Assembly: GCF_032191835.1 (NCBI RefSeq)
Contig: NC_083225.1
Span: 149,544,001-149,608,000, forward strand
Direction of reading: 5' to 3'
Length of the DNA: 64,000 nt
Origin: Heteronotia binoei
Taxonomy: Eukaryota
The position numbers and the translations under genes are program-made. The notes under the pieces were generated by a model that was not told where the DNA came from, did no database searches, and saw nothing but the letters and a program-made list of their open reading frames with translations. Of this stretch, positions 1 to 64,000 are shown one piece after another (positions within the stretch are counted from its first letter, which is position 1; each line of letters starts with the position of its first letter).

Positions 1-171
1 TTGCATATCTGTTTCCTGTGCCCCCACACACTCGCCTTCTATTTTTCCCCCTCACACTATTATTCCTCTGGTCTTCTGCACATGTTTTTTCCTATGCTTA
101 TACCACTTATCTTCTACACACAACTTCTTAAAGTGACTTTACATACTCCCACATTCTTGCAAAGGGATGGC

Positions 172-335
172 TTCCAGGTAGCCAGCGTGGTATAATAGTT
201 ACTGCATCAGGCCAGGATCAGGGAAACCCAGGTGTGAATTCTAGGAAAACTCACCGGGTGGCCTTGGACCAGTCAACCTTTTTACACCTTAACCTACCTC
301 ACAGTATTGTTGTGAAGATGAAATGGAGGGAAGAG
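172..335 (+). mobile_element. tRNA-derived CORE/MIR-like SINE
   Basis: Degenerate A/B-box head, then the CORE-like segment ccttaacctacctcacagtattgttgtgaagatgaaatgg. Confidence 0.6.
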
Positions 336-711
336 CAACTGGGTCTCTACTGGGGTGGAAAGCAGGAACATCACCTGCTAGAGTTACATATAACGATCAC
401 ATCTGGTAACAAGTAAAACAAACCTCACAGTGATCCACTTTACTGTAAGAAAATTAGTATACAATTCTATCAAACTGGACATCTGGCAACCTTAGCCCTC
501 ATCTTTGGATAAGGGCCTAGTATAAACCCAAGCTGGGAGACTGAGGTCTAAGCCTACCGCCCCCTTTGTCATCTCCCAGAAAAGCGCTGTGTATATGTCA
601 TATGCTTTAGTAGGACTAGAAACAGGTTCTAAGCTGAGCACCAGACTTATCTCAAACTCCCCCATCCCATAAACTCTGAATTTATTGAAATATTTTTATG
701 TATGAAGATGA

Positions 712-970
712 TATTGGATTTATACCCTGCCCTACACTCTGAATCTCAGAGAGGCTTACAATCTCCTTTACCTTCCCGCCCCCACAACAGACACCTGTGA
801 GGTAGGTGGGGCTGACAGAGCTCTCCCAGAAGCTGCCCTTTCAACGACAGCTCTGTGAGAGCTATGGCTGACTCAAGGCCATTCCAGCAGCTGCAAGTGG
901 AGGAGTGGGTAATCAAACTCAGTTCTTCCAGGTAAGAGTCTTCACACTTAACCACTACACCAAACTGGCT
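712..970 (-). mobile_element. Squamate tRNA-derived SINE (Squam-type)
   Basis: Reverse complement begins gccagtttggtgtagtggttaagtgtgaagactcttacctgg. A related copy lies at about 15140-15410 (+). Confidence 0.7.
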
Positions 971-2052
971 GTATAAAAGGTAGGGAGTCTTAGGATGTGC
1001 ACACACACTTCCCCACAGTAGTCAGCAGTGAAGCTAGAAAACAAGGAAATTCTGTTTGCCAGCTCCAGGTTGGGAAATACGTGGAGATTTTGGGGGTTGA
1101 GCCTGAGAAGGTCAGGGTTTGGGATAGGGAGGGACTTTAATTGGGATATTGCCATCAAGACAAGCTTCTAAAGTAGCCATTTTCTTCAGGTGAACTGATC
1201 TCTGTTTTCTGGAGATCAGTTGTACTAGTAGGAGATCTCCAGCTACCACCTGGAGGTTGGCAATACTAACAGTTCTAGAATCTCTGATCTGTAGAAGGGC
1301 CTGGGCCAGCAGCAGCTTGTACAAAATGCTGCTTATTCAATGGTTGACTTCAGTAACCCTCATAAGATTTTGACACCCAAAGAGACAGGGAAATACATTG
1401 GCATACATTTCTTTTTAAACTTGATATTCTGCAATTTAGTTTCAAACCCTTCCCCACATAACAGCTCCGTAACAACCCACTTCCTGGCTCCCAAGACCCC
1501 ACAGGGTTCTGATCATTACTTTCTTAACCCCACCTTGGCTTGGGCCAAAGGACCTTCTCTTGATGTACTGGCTCTACGCTTCCCTCCCCTGCCCCCCCCC
1601 CCCGGCATAGGTAGGAAGATGAACACCACAGCAGTCTACCAGTCACTCATTTTATCTCTGCTTGAGAACCCAGCACAGGCAACAGGTAAGGACTGAGAAA
1701 GGGGGAAAGGGTGCGGTTATTGTGTTCAAGACTGAGGGATGAAACTAGGAAAGGATTCAGGTGATTGCTAATGGTACAGATTCTTGAACAGCAGGTCTGA
1801 GAATTTGCATTTAGTTTTCAAATTTACGAATGTACAGGTTTTTTAACTGATTCATCTGTGCTCTCACTGTTCCAACCTTGAGAAAGGTAATTTATTATGA
1901 ATAAACGACCTTATGCCCAGATGAAATCTTAGAAACAGGAATGAAGAGAACAGTTTTGAAACAAATGTTCTCTGGAAAATTGCATTCAGTGCTCAAAGGT
2001 ATCTACATCATACCTTCAGAGGAAACAAACTGGATTGTCTTCACAAAGACAC

Positions 2053-2320
2053 CTGCAGGGAGCTGTTCCTGTTGGCAGCAAAGGATAGGAATCTTAATAA
2101 TGGATTTAAATTAAGGATGGTAAGGTATCGACTGGATATTAGGAAAAACTTTTTTACAGTTAGAGTTGTTCAACACTGGAATCAGCTACCCAGGGAGATG
2201 GTGAACTCCCCCTTGCTGGCAATCTTTAAGCAGCGGCTGGACGAACACTTGTCAGGGATGCTGTGTTGGGCAGGGGTTGGACTAGATGGCCTGTATAGCT
2301 CCTTCCAACTCTATGATTCT
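2053..2320 (+). mobile_element. CR1 LINE 3' fragment
   Basis: RT C-terminal peptide RLDIRKNFFTVRVVQHWNQLPREMV and CR1 3' end ccaactctatgattct. Confidence 0.85.
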
Positions 2321-4102
2321 ACCTTATCTTCTCTGAAAGCACTTTGGCGAGAATCTTAGAGCTTGTATTTTACCTTTTAAACTGCAGATAGATAGAATAC
2401 AAGCTTGCACGTATATTTTTATTTCTAATTTCATTGATATATGTGTATACTTTTTGTGTTGGATTCTTGTATGTTTAATAATTTCAAGAGTGATCAGACT
2501 GCTTTTAAATGTAAAAAATCTTAAAAGATAACAGGGAGTGCTCTTTGTCTTAGATACAAGGTTTTTATTTGACACCGGAACAAATGAACTTCTGACCTCT
2601 TTTCAATCAGAAGACTGATTATCTGTAACAAGATGGGTTATTAGAGACAGTAATTATCTCAGTACAGCCCTGTAGTGGTTAACAAACTGCTTTGGTGCAG
2701 ATAAAGAGACACTTAGTTTCCATGCTGCTAGCAGCCAGACCCCTCCTACAGATGGGCAGTCTTACATGCACCCCTCTTCAATTATCACCCCCAAAATCAT
2801 TTGTACACTGTACAGCTTAGCCTATAAATGGAACCAAGATGGAGGTGAGGCAAACAAAATGAACGCTGGTCAGAGACGAGCCTGAAAAACTATTTTGGGT
2901 CGGTAATTCAGGGAACTGACTTGCTAATATCTCTCTCCTCACCCCAAAAGTGATAATCTCAACAAGGAAAGGCAATACCCTACCTTGACATGACCTCATC
3001 ACATCTGGTCCACATCACTTCCCCTGCCTATCCACCCTAATTAGCAGGCTATTTGTACAGTTCAATAACCTCTCCCATCCTGTATTCAGGGATCATCAGA
3101 GCAACATTATAACTTTTAGTTTACATCCAGCAATCTCATCAAAGAACACTAAGACTTTCACTTTACACCAGGACAGGCTCAAGTGCCATTAGCATTTCTC
3201 ATGCAAATCATTACAGGTTTCCCTTGGTCTTTATCCATCCATGGGAAAACCATCTCCAAACACATTGCTTTCCTCCTAAAAAGCAATTCATGGTATTGTT
3301 TTAGGGGCACACACATCAGACTGCCTTAGGGCTAACTTTTCCTATATCTGAGCACATTTTGTCCAGTGCAGTGTGTGGATGATCTCAGTACTAAACATTG
3401 TACCCCCATGTATTTGCAGGCTTCTTCCATGTCTTCAGGAAACACTAGCCATTTCCCTCGTTGTCTCCCACAAATCTTGACCTCCAGGACCTGGTAAATA
3501 TTGCCCACCCCTAATTACTTCCCTGTCACTTCCTAGAATCATAGAGTTGGAAAGCACCTCCAGGGTCATTTAGTGCAACCCCCTGCACAATGCTGGAACC
3601 TCCCTCACACATATACATCCCCAGTGACCCCTGCTCCTTTTTACTTCCTCTTAGTTTGTGTATTTCCCCCATGTATATATATTTACTCTTTATTCTTTTA
3701 TTAATAATAAATACTTTTCTGGTTTTCCAGCCTGGTTTATTTGAGAGTTCTCAGGGAACAGTCCTTGTAAACATTGATGGAGATCCCCTAGTTACCCCTT
3801 CTCACTGTGTCTCCTTAAAGCTAATTCCTCCATCTAATTAGAAGACAACCCATTTGGGTCTGTTTTGAAGTAATGCTTCCCCTATGGGTGGGATAGTACT
3901 GTGTTATAGAGGCATGGGGCTGGAGAAAGTATGATTTTTTATTTTGTTGAGAAAAGAGTATAAGCTATACCTTACTAATCCTGGTGGAGGTGGGAAGAGC
4001 CATCAAATCACTGCCAACATTGCAATCTCAGAGGGTTTTCGAGGAAAGAGATGAACAGAGGTGGTTTGCTATTGCTTTCTTCTGCATAGCAACTCTGGAC
4101 TT

Positions 4103-4470
4103 CATAAGAACATAAGAGAAGCCATGTTGGATCAGGCTAATGGCCCATCCAGTCCAACACTCTGTGTCACACAGTGGCCAAAACCCAGGTAACATCAAGA
4201 GGTCCACAGTGGGGCCAAACTCCAGAAGCCTCCCTACTGTTGCCTCCCAAGCACTAAAAATACAGGGCATCACTGCCCCAGACATAGTGTTCCATCCATA
4301 CCTTGCAGCTAATAGCTACTGATGGACCTCTACTCCATGTTTATCTAATCCCTTTTTGAATCTATGTTTGTAACCACCACCACCACTTCCTGTGGCAGTA
4401 AATTCCACATGTTAATTTCACATTGGGTGAAGAAATATTTCCTTTTATCAGTTCTAAACCTACTGCTCCT
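4103..4470 (-). mobile_element. CR1 LINE 3' fragment (TTCTTATG-tailed family)
   Basis: aacataagagaagccatgttggatcagg 3' end with an adjacent RT tail. Same family as 7438, 13430, 26370, 34205, 46877 and 57865. Confidence 0.8.
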
Positions 4471-4889
4471 CACAGGTCTCCCATCCAAATAGGGCTACCT
4501 TGAGCTATGCAGGTCAAGACCAATTTTTCTTAGTACATTTCTTCCCACATTGCCACTGACAAAGACATTTAGCAGATGAACACACACCCAAAATTGCAGG
4601 CATTTTATAGGGAAAGAATAATTTACACTGAAATTGTGAACAGAGTTACATCCTTCTAAGCCCAAAAAAATAAAGTTTAGGTCTGTTTAAATTTTCAGCT
4701 GTGTTGGTCCATTACAATTATAATATTAAAACTGTAGGATAATATCTAAGAACAAGCCAAGATATTACAGAAAAATCAGCAAGTTTTGTGTGACTCTTCA
4801 GGTTGGATGGAATGCTGACAAAAGCAGTGCTGCCGGGGGTGGGGCTGGGGGGTGGGGGGAGGTTGGAGGTCTTTGAGGGTGTGCTGAAA

Positions 4890-5321
4890 ACACTGCAGTG
4901 TGGACTGTGGTGCAATTTCTGGAGCACAGAAAACGAAAATTGAGAAAAACCGAGAAAAAATTATTAATCCATATGATTACAGTTGCTAGAATCTTATATG
5001 CAAAATATTGGAAAGTCCCCAAAATTCCTGATAAAGAAGAATTTTTATCGAAGTTATTGGAAGCTGCTGAAATGGATACTTTGACTACAAGGTTAAGAGA
5101 TGGAAATTTGTAGGAGTGTAAAAAGACTTGGGAACCAATATATGTCTGGGCCAAAAGTATGGGAATTGTTATGAGAAAATAGAAATTGTATATAGTAAAG
5201 CCCCCAAACTCCTTGTATAAATGGGTGGAAGGGTGGTGGTGTGGGTGATTGTAGGAATGTCAGTTATGTTTATGTTAGTATGTTGTGTACTTACAATAAA
5301 GTTTAAATTTATTAAAAAAAA
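4890..5321 (+). mobile_element. L1-clade LINE 3' fragment
   Basis: ORF2 C-terminal-type peptide ITVARILYAKYWKVPKIPDKEEF, then a 3' UTR, AATAAA and an A tail near 5315. Confidence 0.75.
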
Positions 5322-6387
5322 GGATCGTTCTCACCCCAATCTCTAAAGCTGCTGACTCCACTGTCCTTTCAAAACACCCTCTCCAGCTTCTAACTCCTTC
5401 TCCCCCACCCACCTGCTTGGCCACTGCTTCTCTCTTCTGACTGACTAGAAGCCAGAGGGAAGTTATAAAAGAACAGCTGAGGTATCATTAATGCATGGGT
5501 GGACATTCCTCCAACCAGTGTCAGTTTGTACACACCACTTTATAAAACATTCCTTAGCAACCTTGATGGAGAAATAAACTGCCAAAGACAGCTGTGGTGC
5601 TGTGAGTGAAAGTAGACTCACTGCGGTCTGAAGAAGACTGGAGCCCTGCAACCACCCAATTCTCCACAGCAAGGCAAGAGACCAAACACACAAAGGTTCC
5701 TCAGGCTGATCCATTGATAAACCAATGGCCATTTAAACAGCCGCTTTTGGGAAGGGCACTCAAAAGGAGAGTAGTACAGGACACCCGTAGCACCTCAAGC
5801 CCTGCAGTACCCAGCACAGCAATCCTTGAAATCTTACCTCACAGTTTTTTGGGGGTTTTTTAAATGCAATTACAATCTAAACTACAACACATTACATAAC
5901 ATTTTGTTACAGGTCCCCACTTGTATATTACAAAAATATAATTGAACATGTTGCAATTTTAAAAGTTTATTTTGAAGAAAAGACCCAGCCAACATGGGAA
6001 GTCAGGCATACCTAAGAGCACTGAAAGACAGACAGTGCAGCTCTATACAGAGTTCTCCAGTCTAAACCCATGAAATCAAATGGGTTTAGAGTAATGTTGC
6101 ACAGGATTGCACTGTAATATACAGTTCAAGCACATATTGACTGCAACCCAACAGATTCTTGCTTTAATATCTAAGTCCCAATGAGTTCAGTGGGTCTTAA
6201 GTAAATACAGAACCAGACATTACAGAAAGATGCTTGACCACCATTGGTTTTAGTAATATACAAATTCAGCTCATACTTTCATTCAAATGTATTGCTTAAA
6301 ATATAGCAATTGATTTGTTCTAGCCTAGCAAATGTATACACTGTAGTACAATGCTGAAGATGGAGCTGTATAAAGAACTTAAACTGA

Positions 6388-6393
6388 TTTATT
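6388..6393 (-). terminator. Candidate polyadenylation signal of GTPBP8 (AATAAA on minus strand)
   Basis: TTTATT on the plus strand, about 80 nt past the GTPBP8 stop codon. Confidence 0.5.
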
Positions 6394-6472
6394 TTGCAAC
6401 CTTTACAGAGTTTTTGAAAAAAAAGAAACAGGGAAGTCCTTCATTCCTTTCAGAGACAGGTAGGAATAACTG

Positions 6473-12347
<5,875 letters not shown>

Positions 12348-13429
12348 CTTCAGTCATAGATCTTCCAAAATGAAGTGATTCATCAGCTAATTCAGAAGTT
12401 TTATCTTAAAAAATGAAACTTTCACTCAGTGCTCTTCAGTTGAAAATGCTGTTCAAAGAGAATGAAGCCTTTTTTTTAAAAAAAAAATAACAATTACAAC
12501 CCCAATTAGTTTTTCTTTTAAACCCCCCCTTCCAATATTTTAAAAATATTGTTTCAAGTGCTTGCAAACTGCCTCAAGCACCTTTGACAGAGGAAGTGGA
12601 GTAGAAAGTTTTAAAGTACATAATAATACATATTAAAGCACTGTGTTCATCTTAGTATGGAGGTTAAGCCACACAAACATTAGGAACCGGATGAAAGGGA
12701 AAATAACTCTAAAAGAGAGAAAGCAACAGCATTCTTATATGAGAACCTAACTTACAAAACGGGGTGGTTCCAGAATAATTTGAAGACTTATTATTTGCAG
12801 GCAGAAAATCCACACTTGTTAAAATAAGATTTACAGCTTTTTTTTTTTTTTTAATAGGTATCAGAACTAAGGTTAGATGTTCCTAAACTATAATGTTACC
12901 TGACTGTTGACTTCATCAGCCCTTAACTCTTTTCATTAAATCAATCCGCAGCCATCAGCATTTTGTCTACTCATGACCACTAACACTGAATAAGGATACC
13001 AGCCTCCAGATGGGATCCGTGGATCTCCTAGATTAGAATTACAGCTCACCTCCAACCTACAGAGGCCAGTCCCCTGGAGAAAACAGATGCTTTGGCCAGC
13101 AGACTCTATGACATTGTATTCCAGTGAGGTCGCTGTCCTCCCCAGGCTTCCATTCAGAAATCCCCAGGAATTTCCCAACCTGGATCCGGCAAACCTACTC
13201 CCCTTTCCCCTGCCGGTGTTGAGGGAAGACCTGTCAACCCTAACACCAACTAAAATTCTTTTCCCACTTATTAGTATATATTTAACGTATAAAGACAAGC
13301 CTCTATAGGTCATCAACAAAGATGGAAGGGGAAATAACAATAGTAGGAAGAGCGGGAAGCCGTCTCTCAAGTAGCTGATGAAGGAAGGTGAACTTAGTGC
13401 AGCTCAAGCCCATCTGGCCTTATTACTGA

Positions 13430-13670
13430 GTAAGTCCCATAAGAACATAAGAGAAGCCGTGTTGGATCAGACCAATGGGTCATCCAGTCCAACACTCTGT
13501 GTCACACCGTGGCCAAAAACCCCAGGAGGTCCAGCAGTGGGGCCAGGACACAAGAAGCCCTCCCACTGTTGCCCCTCCCAAGCACCAAATACAGAGCATC
13601 ACTTGCTCCAGACAGACAGTTTCAACAATATGCTGTAGCTAGTAGCCACTGATGGACCTCTGCTCTGTTC
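13430..13670 (-). mobile_element. CR1 3' fragment (TTCTTATG-tailed family)
   Basis: cataagaacataagagaagccgtgttggatcagaccaatgg matches the other copies. Confidence 0.8.
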
Positions 13671-14330
13671 CATATGCGGCTTTCACGGAATTGTGCACAG
13701 GAACGAAACTCAAACGTACTACATGCCTGCAAACTCACGCTTTTCTGTGCAGCAGACTCCAGGACTCAACCAACAGCAGCGCATGCTCTCAACTCCTTGA
13801 TCCGGAAGCCAAAATAATCGGCCTCCACTCCTTCCTGGACAGATTATACGCTTCGTCCCGGTTATATCTTTGCATTTGCAGTGGAATTTTTTTTAACTTA
13901 AAAAACAACCACCGTGTTCTGTTTACGGCTCTTGCTCATGTTTAGAATGAGCTTTGTCGATTCAGAGAAAGAGGGCAAAATACTTCAGTAGCTCTACTGA
14001 GCATGCTCGGTAGTATTGTGCAGCGAAACGGCTGTCCGAGTTTTAAGGGTCATCTTGGAACGAACGGGAAGGAAGAGGTTTTTCCCTCCGTAGGCACTAA
14101 AAGAAGGAGCTGGAAAGGGCAATGGCGGGACTTCATTTGATTTGAGGAGGCATGCGCAAAATAGACCGGGCATGCTCCGTAGTATCTAGTAGACAGCCTG
14201 TGAACGGGTAGAGGCAGTCAGTCGTGAGGCTAACAGGAAGCTTGGTGGGAAGAGCCAGGAGGGGAGCGCCTCTTGCAGTCATGGCGGATGAAGAGGAAGA
14301 CCCCCCTGTAAGCGGGATGCGCGTTGGCCT
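13640..14330. promoter_or_regulatory. CpG-rich bidirectional promoter of GTPBP8 (-) and TAF13 (+)
   Basis: Local CpG enrichment against a CpG-poor background, between divergently oriented genes. Four GCATGC-core NRF1-like sites at 13779, 13999, 14149 and 14168. Confidence 0.75.
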
Positions 14331-17300
14331 AATGTGAATAGCCCTGCTCAGGATTAGGCAGGCGGTGTTAAAACAGAGGGGCTGGGGAAAAGGAGCTTGG
14401 TTTTATCCTCCGTTGGCAGACCTGCAGGGGTTTCCTGGCTGACGGGCAGAAGTGGGGTGAGAAAGTCAAGGAGCAGGTTAATATCTGACGAGACTCGGAG
14501 GTTCTGCAGTTTCCTTAAAGACCCCTGCACACCCGTGGGCTGGAAGGCCCGTTTCCGATGTTGTTATTGCAAACTGCGAACCAGCTGCAGGGAATCGTCG
14601 GAGGAGGAACTGTTTGGACGTCCCACCTCACCCACGTCCCCCCCCCCCCCCAAAAAAAATCTCAGTAATTTCCCGCGCTCTCTGGAAGTTGAGCAGGCTA
14701 ACTGGTTATTGTTTATTATTAATTTAGTACATTGTTGCCTTGTTCTTCCTCTAAGCCTGGAGCTCAGGGCAGTTTATGTTGTATTCAACCCTCTATTTTA
14801 TCTTCACAGTAAACCTATGAGGTCGTTTAGTCTGAGGGAGAGGTTGGTCAAGGTCACTCAGGCAGCTTCATGGGTCTCCTGCTTGCTCAGATGCTCAGCT
14901 TCTAACCACTATAGCTTACTGGCTCTGCCTGGCTCTGTTTTTCCTGTTCCCTCATTAAGTGATGCTCAGGTTTTCTCAGCATTGTGATACTTCTGGAGCA
15001 TTGCAGAGTTTTAAGGGAGTTGCCCCCTCCACTTCGTTACCTTGCAAAGTCACATCTTTCTGCAAACTGAGGGGATTTTTTTAGTGTCAGCCTAAAGAGA
15101 ATTATATCCTTTTGAGCCCATTGATGTAAGCCTAGCTTAGTACAGTCAGTTTGGTGTAGTTGTTAAGTGTGCAGACTCTTATCTGGGAGAACCTGGTTTT
15201 ATTCCCCACTCCTCCACATGCATCTGCTGATGTGACCTTCAGTCAGTCACAGGTTCTCACAGAGCTGTTCCCCTTAAGAGCAGTTTGTTAGAGCTCTCTC
15301 AGTTCCATCTACCTCACAGTGTGGGTAGGGGATGGGAAAGGAGATTGTATGCCACTCTGAGACTCCTTTGGGTAGTGAAGGGTGGGATATAAATCCAATC
15401 TCTTCTAGATAGAGATACTACTCTTGTATTTTGTATAGCAGACAATACCTTGTGTAATTTTTTGTCATCTGCACAGGGGCCAGTTGGTTTACTGTTGGAT
15501 ATAGCAGTAACAGTCTGGCTTAGTACCATGACTTGGTGTCTGATGGTTTACAGAGTAACAACATAAAAACAGGTCTCTTATCTGAGGCTACTAAAATCCA
15601 AAGTGTGGCAAACTGATCTGTTTATTCATGTAGCTATTTGGTGGTGGAGGTGGTAACTATACTTTTCTGCAGTACCTTTCTCATTAACTGTGGCACACTA
15701 ATCTAGACTGCCTGCACATCTTGTTCATCCTTGTCTTGGATTTTGTTTCTATTTAGTTTGAAGAAGATACTGAGGAAGCTGGTGGAGGCCCAGATGGTGC
15801 ACAGGGCAAAAGGAAACGGTTGTTCTCCAAAGAATGTAGGTTTCTGTTATGTGGCTTACACTGTTCTCCCCTTTCTAAGGCATCTCCCTTCCCCCCCCAA
15901 ATAAACTTGTTGAGTATTGAAGTTACTGAGATATCTCAAGGCATATCTTCTGGCATCACTGTTTTACCACTCTATACTTGTTCTAATGGATAAACCAATA
16001 TAGAAAACTTCTAATGCAGTACACATCTGCTGTCACGTGTGCACGAAAGCGTGGAGAAACACCATTTTAGGTTATGGTTATCTGGGAGTTGGCAGGAAGA
16101 GGCCATCAAACTGGAGTCAGGCTTCGGCCTAGTCTCTTCCTCCTCCCCCCGCTCCCCTCTGGTCTGGAAGCAGCAATTCTGAGGAGGCCTTCAAGAGAGG
16201 CAGGAAGTCTTTCAGGCTGGTCTCCCAGAAGGCTGCAGGCGGGAAAACCAGTTCCTGCACAGGAACTGGGTTTTATATTGGTTTTTGGCAGGAAGCAGGC
16301 AGTTTGATTGGACTGGTGAGTTGGTTCTGAATGGTATGGTCAAGGCCAGTTGTATAGTAGGGAAAGAAGGAGCATTTTTCCCTACATCAATTTATGTCTT
16401 CTGTTCACCTTTTTTAAAAAAATGCCTGTATATAGTTATAAATTTTAAATAAATGTTTTGTCTGTTTAAAAAGGTGTAGTCCCTCTGTACCACCAAGGTT
16501 CCACAACCACCTTAGACCACACTACTGTTAGAGGGACGTTCAGGGAAGGCATACAGTTGGCAAGGGTGCCAATCCTCCAGGGGTCTCCCAAAGAAGGACT
16601 GTGGTCTCTGTGTTAACCAGGTGCTGGGTTGGCAGAGGACCTTGAGGCCACAGAACTGGCAAGGGGGATTGAGAGTCCTGTTCCTCTCAGTCAGGAACCC
16701 CTAAATTGAACAGGTGGTGGCAGCGTGCCCTAGTGGTGGGAAGAAGATAAGCTCCCTTCAGGAGTTGGCAACTCAAAAGGGAGTTGATGGGACCGGGTCT
16801 GGAGGCAGAATCAGGCCAGTTTCACCACACCTTGAATAAAAGTTTGTTGGTCTTAAAGGTGCCACTGGGCTCAAACTATCACAGCTACTCACTTGAATCA
16901 TGCATGCATGTGTGTTGTTCAGTATTTTGTAATTTGATTTGTAGCTTGTTTGCACACTCCTTGAAAAATATTGTTTAAATATGCTAGCAGTGTGAAAACT
17001 AAGCATGGAGTATTTGTGCATGGTATATCATTTGTTTTTGTGCATGCAATATCAATTGATATTTTAGTCACTGAGTGAATGGGCGTGTGTGAACTTAACC
17101 TGGCAGATAGGATTTAAAATAGTCTGTCCTCATACCTGTATTTTTTGGTGCCTGTCATGTTACTCAGGGTTGGTTAGTGTAGTTAGATTTTAGGCAGTTG
17201 CTTTCCAAGTAAAATAGCAACTTGTTTCTCCTCAGATCCAAACAAGCTGGTTTAATATTTAACACCAACTTGATAGAGACATGCAGAACTCTGTACCGGA

Positions 17301-20300
17301 GAACTGTCTTTGTCAATATTCTATATTAATTCAACTTAAAGTCTTTTGAGGCCTTTTCTGCCAGTGTTTTGATGGGGTGAGAGGAATCGCCTTTCCTCTA
17401 GTCTTTGATGTAGCAGCTCCCTGAACAGTCTTTGCCTTGAGACTGGCTGTTGCCAGGGCCTAGCTATCTCCACAGCTGTTCAGCCCTCCCTCATCTACAG
17501 CTTTCTCAGCTCTCAGGTTTTTCCATCTCCTGAGAGGATTCTCTGCTGCAGCTACTGAGACTTTAGGTCTGTCCCTGTTTCCTGAATTTCTTCTGATCTT
17601 CGTCTCAGCTTTTTTCTGGCTGACTAAGCTAGGTCTCCTTATACATTGCACGAGGGCTGAAAAATCTGACTTGATTGGCTGCTATCAAAGTTTGCTAAAA
17701 GGGCCAATAGAATTGCTATGTTCTCCTGCTGTCTGATTTGTCTCTCTCTAACCAGGCTAAGGGACCAATATGACAGCGCTATTTTCCTCCTCCTCTAATT
17801 GATTAGTTTTACAAAACCTAAATTTAGGTTTTACAAAACCTAAATTTGCATGATTATTCAAATTTCTTTTATACACACACACACCCCTTAAATTCATTCT
17901 AATACATATATTTACAGTTACACACACACCAATTATACATGGGTTTTTTGGTTTCTTCACAAGTGCCATTTCGAGCACCTACTACATACTGCATGTTGGG
18001 ATGCGTGCTTTCCCTGGGTACTCAATACCTTTATGTTGGGTTCTCAAGACCTGTTGCTGTTAGTTTTCCTGAAGCTTTATATAAATAAATTGTCCTGTGG
18101 ATGTTGCACCATGGATCTTCTTCTGAATACTTCTGCACCTGTGTACACCTGTGAATAGTACTGAACATGGGTGAGGAGGATTCTACTCTTTTTTGTACTG
18201 GTGGAAGATGATAAAAATGGGGGAGCAAATTACATCTTCCCATTCCTTCCCCCAGACTTAGGGAACTGCTATATGTAGACTGTAGTGCAGTAGACCAGTG
18301 TTGGGATGTGGCTCTATTTACCATGTTGGAATCCTTGGCTGGATTGCTAGCGTGGGGCAAGAAAAGCATCACTGTGTGGAGCATACATACTTGTAATTGG
18401 CAGTGCCTTTCAGCTCTACTTGGTATGTATTTTTATCTAATTTCACTGGTAGTTTGCCCCACCCCAAAAGCTTCGAATAAGTAGCATTAGCCTCCCCATA
18501 TACTTAACTGGCAGAGGAGACACCACCTGACATCCCCACATAGAAGTGCTACTGTGCAGCCCAACTTGAACATCAAATAGCAGATGAAATTTGAAAAGCC
18601 TTTAAAAGTTTCTGTAAGATGCTGCAGACTTGGGCTTGGTGAGTCTTCAGAGAAAACTAATCCCACAGAACTGCAGCATTTACTAGGGCCGAGTATCCTG
18701 TCCCTTTCATTTAATCAAATTCTTCAGAAACTGTTCCCCAAAACAGCAGCTCTGGTGTGGGTATGTGCCCATTTTCCACAGTGAAAAAACAGACAAGGAA
18801 TTCATTTAGTTTCTTTGCCATTTCCTTATCTTTTTTAACATTTCTTTATTAATCTGAGCTTGAAAACATACATATGATTGTCAGTTGACATTGTCAATTT
18901 TTGTAGTGCTTAAGAACTCTACAGAAATTCACTATGTGGTGTTTTTATATTAGTGTATTTGAAATTAGCTTGCTTAAAGATTTTGGGAGAATCTTATTTA
19001 TTTACACTTATGATCAGTTAATGAAGACAGGGTGCTTGCACTCTACATGACACCATAGGAGGTTTTTTTGTTTCCACAGTGAGATGCATGATGTATGGCT
19101 TTGGAGATGACCAGAATCCTTACACTGAATCTGTGGATATTCTTGAAGATCTGGTCATTGAATTCATCACAGAAATGGTAGGTCTTACTGGTATAGTTGC
19201 ACTGAAGTGGGGTAGCCAGAGTAATGGGACTTGGGTTGTTTTCTTCCTGTGTTTTAGTTTAACTTGAAACTGAGGCTAGAAACACTTGAGGGAAAGACCT
19301 GTACTCATGCTAAAACATGTTGCCTGGGTGAAAGGCAGGCAGAAAATTGCCTGTAAAGAGATTGCACCATGTGTCCACCTGAATGTAGTCTTCTCCATTT
19401 ACATGGGTGGCTGTTTAAAAATACCCAAAGGCCAGGCCAGAATCTCTTACTTTTTTGAACATGTTAGGGAGATGTAACCCAAACAATAAATTTTCCACAT
19501 GTAGAAAGTTCTTCATATGGGATGGTAGTCATGAGAGAGGACTGCATCATGTGCAGCATATTTAAATTTGTCTGCAGGCTGAATTGTTCAGATGCCCCTC
19601 ATAGGCAAGTGCTGTCTACTCTGACTCATAGTGGTTTGGAGGAAGGGAGAGCAATGTTATGGATACAGCTTTTTATCAGTCCTGGTATCAGTGATCCTTT
19701 AACAGGATGCTACCCATTCAGTGTGGGCCTTATCCATGTAAAGTATGTTGTAGTCTTCTCCCAATTAAAAAAAATATTCAGTAGTCTTTTCAGATTGTAG
19801 TATATGGAAGATGCCCCCCCTTAATGTTTAAGAATAGAATTCTGATTTCATATCGTCCCAAGAACTGTGTTTTTGTAGTAAACTTGTGAGAAAATTGGGT
19901 TCAGGAATAGTTACATCAGCAGTCTATGGGTTCCATAGCTGAGGATTTAAATCTATCATGTCCATGTCTAAACCCAGCATCCTTAATTTGTGCAACAGAA
20001 GTGTCTGATTTTTCAAAGATGTAACATTGACTTCCCCAATACTTATATTAAGACATTAAACCTTTTATTCTTGGTTGTGCAGAGTTAAAAGTTCTGCTGC
20101 TGCATCAAGAATGCAGGCCACCATACATACATTCGTATGCTGATGTGTGCATCCCAAGGGAAGAGCATTCATTTGCTAGCACACCAGATTTTACAGCTTG
20201 ATTCCCTTTGTTTACCAGGAAGTAAGTTTGGGTCCAACAGAACTTGCTTCCAAGTGTGTCAGATATTAACTTACTAACTTCAGTCCCTGATCTTTTTTTG

Positions 20301-23117
20301 TGTATAAACAATTTTATTGGTAACATATGGTAGCAAATCTATATCAATATCTTACAACTTAAAGAAAAATTTATCTATCCCATATCTTACTTTTCCCCCA
20401 CCCCTCCCCCCGTTATTTGACCCCCACCAGTGTTATTTACTTTAAAAAATCCCAAATATTAAAGGTACCCTTAACTATTAAGAAAACCAAAAGTTATATT
20501 CTTCTTTTAAAACTTAATCATTATCAAAAATTGTCCAATGTCCTTTTATTTTCCACTCTTTTTCTACGTATCTTCTGAACTTCTTCCACTCCATCTTAAA
20601 AACTTCCAAATCATAGTCTCTTAATATTCTTGTTAATTTGTCCATTTCACTCCATGTCATAACTTTTATAATCCAATCCCATTTTTCTGGAATTTTTTCT
20701 TGCTTCCACAACTGCGCCTACAATGTCTATCTTCTTTTGGAAATGTTTCCATTTGTAGTCCCAACAGAAAAGTCTCTGCAGCTTTGTTAAACTCATATCC
20801 CAAGATCTTAGAAATCTCTTGCTGAATCATCTGCCAAAACATTTTAGCTCTTTCACAAGTCCACCACATATGGTAGAAAGAACCTTCATGCTTTTTACAT
20901 TTCCAACATCTGTCTAGCATCTTATTATTCATCTTTGCCAATTTTTTAGCAAAAAAAAAAATCAGTGCCTTTTCAAAATTTTTATTCATGATCCTTCCCA
21001 CCATTTTCTTTGTCATATATCTTATAACAACATTTCTTGGTAGATTATTTTTCTTGGCAAAAAGTGAATTCACTCTGTACACATAGTCATACATATTTTT
21101 AGTCTCTTCAGGATCTTCATCTAAAAATTCTGCAATTATTTTTATTATATATCCTTTCTAGTCACCATCCTCCACTTCAGGTACTCCTCTCAGACGTATC
21201 TGAGTTTCCATCAATTTGCAGTCATGGATTGTCATATACTTTCATTGGAATCATATACTTTCATTGGATTGGAATCATTGGATTGGAATCATATACTTTC
21301 ATTTTTCCTTCTTCTTCCTGCACTTTCTTAGATGTTTCCCCAGTTTCCTTTCTGAGATCTTCTATATCCTTTTTAATCTCTGCAATAATTTCTTCTTTCG
21401 ATTAATCTATCATCTTCCTTACCCCTCTCATCATTCTGGCTTCCATCGCGTCCAATTGTTCCTGCATCTTCTCCAATGAAAGAGCCCTTCTTCGGGGCTG
21501 CTTGGCTTCAGACATTTAAAAACACCCAAAATTTTAACCTCACAGATTTCGGATTTAACTGTCAGGTTCAAAAGATTAGGGCTTGCTTTTTATAATAAAC
21601 TTAGTTTCACCTTCCTCAGAGCTTCCTAGACCAAGATATAAATTTTTAAAACTTTTAAACCCTTCAAAAAGCAACGAAATTTTAGATCTCACCGATTTTC
21701 ATTTTGACTGTCAGATTCAAAAGAGTAGGACTTGCCCTTTACTTGCCCTTTACGGCAAGCCCAATTTCGCCATCCTCTGAGCTCCCAAAGTCCAGATATT
21801 TATTTTTAAAGTTTTTAAATTTTCCAAAATTGCGGCTGCAACTTTTTATTACTTCCTGCAATTTCTTTTCCCTTTTAAAAATTTCTGAGGACCACACAAA
21901 TAATATGACCAATAGTTATCTTCTTACCCTGTTTTCAGTTGATTCCAACAATTTATACTGTCCTGAATTCTTTTTATAACAATGTTTATAATTTAGCCTC
22001 CCAGCAATGGCCGCCGATGTTTCTCAATGGTATATATTCCTAGAGTAGGTTTTCTTTCCACTACTTCCTGTTTTTGTTACCACAAAGTCACAAGGAGATC
22101 TCACAATACTTGACATATTTCCTGTCTTGCTCAGATGTGCTGCAGGTCTGTTCCAGTATGACGATGCTGCTTTTACTTCCAAAACCGCAAGTAGACAAAA
22201 CAATAAATTCCTTCTCACTTTTTAGCAGTTTTTAACACTGTCCTTTATATTTATAAAATCCAAATTTCACCTCTTCCTTCCCTCTTCTTCCAAGCTCTCT
22301 ATATTTTCTTTTCCCACCTTTTAACTTTGTCCCTTTAAGCTATAAATAGCTCCGGAATGAAAAAATAATCTTCTGTACCTTTTCTTCCAATTATCCAAGT
22401 TTCCACTGGTCTTTCAAAGCTTTAGATGTTTAGCAATGTCCAAGGTTAGGATCCTGATGAGCTTATGTCAAATAAATGACTCTGGGCAGTTCTGCAGACG
22501 ATGACTATGCAACTTCTCCTGAGACCCCTCAAAGAAGTCCCCTCCGGGGTTCCCTTTTAGCCAAGGTAAATCTCCTTAAAATTTTCTGAGCATGTCTTGG
22601 ACTATTCTGTAACTGAGAAAAGTAAGCAGTAGGCATTAATTTGCCTTCCACTACCCCAAACAGAAGTTCCAGCCTGCTCCTGTTATGAGAGACAGCTCAG
22701 CTCGGCATTTTCCTCCCCCAGAAGTTCTCTTCAGTCCCTGATCTTTAATGTTAGAGGAGGCTGGATCTTGCAGAAGAGTTTGTGTAAGGAGTTGGCAGAG
22801 TGGCTATCTTCTTCCAACAAGCTACTGTTTGTCCCAAAAATCTTTTTTGGGGATCAAGGGATGGTAGTATAGTGTGGAAGCTGGGAACAGGCAAAAATCA
22901 CCTCTCAACTGATGTTTTCTGAATTAAATTCATTGTTTCTTACCAGACCCACAAAGCAATGTCAATTGGACGGCAAGGACGAGTACAGGTTGAAGATATT
23001 GTGTTCTTGATCCGTAAAGATCCACGGAAGTTTGCTCGTGTGAAAGACTTGTTGACCATGAATGAAGAACTGAAACGGGCTAGAAAAGCATTTGATGAAG
23101 CAAATTATGGATCCTGA
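14281..23117 (+). CDS. TAF13: TFIID subunit 13; join(14281..14307,15757..15835,19080..19177,22947..23117), 124 aa
   Basis: Translates MADEEEDPPFEEDTEEAGGGPDGAQGKRKRLFSKELRCMMYGFGDDQNPYTESVDILEDLVIEFITEMTHKAMSIGRQGRVQVEDIVFLIRKDPRKFARVKDLLTMNEELKRARKAFDEANYGS*, near-identical to vertebrate TAF13. Splice sites are canonical. Confidence 0.98.
17158..18024 (-). mobile_element. Candidate solo LTR in TAF13 intron 2
   Basis: Imperfect inverted ends tgttactcaggg / ccctgggtactca. On the minus strand: CCAAT, then TATA-like tgtataagg, then ATTAAA, in U3-R-U5 order. No TSD found. Confidence 0.35.
20296..22728 (-). mobile_element. Internally deleted, TSD-flanked L1-clade element (ORF1 remnant fused to ORF2 C-terminus; no EN or RT)
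   Basis: Perfect 18-bp TSD cttcagtccctgatcttt at 20278-20295 and 22729-22746; poly(T) on plus at the 3' end; CCHC motif RCWKCKKHEGSFYHMWWTC; ORF1-like LPRNVVIRY. Confidence 0.85.
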
Positions 23118-23880
23118 AGCCTTTTGTGTAGCAGATTCGTAGTGCATGCAGAACATAAAAAATGCTTCTGCTTTGAACTGTACTTTTTCCTTGGAGCCAG
23201 GAAATACATTGATCCTGCTGGACCAGCTTGCTTCGTTTGAACTACAAGCCTAGTTGGCTGCCTGCTACCAACAAAAACTGCTCTAGTTAACATTTGTTCA
23301 CTCAGTTGTGTCAGGAATTTTTTTAATTTTGTAAGTGTATGTAATATAAAATTGGTTGTCCATTTTTCTTTTAAAGATAATAGTAAGTTTTAGAAATAAG
23401 TTTGGGTGATCCTTGGCCTCATACAGTGGGGCGTGCTTGAACTTTCATTGCAAACCCTTTGTTCAGGGAGTTCATTAAACCTCTACTATGAAAACCTATG
23501 TGAACAGGTTTCATACCAACAGTAATGGCTTCGAAGTGCAGTTCTGTTTTTAGTACTGAATTGTGCTTCTGAAACAGAGGTACTAGATGTATTTATCCTT
23601 TTAACAGTTCTACTACAGAGTCACTTTCATGCTTAGTAAGCAAGTTCTGCTCTCTAGTGTACATCTTAAAATGAAATCAATAACTTTCTATATACCTACA
23701 TGTTAAACTGAGAATCATTTAAAGGCAGGGTTTTTTGGGGGGTGGGGTTGTATTCAACCTTCAGTAAAAATCTGGAGTCCATAGTCATGGGTCTGTTTCA
23801 CTGTTCCCTAATGTGGTACCTGTGAGTGTTCTGGCATTTACTGTGTTTTCACTGAAGGCAAGACTTCCAGCCTTCATGCA

Positions 23881-23886
23881 AATAAA
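23881..23886 (+). terminator. Candidate polyadenylation signal of TAF13
   Basis: AATAAA about 760 nt after the stop codon. Nearer variant hexamers also exist. Confidence 0.35.
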
Positions 23887-24506
23887 GAACTTTTGATCTA
23901 AATCCTCCCCACTGCTCACTGCAGAAGGATCCAGAATCAGCTAAGCAGGGCTTGCTGATCCATTGTGTAGCAGTGAGAAGGAGTGGGAAGATGGGGTAGG
24001 CTGGGGGACATGTGATTTATTTCAAGCACAGCACAAGGTAAGCCAAGAACTTCTCAAAGTCAGGGCAGGGACTACAGGGAGCAAGTCAAGTGGCTGCCTC
24101 CCTGGAGAAGACAAAGAGTGCTATATGCTGAAGCTGGGAGTAAAACTTGTTTTATTCCCTAGTTAGGTACCACCTTCATGCAGCACAAATGGTCCATGCA
24201 CTTAACCACTACACCAAACTGGCTTTCCTACATAAGCCAAAATGGCAGCATTTCATTTTCAAACCTGATGTGAGAAAGAAATAGGCAGACAGAAGGGGAA
24301 AAAAGAAAGAAGGTGCAATATCTTTGAGGGGGGATGATCACCAATGTAGGAAGGGAGACTGAAACTCACCTTCACAGTTTTATGGGTCCTTCTCTTGGAA
24401 ACATTTAGAATTGCTGCAGTGTGTGCCTAACACATTGTAATAGAGCATACCTTTGTTTCATAAAAACACTCAAAGACAATCAAATCCAATTTAATGTAAT
24501 ATAGCA

Positions 24507-27500
24507 CTATATGCCTATTGCTTCAAAAATGTCATCAATATCATCTTTACTCTTACTAATTTCCTCTTGTAGATGGGCAGGCTTTCCTTCTACTGCCTCA
24601 TCTGGTTCCCCAGCTATTCCTCTAGTACAGCTTTTGTCAGCATCTCTCACATTAGATGAATACTCAAACTGCTGAGCAAAAGAAATGGGAATGCCACCAC
24701 TTATAGTATCACTACAGATAGTCTTTTTCCAGTCAGGTACAAAGCAAGATCGTGTCTTCTTTGAGTTATGGCTTAGATTTCTGGAATGTTTGCGCTGCCT
24801 CTTTAGTCCAAGCCCCTGCTTTGGTTTCTGCCTAGAATATGACACTGTTAGGTATCTACAGATAGTCGTTTTCATGTAACCCAGTTTCCTCTGTAAACTG
24901 TAAAAGAAAGAGATGAGCAGCTGTTAACAACAATAGCAACAAGGAAGGCTGTTTTGACATTACTAGTTTTCAAACAGCCTCCACAATGAATCCAAATTGA
25001 TTATTCTGCATAAACAAATATTTTGTACAAGACGAGAGTTCTAACTAATCCAGAACAGCCTCCATTATTATTTTAAGTCCCAGACAGGAAGCAACACTTT
25101 TAACACCATGCCTTCAGCTGGAAACATCCTGCTTCACACCTTTTATAAGAAGCCTCCTGTGACAGTTCCACACAGTGATGCCACAGCACCTTGGTATTAC
25201 CACTCACTCTATTTTCATACTGATTTGATAGGATCAGATAATGTTTATAAATGATGTTACTACTGTGAGAGAAATAGAGGATCACAATGACAGGATCTGG
25301 GAGACCTAGGCTCAAATCCTGCCCTTGTAAGGGGGAAAAAGGAGGATATAAATTTTGTGCATAATAAAGTTCCTATTCCAAGGAGGCTTGCTGGTGACAT
25401 TGGGCCAGTTGTTCCCTCCCTCTAGCCTACCTTGCAGAGTGGCTACAGGAATAGGCCAGAGGGATGAACAGTAGTATGTGCTGCTTTAGATTCCTACTGG
25501 GGAGAAAAGCAAGGTGCTTAAATTAATGATCTAGGACTGCTGTGCAATACTAGCACAACACTGCTAGGAAAGATACACACACATGCACATGGAATGGGAG
25601 AAAAGATAGTTTGCATATTTCTGGATTGAAGGGGGCCAGAAAAGTGTAAACAGGGAAGTAAAGATCCTGTGAGACAGGGAACCAGAAAGGGTAATGTAAA
25701 TTTCACATGCTGATAAGATTTTTCGAATGAATAAATTATGCAAGGGTACATTTTAGCCCCTACTGCTTCTTCCCAACCTGATCATGCTCCCTCAGTTACA
25801 GACTTCATAGTCAAGAACAGTTACTGAACAGGCAGTGTATTGCCATAATGAACACACCTGCATCCCTGAGCTTCCACATGCTGCAGATGCCTGATTTTCA
25901 AAAGCTTCATTCCCAAGCAAAAAGCTTGTGATCTAAGTTTCTTGCTTTTGCACCAGTGGATTGTTGTTCTGAGTTCATTAGACAGTTCTTCAAAGGAATG
26001 CACTTCTTGCAATTTAGTCAAAAAAGGCTTAAGATGCTGAGATTTAAGGGATGTAGATCTCTTTTTAAAATGAGGAGGCTTTACTTGGAATTTGTTCTGA
26101 AATTAAAACAAAAAACAAGGAAATTAGTACCATCAGGACGTGTAAAAGAGAACCGTTTATCCTCTGCAGAAGAGATGCTGAGCACTAAATATTACACAAA
26201 GTCTCAGAAGTAAACTAGCAATCTGCTTTTACCACTGATGTGAATAAAAACTGATGTGATGCAGAATGCCTTGCCACTGGGGGCATGCATACCTCAACAG
26301 CACTTCAGATATCAGCTAGGAAATTCTACTGTATCCAGGGGAATGAACATATGCAATGAACATATGGAGCAGAGGTCCATCAGTGGCTATTAGCCACAAG
26401 GTACAGATAGAACTCTCTGTCTGGGGCAAGCGATGCTCTGTATTCTAGGTGCTTGGGGGTGGGGGGGGCAACAGTGGGACAGCTTCTAGTGTCCTGGCCC
26501 CACTGGACCTCCTGAGGGTACCTGGTTTTTTTAGCCATTGTGTGACAGAGTGTTGGACTGGATGGGCCATTGGCCTAATCCAACATGGCTTCTCTTGTTC
26601 ATTAAGCAGGCTTAGCATCATTGTATTAGCTCCTCCCCTCTACAAAGAGGAAGGAGGGACAAAGTTGTTCACATTAACAAAGCATTCCTAGTACAAACAG
26701 AACTGTTCAATATGTAATTTATCTAGCAACTAAACATGCAATAAGACATTGCAAAAATGACTAGCCTTCACGCTTACATTGTAAACTTAGATTTACTAAA
26801 TAACTAGAGCTAATAATATAAGCAGCCTTTCACAACTAATCAATGCAGCTGAAGGGAGCTTCATATATTTAAGATATGCAATGTAATTAACACAGAATGA
26901 TACAAACCATCTCTAGCAGTGCAGGATCAGGATGTCTACATAAAGTCCTAACATCGAATACTAAGTCATTTCCAAGATCTAGGAGAAAAAGAACAGTTGA
27001 TATAATAGTAATGTTCCATTTGTTTAGGATCATAGCCAAAGTAACAAAATTGTTCTTGAAATCAAAAGTGCTCACATTTTTCCTCATTCACTGTTACAGA
27101 GCATCTGTCTTTGGGAAGTAAATTTTCCTAGCAGTCTGGTTACATGGCATTCTGGGACAAGCAGCTAAAAAATTTACAACTTCAAAAGCATCCACACAAT
27201 TCCTGGACCAAAGAAGGCATGATCCAGTCCACTTCAGGCAGACTACTCTTACACAGAGGATTCCTGTAGGCTCAGAGCCCTGTCCCCCTCCCCTCCCCAG
27301 TCCCCTACACACACCTCCTGTTTCCCCATCCAGCTTGTAGACAGCTGGTTTCAGTGGGGATATGAAAGGTGCAAGGCCTCATGGCCTTATATGATGCTTG
27401 TATGCATATATGTAGACAGAAAAGTGTGTGTGCAGAGAGATATCTAGGGTTCTATTAAGCCTACAGAAATCCTCAACATGCAGCTACTGCACCCATAGTA

Positions 27501-30500
27501 GATTGGATCATACTGTTGAATTAAAGCTAGTCATGCAGTTCTAGCAATTTAATTATTACAAGGAACTGGGAAAACCAAAGACAGGAGAACTAAAAAAGAC
27601 TGCTCACACATTTGTTGTACAAGAATGGTCATCATCACCTATCTCTTCCACATTAAGAGGTTGTTACCTTGGTTGGTTCTGTTAATCTGAACTGGCTGTC
27701 CAACATCAAGGGATTTCAGCATTTTGTTTGTGAGTCTTGAAGGAACTGCTGCACGCACCAACTTCCTGGCCTTGCTTACTGAAAACCGTTTAGATAGCCA
27801 TGATGTTTCAGTCTTTTTTTTAAATGCCTTGGGCATTTTCTTCTGAATCTCCAAGTAGTCAGTTCCAAGAAATTCATTTATTTTAGAAGGAAAGGCAAAT
27901 TCTTTAATATAAGGCCTTGGCTGACTTTGTGAAACTTCCTGAAGCAATTCAAACAGGCTCTCATATAAAGAACTGAGGCTTTTTAGCACACCTCTGTAAA
28001 GAATCCTGATTTTAAAAAAGAAAGGGGAAAAAACATGAAAACACTCATATCTGTTAAGCAGCAGCCGTCTCTTATGCCCATTCTTTTCTCAAAGGACTCC
28101 AGCACCTTCCCAAACCTATTTCTACCTCCATTCAGTTGACCTAATCAACTCTCACCAATCGTAATGCTTAACATCGAGGAATCCATGTTTGAATTACTGA
28201 TGCCAGACTGACAGAAGGACCGGGAAAAATACAGTGAGAAGCTGAAGATACCTTCTCTGCCATTTTAGCAGTCCTTTTAAAAGTAAATGCTTGTAGATTG
28301 TTTTCCAGATTTTGGCATCTCAAACTCGATGGGGTCCACGGAGCTCGCTCGCGGCAGCCCCCTCAAACCAGGAGGTAGGAGGGGTGCCACAGCTGTGGCA
28401 CCCCAAGGAAGACTCTGGAGGGGCCTTCTGATAGCAAAGGGCTCCACAGGAGCCAGGGAAATGGCAGCAGCTAGTCCTTGCCTCTTCTGGCTGCCCCGAT
28501 GCTCCTCCATCGCAGTCACCATGATGGCAGCAAGAGATGAATACCTGCCTGCTTTTTCTAACAAGCTTCTACTATACTATATCATATTTCTACCTTAAAC
28601 ATCGAGATGCTACAGTGCAAGTAAGTCTTTCTTTTTATTACCACCAACTAATGGATCTTCTGGTATAATGCCAATCCAGACTGTTCAAAAAAAGGGGGAA
28701 GAGGAGGATATTTCCCCCCCTTTCTCTTTTCCCGAGTGAGGCTTCAAAAAGACAAAGAACAAACTTAACAACTCTTAAGAATTTAAATTGATCTGAACCG
28801 GGGTATTTGAATGGATTTGGCTTACAACTAAACAAGCTACAATAAGAGTATTGTTTTATCTTAATATGGTCTGAATAAAAATCACATATATTTTTAAGAG
28901 AAATGCTTCTGATATCTGATTGGGATGGAATTGATTACAAGCGGACTGTAAGAGGAAAGCACATAGCCGGAGGAGATTCAGAAAGATAGATTATCTGGGA
29001 CTTGGGAGTTGGTTTTTTAACTGATTACCAGACTGAGTTTAACTGTAGAGAAGATAACGATTCAACCAAATGAAGCGTTTTAAAAAAAAAGATGTTATGG
29101 TTGCCATATCTTCCTAAAAGTAGGAAATCGGTTTGTTGGCAGAGTTAATACAAGATAAGGTGGAAATCTTTGTTTTAAAACACAGCAAAATGGAAAATAT
29201 ATAAGAGTGGACTGATGAAGGGATCCCAGTGATGTCTATGGAAATGAAAGAGCTGGATAAAGATCCAGTTGGAAAGGAGTCGAAAGAAATCAAAATGGAG
29301 ACATTGTGTGCAGCTACGAAAAGGAGACGAAAATCAAGCCGGATTAAAGCTTTTGCAGGAGGAAGCGATGGCGTGGAGATCTCATTGTTTTCAATAAAAT
29401 GGATATATGTGCTAAAGTGAGAAAAGGCAGACTACTTTAAGAAGACCAAGTTGTGGAAAGCTTTTAAAAAGAAGGGATTATAGATTGTTGCTCTTTCTGG
29501 TAATTGGTTAACATGGAATTAATAAAAGGGAACTGGCGTAAGGCCTTGAATGGCTCAGAAACGACAAGCAAGACTTCCAGAGAAGCGTGACTTTGAAATG
29601 GCAAAGAGACTCTTAAAATCAGAATGCTGCTTTTCTGCTTGCTATTTGAATTATGAAGCGTATATTTTTAAAGTTAAATAGAGCAATTTAATAGAGAGTA
29701 GATTATAGAGAGGCATGATTTTTTCTATGGGTTAAAATAAATAAGGGTGAGAGAGGAGGCCATTTTCACTTAGAGATTCTATTTTTTTTAATCAAATAGA
29801 GCATTTTAATAGAGAGTGGATTATAAGAGAGTATACGATTTTTTTAATTCAAGAAAAATAATAAGTATGGAAAATGAGGCTGTCATTGCTTATTAAATTT
29901 GTGTCTGTTGTTCTTTCTCTCTTAGGGTAATATGAAAATAGGAGATATAGTCTCCAAAATGTTTAATGAAGTTAAATACTTAAAGTTAATTACTTAAATA
30001 TCTAACAGATAAATAACTAATTTGGATCAATTTTTAATAATCTAGACAACACAGGTATTTGGAAGCTTTAAAGATCTGTTCCTGCTTATTTTTTACTTTT
30101 TTAAAATAATAGATCCTGTTGATAATGTAACATAAAGTACTACTAGTTTTATTTTGGTCTTTTATTGTTTCTATTTTTATTTTTTTTTATGTTGGAAACA
30201 ATTAACGTAGTATTAAGGATAAAATGATTATATTCATCTTATCTGCTTACTATTATGGTTACTACTGTTAAAATTAGTACTTATCCCTAATATGGTTAAG
30301 ATTACTTAGTGGCTTTTATTTTGCGGTTGCCTTTGATGCTTTTCTCATTTGTTGGTATCAAAGATGAATAGTTTAGATTCATATTATAAGCATAAGTAGC
30401 AAAAAAAACCTATAATAGAATATGACTGTAGAATGTAATGGTTGTATTGGATTAAAATGTAAGACCTGCCAGTAGAAAAAATTTAATATCAGGTTTGAAA

Positions 30501-33500
30501 GGTAGAAATATAACAGCTATATCTATTGCTTTTCTTTGTTTTGTTTTTCCCCTAATTCCTTTCCTTCTTTGCTTCTGTATCCCCACATTTTCCCCCCTTT
30601 ATACTGAAAACCAATAACATTTTTAAGCATAAAAGTAAACGCTTGTTTTCCAGTTGCAACCAGGGAAATGGCATTTTAGGGTAACTGATTTATTTTTGAA
30701 ACAACAATTTTATTTGTTTGGAACACAGCTGATCTGATCAGTTACATCTCTGACCCAGGACTACACTGAAACAAGTAGATGGTTTTCAGTACAATCCTAA
30801 AAAGAGTTAGGTACATCTTTCTTTACTCACTGACTTTTTCAGGCCAGCACTGCTGCAAAACAAGACAGCATACTTGCAGCTGCTACAGTAATAGCCAGTT
30901 TGCAAATAAGGGCATTTTCTATAAGAGCCTAACCTTTCTCTCCTCTGTTCCTTGCACCCAGCTCAGCCAGATTTTGCAAAGAGGCAGCTGGGGTATTGCA
31001 GAAAAATATTAATTTTCCTCAATTTCTCTCTCTTTACCACCCTTTTCTTATTCATTTCTCTCTCCCTCCACCTAATTTTTCTGTCTCCCCCTCCCCCCAA
31101 TTTATTTTCAGTTCATGATCTCAAGTCCTTCTCATCCCTATCCTTCTTGGCAACAGAATGTACTTAAGAGCAGTACAGCAATAAACCTTTGTTAACATCG
31201 TGAACAGAAGGGGAAGAGGGAGTTTATATTGCTCTATGATCTAACAAAATAGCAAAAGGATGTTTCTGTCTTCCCCCCTTTACCTGCATGGTAATGGAAC
31301 ATTTTCTGTTTTAGTGGTTATATATGTGAAACAGAAGTGAAAACTCCCAGTTCAGACACTGGATTGTTGTTATTGTTGTGTTGGTGGAAGATCTTATAGT
31401 CCTTTATAAAGGCTGCTTTGCTATAAAAGAAGAGTTGGTTTTATATCCCACTCTTACTGCCTGAAGGAGTCGTGGAGCAGCTTACAATCTCCTTTTCCTT
31501 TCTCTCCCCTGTGAGGTAGGTGGGGCTGAGAGAGCTCTGAGAGAGTTGTGACTGACCAAAGGTCACCCAGCTGGCTGCATGTGAAAGAGTGAGGAATCTA
31601 ACCTCATTTTTCAGACTAGAGTCTGCCGATCAACTACTACACCATGCTGGCTTTTTAAAATATCATTTAAATTTAGATTTATAACAAATACCATATCCAG
31701 TCTTTCTCCCCAGTGGGGGCCCAAAGCTGCATTGTTCTCCTATCATCCATTTTATCCTCACAACAGCTCTGTGAGGTAGGTCTGGCTGAGAGTGTGTCAC
31801 TCAGCAACTTTCCATGGTGGGCTGGGGAACTGAGTGTTAAGAGAATCATGACAGGCTGCTTAAAAGCTCTCTTATTACATGTTGCCTGTCAGGAAGATGA
31901 CCTGGTGCAGGGTGTTCCAGCTGGCTATGCAACTTCCACTGTCATTCTAGGGCTGGTGGCCAGTTTTCAAACATAGCTTTATTTTCTAAGTTATACCTGC
32001 CACAAATAGGGACGCTTGACTTCCGCTACAAATAGCACAGGGTGGTGGTCGTTTGCCAGGGTTGTCCCATGCCTTTCAATCTGAGCTCCCACAACCATCC
32101 TTTGCCAACTTTGAGTCTCCTAGCTTTATTCTCTGGTGAGTTATGCCAGCCAGCATGATGTAGGACCAGAATCTGGGAAACCCAGGTTTGAATCCCCACT
32201 TTGTGGTGGAAGCTTGCTGGGTGACCTTGAACTAGTCACACACTCTCAGCATAACCTACCTCACAGGGTTATTGTGAGGATAAAATGGAGAAGAGAATGA
32301 TGTAAGCCACTTTGGCTTCCCTTTGAGGAAAAAGGCTGGAAATAAATAAAAGATGGACAGACAAGCCGATTCATTTTTTCCTATAGGTTCATGGTAACAA
32401 CAAGCCAAGTGAATTCTGTACTTATGATACATTGTGTGGATCAGGGTCCTATGGAGGGGCCCAGGTGGAATCTTTGCCTGGGGGGCCATGGTGCTTCTCA
32501 GTAGCCCTGGTGACCTCACATGCCACAGTAAAGCTACTGATGGCTGGCAATGTGTGAAGTTGATACTCTGCTCAGGGAACACAAGGTAGCATGTAGAAAC
32601 AAAACAAAAATGTTTTATACATACCATAATCTGCTCAGCAATCCCAAGACCACAGTGTTGTGTAGAATGTGTTCTTCCAAACACAGATGCTTAAGATACA
32701 AACTGAGAAGCTTGTTGATCAAGGATGGACAACTGACCAAAAAAACCAGCATCTACAAATAGATGGACTCGGAGTGTAGAAAATTCTAAGACAGGCCCAA
32801 GGAAAAAACTCAGAAAATTATTTAGGCCAGGGGTGGCCAACGGTAGCTCTCCAGATGTTTTTTTGCCTTCAACTCCCATCAGCCCCAGCCAGCATGGCCA
32901 ATGGCTGGGGCTGATGGGAGTTGTAGGCAAAAAACATCTGGAGAGCTACCGTTGGCCACCCCTGATTTAGGCTAATTTACAGAACCACACAGAGTTGCAA
33001 AAGTTAATAATGGAAAACTGAAACATACAACAGGACACTTCCTTGATAAATACAAGAATTTCTAAACAACCCTGTCTTGCCTGAGAAACCCACAGCATCT
33101 CAAGCCTTCATCTCAAAATAAGAACTGCAAGAAATTTCCAAACTTCTACAATGCAATCTTAAAAGCACAATTACACCTTTTTAAGTTCACTGAAGTCAAT
33201 TGGCTTAAAGGCATGTCTGTTCAGGATTGCCCTGTCAGATCTCAAACATTTTAGAAGGATACAGAAATGCTGTGCAACAGCATTTAAGTAAACGTAGCAA
33301 GAGCTTGCAGCCTCCCAAAATCTTCACTAGCACCACTTCAATCACAGGTTGGCTGAGTACCAAACTCTCTTTGGGATGTTCTGATTTCTGTTTCCTATAA
33401 AATAAGAGAAAAACAGAAGACACATGGACATTATGGATTGGCAGCCTTCTTTATTTAACGCTGGCATGTACCTGGCTTAATACAATTTCTTAATATCTGA

Positions 33501-36500
33501 TTCACAAGCAGAACATTTTGCCATGGATTGTTCCTTTGATAATCATTTTATTATCTATTAAACTTAACTGTTTCACTTTTGTTATCCGAGTTTTCCTCAA
33601 AAATGGCGAGCATAGCAACGCTGCACAGGGCTACTCCAGTCTATGTCTGTTGAAATCAATAGGCTTAGGCTGGAGAAACTGCATAGGACTGCACTGCATA
33701 CCTCATTTCACATAAAGGGCTCCTAACATGCTGGATTGGTCACACAAAAGGAATGGAAGGACTTCAACTTCCATTAATGGAAGATCTTTAACTACATGGT
33801 ATCTTTACTTTCTACTTCATAAAGAAGTGTAATTTGAAAGCTTCCACAACTTTACATTACTATACATCTGTTCATCAAAAACTTTATTGCCCTGTAAGCT
33901 ATAGAACCACAGGCTCAGGTTACAACCCTAACAACACTTTATTGGAAGCAAGCCTCGCTGATAATATGGGACCTACTATCGAGTAGATCTGTTTAGGATT
34001 ACTGGTGAAGTAAGCCAGTTTATGCTACTTACATGGAGCCCAACTCCGCAAGTTTTTCAACTGATTGCTCCAGATTCATTAGATTTAAACGCTTCAAACA
34101 CTGTTGTACCTGAAATAGAAAAAAATCACATATATTTTCACTTTACTTTGGATGATTAGCTTTAGAAACAAGTCTTTAATCTTGGAAGTCTTTACTTTTA
34201 TACATGAGCATAAGAAGAGCCCTGCTGGATCGGACTAATAGTCCATCTAGTCCACCATCCTGGCTCACCCAGTGGCCAACCAGTTCCTCTGGATGGCCAA
34301 CAACAGGGCATCGAGGCCAAAGCCTTCCCAATGTTACCTCCTGCCTCTGAATGTGAAGGTTCCCCTCAGTCACCATGGCTAGTAGCCACTGATAGACTTA
34401 TCCACCATGAATCTATCTAAGCCCCTTTTAAAGTTGTTTATTCCTGTAGTCATCACTACATCCTATGTCATTTCCACCTGTTGACCCAACATACAATTGT
34501 CTGAATTTCTAATCTATGACAAAGCAGCTAGTATAAATAAAAGGAACAGCATTCAAACACAAATTTACCAAGAACAAGATGGGTAGCCATGTTAGCCTGT
34601 CTGTACCAGCAGAAAAGAGCAAGAGTCCAGGTAGCACTGTAAAGAGTAACAGAATTTGTGGCAGGATCTGAGCTTTCATGAGTCACTGCTCACTTCTTCA
34701 GAAATATGAAATTTTGTTAGTCCTTAAGGTGCTACTGGACTCTTGCTCTTTTCTACTGGTACCATGAACAAACTGTCAAAAGTCCTCATCCCATCCCAGG
34801 CGAAGAACTTTACTGCTCTCAAAATTTTGCTCTACTATTAAAGAATAACATGGCTATCCATACAAATCTAAGTTCATACATTATCTTCATCATCCCTGAT
34901 ACATTTATTTATTTCCCTTGTGGCTCAGCAGGTTATAATTCCAAACATTAAAAATACACAAGATATAGTAAAAACCCATTTATAAACCTCCCCAAGAAAA
35001 TGACTGTAACATAAAGCCCATTAAAAGCCACTGTCTACAAAACACGCTTATAATATTTTCTTATAACTTCTAAAGTAATGCCTTTCTCAGGGAGCCTGCT
35101 CCACAAGCAGAGAGCTTCTATGCGCAAGGCATGGACCCTAGTCTGTCAAGTCAGTCAGAGGACTTGGATGAGATACTTCTACAGCAGATTGCAAAGTTCT
35201 CTAGGAGAAGGGATACAGTGATCATGGGAGATTTAAATTACCCAGAAGTCCAACTCTGCTAAAAATGAAAAGTCAAACAGATTCCTGACTTGTCTTGCAG
35301 GCAACTTCCTTTTCCATAAAGTGAGGAAGGAAACAAGGGGATCTGCTATCTTGGATTTTATTCTCACTCACAAGGAAGAATTGATTGAAGAAGTAGAAAT
35401 AGTGGGCACCCTGGGCAGTAGTGACCATGTGATTTTGGAATTTGCAGTCTTAGGGAAGGGAAAAGCTATACGTAGTCAGATTTATAGGTTGGACTTTAGA
35501 AAGGCAAACTTTGATAAACTTAGAACTATGCTGGGTAAAACCCCATGGTCAGAAATACTTAGGAGGAAGGGGGTTCAGGAAGGGTGGGAGTTTCTTAAAA
35601 GCAAAATACTGAAAGCGCAATCACAGATGATTCCTATGAGAAGAAAAAATGGAAAAAGCCTAAAGAAGTCAAAGTGGCTCCATATACAGCTCTCTAAAGA
35701 CTTGAAAGACTCCTTTAGGAATTGAAAGGAAGGCCTTATAACCAAGGATGAATATAAACAAATCACCAGTGCTTGCAGAGAAAAAGTTAGGAAAGCTAAA
35801 GCTCAATATGAGCTTAGGCTGGCCAAAGATGCTATAAACAACAGAAAAAGATTCTTTTCTTATGTTCAGAGTAAGAAAAAGAGCAAGGACACGGTAGGCC
35901 CATTGCGAGGGCAAGAAAGTGAAATTGTAACAGGTAATGAAGAGAGGGCAAAACTGCTCAATTCCTACTTTTCCTCAGTCTTCTCTTTTGAGGGAAACAG
36001 TGCTCAGCATGGCAAAAACAGAACATATAAGGAGGGTATGAACTTCCAACCTAGGATCAGCAGAGGGGTAATACATAAACACCTAGTTTCTGTAAATGAA
36101 ACTAAGTCCTCAGGGCCAGATGAATTGCACCCAAGGGTTCTAAAAGAGCTTGCGGATGTAATTTCTGAGCCTCTGGCTATTATTTTTGAGAATTCTTGGA
36201 GAACAGGAGAGGGGTTGGAAGATTGGAGGCGGGCAAATGTCCCCATCTTCAAGAAGGGGAAAAAAGACGATCCGAGTAACTACCGACCCGTCAGCTTGAC
36301 GTCTATACTTGGAATAGTTTTAGAACAAATCATCAAACAGGCGGTCCTGGAACATTAAAAAAGAATGGATGTGATTACTAAGAGCCAGCTTGGGTTTCTC
36401 AAGAACAAGTAATGTCAGACTAACCTGATCTCTTTTTTTGAGAAAGTGCTTACATTGCTGGATCAGGGTAATGCTGTAGACATCATTTATCTTGATTTCA

Positions 36501-38621
36501 GTAAGGCTTTTGATAAAGTTCCACATACCATCCTTGTTGACAAGTTGGCAAAATGTGGTTTGGATTGCACCCAAAGAGTGCTTGTGAATGGTTCCTCATC
36601 CTCTTGGAGAGGAGTGACAAGTTGAGTGCCTCAAGGATCTGTCCTGGGACCCGTTTTGTTCAGCATCTTTATCAATGATTTGGATGAAGGAATAGAGGGA
36701 ATGCTTATTAAATTTGCAAATGATACTAAATTGGGAGGGGTTGCAAACACAGAAGAAGACAGAAACAGGATACAGGATGACCTTGACAGGCTGGAAAACT
36801 GGGCTAAAATCAATAAAATGAATTTTAATGGGGATAAATGTAAAGTTCTGTGTTTAGGTAGGAAAAATCCAATGAATGGTTATAGGTTGAGGGAGACTTA
36901 TCTTAGCAGTAGTATGTGCAAAAAGGATCTAGGGGTTGGTATGATCTAGTGGATCATACGCTGAATATAAGTCAACGGTGTGATGCGATAGCTAAAAGGC
37001 AAATGCAATTTTGGGCTGTATCAACAGAGGTATAGTGTCCCGATCACGTGAAGTGATAGTATCGCTTTACTCTGCTCTGGTAAGACCTCACCTGGAGTAT
37101 TGTGTTCAGTTTTGGGCACCACATTTTAAGAAGGATATAGACAAGCTGGAATGGGTCCACAGAAGGGCGACGAAGATGGCGAGGGGTCTGGAGACCAAGT
37201 TCTATGAGGAAAGGTTGAAGGAGCTGGTGATGTTTAGCCTAGAGAGGAGGCAGCTGAGAGGTGATATGATCACCATCTTCAAGTACTTGAAGGGCTGTCA
37301 TATAGAGGATGGTGTGGAATTGTTTTCTGTGGGCCCGGAAGGTAGGACCAGAACCAGTGGGTTGAAATTAAATCAAAAGAGTTTCCGGCTCAACATTAGG
37401 AAGAACTTCCTGACCGTTAGAGCGATTCCTCAGTGGAACAGGCTTCCTTGGGAGGTGGTGGGCTCTCCTTCCTTGGAGGTTTTTAAACAGAGGCTAGATG
37501 GCCATCTGACAGCAATGAAGATCCTGTGAATTTAGGGGAAAGTGTTTGTGAGTTTCCTGCATTGTGCATGGGGTTGGACTAGATGACCCTAAAGGTCTCT
37601 TCCAACTCTATGATTCTAAGTGGGTTACATTAAGTGGAACAACCTGAAGGTGGCAACCAAAACAGCAGTTGACACAGGGGGACATATGGGAAGAAACAGC
37701 TCTTTAGACAGTGGGTCGCGAGAAATGGTGACTGACAACCAGAAGTTCAAACGGAAGAGTTCTTCTAATCATCATGCTTACATTAATTCTGAGGCTATTT
37801 TTATTTTCTGACCTGTCTGAGAGACCAATATGGCCTATGATGTCTCATTTGGTAGTAGAAATTATGCATGATGGCATGCAAAGTTTCTCCTTCTGCAACC
37901 ACAGCTTTACTTTTGAGAAGGTTCTTGACCACATGACACCTCTTCATAACAGATGAAAGGCATTTCACTAAAAAAGAAAAACATAGTAAGACACTTGTAT
38001 GCCACTGTGCAGTAATCCAGTTCAACAAAATAATTATCACAAGAAATGTGGCTCAGGCTCAGTTAAACTCTTTTTAAGCCCCCCCTTCAACTTGCTCCCA
38101 TAACTTCTGAGAGTTCACATCCACTTGAAAGTCAACATTTTTTTCAGTTCTCATGTTGAAAACGAACACATCAGATTCCCAGAATCCTTTAAAACCCAGA
38201 ATTCAAGGCTTTTAACAGAAGAGAGATGCAGTGCAATCTTGTGCACGTGTTTACTTGGAAATAAAAATGAAGTTAGCGAAGGACACTTTCGAGTAAATGC
38301 ATGTAGAATTGTAACATTCAGTATACGCCTCTTTTTCTAAACATGTTTAACTCTGACCGAGGCACAAACGTTAAATTTCTGAAATATACAGTGTTAATCA
38401 GCTAAATTCCAAAAGAGTCCAATACAGAAACCCAGCACGTCTGCAGCTAGCAAGCTTCAATGAACGCGCTCTCACATGATTTTAAGCTTAAGAGCCTTAC
38501 GACATCCCCACCCCTCTTCACCTGAGGGATGTAGGGCTGACACGGCTACCGTGCCGCTACAAGCGGGCCACGGAACATCCAGCTGATTCCACACCTCACC
38601 GCTGCCTGCGGGCGCCGCCAT
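24507..38621 (-). CDS. NEPRO: Nucleolus and neural progenitor protein (C3orf17); complement join(38522..38621,37813..37967,34033..34109,33263..33394,32625..32702,27668..28005,26908..26978,25858..26096,24507..24897), 526 aa
   Basis: Nine phase-consistent exons (1581 nt). Motifs [69 protein letters not shown] and C-terminal [12 protein letters not shown] match remembered vertebrate NEPRO. Confidence 0.94.
26370..26600 (+). mobile_element. CR1 3' fragment (TTCTTATG-tailed family)
   Basis: gaggtccatcagtggctattagccac...ccaacatggcttctctt matches the other copies. Confidence 0.75.
28295..30630 (+). mobile_element. TSD-flanked L1-related element without detectable RT (HAL1-like) in NEPRO intron 5
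   Basis: 16-bp TSD aaaagtaaaYgcttgt at 28279-28294 and 30631-30646, after TTTT (L1 endonuclease-type site). GC-rich 5' part, weak degenerate ORF1-like middle, long AT-rich 3' part with internal repeats ending accaataacatttttaa. Confidence 0.65.
30861..32512 (+). repeat. Copy 1 of a local direct duplication (partner 38992-40672)
   Basis: Collinear shared anchors, e.g. aaaatattaattttcct, tgaacagaagggg(g)aagagggagtttatattg, atttagatttataacaaataccatatccagtctttctcccca and atgacaggctgcttaaaagctctctt. Confidence 0.9.
32828..32964. mobile_element. Fully palindromic 137-bp hAT MITE
   Basis: CAGGGGTGGCCAAC...GTTGGCCACCCCTG with arms paired almost to the centre; perfect 8-bp TSD atttaggc at 32820-32827 and 32965-32972. 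Confidence 0.92.
34575..34760. mobile_element. Penelope-like short repeat with inverted arms (related fragments at about 10905, 16820, 53285 and 54390)
   Basis: Inverted arms agaaaagagcaagagtccag(g)tagcac (34611-34637) and gtgctactggactcttgctcttttct (34729-34754). The family assignment is from memory of reptile Penelope termini. Confidence 0.5.
35130..37620 (+). mobile_element. CR1 LINE, about 2.5 kb, 5'-truncated, ORF2 (EN C-terminus + RT) broken by stops and frameshifts; antisense in NEPRO intron 2
   Basis: ORF fragments with [55 protein letters not shown] and KFANDTKL; 3' end ccaactctatgattct. Confidence 0.95.
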
Positions 38622-38800
38622 TTTTCCCGTGAGGAGAATGTGGACTGAACCAAATTACAGGAAGGGGGGAGGCGGTTGACGGCTTCAACCAGTCAGTGGC
38701 TAGGGGGAGACGAGATTCCGGAGGGGATGTGACTGCTTGTTCTCATAAAGCGGAAGTAGAGGGCCTGCGCTGTAGGTTTTAAAAGTAGTGTTACCCAATG
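38450..38800. promoter_or_regulatory. CpG-rich promoter of NEPRO (-), probably shared with the Spire-like gene (+)
   Basis: CpG cluster around NEPRO exon 1. YY1-type CCGCCATTTT overlaps the NEPRO ATG. ETS-type GCGGAAGT near 38750. No other CpG cluster seen upstream of the Spire-like ATG. Confidence 0.65.
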
Positions 38801-38991
38801 CCCTTTTTTGGGTTCTTTCTGAAAAGCCGATTAAAATACTCTTTTGGGGTTGGAAGGCTAGGAATATTTCTAGTTAGTGGTAATTATCACAGTTTAAATA
38901 GTAGAGGTATTTATAATGAGATTTGTCTGAAGTAGTCAGTCGGGAACTATGTCCTCTTTATTCCTATTCAAAATATAGTAAGCTTTTCGAC

Positions 38992-40672
38992 CAAGACAGC
39001 ACATTTTCGGCGGCTGCAGTGAGGGCTTTTTACGAGCAGGAACACAGTTCCGGCTGGCTTGGCATCAGGGGGTGTGGCCTGGCCTAATATGCAAATGAGT
39101 CCCTGCTGGGCCTTTCCTACAAAAAATCCCTGTGTGAAACAATGGTGATGTCCGGGGTGTGGCCTAATATGCAGATGAGTTCCTGCTGGGCTTTTTCTAC
39201 AAAAAAGTGCCCTGGCTGCAGTAATTGCAAACTTCCAAATAAGGCTATTTTTTACAGCCTAGTTTTTCTGTCTTCCTTCCCTTGCTGCCAGATCTTGCAT
39301 AGGGAGCTAGGGTGTTGCAGCAAAATATTAATTTTCCTTAATTTCTCTCTTTACTACCCTTTTCTCGTTCATTTATCTCTTCCTCTACCTAATTTTTTTG
39401 TCTCCCATCCCTTCCCCCCCCCCCCAAAAAAAATTATTTTCAGTTCATGGTCTAAAGTCCTCATCACTATCCTGCTTGGCAACATAATGTACTTAAATAC
39501 AGCAGTAAACCACTGTAAATATTATGAACAGAAGGGGGAGAGGGAGTTTATATTGCCCTATGATCTAACAAAGTAGTAAAGATACTTCTGCCCTCCTCCA
39601 CTCTTTACATGCATGATAATGGAACATTAATCTGTTTTGCGGTTATGCATGTGGAACAGAAGTTGGAACTCCCAGTTCAGACACTGGGTTGTTGTTGTTG
39701 CTGTGTTGGTGGAAGATCTAATAGCCCTTTGGAAATGATACTTTGCTATATAACAAATGATGTAATTTTTAAAAATGTAATTAAAATTTAGATTTATAAC
39801 AAATACCATATCCAGTCTTTCTCCCCAATGGGGACCCAAAGCTGCATTGTTTTCCTGTCTTACATTTTATCCTGACAACACTGTGAGGCAGGTCTGGCTG
39901 AGAGTGTGTCACTCAGCAACTTTCCATGGTGGGCTGGGGAACTGAGTGTTAGAGTATCATGACAGGCTGCTTAAAAGCTCTCTTGTTACATGTTGCCTGT
40001 TGTGAAGATGACCTGATTCAGGGTGTTCCAGTTGGCAGTGCAACTTCCATAATCATTTTAGGGGTGGTGGCCAGCTTTCAAACATGTAGGTTTCTTTTCT
40101 ACCTGCTACAAACAGACTCTGCTTCCACTACAGATAGCACAGGGCAGTGGTCACTTGTCTCACCTGGGCCAGGATTTTCCCATGCCTTTCAGTTTGGGCC
40201 CTTGAACTCCCACATGCATCCTGAAGCTGGTGGCCAACTTTGAGTCTCCCAGTTTTATTAGCTGGTGGCCCTTAGTCAGCATGTCAGCATGATGTAGTGG
40301 TTAAAGTTCTGGACTAGGATCTGGAAACCCAGGCTCGAATCTCCACTCTGCAGTGGAAGCTTGTTGGGTGACCTTGAGCCAGTCACAAACTCTCGGGAGT
40401 CTCAGCATAATCTACCTCGCAGGGTTATTGTGAGAATAAAATGGAGGAGAAGAGAATGATGTAAACCATATTGTGGGGGGGGGGGGAAGGTTAGATATTT
40501 TAAAAAAGCAAATAAATAAAAGATAGACAAGCCTTTCTCCCCCTATCTATTCATAGTAACAGCAAGCCAAGTGAATTGTTTTGTTATGATACATGGATTG
40601 GATGAGGGTCCTGTGGAGAGGCCCAGGTGAAATCTTTGTCCAGAGGTCCTTGGACTCTTGGCAGTCCTGGTA
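38992..40672 (+). repeat. Copy 2 of the local direct duplication
   Basis: Same anchors in the same order. Carries a private MITE (39021-39214) and lacks the SINE at about 31427-31652 of copy 1. Confidence 0.9.
39021..39214. mobile_element. hAT MITE (CAGGGCTTTTT-type termini); related copies at about 49090, 57352, 44930 and 62935
   Basis: Termini gagggcttttt...aaaaagtgccctg; perfect 8-bp TSD gctgcagt at 39013-39020 and 39215-39222. Confidence 0.85.
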
Positions 40673-41410
40673 AATCCCCATTAAATTCAATGAGACTTAT
40701 TTCTGAGTGAGCAACAAATTGGCTTGGTAGGTTACTAGTCTTGTCCAAAGCAAAAACTGTGTCTTGTGTAATACTTTTTAATACTGTAGTTCCAGGTCAT
40801 AAAAGATTTGTTACATCCTACTGAGGGAGCATATACAGCCAGTATGTGTTTATTTAAGTTCGGATGTGCTACAGAGAATTTGGGGAACCTTGAGAAATCA
40901 CGGGGGGCGTCATATGATTTGGAAATTTCCTCCCCACATCCAAATGTCTCCATACATGATTCTCAGGGGTTCTCTCCCCCCTCCCTTTTAGTTGGTTCAA
41001 CTGCTCTTAGCATTTGTGCCTCCTGGAGCATTATTGAGTCTTTGCATTATTTGGTTAGTTCACAAAGTTTTCAGCATATTTGGGAGGTGCCTTGAATTAG
41101 AAGAAACCCTAGCCTACCTGTTGCTGACCCAGTTTTACTGCTTTTGTAACTGAAAAAGCAACCCAGTTGGCTACTGGATGATGTGGTGGTAGTTTTCATC
41201 CCACATCCCTACAGTGCGCAAAAATGTTACTACAACTTTAAGAAAGAGGAGCCTCATTCCCTCTAAACAGCAACACCTGCAATTTTTTTGAGCTATGACT
41301 CCACCCCCCCTCCACCACCCCCCTTTTTACTGGGCTATGGAGTATGAGGACATAAAAGGGTTCAAGGGTGCATAATTTATTTCTCTGTAAGGCAGCCAAG
41401 TTTGCAAAAA

Positions 41411-44400
41411 ATGGGGAAAGGGGGAGGGCAGCCTTCTAGTATGCATTATAAAAAAGATCTTGTTAAGGTCTCATTAGCTGAGTTTCTTCAATACTATGAA
41501 CAGCCGATCAGTGAGGAACAAGCATGGGCTATTTGTTTCCAGTGTTGTTATAAAATGAGAGAGTTAATGGCTCAAGGAGGAGATTCTGTGTTAAAGATGA
41601 TAGTCTTGGAAGATATTAATAACCTTTACATCCATTCTGATGGTAGTGTGTCTTTCACTGTACAGCAAAGTTTGAGTGGTAAGAATGATAATTGGAAGCT
41701 ATTTATATTAGTCTTGTGTCTCTGTGGTTTTTTGGGGGAGGGTTTGTTTTTCACCATTAAGTGTATGTTCTCTTCATTATTTTTAAAACTCCTAGTATAT
41801 TTATCCAAAATTAGGTTCTATTACTATTATTTGGCCTTCAACCAAAACATATTCATTCAGGGGATAGAAAAGTGTTATTTCTAGAAGTATGAGAGTGCTC
41901 CTTTGCAGTAATTTGACAAATTTAGTGAAGGAATGGTTAAATGTGCAGCTAATTCCTTTCTGGTTTTACTCAGCTGTTTATAATGCTATATTATCGTTTT
42001 GCAATTAATTGTTGTGCTGTTATAGTATTCCTTGATTTGTTTTTGTGCCTCTTTGTGCAGTATGAAACATAAATCTTAAAAGTTTGATCCTGTTTGGTAA
42101 AAATTAAAGTAATGATAATTTCTTAGCTACAGGTGAAAATTTTCAGAAATGTTACAATACATGATTGTATGTGTATATGGGAACACAGCGAAAGTAGAGG
42201 GTTGCTTCACAACTGTTCAGTTCTTGATTTTCTGTGAATGTGGTGAGAATGCTACAGACAATGAAAATGAAGTTCTAGGAACAGTAGGCTTGTCAGGTCC
42301 AATTTAAGAAATATCTGGGGACTTTGGGGTGGAGCCAGGAGCAAGGGTGTGACAAACATTGGAGCCCCGTGGCGCAGAGTGTTACAGCTGCAGTACTGCA
42401 GTCCTAAGCTCTGCTCACGACCTGAGTTCGATCCCCAGTGGAAGCTGGGTTTTCAGGTAGCCGGCTTGAGGTTGATTCAGCCTTCCATCCTTCCGAGGTC
42501 GGTAAAATGAGTACCCAGCTTGCTGGGGGGGGGGAAGTGTAGATGACTGGGGAAGGCAATGGCAAACCACCCCATAAAAAGTCTGCCGTGAAAACATTGT
42601 GAAAGTAGCATCATCCCAGAGTCGAAAACGACTGATGCTTGCACAGGGGACCTTTCCTTTTCCATTGGAAATAAGGATGGGGGCACCTTTTGGGGGGGCT
42701 CATAGAATTGGACCCCCTGGTCCAATCTTTTTGAAACTTGGCAGGTATTTTGAGGAGAGGCACTGGAAGCTATGCTGAAAATTTGGTGCATCTACCTCAA
42801 AAAAGCAGCCCCCCGAAGCCCCAGATACACAGATCAATTTTCCATTATACCCTATGGGAATTGGTCTCAAAAGGGAATAATGGCGTGCCCAGCAGACATT
42901 TCCCTCCTCCGCACTTCTGATGACCCTGAAGTGGGGGGAGGGTCTTCAAACCACAGGATCCCCTGCCCCCGCCTGGGGATTGGCAACCCTAAGGGACAGC
43001 AAGGGGAAGAGATTAAATAGAATGTATGTAGAATGTCTTTTTGCAGTTCCTGCTTCCTATACTTATAATGCAGATTTGTGTGTTAGATGGAGAGCAGCTT
43101 CAAATGGTGCTGGCTTTGAGTTAAGCCTAGCTTTTTTGGGTAAGAGGCAATGAATTAAACTTCACAGGTATTACCAGATTCTAACAAGTCTGCACTCTTC
43201 AAATATTATACACTTTAACATTTCTTTTCCCAAAGGCTACTGAAAAAACTAAGGGCTTTTTTTGCTATTTTTTGTATTCTTCTGTCACCTTGCTCATGTA
43301 TCCTTTCTTTTTCTCTCTTTCTTGTTCCAGACAGTCACATGACTCAGCAGCAGAATGAAAGGTTGGAAGATATGGTAAGGCTCAAACAATTATATGTCCT
43401 GTATTCTAAGCTTCAGTGCAACACAGATTGGCCATGTCTCATATATGGTACTTTGGTTGCTTGTTGATGAAAGAATATATTGTCATCTTGCTAGTGCTGT
43501 TCTCAAAGGAGTATATTGGAGCAAAATGAATAATTAGACTATGGGAAAGTCCCTTCTGGATGGATAGGGCTCAGCAAGTATGTTCCTTTTCTGGGTACTC
43601 TCTACACAAGTGCAGTTCTGGGTTGAAGAACAGCTCTAATACGCTTGGGTCTGTCCAGTTACAGAAGCATGCTATCTGTTGTTCTTTCCAGGCTGCCTTG
43701 CTGAGCCTGTGGGCACAACTCAGATTTTGAGAGCAGGTAATAGGTGCCAAAAACAAGCTGCAGGGGTAAGGATCAGCTATAAAATATTTGAGAAGTTCTG
43801 TGGAAAGTATCTTTTTATTCCATGATCGAAATAATTTTGAAATCAGTGTTCTCTGTAGAGATCTCTCATGCTCTTCTAAAGTATTTTCTACTCCAGCAAA
43901 GTGTAGGGAAGCTCTTAATGGCTCTTCCTTTGGAGAAGAAACAAGTAGGCATCTGGAAATTGGGAGGGACCATGATGCCCATTGACACCATGTTAATGCT
44001 GGACATAATCCTGGGCCACCCTATGAGCACTCTTGAATAGGACTAAGACTGTACCTTTAAGAAGGGCTAGGTATTCACAGCTGAGTGCACAATCACATCT
44101 CTGGAAGAAATATTGGTTGGAGGCAAGCAATGCTTAGAATGGAGCTTAGACCTTCATGCTGAAGAGAGGAAGTGGGTTGTTCATCTAAAAGTGGAATAGG
44201 ATTTCCTGATGGGGTATAATAGTGTAAAATTATGCAATCATAGTAGGGTACCAGCAGCATAGGAATATCCCCTTAACTATCTAAATTATCCATTTGCGCA
44301 TGTTGTGGCCAGCTCATAGTGCCCAGGAGCAAGGAGTAGGAAGGCAAGAAATGTGAAATTGGCAGTGATGCATGTTGAAATGAAGAGTATTTATGCAGCT

Positions 44401-46954
44401 ATTCCTTGGAGGCTATCAATATAAATGGTTTGATAAAATTTGCATTGCTTCCAGTTTCCATCTGAAATTACCATTCAGCAACTGCTTCTATGGACAGAAA
44501 TTAAAATTCTGGAATTGTTAAGTTCTGCTGACTTATGCCATCTTTACCTTGTAAATGTTGGCAAAATTGAGGTTTATGGTCAGAAAGGGTAACATTTGAT
44601 TCTCTACGAAACTGGTTCCCTAGGAAACGATTTCTCTATGCCTTAGTCTGATGTTGTCTTTTTGAATTAATAGGGTATCCCTGAATTTCCTTTATAGCTC
44701 ACAGAACTACTGGGAAAGTTGGTTTACAGAGCACTGGACTGGGGAATTGAGAGCCATATGGAGAGAGAGTTGAGTGAGTCCTTGGAGAAGCTAATATCCT
44801 TTATGCTGAAGTTGAATCTAGAGGCAACACAGTCAGCAGTGACTTTCCAAGATGTCATCAAGGTTTTGCTTTTGCTTTTATTTCTATAATCTAGCTACAC
44901 TTTTAGGCATTCATTCTTGCTCTGCCCAGGCCTCAGATTCAGTGGGAGCTCACAAGAGCGCAGCTCCTGAACCTTTCTGAGAGTTCCACCTCCTTGTCCA
45001 TTGAATAGTATGTGCAGCTGCATAATAATCCCTGGATGAGCTCCACCACCTATTTTTCTACAAAATGACCCCTGGCTGTGCCTGAATCTCCATTTTAGAA
45101 TAGGGAAACTGGTTTGTGCTGTAAAAATTGCAATGGCTTTTTACAATGGAAAAATGGAATGGGAAGAGGAAATTCGGACTATATTATGGGTTCTTAGTAC
45201 TCCAATGGACAGGAAGCAAAGGAGAAGAAAGCCATGTATGTACCATGCACATACTTCTTGTGTGTACTATGCACATACTTCAAGTAATTGCCCAAGTATG
45301 TGTGTTTTTGTGCCATTCTAACTGTCTAAATGAATGGTAATATCTTAAAGCTAGATATTTTAAGGTTCTCTGGGAAAGATGGATGTAGAAGTTTTATTTC
45401 CGAAATAGAGGACTTGTGATGGATTATGGGTAGCTTGTTTTTTTCATGCCTGCCTGATAATCAGCAGACAGCATAGCATGGGAAGGCTATTGGTAATACC
45501 AGGCTGACTCCCTGTGATTAGAAATTCTCTTCTCCTTTATGATGTTCAGTCCTTTGGAACCTAAATAAACTTGAACTCTGTATTCTATTTCATTATAAAT
45601 CTTTTAAACAGGAATCCAGAGATAACTTCTCCTTTTTCATTTTAGATCTGTGAAGATCACTTTCTCAAGCCTTCTGAAGCTGCTGATCATTACACCGTGA
45701 TCTGTCGAGTGCTCTTTGCTGAGTACATAGAACTTCAGAAGCTCATGTTGACCATACAGAGATGCAAAGAGGTATTTTGGAATGCAGATGTAGTGTCCAC
45801 CTGTTTTCTTCCATTGCAACATTTTCATTGTGTTGTCTTTTGAAGCTGGAAGAAAAGTTATACAAGGGGTTAGGAGAAGATGTAGTCTAACTGCTTTGGT
45901 AGAACAAACAAATTACAAAAGTCTTTTAATGTCTTTCAGTATTTGGGAAGAATGGATGTTGAAGACTGCTGTCCAAGGCAGAAGGCTAATGATTGGGTAG
46001 GGATAACCGTTTGGCTTGTTTCATATTAAGTTTTACGTTTTAAAAGTTCTCATTGAATTGATGAAAACTCATACATACAGCAATTACTGTCCTGTAGGGA
46101 ACAATGTGTGAAAATTCAAGTAACCCCAACAACTGCCTGGCTAGATTAAAGGTCCATCTAGTCCAGAATTCTGCCAACTGGATGACTTGGGAGATTCATT
46201 GGCAGGGAATGTGGCATCACCAACCAAAGTTGGCCCAGTTATATACCATTTCACTCTCTTAAGTGCATTGCCTACTTTCCCAAGCAATGGGAATGAGTGT
46301 CTTTAAAATATTTTGCTTAAAGCAGAGCACCACAGAGGGAGGGGCAGTAAATATACCCGTGTAAATAGGCACTTGTAGATTGTATCGGATTCCCACACAC
46401 AGCCTCCCTTCAAGATTTGACACGTTCCAGCTGAGGCTATCTGGTTTCATCTTTGAACTTCCTGTGGCTTCTAGCTGCTGCTATACCACTCCTGTAACTT
46501 TTAGGATCATTTATTCCAAAAGCTGCTGAGTAATTCCTATTCCTCCATCATTGGCTTCCACAAAAGCATCAACCAACCATCCTAGAATACCACCTATCTG
46601 GGAGCTGGCCAGAACCTGCAGTGCTATATCTCTATGTGCCTCTTTCCCAAACCCCTTCAGTGATTCTGTGCAATCTGCAGTGCTGTGTATGATGGGTGTT
46701 CATGTGGCCCTCACTAGTTTCATTCAAGGGACAGTTCAGTTGTGATACTCCTTTTTTTTTTTAAGGAAAGAGAAAACTAATTGCTCCCCGTGCAGATTAG
46801 GCTAGTCAGAGGCTGGTGTCACCTGTGTCCCAAATCTGTTGCCTCCTATAGCCATTCTGCTGATATTTTCATGTAGAACATAAGAACATAAGAGAAGCCA
46901 TGTTAGATCAGGCCAATGGCCCATCCAGTCCAACATTCTGTGTCACACAGCGGC

Positions 46955-47027
<73 letters not shown>

Positions 47028-50000
47028 TGTGGCTAATAGCCACTGATGGACCTCTGCTCCATATTTTTATCTAACCCCTTCTTGAAGGTGGCTATGCTTG
47101 TGGACGCCACCACCTCCTGTGGCAGTGAATTCCACATGTTAATCACCCTTTGGGTGAAGAAGTACTTCCTTTTATCCGTTTTAACCTGTCTGCTCAGCAA
47201 TTTCATCGAATGCCCACGAGTTCTTGTATTGTGAGAAAGGGAGAAAAGTACTTCTTTCTCTACTTTCTCCATCCCATGCATTATCTTGTAAACTTCTATC
47301 ATGTCACCCCTCAGTCGACGTTTCTCCAAGCTAAAGAGCCCTAAGCGTTTCAACCTTTCTTCATAGGGAAGGTGTTCCAGCCCTTTAATCATTTTAGTTG
47401 CCCTTTTCTGAACTTTCTCCAATGCTATAATATCCTTTTTGAGGTGCGGCGACCAGAACTGCACACAGTACTCCAAATGAGACCGCACCATCGATTTATA
47501 CAGAGGCATTATGATACTGGCTGATTTGTTTTCAATTCCCTTCCTAATAATTCCCAGCATGGCGTTGGCCTTTTTTATTGCAAACGCACACTGTCTTGAC
47601 ATTTTCAGTGAATTATCTACCATGACCCCAAGATCTCTCTCTTGGTCTGTCTCTGCCAGTTCACACCCCATCAACTTGTATTTGTAGCTGGGATTCTTGG
47701 CCCCAATGTGCATTACTTTGCACTTGGCCACATTGAACCGCATCTGCCACGTTGACGCCCATGTAGTGTTAAGCAACTGCTTTTTGGAGTAGAGGAGACT
47801 AATGAATTAGATTGTAATTTAAAGGCAAATGTTAAAGTTTCTGTAATGAATACTTCAGCCTAAGTCCTGTCCATACAACTGTTATGCAAGTTCTTGTACC
47901 TATGGCAATGCAGAGACAGTTTAAGTAAGGAACTCCGACCTGAGTCTCTGAATGTATGACACTTTCATATTAACAGTCATTTGCTATATTAAATGCCGGG
48001 TACCATCTTGGTAAAATATGTTCTTCAATCTGAGCTTCCTTTTTAGGCTGATTTATGGCAAGATGTACTTGGTGGCTTGCAGAAGGGTGCGAGGCTCCAC
48101 AAGGCCATGGAACACCCACAGCCCAGGACTTCTTTGAAACAGTGTTCCTGCTCTCTGTATGATACAGTGGTAGATGATATCAAAAATAAACACTACACCC
48201 TCCATAAGGTGAGTAGTATTGGCCAGGTAGGGGTGCCAGCCTCCAGGTGGGATCTGGGGACCCCCCAGAATTCCAGCTTATCTCCATTCTAACTGCGATC
48301 CTTCCCGCTAGAGAAAAATGGATGCTTTGGGGAGTGGACTCTATGGCATTGTACCCATCTGTACTCTTCATCCCCAAAGCTCCAGAAGTTTCCCAACCTG
48401 AAGTTGCCCCCCCGCCAGTCAGCTGGCCACTCATTTTATTATGCACCCTTATTTGTCATCGTTGGAGTGTATTATACTTCGTACTTGGTAAAGATGAAAC
48501 TGCTCACTGACATGCCTGTCTCAGAATTATGGTCTTGTCAAACAAACCACATTTACTGTGTTATATCACAACACAGTCTTGTATTGGACCAACATTTTTT
48601 TTAAAAAAACCCTGTTGTATCCTTTTGGCTTTGTACTTTTCATAGTACCCCATCCCCTAGAGAAGAAGACCTTTAGCTTTGATTCATTGTGTTTATTTGA
48701 GGGCCAAAGCAAGGAGGAGGATACGTACGCTATATCCAAGAGATAATCGGAGTTTTTGAAGTGGCTATCCTCAGTGCAGTGTGTATGAGTGAGAAAAGAC
48801 TTCTGGAGAAGGTTGAACATTGGCATACAGGAGCACAGCATTAAAAAAAGAAAACCTTGGATAGAACTGATGGGTGACAGCCATTGTTAAAACTTGGCTC
48901 ATGCTCTCTGCCCCTCACCGATTTTGTGGTATTATTGGCAAGCTTTGTTACCAGCAATGAAAGCAGTTTATTTTCTTAGAGTGAATATAGGGATAAAATG
49001 TGTTATTTTCAGTTTCCATCCAAAGCACATCTGAACCTTAATGTTAACCTAGGGTTCTTTTTTGTGTTTGAAGGCATGAAGAAAACATTTGCATCAACAG
49101 TGTAGTAGGCAGGGCTTCTTTTGAGCAGGAACGCACAGGAATGCAGTTCCAGCTGGCTTGGCCAGTGCTCCGGCTAAAAAAAAGTCTCCAGCAGAGGGAA
49201 GGCGCTAGGCAGCCATGCACTCCCAGACCACGCACTCCATCCTCTCTGCCACCTCCAGCCTCCCAATCGGCTTGTGAAGAGAACAAGAGATAAATTCATA
49301 GAACATGGTCATGTAAAGAGATGTGGAGCCGCCCATGAGCTTCCTGGGAGAAGCTGGGCCTTTGCAATTGCAGCCAAGAATCATTTTGTTTTTACATTGT
49401 TTGTGCTGCAGCTAACACTTCTTTTGGGTTTTTTTTTTTGTAGTACTTCCTCCAGTGTTTTAAATGTATAAGGGTTTTCTGCAACCCTGGGTATCTTCCC
49501 AAAGTTGCAGAAATATTTCTCAACTTTTTACATGATATTTTAACAAAAAGATTTATTATACAAAATATCAAAATGTTGACTATGCAAAGTAAAGAGATAG
49601 TAATATGTGACAGTCTATATATTTTAAGAAAGTATAGCAGATGCAGACTTGTATTTTTTGAAAGTATTCTCTATGCAGATTAAGACTGATTTGTAATCTT
49701 TATTTCTTATCCCTTCTTATCCCCTATTCCTAATTCTTTGAAACTAATAAAAACTTTTAAAATCAGAACATTGTAAGAGCTACATTTGTTTGTTTACCAC
49801 AGGAGTGAAATTGTTGCCTCTTGGCAATACAGTTCTTAGAGAGTTAGACTCTTCTAAATCCATGGACCTCAACAGGCTGAGAAATGAGTAACTCTATTTA
49901 CGATTACACTGTCAGTATCTAACTAAATGGCTTAGGCTTATGATGTTCTTTCAACATCTTCATAACAAATCTGACTTTGTTTGGCAGGCATCGACACGGC

Positions 50001-53000
50001 AACTGAGAGAGAGAGTCTGCCAGGCACCCAGTCTGCATGATCAGCTCATGATGGAAGTGAAAAAGCCCCCGAAGCTTCGACCAGTCTCTGCACACAAAAG
50101 TAAAAACAAACAAAAAGGTATACAATACCTTAGATGTGAACAACGACTAAAATAGCTTAGTTATTCAAATGACTGAAATGCCTAAGTGACTTATAAAGGC
50201 GGTACCTTTGTAATGTAATGTAATGTAAAATTTTATTTATACCCCGCCCTCCCCCGCCAGAGCAGGCTCAGGGCGGCTTACAACATTTAAAATGAACAAT
50301 ACAATAATAAAACATTAAGAACACATTAAAACCAATCAGTGATTAAAACATTCCTAGACTAACAGTGGCGGTAAGCATTATTAATTTAGCAGTAAACATT
50401 GGTACCATCATTAATGAACGCCTGTTTGAAGAGGGCGGTCTTGCAGGCCCTGCGGAACTGATCTAAGTTCCGCAGGGCCCGCACCTCCTCTGGGAGCTGG
50501 TTCCAGAGTTGTGGGGCTGCGGCGGAAAAGGCCCGAGTGCGGGTGCTTTGCAGTTTTACTTCTTTCGGCCCAGGGATATTCAGTTTATTTTTGCCTACTG
50601 ACCTCAGTGCTCTCTGGGGCTCATATGGGGAGAGACGGTCCCTCAGGTAGGTCGGTCCTTGGCCATATAGGGCTTTAAAGGTTATGACCAGCACTTTGTA
50701 CCGGATCCGGTATACAATCGGCAGCCAGTGCAGTCCGCGCAGCCCAGGCCGTATATGCCTCCATCTTGGAAGACCAAGTAGTAGCCTGGCTGCTGCATTC
50801 TGCACTAGCTGCAGTTCCCGGGTCCGGTATAGAGGCAGCCCCATGTAGAGAGCGTTACAGTAGTCCAGTCTTGAGGTGACCGTCGCATGGATCGCCATCG
50901 CTAGGTCCTGCCGCTCTAGGAAAGGGGCCAACTGCCTCGCCCGCCTCAGATGAAAGAATGCTGACTTGGCAGTGGCTGTTATCTGGGCCTCCATTGATAA
51001 TGAAGGCTCCAGTAAAACACCCAGGCTCTTCACCCGTTGCGCCGTCTTCAGTGGCGCCCCGTCAAAGGCCGGGAGAGATATTTCCTTCCCCAGAGTGCCA
51101 CGACCCACCTGGAGAACCTCTGTCTTCGCTGGGTTCAACTTCAGCCCGCTCAGTCTGAGCCACGTTGCAACAGCCTGCAAAGCCCGGTCCAGGTTCCCCG
51201 GGGCGGAGGCGGGCCGGCCGTCCATTAGTAGATAGAGCTGGGTGTCATCTGCATATTGATGGCTTGATGTGGTTCTGCTTCTGTTAATCATGGTTCTATA
51301 TAGGAACTGTAAAGGAAAGAAGCAGTGTCTATGTAAATAAAGGCATTTAGCTATTTAACAGCTCTTACTGGTGGTTCAAATCTTTCAGAACGAGGAAATG
51401 TTAGGTAGAACAAATACTTTGTGATGACAATACAGTCGTTTGAAAAACCGCATTCAGAATTCTGGTCTGCGGTACACTGCTCATTATAGTAGTGTCCAAT
51501 GATATGCATATGTGAGTGTGCTGTCACAGTATCAGTTATAATTTCTCACATTCCCTTTCAATAGAGTCTCTTCAGGTTTAGCTACCAGTAGTCAAATGAT
51601 ACATGTGTAACTAGCCCAAAGTAATTGATGTTATTAAGTGATCTTGCAGTGACTGGTATTAGGGGGACAGTGTTTTTTATTGAGCAAATGGATAGTTTAA
51701 ATAAGTTAAATAGATGACACCAAAACTGGAGAATAAGCTCCTCAAAAAGAGTTAAGCTTCAGAAAAGTCACAAACAGTGCAGTTCTAAGCAAAATTGTAC
51801 TGTGAACGTTATTTGAAAGTTCATTGGGCTCCAAAACCTAATTTGTGAAATATCAGATATACCAGCACAAAAGTTGAACGTGTCTTGTTCAAGAAAGGTG
51901 GGGACAGAGAGGCAAGGGAGAAGTTATTGACAGCTGATAAAACTGCACATATTGGTGATATTTGCCCAAAGGGGCAAACTCTGGATTCTAGAATGTGAGA
52001 TTAAATGGAAGGAAGCGTTGAGAACTGTTGAAGGGGAATTTGGACACAAAAAGAGAAAACAGTTTGAACCCAGCTTTTGCCAAATAAACATTCTGTATTA
52101 AGCTGGGAAATCAATTCAGATTTGTCTCTGCAGCCTTACCTTGGCAGAAACACAGCATACATGACTAGTTTTGTTTGCTTTATTTACATGCATCCTTTTT
52201 CTTTTGTTGCCTTATGATGTGTTCTGTGGCTTTTCAGAAGACTTTGGCAAGTTCTCCTCAAATACTCCATGTGATATCATCCTTGACCAAAATGTTGGCT
52301 CAAATATAACTGTTTCAAAAGCTAAAAAGCTAAGGTTGAGTTGCATCCAGTCAGATCCCGAACTTAAGGTATTTTTTTTCTTACCACAGGGTACTGTAAT
52401 GAAAACAAAAATTCTGTATTGGTATCCAGTTTTCCTTGCAATATGTCGTCTAGGTGGGTGGGTTTGCAGCTTTCTATCTCTTCAGTCTCACTAAATGTAG
52501 TGATTGTAACCATTCATTTCTGCAGGGATCTCCAAGTACCAAAATATTTAGCTCTGATTTTTACAGAGAACCTGCAGTGGAAGAACTGCAGGGGACCTGA
52601 CTAAGTTTTAATAGCTAGGATTCTGCGGTTCAAGCAGATTGTTCCGTGTGCAACTGAATTATGTCACATGTTGCCACTAATGCAGTTCTCCAGTGTTCCT
52701 GTAGCTCCAATCATGCTTTTCTGTTGTATATTTATTGGTAAATTATTAGTATTTTGAACTCCTAAACAAACACCTTTAGCACATATTTTTGACAAACTGT
52801 GTTCTACAAAACTTGAATCAGTTCTGTGTGGGCAAGCTAAAACTAATGTGCAAAAGTAAAATTTAAAATATCCCTCAGTATTCAGGTAAACCTTGTTTAC
52901 TGTGAGCTCAGCCAGTATTAATGCATTTGACTTGTATATTTTGAAGTGCACTTTTAGGCAATTGCTTCTTTCTCCTGTGAAATTGGTGGGTACTAAATAT

Positions 53001-56000
53001 TTAATTTTGACTTAAGTTGTTCCTGCAGTGTTAAAGGTCATAAGAGAAACACTAGAGCATCTTCAGCAGATTATTTGCCAGACTCTGTAGACACATGGTA
53101 TATTGTCCTTTTCTAGAACCACATAATTGATCAGCAAAGTGTATTAAAGTCCTCTTAAGAAAAGTACACGTCTGAGGTTAATACAGGCTTGGAGATGGCT
53201 TCATTCTATCTCTGTTACACCTGCAGGTGAAGTTTTTGTTGCCATTATTACTGATATCATTTTAAGATGAACTTGCTTAGGTATCTAGAGTGAAGTTTGA
53301 GCCCAGTGACACCTTTAAGACCAACAAAGTTCTGTTCAAGGTCTAAACTTTTTTTGTGTTAAAACAATTTTTATTGGTAACATATGGCAGTTATATCTAA
53401 TACTAACAAAATATTAATAATTACTTAATGGCTTCCCCATACATTACCCTTTTCCCTTCCCCTCCCCCCCAGTCTTAATTATAAACATTGGTAACATAAG
53501 GTAACAATTTCTATTTCTACATCCTTAATCATTTTTCACCACCATCCCCTATATTACTTTCTAATTACCCTCCCCCCGTTACTTGGCTCCCGCTGATGAT
53601 AATAATTCAAAATAATAATATTTAAAGGTAATCTATTCTAATCAAGAACCAATATTTATACTCTATCTTCTAAAACTTAATCTTAATCATTATCAAAAAC
53701 TAACATTTAAAGATACACTTAACTACTAAAACCAAAAATTAGTATTCTTCTTTCTTCTAAGACTTAATCATTATCAAAAATTGTCCAATGTCCTTTTACT
53801 TTCCACTCTTTTTCTGCATATCTTCTAAATTTTTTCCACTCCATCTTAAAAACCTCCAAATCATAGTCTCTTAAAGTTCTTGTTAATTTGTCCATTTCAC
53901 TCCATGTCATAACTCTAAGGTCTAAGCTTTCATGTGCCAGCACACTTCTGCAGATACATGCTGCACCAAATAAATTACATTAAAAACTGTAAGATCTGTG
54001 AATGGCAATAAATTAGCATGAAATACAAGGATTTGAGGGACGGTGGCTCAGTGGTAGAACATCTGCTTGGTAAGCAGAAGGTCCCAAGTTCAATCCCTGG
54101 CATCTCCAACTAAAAAGGGTCCAGGCAAGTAGGTGTGAAAAACCTCAGCTTGAGACCCTGGAGAGCCGTTGCCATTCTGAGTAGACAATACTGATTTTGA
54201 TGGAACAAGGGTTTGATTCAGTATAAGGCAGCTTCATATGTTCAATTAACAAAAAGACCCTACCAATTATCTTAATCCAATCTCAGCTAGTACCCAGTAC
54301 TTACACATCTTGACTCTACCTGGCCTTTCCTGACAACCAACCCGCCCTCTCTTCTTATTTGTAATGGTTGAGGAAATTCTGTTTCACTGTATCTGAGGAA
54401 GTGCACTTGTACACGAAAGCTTAGAATTTGAATAAAACTTTGTTGGCCTTAAAGGTGTCACTGGACTCAAACCTTGTTCTGCTGCTTCAGTCCAACACCT
54501 GCATCTGTGTTCTAGAGTGCTTAGTTTAAATTGTTGCACAAATACATTAAAAATGATCAGATTCCTTTACACCAATACCGGAGAGTAGCGTTCAGTTTTA
54601 GCTTTAAAAAAGAGATGACAGACAAAGCTTTGATTTCTTGGCTTCATTCCTAGTTGTTGTCTACTTGCACTCGGAAGCCATCTACAAGATGGTCATTACC
54701 AACCCTTGCAGATTTGATGGGAACAAGATTTGCAGAACATGTGGCTGAAATGAAGGATTCCAGCCAAAGAGTCAGTATATTTTCTTCAAGGTTGCAGGTA
54801 CTTCAAAGGAACATTGCTACCTCTTCCTGATTTATTTCTTCCAGAAATGTCACTCTTGTCTTGTAAACTTGATCACATCATTTAAGCTTCCAAATCATTG
54901 ACTACAAATTGGTCATTTTAAAAAATTTTCCTGGTTTAAATTTAAAATACCAGTTTGCTCTCCCTTCCCAAGCATCATAAATATCACTGGTCTTGGTTTC
55001 ATAGTTACTGGAACAAATCTAAAGATTCAATCCAAAGCAGTGCAAACAGGATACAATGAAGGACTGCCTCCTCCCACGTTGTCCAGTCCACCAGTTAAGA
55101 TCGGCCAGAAACAGGTCTGTGGGAGCTAAGAGGGCACCAGTGAGGATTGTAACTTGGTGTAAGAGTGAGGCTCCAGACAGAAATTTCTTGTTCACATTTG
55201 ACTGTGTCTGGAAAGCCCTTGGAAGAAAGGCCAAGTGAACCCTCATTACTCACTGGCAAGTACATAAGGCCTTTGGGACTAGGGATGGCTGGCATCCCTG
55301 GAAGCTTTCAGGGCATAACGTCAACCCTCTGAAAGCTCCATGGTATTACTGCAGGTTTCCAGAGTGTTGGCTGTCTTTGCGGCTGAGTTTTCACCAGGAT
55401 TTGACATCATGTTGCTCTACATCATGTCTGCCTCCCCCCCACACACACACTATTTTTCCCACTGTCCTGGGTGCAAGGGCAGAAGGAGGGCCAGGCTGTC
55501 CAGAGATCATTCACCAGAACCAGGCAGATGGCATGCCTGTTTGGAACCCAGTTGTTTCCCACCCTACTTTAGATGAAGCTTCTCTATTTATTTAACCACA
55601 TTAAAATTTTGGTGCTAGTGCACCCATTGGGGTTGAGAAAGAAGTTGCCAGCCCTGAAGCGATCTTTTTCCTTGGAAATCAAGATTTAGAATATGCTACT
55701 GATCTACGTGCTGTCACACCAAACAGAATTGGAACTTCTACAGATTTTATCATCTTGTACTGCAAAAACTTGGCAACTCACTTGTTGCTTTCCATTCCCT
55801 TACAGGTTTGTCTTGCTTGCCATAATGAGTTGTTTATATGGCCTTACATTTGTCATCTTTGTAGCAGGTAAGCTGATTTGAAGCTCTTTTTTATGATTGG
55901 ATGAAACAGGTTTTCCTGTAGTTCACACTAATATAATATTCTATCAAGCCTTATACCCATTCCAGTCAAGATGGGAGCGAATATAATGTTTGAACTCTAT

Positions 56001-59000
56001 GACTAATCATAAAGATAAAGCACCAGTCGTTTCCATCTCCAGGGTGATGTTGCTTCACAGCGTTTTCATGGTAGACTTTTTGCAGGGTAGTTTGCCATTG
56101 TCTTCCCCAGTCATCTTCACTTTTCCTCCAGCAAGCTGGGTACTCATTTTACTGAGCTCCGGAAGGCTGAGTCAACCTTGAGCTGGCTACCTGAACCTAG
56201 CTTCCGCTGGCATCAAACTCAGGTCATGATCAAAAAGCTTGGACTGCAATACTGCAGCTTTACCACTCTGCACCATGAGACTGCACCATAAATTAGCTGT
56301 GGAAGACTCTTCACTTGATCTTCTACTAACTGGCCTTTAAATGCTATTGTAGCTATTACGTGTCCACCACATGGAAGTCTTCAGTGAACATATGAAGCCA
56401 CTGTAAAATCACATCACACCATCAGCCCTTCCACCTTGTCCTTATCTGTTCTGATTTGCAGCAGATCTCCAGGATCTCTGGCAGAGAGAGGACTTTCCAG
56501 TTACTTGAGATTTAGTTTATTTCCCAGGATCTTTGGGGTGTGCTTTGCTAAACAGACCTTCCCAGAGAAAGTAAAACACCCCAAAATGTATACTGCCTAA
56601 AAATGGGTGATCTTCTGCTTTCAGTTTTTTATTAACATTCATGGACAATTCTCTGTTGACATGCACTTATTGCTAATACTTGCTTTGCAGCTCGCCTGCT
56701 TGTAAGCATGAATGTTGTTGGAGTATACACAGGGATATTGGGGGGTGGGGCAGGATTCTAGGAGCCTGTTCTGTTTTCTCAGATCTCAGTCCACTCCAAA
56801 GGATTTCTGTACGAGTGGCATCCTAGCACGTACTGAGACAGATCACAACCTTATGCCCTCCACCCCACTCATGCTCCCATTCCATATTACCACAACTATT
56901 GACTGGCTGCACCTTTTTTATGTAAAGGGTCAGAATTGTTCACTGTTGCTTTCTCAGTGGATACTGTTACATGTCCACAGGAGTTCATAAAATCAGTGCC
57001 AGACTTCAGTGTCAACACCACTTCCAAAAATCAGCAATCCACAATTGCAGTATTAAAGTCCTGAAGGTGTAGGGTATATTTTAACGCCCCCCCCCCAATA
57101 GCTGTTTTGACTCAGATGGCTAGCCTTTCTACAATGAAGCCCAAGTCATTTCAGACAGATGTCCTAACCACAGGTTTGTTGACCTGAAACTGTCAAGGCC
57201 TGGGGCCTTCCTAAATGTAGGGCTCAAATAATTTTTTCATTGGATATACGAACATTAACTTTTATGTTGAAAGACTGGGAATTGATTCTGCCCTCTAGGC
57301 TCTGACAAGTGCTTGCTGGAGCTGTTGGGCAATTCTCTTCTACCATTTGAGCAGGGCTTTTTTGGTAGAAAAAGCCCAGCAGGAACTCATTTGCATATTA
57401 GGCCACACCCCTGATATCACCATTGTTTCACACAGGGCTTTTTGGTAGAAAAAGCCCAGCAGATGCTCGTTTACATATTAGGCCACACCGCCTGAGGCCA
57501 TGCCAGCTGGAATTGTGTTCCTGTGCGTTCCTGCTCAAAAAAAGCCTTGCATTTGAGAAATATGAGCATTTTCTTGCCATTGCCCCAATTCAAGCCTTTA
57601 ATGGTAACATGTGAAATAACTGTGCTGCAAACCCACAACAATATATAAAGAAACTGTGAGAACCAGTGCTTGTTTTACTCGTTAGTATCATGGCAACTAA
57701 GTGTCTTATGTCTTTCATTTTAGAGTGAACTGTAAGGATTGCTGTGTGAAGGTATGTTTTCCTCTTTCAATAGGTTATTGATCCATGAAAGGTCCTCTCC
57801 TCTTGTTCCAAGACTACTAACCTTTGTGGGAACCTTTTGAAGAATTTTGTTTAAATACTTTTTAAGAACATAAGAGAAGCCATGTTGGATCAGGCCAATG
57901 GCCCATCCAGTCCAACACTGTGTCACACAGTGGCCAAAAGACCCAAGTGCCATTAAGAGGTCCACCATTGGGGCTAGAAGCCCTTCCACTGTGCCACCCC
58001 CCCCCGCCAAGCACAAGAATACAGAGCATCACTGCCCCAGACAGAGTTCCAACAATAAGCTGTGGCTAATAGCCACTGAGGGACCTCTGCTCCATATGCT
58101 TATCCATTCCCCTCTTGAAGCTCTCTGTACTTGTAGCCACCACCACCTCCTGTGGCAGTGAGTTTGTATCTGAACTTCCAAAAAGCTCCTGCTCTGAGTA
58201 GCATGCTGCCTGGCTTCCAATATATTTAAAAGCTTGTTTTAAAAAATTAGCAATTTATCCCCAAATTCATTCTTGACATACCATGTTGCAGAGTTACATT
58301 TGGTGCAGCAGTCCCTTGTTTTGTTTGAGGGTTTGCGTGCAGTTGCCCTGAATCCTGCAATCTTTCTAAATACAGCCTGGTTGTATGCATGCATATGATA
58401 AACAATTGATACAGATGTCCAGAGATGACCATGCTGTGGGCCCAGTCAGGATCTGGTCCATGTTTCATTTTTAAATTACTTCATTAGGATTTAAAAATGG
58501 CAGCAGCATCAACAGGTCAGACCTGTGAACGCTGTCACATCTAGTTTGCCCCTCACTAGCATAACAGACAGGTGCCATTTGGAAAACCTTAATATGTGTT
58601 GTGTGGATTGCCACACTGACTTATAGCCAGTATATGAAATTCCCACATCATAATACAAATTAAGTTAACGTCTCCTTGAAGAAGGTTTCAGCATCCTGAG
58701 TGAGGGTAATGCAAAGGATGTGATGGGTGTACAAAGACTGCATGACTGTTTTCTATAGTTGGTAAAAGTAGTCCTCTGTGTAAGCACCAGTCGTTGCTGG
58801 CCCAAGGGGTGATGTCACATCAGGACATTTTCTTGGTAGACTTTTTAACGGTGGTTTGCGAGTGCCTTCCCCAATAATCTACACTTTACCTCCAGCAAGC
58901 TGGGTACTCATTTTACTGATCTCGGAAGGATGGAAGGCTGAGTCAATCCTGAGCTGCCTACCTGAACCTAGCTTCTGCTGGGATCGAACTGAGGTCGTGA

Positions 59001-60434
59001 GCAGAGCTTGGACTGCAATATCACAGCCTACCACTCTGCACCATGGGGCTCCTTCTATAGTTGGTACTGTTCACTAAATGCCATGACATTCTTCTCTTAG
59101 GTGACGATGCCAGTCAGGCCCTGCATACGCCTTCCACTTAACTTTTTCAAAATCATAAGATTCAGCAAAGAAGATCTGGCCCTACAAGGTCAGAAAACTC
59201 CACAGCTGTTATATGAAATAGAACACTGGGATTGTTCAAGGTAGGAGTTCAAAAGCCTACATCACTATGTATCCATAGGGCAAAATGCTAACTGCACTAA
59301 ATACTCTGTGTGTGTTCAAAAAATGGGATCTGACTCTTAGGTGGAATAGAGAAAATCAAAGAAACTGTGGCTATGAATTTGTATCTTGAAAATAATCCTT
59401 CAGAAGTAGACTAATTTATAGATGCCAGTTCAGAGAGCCACATTTAGGAGCAAATAATATATGCCACTAGAACTACATTCTGACTCAACTTTAGCTCTTC
59501 AGAATCCCACTTCATTTCCCAAGATGCTATTAATAACAAATGAGCATTATAGTCTTTCTCCTTAGAAAAAAAACGGCATCAAACAGTTAAAAGGGGAAAC
59601 AAGAATTGTATATAGGCTACCACCATCTTTGGCTCCTTCTTGCATTCATATCCTGCACCTGCAGCCTTTTACTGTGATGAAAATCATCATGTGGTCAAGG
59701 TCTCCCTTAGAACCCTGTGAATGGTGTTCAATACCCACTTCTAAATGCAGGTGGGTATAGTGCCTTTGGAGTAGCAGATCTCACTGCAGTCCAAAACAGG
59801 CTGTCAAATTGTCACTTGCTTGGTTCTTCTGGGTCAGTAAGGACTTCCATTTAATTTTGCTACTGCAAACTAACATGGCTATCCATCTGGAATTATTATC
59901 AGGGATTTATCTGTTCCACTTGTTATAAGAGACACCTGCATGTTTCATAAACTGCAGCAGGTAAAGGATACAGTCTCTATAATTAGCCTGTAAGTTTCCA
60001 GAATGCCATTGTGTTGAGAACAGAAGTCACACACACAAAAAAATATGAATTAGCAATATTTCTAGTAAATGAAGGCCTACCAAGGCAGCCTTTAAAAATA
60101 TTAAGGGAATAGTTTGTAAAGAAGTCCCAGGGAATTAGTTCTATACAGCCACTGCCTTATAGACCCTTTCTGACACTAGAGGGGAATGGATCCAGGGCTG
60201 TTAGAAAAGACTGAAAATAAATTCTTCCTTTTTGTAACTTCTAGAGTACCTCTGGTGCTTGAACCTCATTGCTTAACACCGCCCCTTGCATCTCGCACTA
60301 GAAGCATGATGAACTGGCCATCTCTGGACATCTGTATCAAATGTGAACAACACCTTCTGGAGATCCTCTCCCGTCAGGTTCAGCAGAAGAGTACTTGTAA
60401 GAAGAGATCCTTGTCGTGGACTGAATGGGAATAA
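41411..60434 (+). CDS. Divergent Spire-family actin nucleator (KIND + 3 WH2 + Spir-box + FYVE-type); join(41411..41678,43331..43374,44698..44862,45646..45771,45940..45996,48047..48208,49988..50117,52238..52368,54654..54797,55806..55867,57724..57751,59101..59240,60245..60434), about 548 aa
   Basis: Thirteen GT-AG exons join into one open frame of 1647 nt. KIND: [59 protein letters not shown]2: [56 protein letters not shown]. Spir-box-like: [22 protein letters not shown]-type Cys pairs: CLAC, CHLC, CKDCC, CIKC. The linker exons between 50118 and 54653 are less certain, and an upstream coding exon is not excluded. Confidence 0.88.
42285..42991. mobile_element. hAT-type MITE with a nested Sauria/Squam1-type SINE (about 42361-42660, +)
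   Basis: Termini taggcttgtca...tggcaacccta; TSD aggaacag/agggacag. The SINE has head ggagccccgtggcgcagagtg, B-box gagttcgatcccc and the ggggaaggcaatggcaaaccacc segment. Confidence 0.8.
46877..47759 (-). mobile_element. Young 5'-truncated CR1 with an uninterrupted RT C-terminal ORF, antisense in Spire-like intron 5
   Basis: ORF 47033-47776 without stops ([32 protein letters not shown]); TSD catgtag at 46870-46876 and 47760-47766; (TTCTTATG)n tail. Confidence 0.95.
46958..47027. repeat. (TA)n(CA)n microsatellite inside the CR1 3' UTR
   Basis: Directly visible dinucleotide runs. Confidence 0.95.
50212..51270 (-). mobile_element. L2-clade LINE, 5'-truncated at the YADD motif, open ORF, (TTACA)n tail
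   Basis: ORF 50386-51291 with [38 protein letters not shown] and LHWLPI; (gtaat)n on plus at about 50210-50228. Confidence 0.92.
53352..53916 (-). mobile_element. 5'-truncated L1 3' fragment (same family as 20296-22728) inserted into a Penelope-like repeat
   Basis: Shares ttaatcattatcaaaaattgtccaatgtcctttta with 20513-20550; TSD aaggtctaaRcttt at 53338-53351 and 53917-53930. Confidence 0.85.
54035..54245 (+). mobile_element. tRNA-derived SINE (Squam3-like)
   Basis: A-box tggctcagtgg, B-box gttcaatcc, then a non-tRNA body ending cagcttcatatgttca. Confidence 0.8.
56035..56278 (-). mobile_element. Sauria/Squam1-type SINE (another copy at about 58815-59052, -)
   Basis: gcaagctgggtactcattttactga...gctgagtcaacc is the reverse complement of the 42361 copy. 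Confidence 0.8.
57352..57546. mobile_element. hAT MITE (CAGGGCTTTTT family) with internal duplication
   Basis: cagggctttttttggtagaaaaagcccagcag occurs twice; reverse-oriented relative of 39021-39214. Confidence 0.75.
57865..58160 (-). mobile_element. CR1 3' fragment (TTCTTATG-tailed family)
   Basis: aagaacataagagaagccatgttggatcaggccaatggcccatcc. Confidence 0.8.
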
Positions 60435-60711
60435 TATTCCCCCTGCTCATTTGGAGGAAGACAAATGTGGATTGGTTCCATAAAGACCTAGACAGAAGAA
60501 CCCTCCTGCTAGTTCTCTGTAATTTTGAAGGGCCAGATACTGTTATCTGCACTTGGGAAGTTGCACTTAAAAAGAAAGTTATTTCAGAGAATTGGATCAC
60601 ATGGCATAAACAAACACTGAAGCACTTTCATAAGCCAGGCCGAACCCTCTCTCCCTTTTGCCACCTCTGAAGCCAGCACTTCAAGCACGCCACATTGAAG
60701 CTCACTGAATG

Positions 60712-61126
60712 ATTAAAACTATGTGCTTAGCACAAAGTCATAATGTAGGCTCTGAACGGGGTGGGGGGGTGACATCCTATTCCCCAGATATGGAGTGACA
60801 ACACTCTCCAGTATTCATGTACCTGGAAGGAAATAGATAACCACACCACTAAGCCCTCTCACTTTTACACACCTCCTGAGTATTCCATGGAAAGTCATCT
60901 GAGAAGAGCTGTAGATCGCCCTCTAAAAATTCTTTAGGATATTCTTTTGTGCTCTTTGCTCTCCTCTCCCAATGTGCTGATCCTTGTCTGGCAACATATG
61001 TAACTATATAAATTAGGGGGGTTGTTTTGATTTCTGAGTCTTAAGCAGGATTTGTTTTCCCTACTGTTGAGAATTTAAAAACCATTTTGATATTTCTGAA
61101 AAGATGGATGTGAAGAATGAAATAAA
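60712..61126 (+). terminator. Candidate polyadenylation signals of the Spire-like gene (ATTAAA 60712, AATAAA 61121)
   Basis: Hexamers about 280 and 690 nt downstream of the TAA at 60432-60434. Confidence 0.35.
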
Positions 61127-64000
61127 AGAGCATTTTGGTGAAACTGTCATGAAGAGGCCAAAAGGTTTGAAAAGCAAAGTGAAATTGTGGGCCATAGTAA
61201 TCAGAGAAGGTTAAGAATTTCAAAACTAAAACTATTTCATCCTTTTAGACCTGCCATATTGTATGGCCTGCTAGTGTAACGTTTAGTTGTATGTCAGCAT
61301 CCTTGTTTGCATTTCCTTCTCAAAAGCTTCATTGTTTCATTTCACTTCCATTGATTTCAGTGCTGCTCTAATCAGGGCAAGTACAGTTGTGGCTCACCCA
61401 GTAGGCATATCTAGGCAATTGCCTAGGGTCCCAGTCAGTGCCTGAGATGGAGAGGCACCAAGTCAGGCAGCAAGTAGCAGTCCCAGGTGTGGTTGCACCA
61501 TGGGGTTCAGGCAGGCGCAGCTCTCTCACCTCACCCCAAGGTTCCCTTGATGCCAGGCAAGGCTGGGACAACTGTTGGGAGACTTCTGAGGGGAGGGCCT
61601 CCTGAGTGCCCTGCAGCTGTGCTCACTTGGTCGGGGGGTGGTTGGTATTGGTTGGTGAACACCGAGGAGGAAGAGTATTTGGCGGAATGTGTATCCGCTC
61701 AGGCTGTAGTCTGGCTTTGCTCTCCACTCTAGCAGCATCCAGAGAAACAACCTGCTCCCAGCCACAGGATCCAGCAGAACTTGGCAGAAGCACTCCAGCA
61801 TGCTTTCTCACTCCTTCACTCACCTGCAAGCCAACTACTGCTTCGCTTGGGCACTGGATGCCTATAGACCAGCCAGGCACTTCATCCCCCTCTTGGCAGC
61901 TGACACAGGTGCAGCCTTGTCAGCTGTGGATGACATCAGCCTGTGACAGACCACCTTGCGTGGTGGGCCTGGCTGAGGCTCCACTTGCGGGGAGGGACAA
62001 CACACTTCTTGAGGTCCCTTGGTTTGTCACCCTTAGTCTCTGAGACAGCACTGGCACCTACAGCAGTGCGTTCATCTTTTGCATGGAAGCAAATCTCACT
62101 GAATTGCACTGGACTTATCCCCCACATAAGAGGAAGAGATTTGCAGCCTGGGTTTTTCATGACAGCTACTCAGCCAACTTCTTTCTTCCCCATCTTGAGA
62201 GGAAAGGGCTAGGGAGAGCAAGCACAAGAGGGTGGTCTGAATGTGGGTACCTTTCCTGTAGCACAGGGAAGGGCATAGTTTCATCGAGGGTGCCGAAATC
62301 TCTTTGGCCAGCCCTGATTGCTCTTCGCAAGCATTGTAAGGTGATAGATGATCCTTGAACCAGCAATCATGGATGAAAAAGCAGTTGCAATAAACCTATT
62401 AGAACAATTCTTTATTGTAAGATTTACTTTACAGTCAGTGAAGCATCTATAACACGCTAAACTTTCGTGATTTCCTCCCAACTCCTGATGTCCTGAAAGT
62501 CTCTAATTGGATTGTAAGGCAAGGGAGAAAATATACAATGCAACGTTTGATTTGCTCATTACTAATTGAGTCTACTTTTGGCACTCTTAACAGCTTGTTT
62601 TGATTTACAAAGTTCTATTGTTTGGACGTAAATGCTCATTGCTAGTTGTGGTGACCTTCTGACTGGCTTGGGCAGGGCAAGAAGCTACAAGTTTCCCTTT
62701 CCAAACTAGGAAAACATCCCTATCTGGCAAGGTGGGAGAGTTACATTTGAATACTGAAAATACAAGTTGGAAATGCTTTGTGAAGGACTGAAACTTGCAA
62801 CCCTGCAGAGTTTTCTTCTAGGGTCCAAAATTGCGGAATGTTTTTCATGATCCTAAAAAACATCTTTCCTCCTTGTCCCATGTCTGATAACCTGAAAAAA
62901 ATGTGGAAAACAGATTGGTGAATACTGAAGATCAAGGGTCATTGTAGAAAAACAGGTGGCGAAGCTCATCCAGGGATTCTTATGCAGCTGCACCTACTAT
63001 TCAATGGACAAGGTGGGAAGGAGGAGGGGGAACCCTCAGAAAGGTTCAGGAGCTGCACTCCTGTGAGCTCCTACTGAATCCAAGGCCTGCTGAAGAAGCA
63101 CATGCAGAGAAGCAGCTGCAAGTCTGGCATCTTGCTCTATAGGACCAATGGACATGGCAAAACTACTGGGGAAAGTCATATTTGACACACTAACCAAGAG
63201 GGTGCTCTGTGTGGTGTGTGTGTGTGTGTATGTATATGTATATCTATATATAAAAGAGACTGTATAGCAATAGCATAATTTGTCCCATCAGCAGTGACAT
63301 CCCACAATGTCAGGCAGAGAGCACCGATTGCCTGAGATTGTTTTAACTTGATTGAACTTGCCATACCAGAGGTGGTGGTAGTAAGGGTGGATGAGTCATC
63401 CTGGCCAACCCAAGATGAGGCACATGCTGCTGCTCTCCCAGGTCCACCCAGAGCAGAGGGCTCTGGTGCTTTCTCTGCACCCAAGTCTTGGAATCTGCTG
63501 ACATGGCCAGGGTGGGAGGGGCTTGGTGGTAGCTCAATAGCTTAAGCTGGCTTGAACCTGGTGATACTGCCCTGTAAGGGTCAATACTATGAATGAAAAA
63601 GTGAAATGATATTTCTGGCAGCCACAGGCCTCATCCTCAGCAAACTTTCCACATAAATAACTTGGAGAGCCTGCAGTTGTAAGCACTCATGTGTCATGGT
63701 TTTCATGAGGTATGGGGATGTGTTGCCCACAGCCCATTTCATCGGGGCCCTGGGCAATTAATGTTATTTTCTATATATCCTAAGGGAAGAGACTGTCTGT
63801 CACTGTCCTTTTGAGCCTTGTTTACTCATTACTATTCATCACCTGGTTGCAGTCTATTGCTGTGGAACATGAAGTTTCTGTCAGCTGTTGTCCACATCTG
63901 GGGTTGCCCCAGGGTTGGCTGAAATCTTCCTGCTGTCCAAGGCAGTGATGTGGCACAAAAGGGGGTATACTGCTAAGATGGCTCTTCACTTTTCAAGGTG

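Follow-up and report, generated by a model that had tools for sequence, protein, structure and literature searches.

SPIRE3, the third Spire paralogue of jawed vertebrates, is intact and expressed beside NEPRO in the gecko Heteronotia binoei

The window analysed here is a stretch of 64,000 nucleotides from Heteronotia binoei (contig NC_083225.1, positions 149,544,001 to 149,608,000), and it is identical base for base to assembly GCA_032191835.1. Homology-guided splice mapping of positions 41411-60434 on the + strand resolved 13 exons, all bounded by canonical AG/GT sites and consistent in phase, which form a single open frame of 548 aa from an ATG at 41411 to a stop codon at 60432-60434. The model is 100% identical to the H. 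binoei RefSeq 'protein spire homolog 1-like' (P0174), and the gene as annotated in the assembly spans 19,024 bp, exactly the length of 41411-60434. Thus, the original prediction of 13 GT-AG exons and about 548 aa was accurate, as were its 42-codon KIND exon and its WH2-D exon of 43 codons plus one nucleotide. It had also held that the gene is not a retrocopy, and this is correct because introns separate all 13 exons. The features of the locus are as follows.

TAF13 exons, about 19079-19180 and 22929-23117, + strand: 94-100% identical to goose at the protein level
NEPRO, 24507 to about 38621, - strand: head-to-head with SPIRE3
Exon 1, 41411..41678, + strand: aa 1-89 plus 1 nt; carries the start codon and the N-terminal part of KIND, with the motif EEQAWA; Pfam KIND 4.5e-16; donor GTG/gtaaga
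Exon 2, 43331..43374, + strand: 44 nt, aa 90-104; KIND loop, found by homology-guided junction search; conserved in Eublepharis
Exon 3, 44698..44862, + strand: aa 105-159; KIND core (YRALDWG, ERELS); Pfam KIND 1.8e-9; RNA-seq reads in X5 and X7
Exon 4, 45646..45771, + strand: 42 codons, aa 160-201; C-terminal KIND; RNA-seq joint 45771>45940
Exon 5, 45940..45996, + strand: aa 202-220; linker; RNA-seq joints at both ends
Exon 6, 48047..48208, + strand: aa 221-274; by alignment, WH2-A (with GARLHKA) and WH2-B (12 protein letters not shown); joints 45996>48047 and 48208>49988
Exon 7, 49988..50117, + strand: 43 codons plus 1 nt, aa 275-317; by alignment, the counterpart of linker 3 together with WH2-D (19 protein letters not shown); joint 48208>49988
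Exon 8, 52238..52368, + strand: aa 318-361; variable central region, in which the myosin-V binding motif survives only as a degenerate remnant; dN/dS 0.80
Exon 9, 54654..54797, + strand: aa 362-409; divergent Spir-box helix, by alignment; predicted helix at residues 10-28 of the structure model
Exon 10, 55806..55867, + strand: aa 410-429; FYVE cysteines C411, C414, C425 and C428
Exon 11, 57724..57751, + strand: 28 nt, aa 430-439; FYVE cysteines C433 and C436
Exon 12, 59101..59240, + strand: aa 440-485; FYVE insert that is conserved among SPIRE3 proteins
Exon 13, 60245..60434, + strand: aa 486-548 and the stop codon; C516 and C519, the last zinc pair; C-terminal helix

The exon boundaries agree with those of goose, turtle, Xenopus and Eublepharis in a comparison within the SPIRE3 clade. 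RNA-seq reads cross three splice joints, 45771>45940 (5 reads), 45996>48047 (5 reads) and 48208>49988 (11 reads), which provides the junction support that had been sought for the predicted gene; one other RNA-seq sample contained no exon reads. A donor at 48226 for exon 6, which would have given 554 aa, was rejected because the RNA-seq joint sets this donor at 48208. All three SNPs seen in the transcripts are synonymous.

In gecko, turtle and goose, SPIRE3 and NEPRO lie head-to-head, and TAF13 comes after NEPRO; TAF13, which the prediction had called near-invariant, is present as stated. In Xenopus, the 10 kb upstream of the SPIRE3 locus contain PEPCK and not NEPRO.

The domains follow the order KIND, WH2-A, WH2-B, linker 3, WH2-D, short central region, divergent Spir-box and FYVE-type finger. 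This agrees with the predicted order of KIND, WH2 cluster, Spir-box and FYVE-type finger, and is based on Pfam for KIND and on alignment for the rest. In the full-length protein KIND is found at 1.3e-40 (PF16474); it scores about 140 bits, half of the roughly 270 bits reached by SPIRE1/2. The top PDB match is the human SPIRE1 KIND domain (1e-8). KIND is the only domain that Pfam finds in the gecko protein; the missing WH2 and FYVE matches are uninformative because Pfam leaves both unscored in SPIRE1 and SPIRE2 as well. WH2-A, B and D can be aligned, the conserved residues being L237, D264, I265, Y270, L272, H291, E297, K299, K303 and L304, and the alignment shows that the residues of these motifs, linker 3 and all eight FYVE cysteines are common to SPIRE1-3. 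No WH2-C was found in the transcript, in which exon 6 is joined straight to exon 7, and a search of intron 6 for a WH2-C remnant gave nothing above shuffled controls. Linker 3 is kept directly after WH2-B, resulting in a B-L3-D tandem. Only the basic part of the myosin-V motif (KAKKLRL) aligns; the acidic 'APTLAE' part is missing or degenerate. The FYVE region carries conserved inserts that are specific to SPIRE3. A structure model of the C-terminus, of moderate confidence (pLDDT 61.6), predicts an N-terminal helix and a zinc region, and its closest matches are SPIRE1 and SPIRE2 C-termini (E from 3e-7, with TM 0.5, to 2e-4), followed by Rab effectors. No PDB entry matched this model significantly in Foldseek; FYVE, rabphilin and melanophilin headed the list with E near 0.3.

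Is this gene simply a highly divergent SPIRE1 or SPIRE2 orthologue? The database names, 'spire homolog 1-like' or '2-like', would favour such an identity, and a pipeline label of the former kind had been foreseen. However, in a maximum-likelihood tree of 43 sequences (IQ-TREE, LG+C20), the gecko protein falls in its own 100/100 clade with squamates, turtles, crocodilians, birds, frogs, a caecilian and the coelacanth, separate from SPIRE1 (99/98) and SPIRE2 (100/100), on a stem of 1.03 substitutions per site. The separate SPIRE1 locus that had been looked for in the assembly exists: H. binoei SPIRE1 is a distinct 118 kb gene on another chromosome-scale contig of GCA_032191835.1, which refutes a SPIRE1 identity. 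No H. binoei SPIRE2 protein was found among the matches listed, but a turtle fragment is 77% identical to SPIRE2, so sauropsids also keep SPIRE2. We therefore consider it extremely unlikely that the gene is a divergent SPIRE1 or SPIRE2 orthologue.

Two further readings concern what has become of the protein. If the gene were a decaying or functionless copy drifting under relaxed constraint, one could point to a protein divergence about 2-3 times faster than that of SPIRE1, which agrees with the prediction of a fast-evolving gene, to the dN/dS of 0.80 in the central region, and to the loss of the WH2-C exon and the erosion of the myosin-V motif. However, in the one gecko pair compared, H. binoei versus Eublepharis, dN/dS for the whole gene was 0.21 by NG86 (CI 0.15-0.28) and 0.30 by ML, well short of the value of about 1 named as a test in the original prediction, and regional values were 0.14 for KIND, 0.14 for WH2-A/B and 0.19 for FYVE. 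Thus, the gene evolves fast, yet under purifying selection. We reject the pseudogene reading as very improbable, because the frame is intact across many lineages, these domain values are low, the transcripts are spliced with only synonymous SNPs, and the eight zinc ligands are retained. A functional but re-purposed protein deserves more weight, even though we still consider it unlikely. It may have ceased to be a real nucleator and may work instead by regulating formins, by sequestering actin monomers or as a Rab effector that is no longer coupled to myosin V, as might be suggested by the missing WH2-C, the degenerate myosin-V motif, the long stem branch and the SPIRE3-specific inserts in the FYVE region. 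In fly Spire, work by Quinlan in 2005 is said to have found C-L3-D to be the strongest nucleating unit. Against re-purposing, linker 3 right after WH2-B gives the B-L3-D tandem, dN/dS across the WH2 exons is 0.14-0.31 (H. binoei versus Eublepharis), and a pair of WH2 motifs is enough for nucleation (PMC11231147).

We conclude, with a probability of roughly 0.9, that the H. binoei gene is orthologous to SPIRE3, the third of the Spire paralogues of gnathostomes, and that it is intact, spliced, expressed and under purifying selection. The prediction of a third paralogue kept in sauropsids and lost in mammals stands on both counts, except that the clade is wider and includes amphibians and the coelacanth; chimaera also has SPIRE3 (10.1101/591974). 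Its implied novelty does not stand. Kollmar et al. (bioRxiv 2019, 10.1101/591974; Commun Biol 2024, PMC11231147) gave SPIRE3 its name, reported that mammals and euteleosts have lost it, and described it as being without the third WH2; the exon structure common to SPIRE3 and SPIRE1/SPIRE2 is also published (10.1101/591974). As both the gene model and the subfamily are already public, the finding is right but was known before, and its discovery value goes little beyond the published phylogeny. What we add is small: Eg6 belongs to the SPIRE3 clade, squamates are without the WH2-C exon entirely, and the myosin-V motif is eroded.

The gecko gene resembles chicken Gg-SPIRE3 and the SPIRE3 subfamily (10.1101/591974; PMC11231147) in clade, domain order and missing third WH2, and in being kept in birds and reptiles and lost in mammals. 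Nothing categorical sets it apart from the rest of the subfamily, although its WH2-C exon is gone without trace and its centre is much shorter than in turtle, crocodilian or bird SPIRE3 (548 aa versus about 630 aa in all). Vertebrate SPIRE1 and SPIRE2 share with SPIRE3 the architecture, the KIND motifs, WH2-A/B/D, linker 3 and the eight FYVE cysteines, but are only 27-30% identical to the gecko protein and have four WH2 motifs. Unlike them, SPIRE3 has no acidic KIND insert, an eroded myosin-V motif, a short C-terminus and a 2-3 times faster evolution.

By analogy with SPIRE1, SPIRE2 and Drosophila Spire, we propose that KIND would dock the C-terminal tail of FMN-type formins. WH2-A, B and D would bind actin monomers and seed filaments, linker 3 lying right after B in this protein, and the Spir-box and FYVE-type finger may tether the protein to Rab-marked vesicle membranes. 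Coupling to myosin V is doubtful in squamates because the binding motif is eroded. SPIRE3 has been named but never functionally studied in any amniote, and Spire biology comes mostly from two mammalian genes and the fly. Squamate SPIRE3, with its trimmed WH2 array and eroded myosin-V motif, is a natural variant that could separate the nucleation parts of Spire from its transport parts.

Orthology with Xenopus laevis Eg6 suggests that a germline or oocyte role may be the likeliest setting. Eg6, also called pEg6 (Le Goff et al., 2006) and cited as 'Xenopus Spir-2' in PMC2064741, is a maternal mRNA with vegetal localisation. We tentatively put forward, as a possibility well short of an even chance, that SPIRE3 is an Eg6-orthologous germline or oocyte Spire, which in squamates has a B-L3-D core, no WH2-C exon and no myosin-V coupling; it might be a distinct nucleation module that works without myosin, and its loss in mammals and euteleosts would then track changes in oocyte organisation. 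Expression and localisation data exist for Eg6 only. Eg6 has the KIND, WH2, Spir-box and FYVE domains of gecko SPIRE3 and sits inside the same 100/100 clade, but it still has WH2-C, encoded by a small exon of its own, has a longer centre, and has PEPCK within 10 kb upstream where the gecko gene has NEPRO. Placing Eg6 in SPIRE3 would clear up the database names 'spire 1-like', '2-like' and 'spire1.S'.

The original prediction of a Spire gene in this window was confirmed at the level of the exons. Two of the predicted exons matched the Pfam KIND domain (E 4.5e-16 and 1.8e-9), exon 1 matched the solved human SPIRE1 KIND domain in a PDB search (1e-8), and a full HMMER scan of exon 1 returned Spire-family proteins. 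Exons were defined by tblastn with Spire-family proteins, followed by a phase-aware search over AG/GT sites. The resulting SPIRE3 model has 13 exons and runs from the ATG at 41411 to the stop codon at 60432-60434. A donor at 48226, which would give a 554 aa model, was ruled out because RNA-seq joints place the donor at 48208, giving 548 aa. The 548 aa product and P0174 have identical sequences (100%); RefSeq lists P0174 as 'protein spire homolog 1-like [Heteronotia binoei]', a label that had been anticipated. The GCA_032191835.1 locus (CM063327.1) showed 0 mismatches to the window across 32,590 bases. At 19,024 bp, the annotated gene is exactly as long as 41411-60434, and the window contains no N bases.

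Raw RNA-seq reads carrying the same species label were mapped on 44650-50200 only. Exons 3-7 were covered at depths of about 2-13 in two runs from one sample, and three joints were spliced as modelled: 45771>45940 (5 reads), 45996>48047 (5 reads) and 48208>49988 (11 reads). In a run from the second sample, no reads fell on exons in this region. Thus, SPIRE3 expression is restricted by tissue or sample, the tissue identities being coded. Sites 44724, 48163 and 49993, all third-position and synonymous, differed from the assembly in all reads, which suggests that the RNA came from a different lineage or individual of the species complex. Repeats account for the high read depth at 46880-47800 and 44836-45200. 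In every run, the LINE copy in intron 5 reached hundreds-fold depth, and its reads showed many variant positions; they are therefore repeat-family transcripts that do not come from the SPIRE3 locus. An (AT)n/(AC)n microsatellite at 46950-47035 was excluded from read mapping as a repeat.

LINE reverse-transcriptase fragments in the window
46880-47800, minus strand: intron 5, long ORF of 247 aa
50386-51291, minus strand: intron 7, long ORF of 301 aa
35321-37529, plus strand: long ORFs of 107-172 aa

In a tree of 43 proteins (IQ-TREE, LG+C20), the proteins of the window, Paroedura and Eublepharis grouped together. They belong to a clade with 100/100 support and a stem of 1.03 that spans squamates, turtles, crocodilians, birds, frogs, one caecilian and the coelacanth. 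SPIRE1 (99/98), SPIRE2 (100/100) and lamprey formed a group apart. The long SPIRE3 stem may influence where the root falls; that the clade stands apart is unaffected. H. binoei also has a normal SPIRE1 (isoforms of 743 and 795 aa), whose gene spans 118 kb and lies elsewhere in the assembly, on another sequence (138.6 Mb). Sauropsids keep SPIRE2 as well, as a Chrysemys fragment with 77% identity to it shows; no H. binoei SPIRE2 appeared among the matches listed.

These results support the interpretation of the gene as a third Spire paralogue. The gene and its subfamily were already known, however. Kollmar et al. (bioRxiv 2019, 10.1101/591974) distinguished SPIRE1-3 among the Spire genes of jawed vertebrates and reported that mammals and euteleosts have lost SPIRE3. 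They found exon-intron structures identical among SPIRE genes except in the variable centre, and the third WH2 absent from sauropsid SPIRE3. A 2024 paper (PMC11231147) restates these points. Retention in sauropsids, as suggested, agrees with the tree, and loss in mammals agrees with the 2019 study, but the clade is wider, extending to frogs, the caecilian and the coelacanth. In the literature searched, SPIRE3 is mentioned by three papers only; none of them examines its function or refers to Xenopus or Eg6. Our additions are modest: Eg6 is assigned to the SPIRE3 clade; squamates have lost the WH2-C exon completely, which leaves a B-L3-D arrangement; the myosin-V motif is eroded; and splicing and purifying selection are shown directly in geckos.

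X. laevis Eg6, which fell inside the SPIRE3 clade, is called 'Eg6' in UniRef and 'spire-type actin nucleation factor 1 S homeolog' in NCBI, and was termed 'Xenopus Spir-2' by Quinlan et al. (2007). That paper describes its mRNA as maternal and vegetal, citing Le Goff (2006); this is the sole functional hint for the SPIRE3 clade. PEPCK lies upstream of Eg6, and this local synteny is insufficient alone to confirm orthology.

All 13 exons were mapped in Eublepharis, and 540 codons were compared with Heteronotia. The dN/dS values for this one gecko pair are given by region.

dN/dS, Heteronotia versus Eublepharis
Whole gene, NG86: 0.21 (bootstrap 0.15-0.28)
Whole gene, ML: 0.30
KIND: 0.14
WH2-A/B: 0.14
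WH2-D exon: 0.31
Central region: 0.80
Spir-box/FYVE: 0.19

SPIRE3 identity to Heteronotia was far below SPIRE1 identity for the same species pairs: 85% against 93% for Paroedura, 59% against 84% for Liasis, and 44% against 84% for Alligator. Together with the regional dN/dS values, these sequence comparisons indicate that SPIRE3 is fast-evolving, as predicted, yet constrained in its domain regions.

The predicted neighbours were also found.

Genes beside SPIRE3
about 24507-38621, minus strand: NEPRO (Pfam NEPRO_N), head-to-head with SPIRE3
about 19079-19180 and 22929-23117, plus strand: TAF13 exons beyond NEPRO, 94-100% protein identity to goose

The head-to-head NEPRO-SPIRE3 pair is also present in Chrysemys, Anser and Eublepharis, with TAF13 (Pfam TFIID-18kDa) on the far side of NEPRO in the latter two. 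TAF13 (15755-23117) and NEPRO are tail-to-tail. As about 2.8 kb separates NEPRO from SPIRE3, the two may have a common bidirectional promoter region.

Alignment with SPIRE1, SPIRE2 and further SPIRE3 proteins bore out the predicted domain order of KIND, WH2 cluster, Spir-box and FYVE-type finger. The KIND motifs EEQAWA, Y.ALD.G and ERELS..L are invariant across SPIRE1-3, whereas the acidic insert of the SPIRE1/2 KIND is missing from SPIRE3. WH2-A, WH2-B and WH2-D are recognisable and conserve their key residues, and the segment after WH2-B aligns with SPIRE1 linker 3, so the order within the array is A, B, L3, D. Gecko SPIRE3 lacks WH2-C, exon 6 being joined straight to exon 7 in RNA, and no WH2-C remnant in gecko intron 6 scored above shuffled controls. 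WH2-C occupies its own small exon (75-87 nt) in goose and Xenopus; it is degenerate in turtles and crocodilians and intact in Eg6. Only the basic half of the myosin-V binding motif is retained. The Spir-box is divergent, and the eight zinc-binding cysteines after it are all present. Residues 370-548 were modelled with AlphaFold at modest confidence (pLDDT 61.6). The model best matched the SPIRE1 and SPIRE2 C-termini (E 3e-7 to 2e-4, TM about 0.5), with fly Spire ranking next and Rab effectors such as Rabenosyn-5, Slp3 and Noc2 after it. It had no significant PDB match, the FYVE and rabphilin matches being non-significant. Based on this anatomy and these C-terminal matches, we propose that SPIRE3 would act as a vesicle-anchored actin nucleator with three WH2 motifs that cooperates with formin. 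Coupling to myosin V appears doubtful.

Of the two Liasis olivaceus proteins, isoform 2 (P0002) is missing the WH2-A/B exon entirely, and in isoform 1 (P0152) WH2-A is truncated. This may reflect ongoing loss of more WH2 motifs in snake SPIRE3, or else artefacts of annotation. Database names for SPIRE3 orthologues (protein matches P0183, P0177, P0189, P0246 and P0218) vary among 'spire homolog 1', '1-like', '2', '2-like', 'chitotriosidase-1' (Platysternon) and the NCBI name of Eg6 given above. Spire orthology by name is unreliable outside mammals. For SPIRE3 exon 1, Eublepharis macularius has a conserved homologue at 12412-12672 of the locus sequence L005 (68/87 aa identical). The RefSeq model P0185 has a different start, and the range annotated for its gene overlaps NEPRO; its 5' end is probably mis-annotated.

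What the first reader, a model, noticed from the sequence alone, without database searches (positions are those of the whole stretch)
48047..50117. Only three WH2 repeats: the WH2-C exon appears deleted
Seen: exon 48047-48208 encodes two WH2-like repeats ending LHKA and LHKA (canonical LKKV/LRKV). The next phase-compatible exon, 49988-50117, encodes [34 protein letters not shown]. That aligns in length (43 aa) and sequence with the linker-3 + WH2-D segment of SPIRE1 as I recall it ([34 protein letters not shown]). I found no phase 0-0 exon encoding a WH2-C-like repeat (AHEIILDFIRSRPPL) in 48209-49987; that intron holds MITEs at about 48225 and 49090. Known: Spire has four WH2s, and the C-linker3-D unit carries most nucleation activity in Drosophila Spire. 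Inference: this is a natural B-linker3-D fusion that may have altered nucleation, sequestering or severing activity.
Basis: partly seen in the sequence, partly recalled or inferred. Interest (0 to 1): 0.72.

Follow-up and report, generated by a model that had tools for sequence, protein, structure and literature searches.

The report
Gecko SPIRE3 lacks its third WH2
This gecko's third Spire actin-nucleator gene really has no exon for the third of the usual four actin-binding WH2 repeats, but all sampled lizards and snakes share this gap and it was reported for bird and reptile SPIRE3 in 2024, so it is real but ordinary.

Summary
Window 41411-60434 is base-for-base the annotated SPIRE3-type gene of the gecko Heteronotia binoei (protein P0166, 548 aa, 13 GT-AG exons). 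Exon 6 (48047-48208, phase 0-0) encodes WH2-A and WH2-B. Exon 7 (49988-50117) encodes linker-3 and WH2-D. The two are joined directly.

In crocodile, turtle and frog SPIRE3, WH2-C lies on its own small phase 0-0 exon of 69-78 nt. A profile of that exon scores 41-46 bits in those loci. It scores 2.9 bits or less, no better than shuffled sequence, in the B-D introns of four squamates, this window included. None of the 84 open AG..GT candidate exons in the intron resembles any WH2.

All 16 squamate SPIRE3 sequences that span this region show the same B-linker3-D join, so this is an old trait of lizards and snakes and no oddity of this genome. Turtles, crocodilians and birds keep a decayed C cassette, and frogs keep an intact one.

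Kollmar et al. 2024 (PMC11231147) already state that sauropsid SPIRE3 lacks the third WH2. The WH2 exons are under purifying selection (dN/dS 0.24), and one spliced RNA contig confirms the borders of exon 7. The effect on actin nucleation is untested. The "MITE" label was not confirmed. The scan held no similar note on other DNA.

The parts
41411..60434 (+). Whole SPIRE3-type gene (13 coding exons) of Heteronotia binoei
   Evidence: 19024/19024 bases identical to L002 = GCA_032191835.1 CM063327.1. The exon model reproduces P0166 exactly. KIND domain scores 139.7 bits. The gene sits in the third Spire clade with 100/100 support.
45940..45996 (+). Exon 5, short spacer exon before the WH2 cluster (ends ...KANDW)
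48047..48208 (+). Exon 6, phase 0-0, encodes WH2-A ([19 protein letters not shown]), linker 1 and WH2-B ([19 protein letters not shown])
   Evidence: dN/dS against Eublepharis is 0.18. A general Spire-WH2 profile gives B only 0.7 bit and does not report A.
48209..49987 (+). Intron 6 (1779 nt), where a WH2-C exon would lie; none is recognisable
   Evidence: Repeat-like stretches lie at about 48228-48353 and 49109-49163. Blocks conserved between the two geckos lie at 48534-48613, 48816-49104 and 49874-49980 (70-73% identity); they are not found in Pogona or Liasis.
49988..50117 (+). Exon 7, phase 0-1, encodes linker-3 ([14 protein letters not shown]) and WH2-D ([19 protein letters not shown])
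   Evidence: Weak match to the Drosophila Spire linker3+D construct 3mn7_S. D scores 7.9 bits on the Spire-WH2 profile. A 191-nt RNA contig matches 49986-50117 without mismatch and leaves the genome at both exon borders.

Best explanation
This is the SPIRE3 gene (the third vertebrate Spire paralogue) of the gecko Heteronotia binoei, with the WH2 layout typical of lizards and snakes.

Shown: In the ancestral layout WH2-C has its own small symmetric (phase 0-0) exon. That exon no longer exists in recognisable form in any sampled squamate. Exon 6 (WH2-A, WH2-B) is therefore spliced in frame to exon 7 (linker-3, WH2-D). WH2-B now stands at the distance from linker-3 and D that WH2-C has in SPIRE1: 14 residues between B and D here, against 14 between C and D in SPIRE1. 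The WH2-C helix is decayed in all three sampled archelosaur groups (turtles, crocodilians, birds), which keep a 23-aa cassette retaining only the ..PPLKP tail. The coding unit is absent from every sampled squamate, so it was gone by their last common ancestor.

Inferred: The decay began on the sauropsid stem. The protein still acts as a membrane-tethered, formin-cooperating actin assembly factor, using KIND, two or three WH2 and a FYVE-type C-terminus. It probably nucleates more weakly on its own than four-WH2 Spire proteins.
For: - Identity to the annotated locus and an exact exon model.
- A third Spire clade with 100/100 support and monophyletic squamates within it.
- C is a separate phase 0-0 exon in crocodile (L001 11640-11708), turtle (L007 12751-12819) and frog (L004 4594-4671).
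- The C profile scores 41-46 bits in those controls and 2.9 bits or less in four squamate introns.
- A clean 31-column gap in all 8 aligned squamates (A1), and the same direct join in 16 squamate species: 4 geckos, Pogona, Phrynosoma, Sceloporus, Anolis, Varanus, Hemicordylus, Lerista and 5 snakes.
- The crocodile and turtle C remnant is 83% identical over 133 nt.
- dN/dS is 0.18 for exon 6 and 0.35 for exon 7 between two geckos.
- A spliced RNA contig lies on exon 7.
- Published statements say that birds and reptiles have SPIRE1-3, that sauropsid SPIRE3 lacks the third WH2, and that nucleation needs at least two WH2 domains (PMC11231147).
Against: - No read or contig shown here displays the 48208/49988 joint itself. 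The 17 letters upstream in the RNA contig were not printed.
- Most orthologue sequences are automatic gene models, which could all miss a very divergent microexon.
- WH2-A and WH2-B score poorly against a Spire-WH2 profile, so the number of working WH2 domains is uncertain.
- Tuatara was not sampled, so the loss cannot be placed before or after the split of squamates from rhynchocephalians.
- The functional statement is inference.
Confidence: 0.9

Rival explanations
1. A WH2-C exon, or a fourth actin-binding segment, still exists in intron 6. It would be too divergent to recognise and would be included in some transcripts, as a cassette exon missed by annotation.
For: In crocodile, sea turtle and a frog the C exon appears as a cassette: predicted isoforms exist with and without it (P0015/P0154, P0185, P0158/P0130). 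The bird remnant is already hard to recognise. A 290-nt block, 48816-49104, is 73% conserved between two geckos.
Against: No candidate among 84 open AG..GT phase 0-0 segments resembles C or any WH2. Profile scores equal those of shuffles in four squamate introns, one of them only 450 nt long in a python. The gecko-conserved block is not conserved in Pogona or Liasis and holds no WH2-like frame. No gene model in 16 squamates includes such an exon.
Confidence: 0.05
2. The gene is a decaying or non-functional paralogue, and the missing WH2 is one step of pseudogenisation.
For: SPIRE3 was lost outright in mammals and euteleosts (PMC11231147). Squamate WH2-A and WH2-B are far from consensus. Snakes have lost the WH2-A helix. 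Predicted isoforms skip exon 6 altogether.
Against: The 548-codon frame is intact with canonical splice sites. dN/dS of the WH2 exons is 0.24. The KIND domain scores 139.7 bits. The gene is kept across all sampled squamates, some 200 million years of divergence. A spliced transcript contig exists.
Confidence: 0.04
3. The gap is an assembly error or a private deletion of this individual.
For: None found.
Against: The same architecture appears in independent assemblies of 16 squamate species. The window has no N. Intron length is similar in a second gecko: 1896 against 1779 nt.
Confidence: 0.01

Closest known systems
Sauropsid SPIRE3 as described by Kollmar et al. 2024 (Commun Biol 7:832, PMC11231147; chicken Gg-SPIRE3)
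   Same: Third vertebrate Spire paralogue, kept in birds and reptiles and lost in mammals and euteleosts. KIND plus WH2 cluster plus FYVE-type C-terminus. Third WH2 absent or unrecognisable. The window gene sits in this clade.
   Different: In this gecko, and in all sampled squamates, the whole C coding unit is absent. Birds, crocodilians and turtles still carry a 23-aa remnant exon with the ..LKP tail. The paper does not draw this squamate versus archelosaur distinction in the passages read.
SPIRE1 / SPIRE2 (four-WH2 Spire nucleators; P0073, P0054)
   Same: Same domain order. WH2-A, WH2-B, linker-3 and WH2-D align position by position. The spacing from the last-but-one WH2 to D is the same.
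   Different: No WH2-C and no linker-2. The LKKV-type tails of A and B read LHKA. Profile scores of A and B are near zero, against 22-26 bits per WH2 in SPIRE1. It belongs to a separate clade.
Amphibian SPIRE3 (Spea P0051, Hyla P0033, Xenopus P0236/P0238 'Eg6')
   Same: Orthologous clade with the same exon layout around the WH2 cluster.
   Different: Frogs keep an intact WH2-C (for example SPENFITDLIRVRPLKPA) on a 78-nt exon.
Mouse SPIRE1-KW deltaB,C and choanoflagellate Mb-SPIRE (two WH2 domains), assayed in PMC11231147
   Same: Spire proteins with fewer than four WH2 domains. Both still nucleate and depolymerise actin, but more weakly.
   Different: Those keep A+D or two WH2 domains. The gecko keeps A, B and D in a natural B-linker3-D arrangement that was not assayed.

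Membership tests
Spire family actin nucleators | N-terminal KIND domain | tested here: met
   Pfam PF16474 scores 139.7 bits, E 1.3e-40, in P0166. Exon 1 finds Spire proteins.
Spire family actin nucleators | Cluster of tandem WH2 repeats after KIND | tested here: met
   A, B and D align column by column with SPIRE1, SPIRE2 and frog SPIRE3 (A1). By profile score D is clear (7.9 bits), B is marginal (0.7) and A is not reported. The repeats are present by homology; actin binding by A and B is not shown.
Spire family actin nucleators | C-terminal Spir-box and modified FYVE zinc finger | tested here: inconclusive
   The cysteine-rich C-terminal exons (55806-55867, 59101-59240, 60245-60431) align with SPIRE3 and SPIRE1 relatives by tblastn. 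No Pfam family reached threshold there in P0166, nor in SPIRE1. The Spir-box was not examined separately.
Spire family actin nucleators | Myosin-5 globular-tail binding motif (GTBM) between WH2 cluster and Spir-box | not tested
   Not examined.
Canonical four-WH2 Spire architecture (A-B-C-D) | WH2-C between linker-2 and linker-3 | tested here: not met
   31-column gap in A1. No C-like coding segment in intron 6 or elsewhere in 41001-61000 above chance.
SPIRE3 (third vertebrate paralogue) | Groups with the third clade, apart from SPIRE1 and SPIRE2 | tested here: met
   IQ-TREE of 26 proteins: the S3 group is one side of a branch with 100/100 support. SPIRE1 has 100/98 and SPIRE2 100/100.
SPIRE3 (third vertebrate paralogue) | Sauropsid form lacks a recognisable third WH2 (PMC11231147) | tested here: met
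   In Eublepharis a gene with NEPRO_N lies head to head upstream. Not checked in the window itself.

The most novel reading that the evidence does not exclude
Squamate SPIRE3 may be a natural series of WH2-cluster reduction. The C exon is gone in all sampled squamates. The WH2-A helix is also gone in snakes. Predicted isoforms in Pogona, Anolis and a python skip exon 6 and keep only WH2-D. If these forms are expressed, SPIRE3 in this clade may have shifted from an autonomous nucleator to a formin-dependent monomer-delivery, capping or sequestering factor. The B-linker3-D join would then test directly whether the linker-3/D context, and not the identity of WH2-C, carries nucleation.
Probability: 0.3. 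Interest if true: 0.45.

Novelty: already known. Interest (0 to 1): 0.22.

Why it matters
Spire proteins are the model for actin nucleation by tandem WH2 repeats, and how many repeats and which linkers are needed is still debated. A conserved natural three-repeat form under purifying selection is a ready-made construct for that question.

The missing third repeat in sauropsid SPIRE3 is already in the literature, and the gene model is already in RefSeq. The gain here is small: the coding unit is wholly absent in squamates and survives as a decayed cassette exon in turtles, crocodilians and birds.

Tried and rejected
- Pfam on the two exon peptides found nothing. This is uninformative, because Pfam reports no WH2 even in SPIRE1.
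- PDB sequence search: exon 6 had no hit, and exon 7 had only a weak hit (E 5.4) to the Drosophila Spire DDD construct.
- Rfam on 47900-50300 found nothing.
- A search for terminal inverted repeats supporting MITEs found only two short, unconvincing pairs elsewhere in the intron.
- RNA evidence was thin. Only one public run holds part of the stretch, and it is kept as contigs.
- The loci of Paroedura (P0169) and Latimeria (P0049) could not be fetched. Whether the coelacanth model, which lacks C, is a skipped isoform or a true loss stays open.
- Two paper searches for the 'linker 3' claim (C-L3-D carries most activity in Drosophila Spire) found no held text. That claim rests on my recollection of Quinlan et al. 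2005 (Nature 433:382) and is not verified here.
- A relocated WH2-C in exon 8 (..PCDIILDQ..) was considered and rejected. It lines up with non-WH2 sequence in crocodile, and the C profile finds nothing in the coding exons.

Full report
**What is at the coordinates**

Splice signals flank them..tttag|GCT and AAG|gtgagt for the first..ggcag|GCA and AAG|gtatac for the second.

Stop-to-stop frames and tblastn with fetched relatives show a Spire-type gene on the + strand from 41411 to 60434. That interval is identical at 19024 of 19024 bases to locus L002. L002 is Heteronotia binoei GCA_032191835.1, CM063327.1:149585411-149604434.

A 13-exon GT-AG model reproduces the annotated protein P0166 residue for residue. 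P0166 is 548 aa and is named 'protein spire homolog 1-like'.
- Exon 6 is 48047-48208, 162 nt, phase 0-0.
- Exon 7 is 49988-50117, 130 nt, phase 0-1.
- The public gene model joins them directly.

**Which gene it is**

Exon 1 finds Spire proteins in an exhaustive HMMER search. P0166 carries a KIND domain at 139.7 bits.

A maximum-likelihood tree of 26 proteins separates three vertebrate groups:
- SPIRE1, support 100/98.
- SPIRE2, support 100/100.
- A third group, support 100/100.

The third group holds coelacanth, caecilian, frog, turtle, crocodile, bird and squamate sequences, including the window's protein. This is SPIRE3 in the sense of Kollmar et al. 2024 (PMC11231147). They report SPIRE1-3 in birds and reptiles and loss of SPIRE3 in mammals and euteleosts.

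**The WH2 cluster**

Alignment A1 covers SPIRE1, SPIRE2, frog, turtle, crocodile and bird SPIRE3, and eight squamate SPIRE3 sequences. WH2-A, WH2-B, linker-3 and WH2-D of the gecko align column by column with the references. A clean 31-column gap falls exactly where the others have linker-2 and WH2-C. The gecko therefore has 14 residues ([14 protein letters not shown]) between the tail of WH2-B and the start of WH2-D. SPIRE1 has the same spacing between C and D.

**WH2-C is a separate exon in relatives**

Exact peptide mapping shows the C segment on its own phase 0-0 exon:
- Crocodylus: L001 11640-11708, 69 nt.
- Chrysemys: L007 12751-12819, 69 nt.
- Spea: L004 4594-4671, 78 nt.

**Search for a remnant in the intron**

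- A profile of 18 C-exon peptides scores 41.6, 41.7 and 46.3 bits in the turtle, crocodile and frog B-D intervals.
- The same profile gives at best 0.2 bit in the Heteronotia intron, 2.9 in Eublepharis, 1.7 in Pogona and -0.1 in Liasis. These are within the range of shuffled sequence. An earlier, smaller profile gave the same result.
- All 84 open AG..GT phase 0-0 candidates of 13-50 codons in 48209-49987 score 0.3 bit or less against the C profile and a general Spire-WH2 profile. None fits a WH2 pattern.
- At the DNA level, the crocodile and turtle C exons are 83% identical over 133 nt. No squamate intron matches the turtle or crocodile interval.
- The B-D intron is 1779 nt in Heteronotia, 1896 in Eublepharis, 1354 in Pogona and 450 in Liasis. 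The B-D interval is 3.3-4.1 kb in turtle and crocodile.

These data show absence of a recognisable exon. They cannot separate physical deletion from decay in place.

**How old it is**

The same direct join is seen in every squamate SPIRE3 sequence that covers the region:
- Four geckos: Heteronotia, Paroedura, Eublepharis, Sphaerodactylus.
- Other lizards: Pogona, Phrynosoma, Sceloporus, Anolis, Varanus, Hemicordylus, Lerista.
- Five snakes: Liasis, Erythrolamprus, Pantherophis, Crotalus, Notechis.

Other groups differ:
- Turtles, crocodilians and birds keep a 23-aa segment (for example INSEQKIRSSEENIILLKPPLKP). Its amphipathic helix is lost and only the ..PPLKP tail remains. A Spire-WH2 profile gives it less than 0 bits.
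- Frogs keep an intact WH2-C.

So WH2-C is decayed in all sampled archelosaurs, and the coding unit is absent from all sampled squamates, which dates its loss to their common ancestor or earlier. Tuatara was not available.

[quoted passage not shown] The core of the finding is therefore already published.

**Is the gene alive**

- The frame is intact with canonical introns.
- Between Heteronotia and Eublepharis, dN/dS is 0.18 for exon 6, 0.35 for exon 7 and 0.24 for both. Counts are small.
- The only public run holding part of the stretch is an RNA library kept as contigs. One 191-nt contig matches 49986-50117 with no mismatch. It leaves the genome at both exon borders, with 17 letters before and 42 after. 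This shows that exon 7 is spliced as predicted.
- The two extra matching letters at 49986-49987 (AG) fit an upstream exon ending in AG, as exon 6 does. Many exons end so, and the letters were not printed, so the 48208/49988 joint itself is not shown by reads here.

**State of the remaining repeats**

A profile built from the sixteen WH2 units of SPIRE1, SPIRE2 and two frog SPIRE3 proteins gives these scores:

| Protein | WH2 scores |
|---|---|
| SPIRE1 | 22-26 bits for each of four repeats |
| Turtle, crocodile SPIRE3 | about 10-14 bits for A, B and D |
| Bird (Pterocles) SPIRE3 | 8.4 (A), 16.4 (B), 5.2 (D, partial match) |
| Gecko SPIRE3 | 7.9 bits for D, 0.7 for B, A not reported |

The tails of A and B read LHKA where the family has LKKV or LRKV. 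'Three WH2 repeats' is therefore right by homology and position. Only D is close to consensus, and actin binding by A and B is untested.

**Mechanism**

- Shown: the in-frame B-linker3-D arrangement, its conservation and its age.
- From the literature: nucleation by Spire WH2 arrays needs at least two WH2 domains. A mouse SPIRE1 lacking B and C, and a two-WH2 choanoflagellate Spire, still nucleate and depolymerise, but more weakly (PMC11231147). The four WH2 domains contribute unequally (PMC7183766).
- Inferred: gecko SPIRE3 still assembles actin together with a formin through its KIND domain, with lower autonomous nucleation than four-WH2 forms.

It could not be checked in the held library.

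**Verdict**

The feature is a clade-wide, annotated and published property of SPIRE3, and no event of this genome. The modest addition is the contrast between squamates, where the unit is absent, and turtles, crocodilians and birds, where it survives as a conserved but decayed cassette. Related points are listed under things noticed in passing.

Noticed in passing
P0152, P0160 (Liasis, Pantherophis); alignment A1 columns 2-14: Snake SPIRE3 also lacks the helix of WH2-A. Only the ..VRLQKA tail is left, so snakes have at most B and D.
   Followed up: partly
P0002 (Liasis isoform 2), P0164/P0165 (Pogona), P0175 (Anolis X2); corresponds to window exon 6, 48047-48208: Predicted isoforms in three squamates skip the phase 0-0 exon 6 entirely and join ..W directly to linker-3 and WH2-D. 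That leaves a one-WH2 protein. Not checked against reads.
   Followed up: no
L001 11591-11719 and L007 12701-12830: The decayed C cassette of crocodile and turtle is 83% identical over 133 nt including its splice flanks. Predicted isoforms with and without it exist (Crocodylus X2/X1, Chelonia X3, Caretta). The remnant thus seems constrained although its WH2 helix is gone. The frog Leptobrachium also has models with and without C (P0158/P0130).
   Followed up: partly
P0238, P0236 in the tree: Xenopus laevis 'Eg6 / spire-type actin nucleation factor 1 S homeolog' and its X. tropicalis counterpart fall inside the SPIRE3 clade and not in SPIRE1. Their public names look misleading.
   Followed up: partly
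P0181: A turtle SPIRE3 protein (Platysternon megacephalum, 643 aa, KIND domain) is named 'chitotriosidase-1' by its source. This is probably an annotation error.
   Followed up: no
window 48816-49104: A 290-nt block in intron 6 is 73% identical between Heteronotia and Eublepharis but absent from the Pogona and python introns. No WH2-like frame lies in it. Its meaning is unknown; it may be plain residual similarity.
   Followed up: partly
window 46744-47740 (also 50525-51320): Very high pile-ups of RNA-run contigs (summed depth up to about 268,000) mark high-copy interspersed repeats in intron 5. They include a TA-rich microsatellite at about 46950-47035. Similar repeat frames recur at about 4100-4300, 7600-7760 and 57860-58070.
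   Followed up: no
window 38506-38670 and L003 1-1794: The Eublepharis SPIRE3 model (P0177) has a different N-terminus. Residues 26-80 match window 38506-38670, upstream of exon 1, at 62% identity. In Eublepharis a NEPRO_N gene lies head to head with SPIRE3. This could be an alternative first exon or a model error.
   Followed up: no
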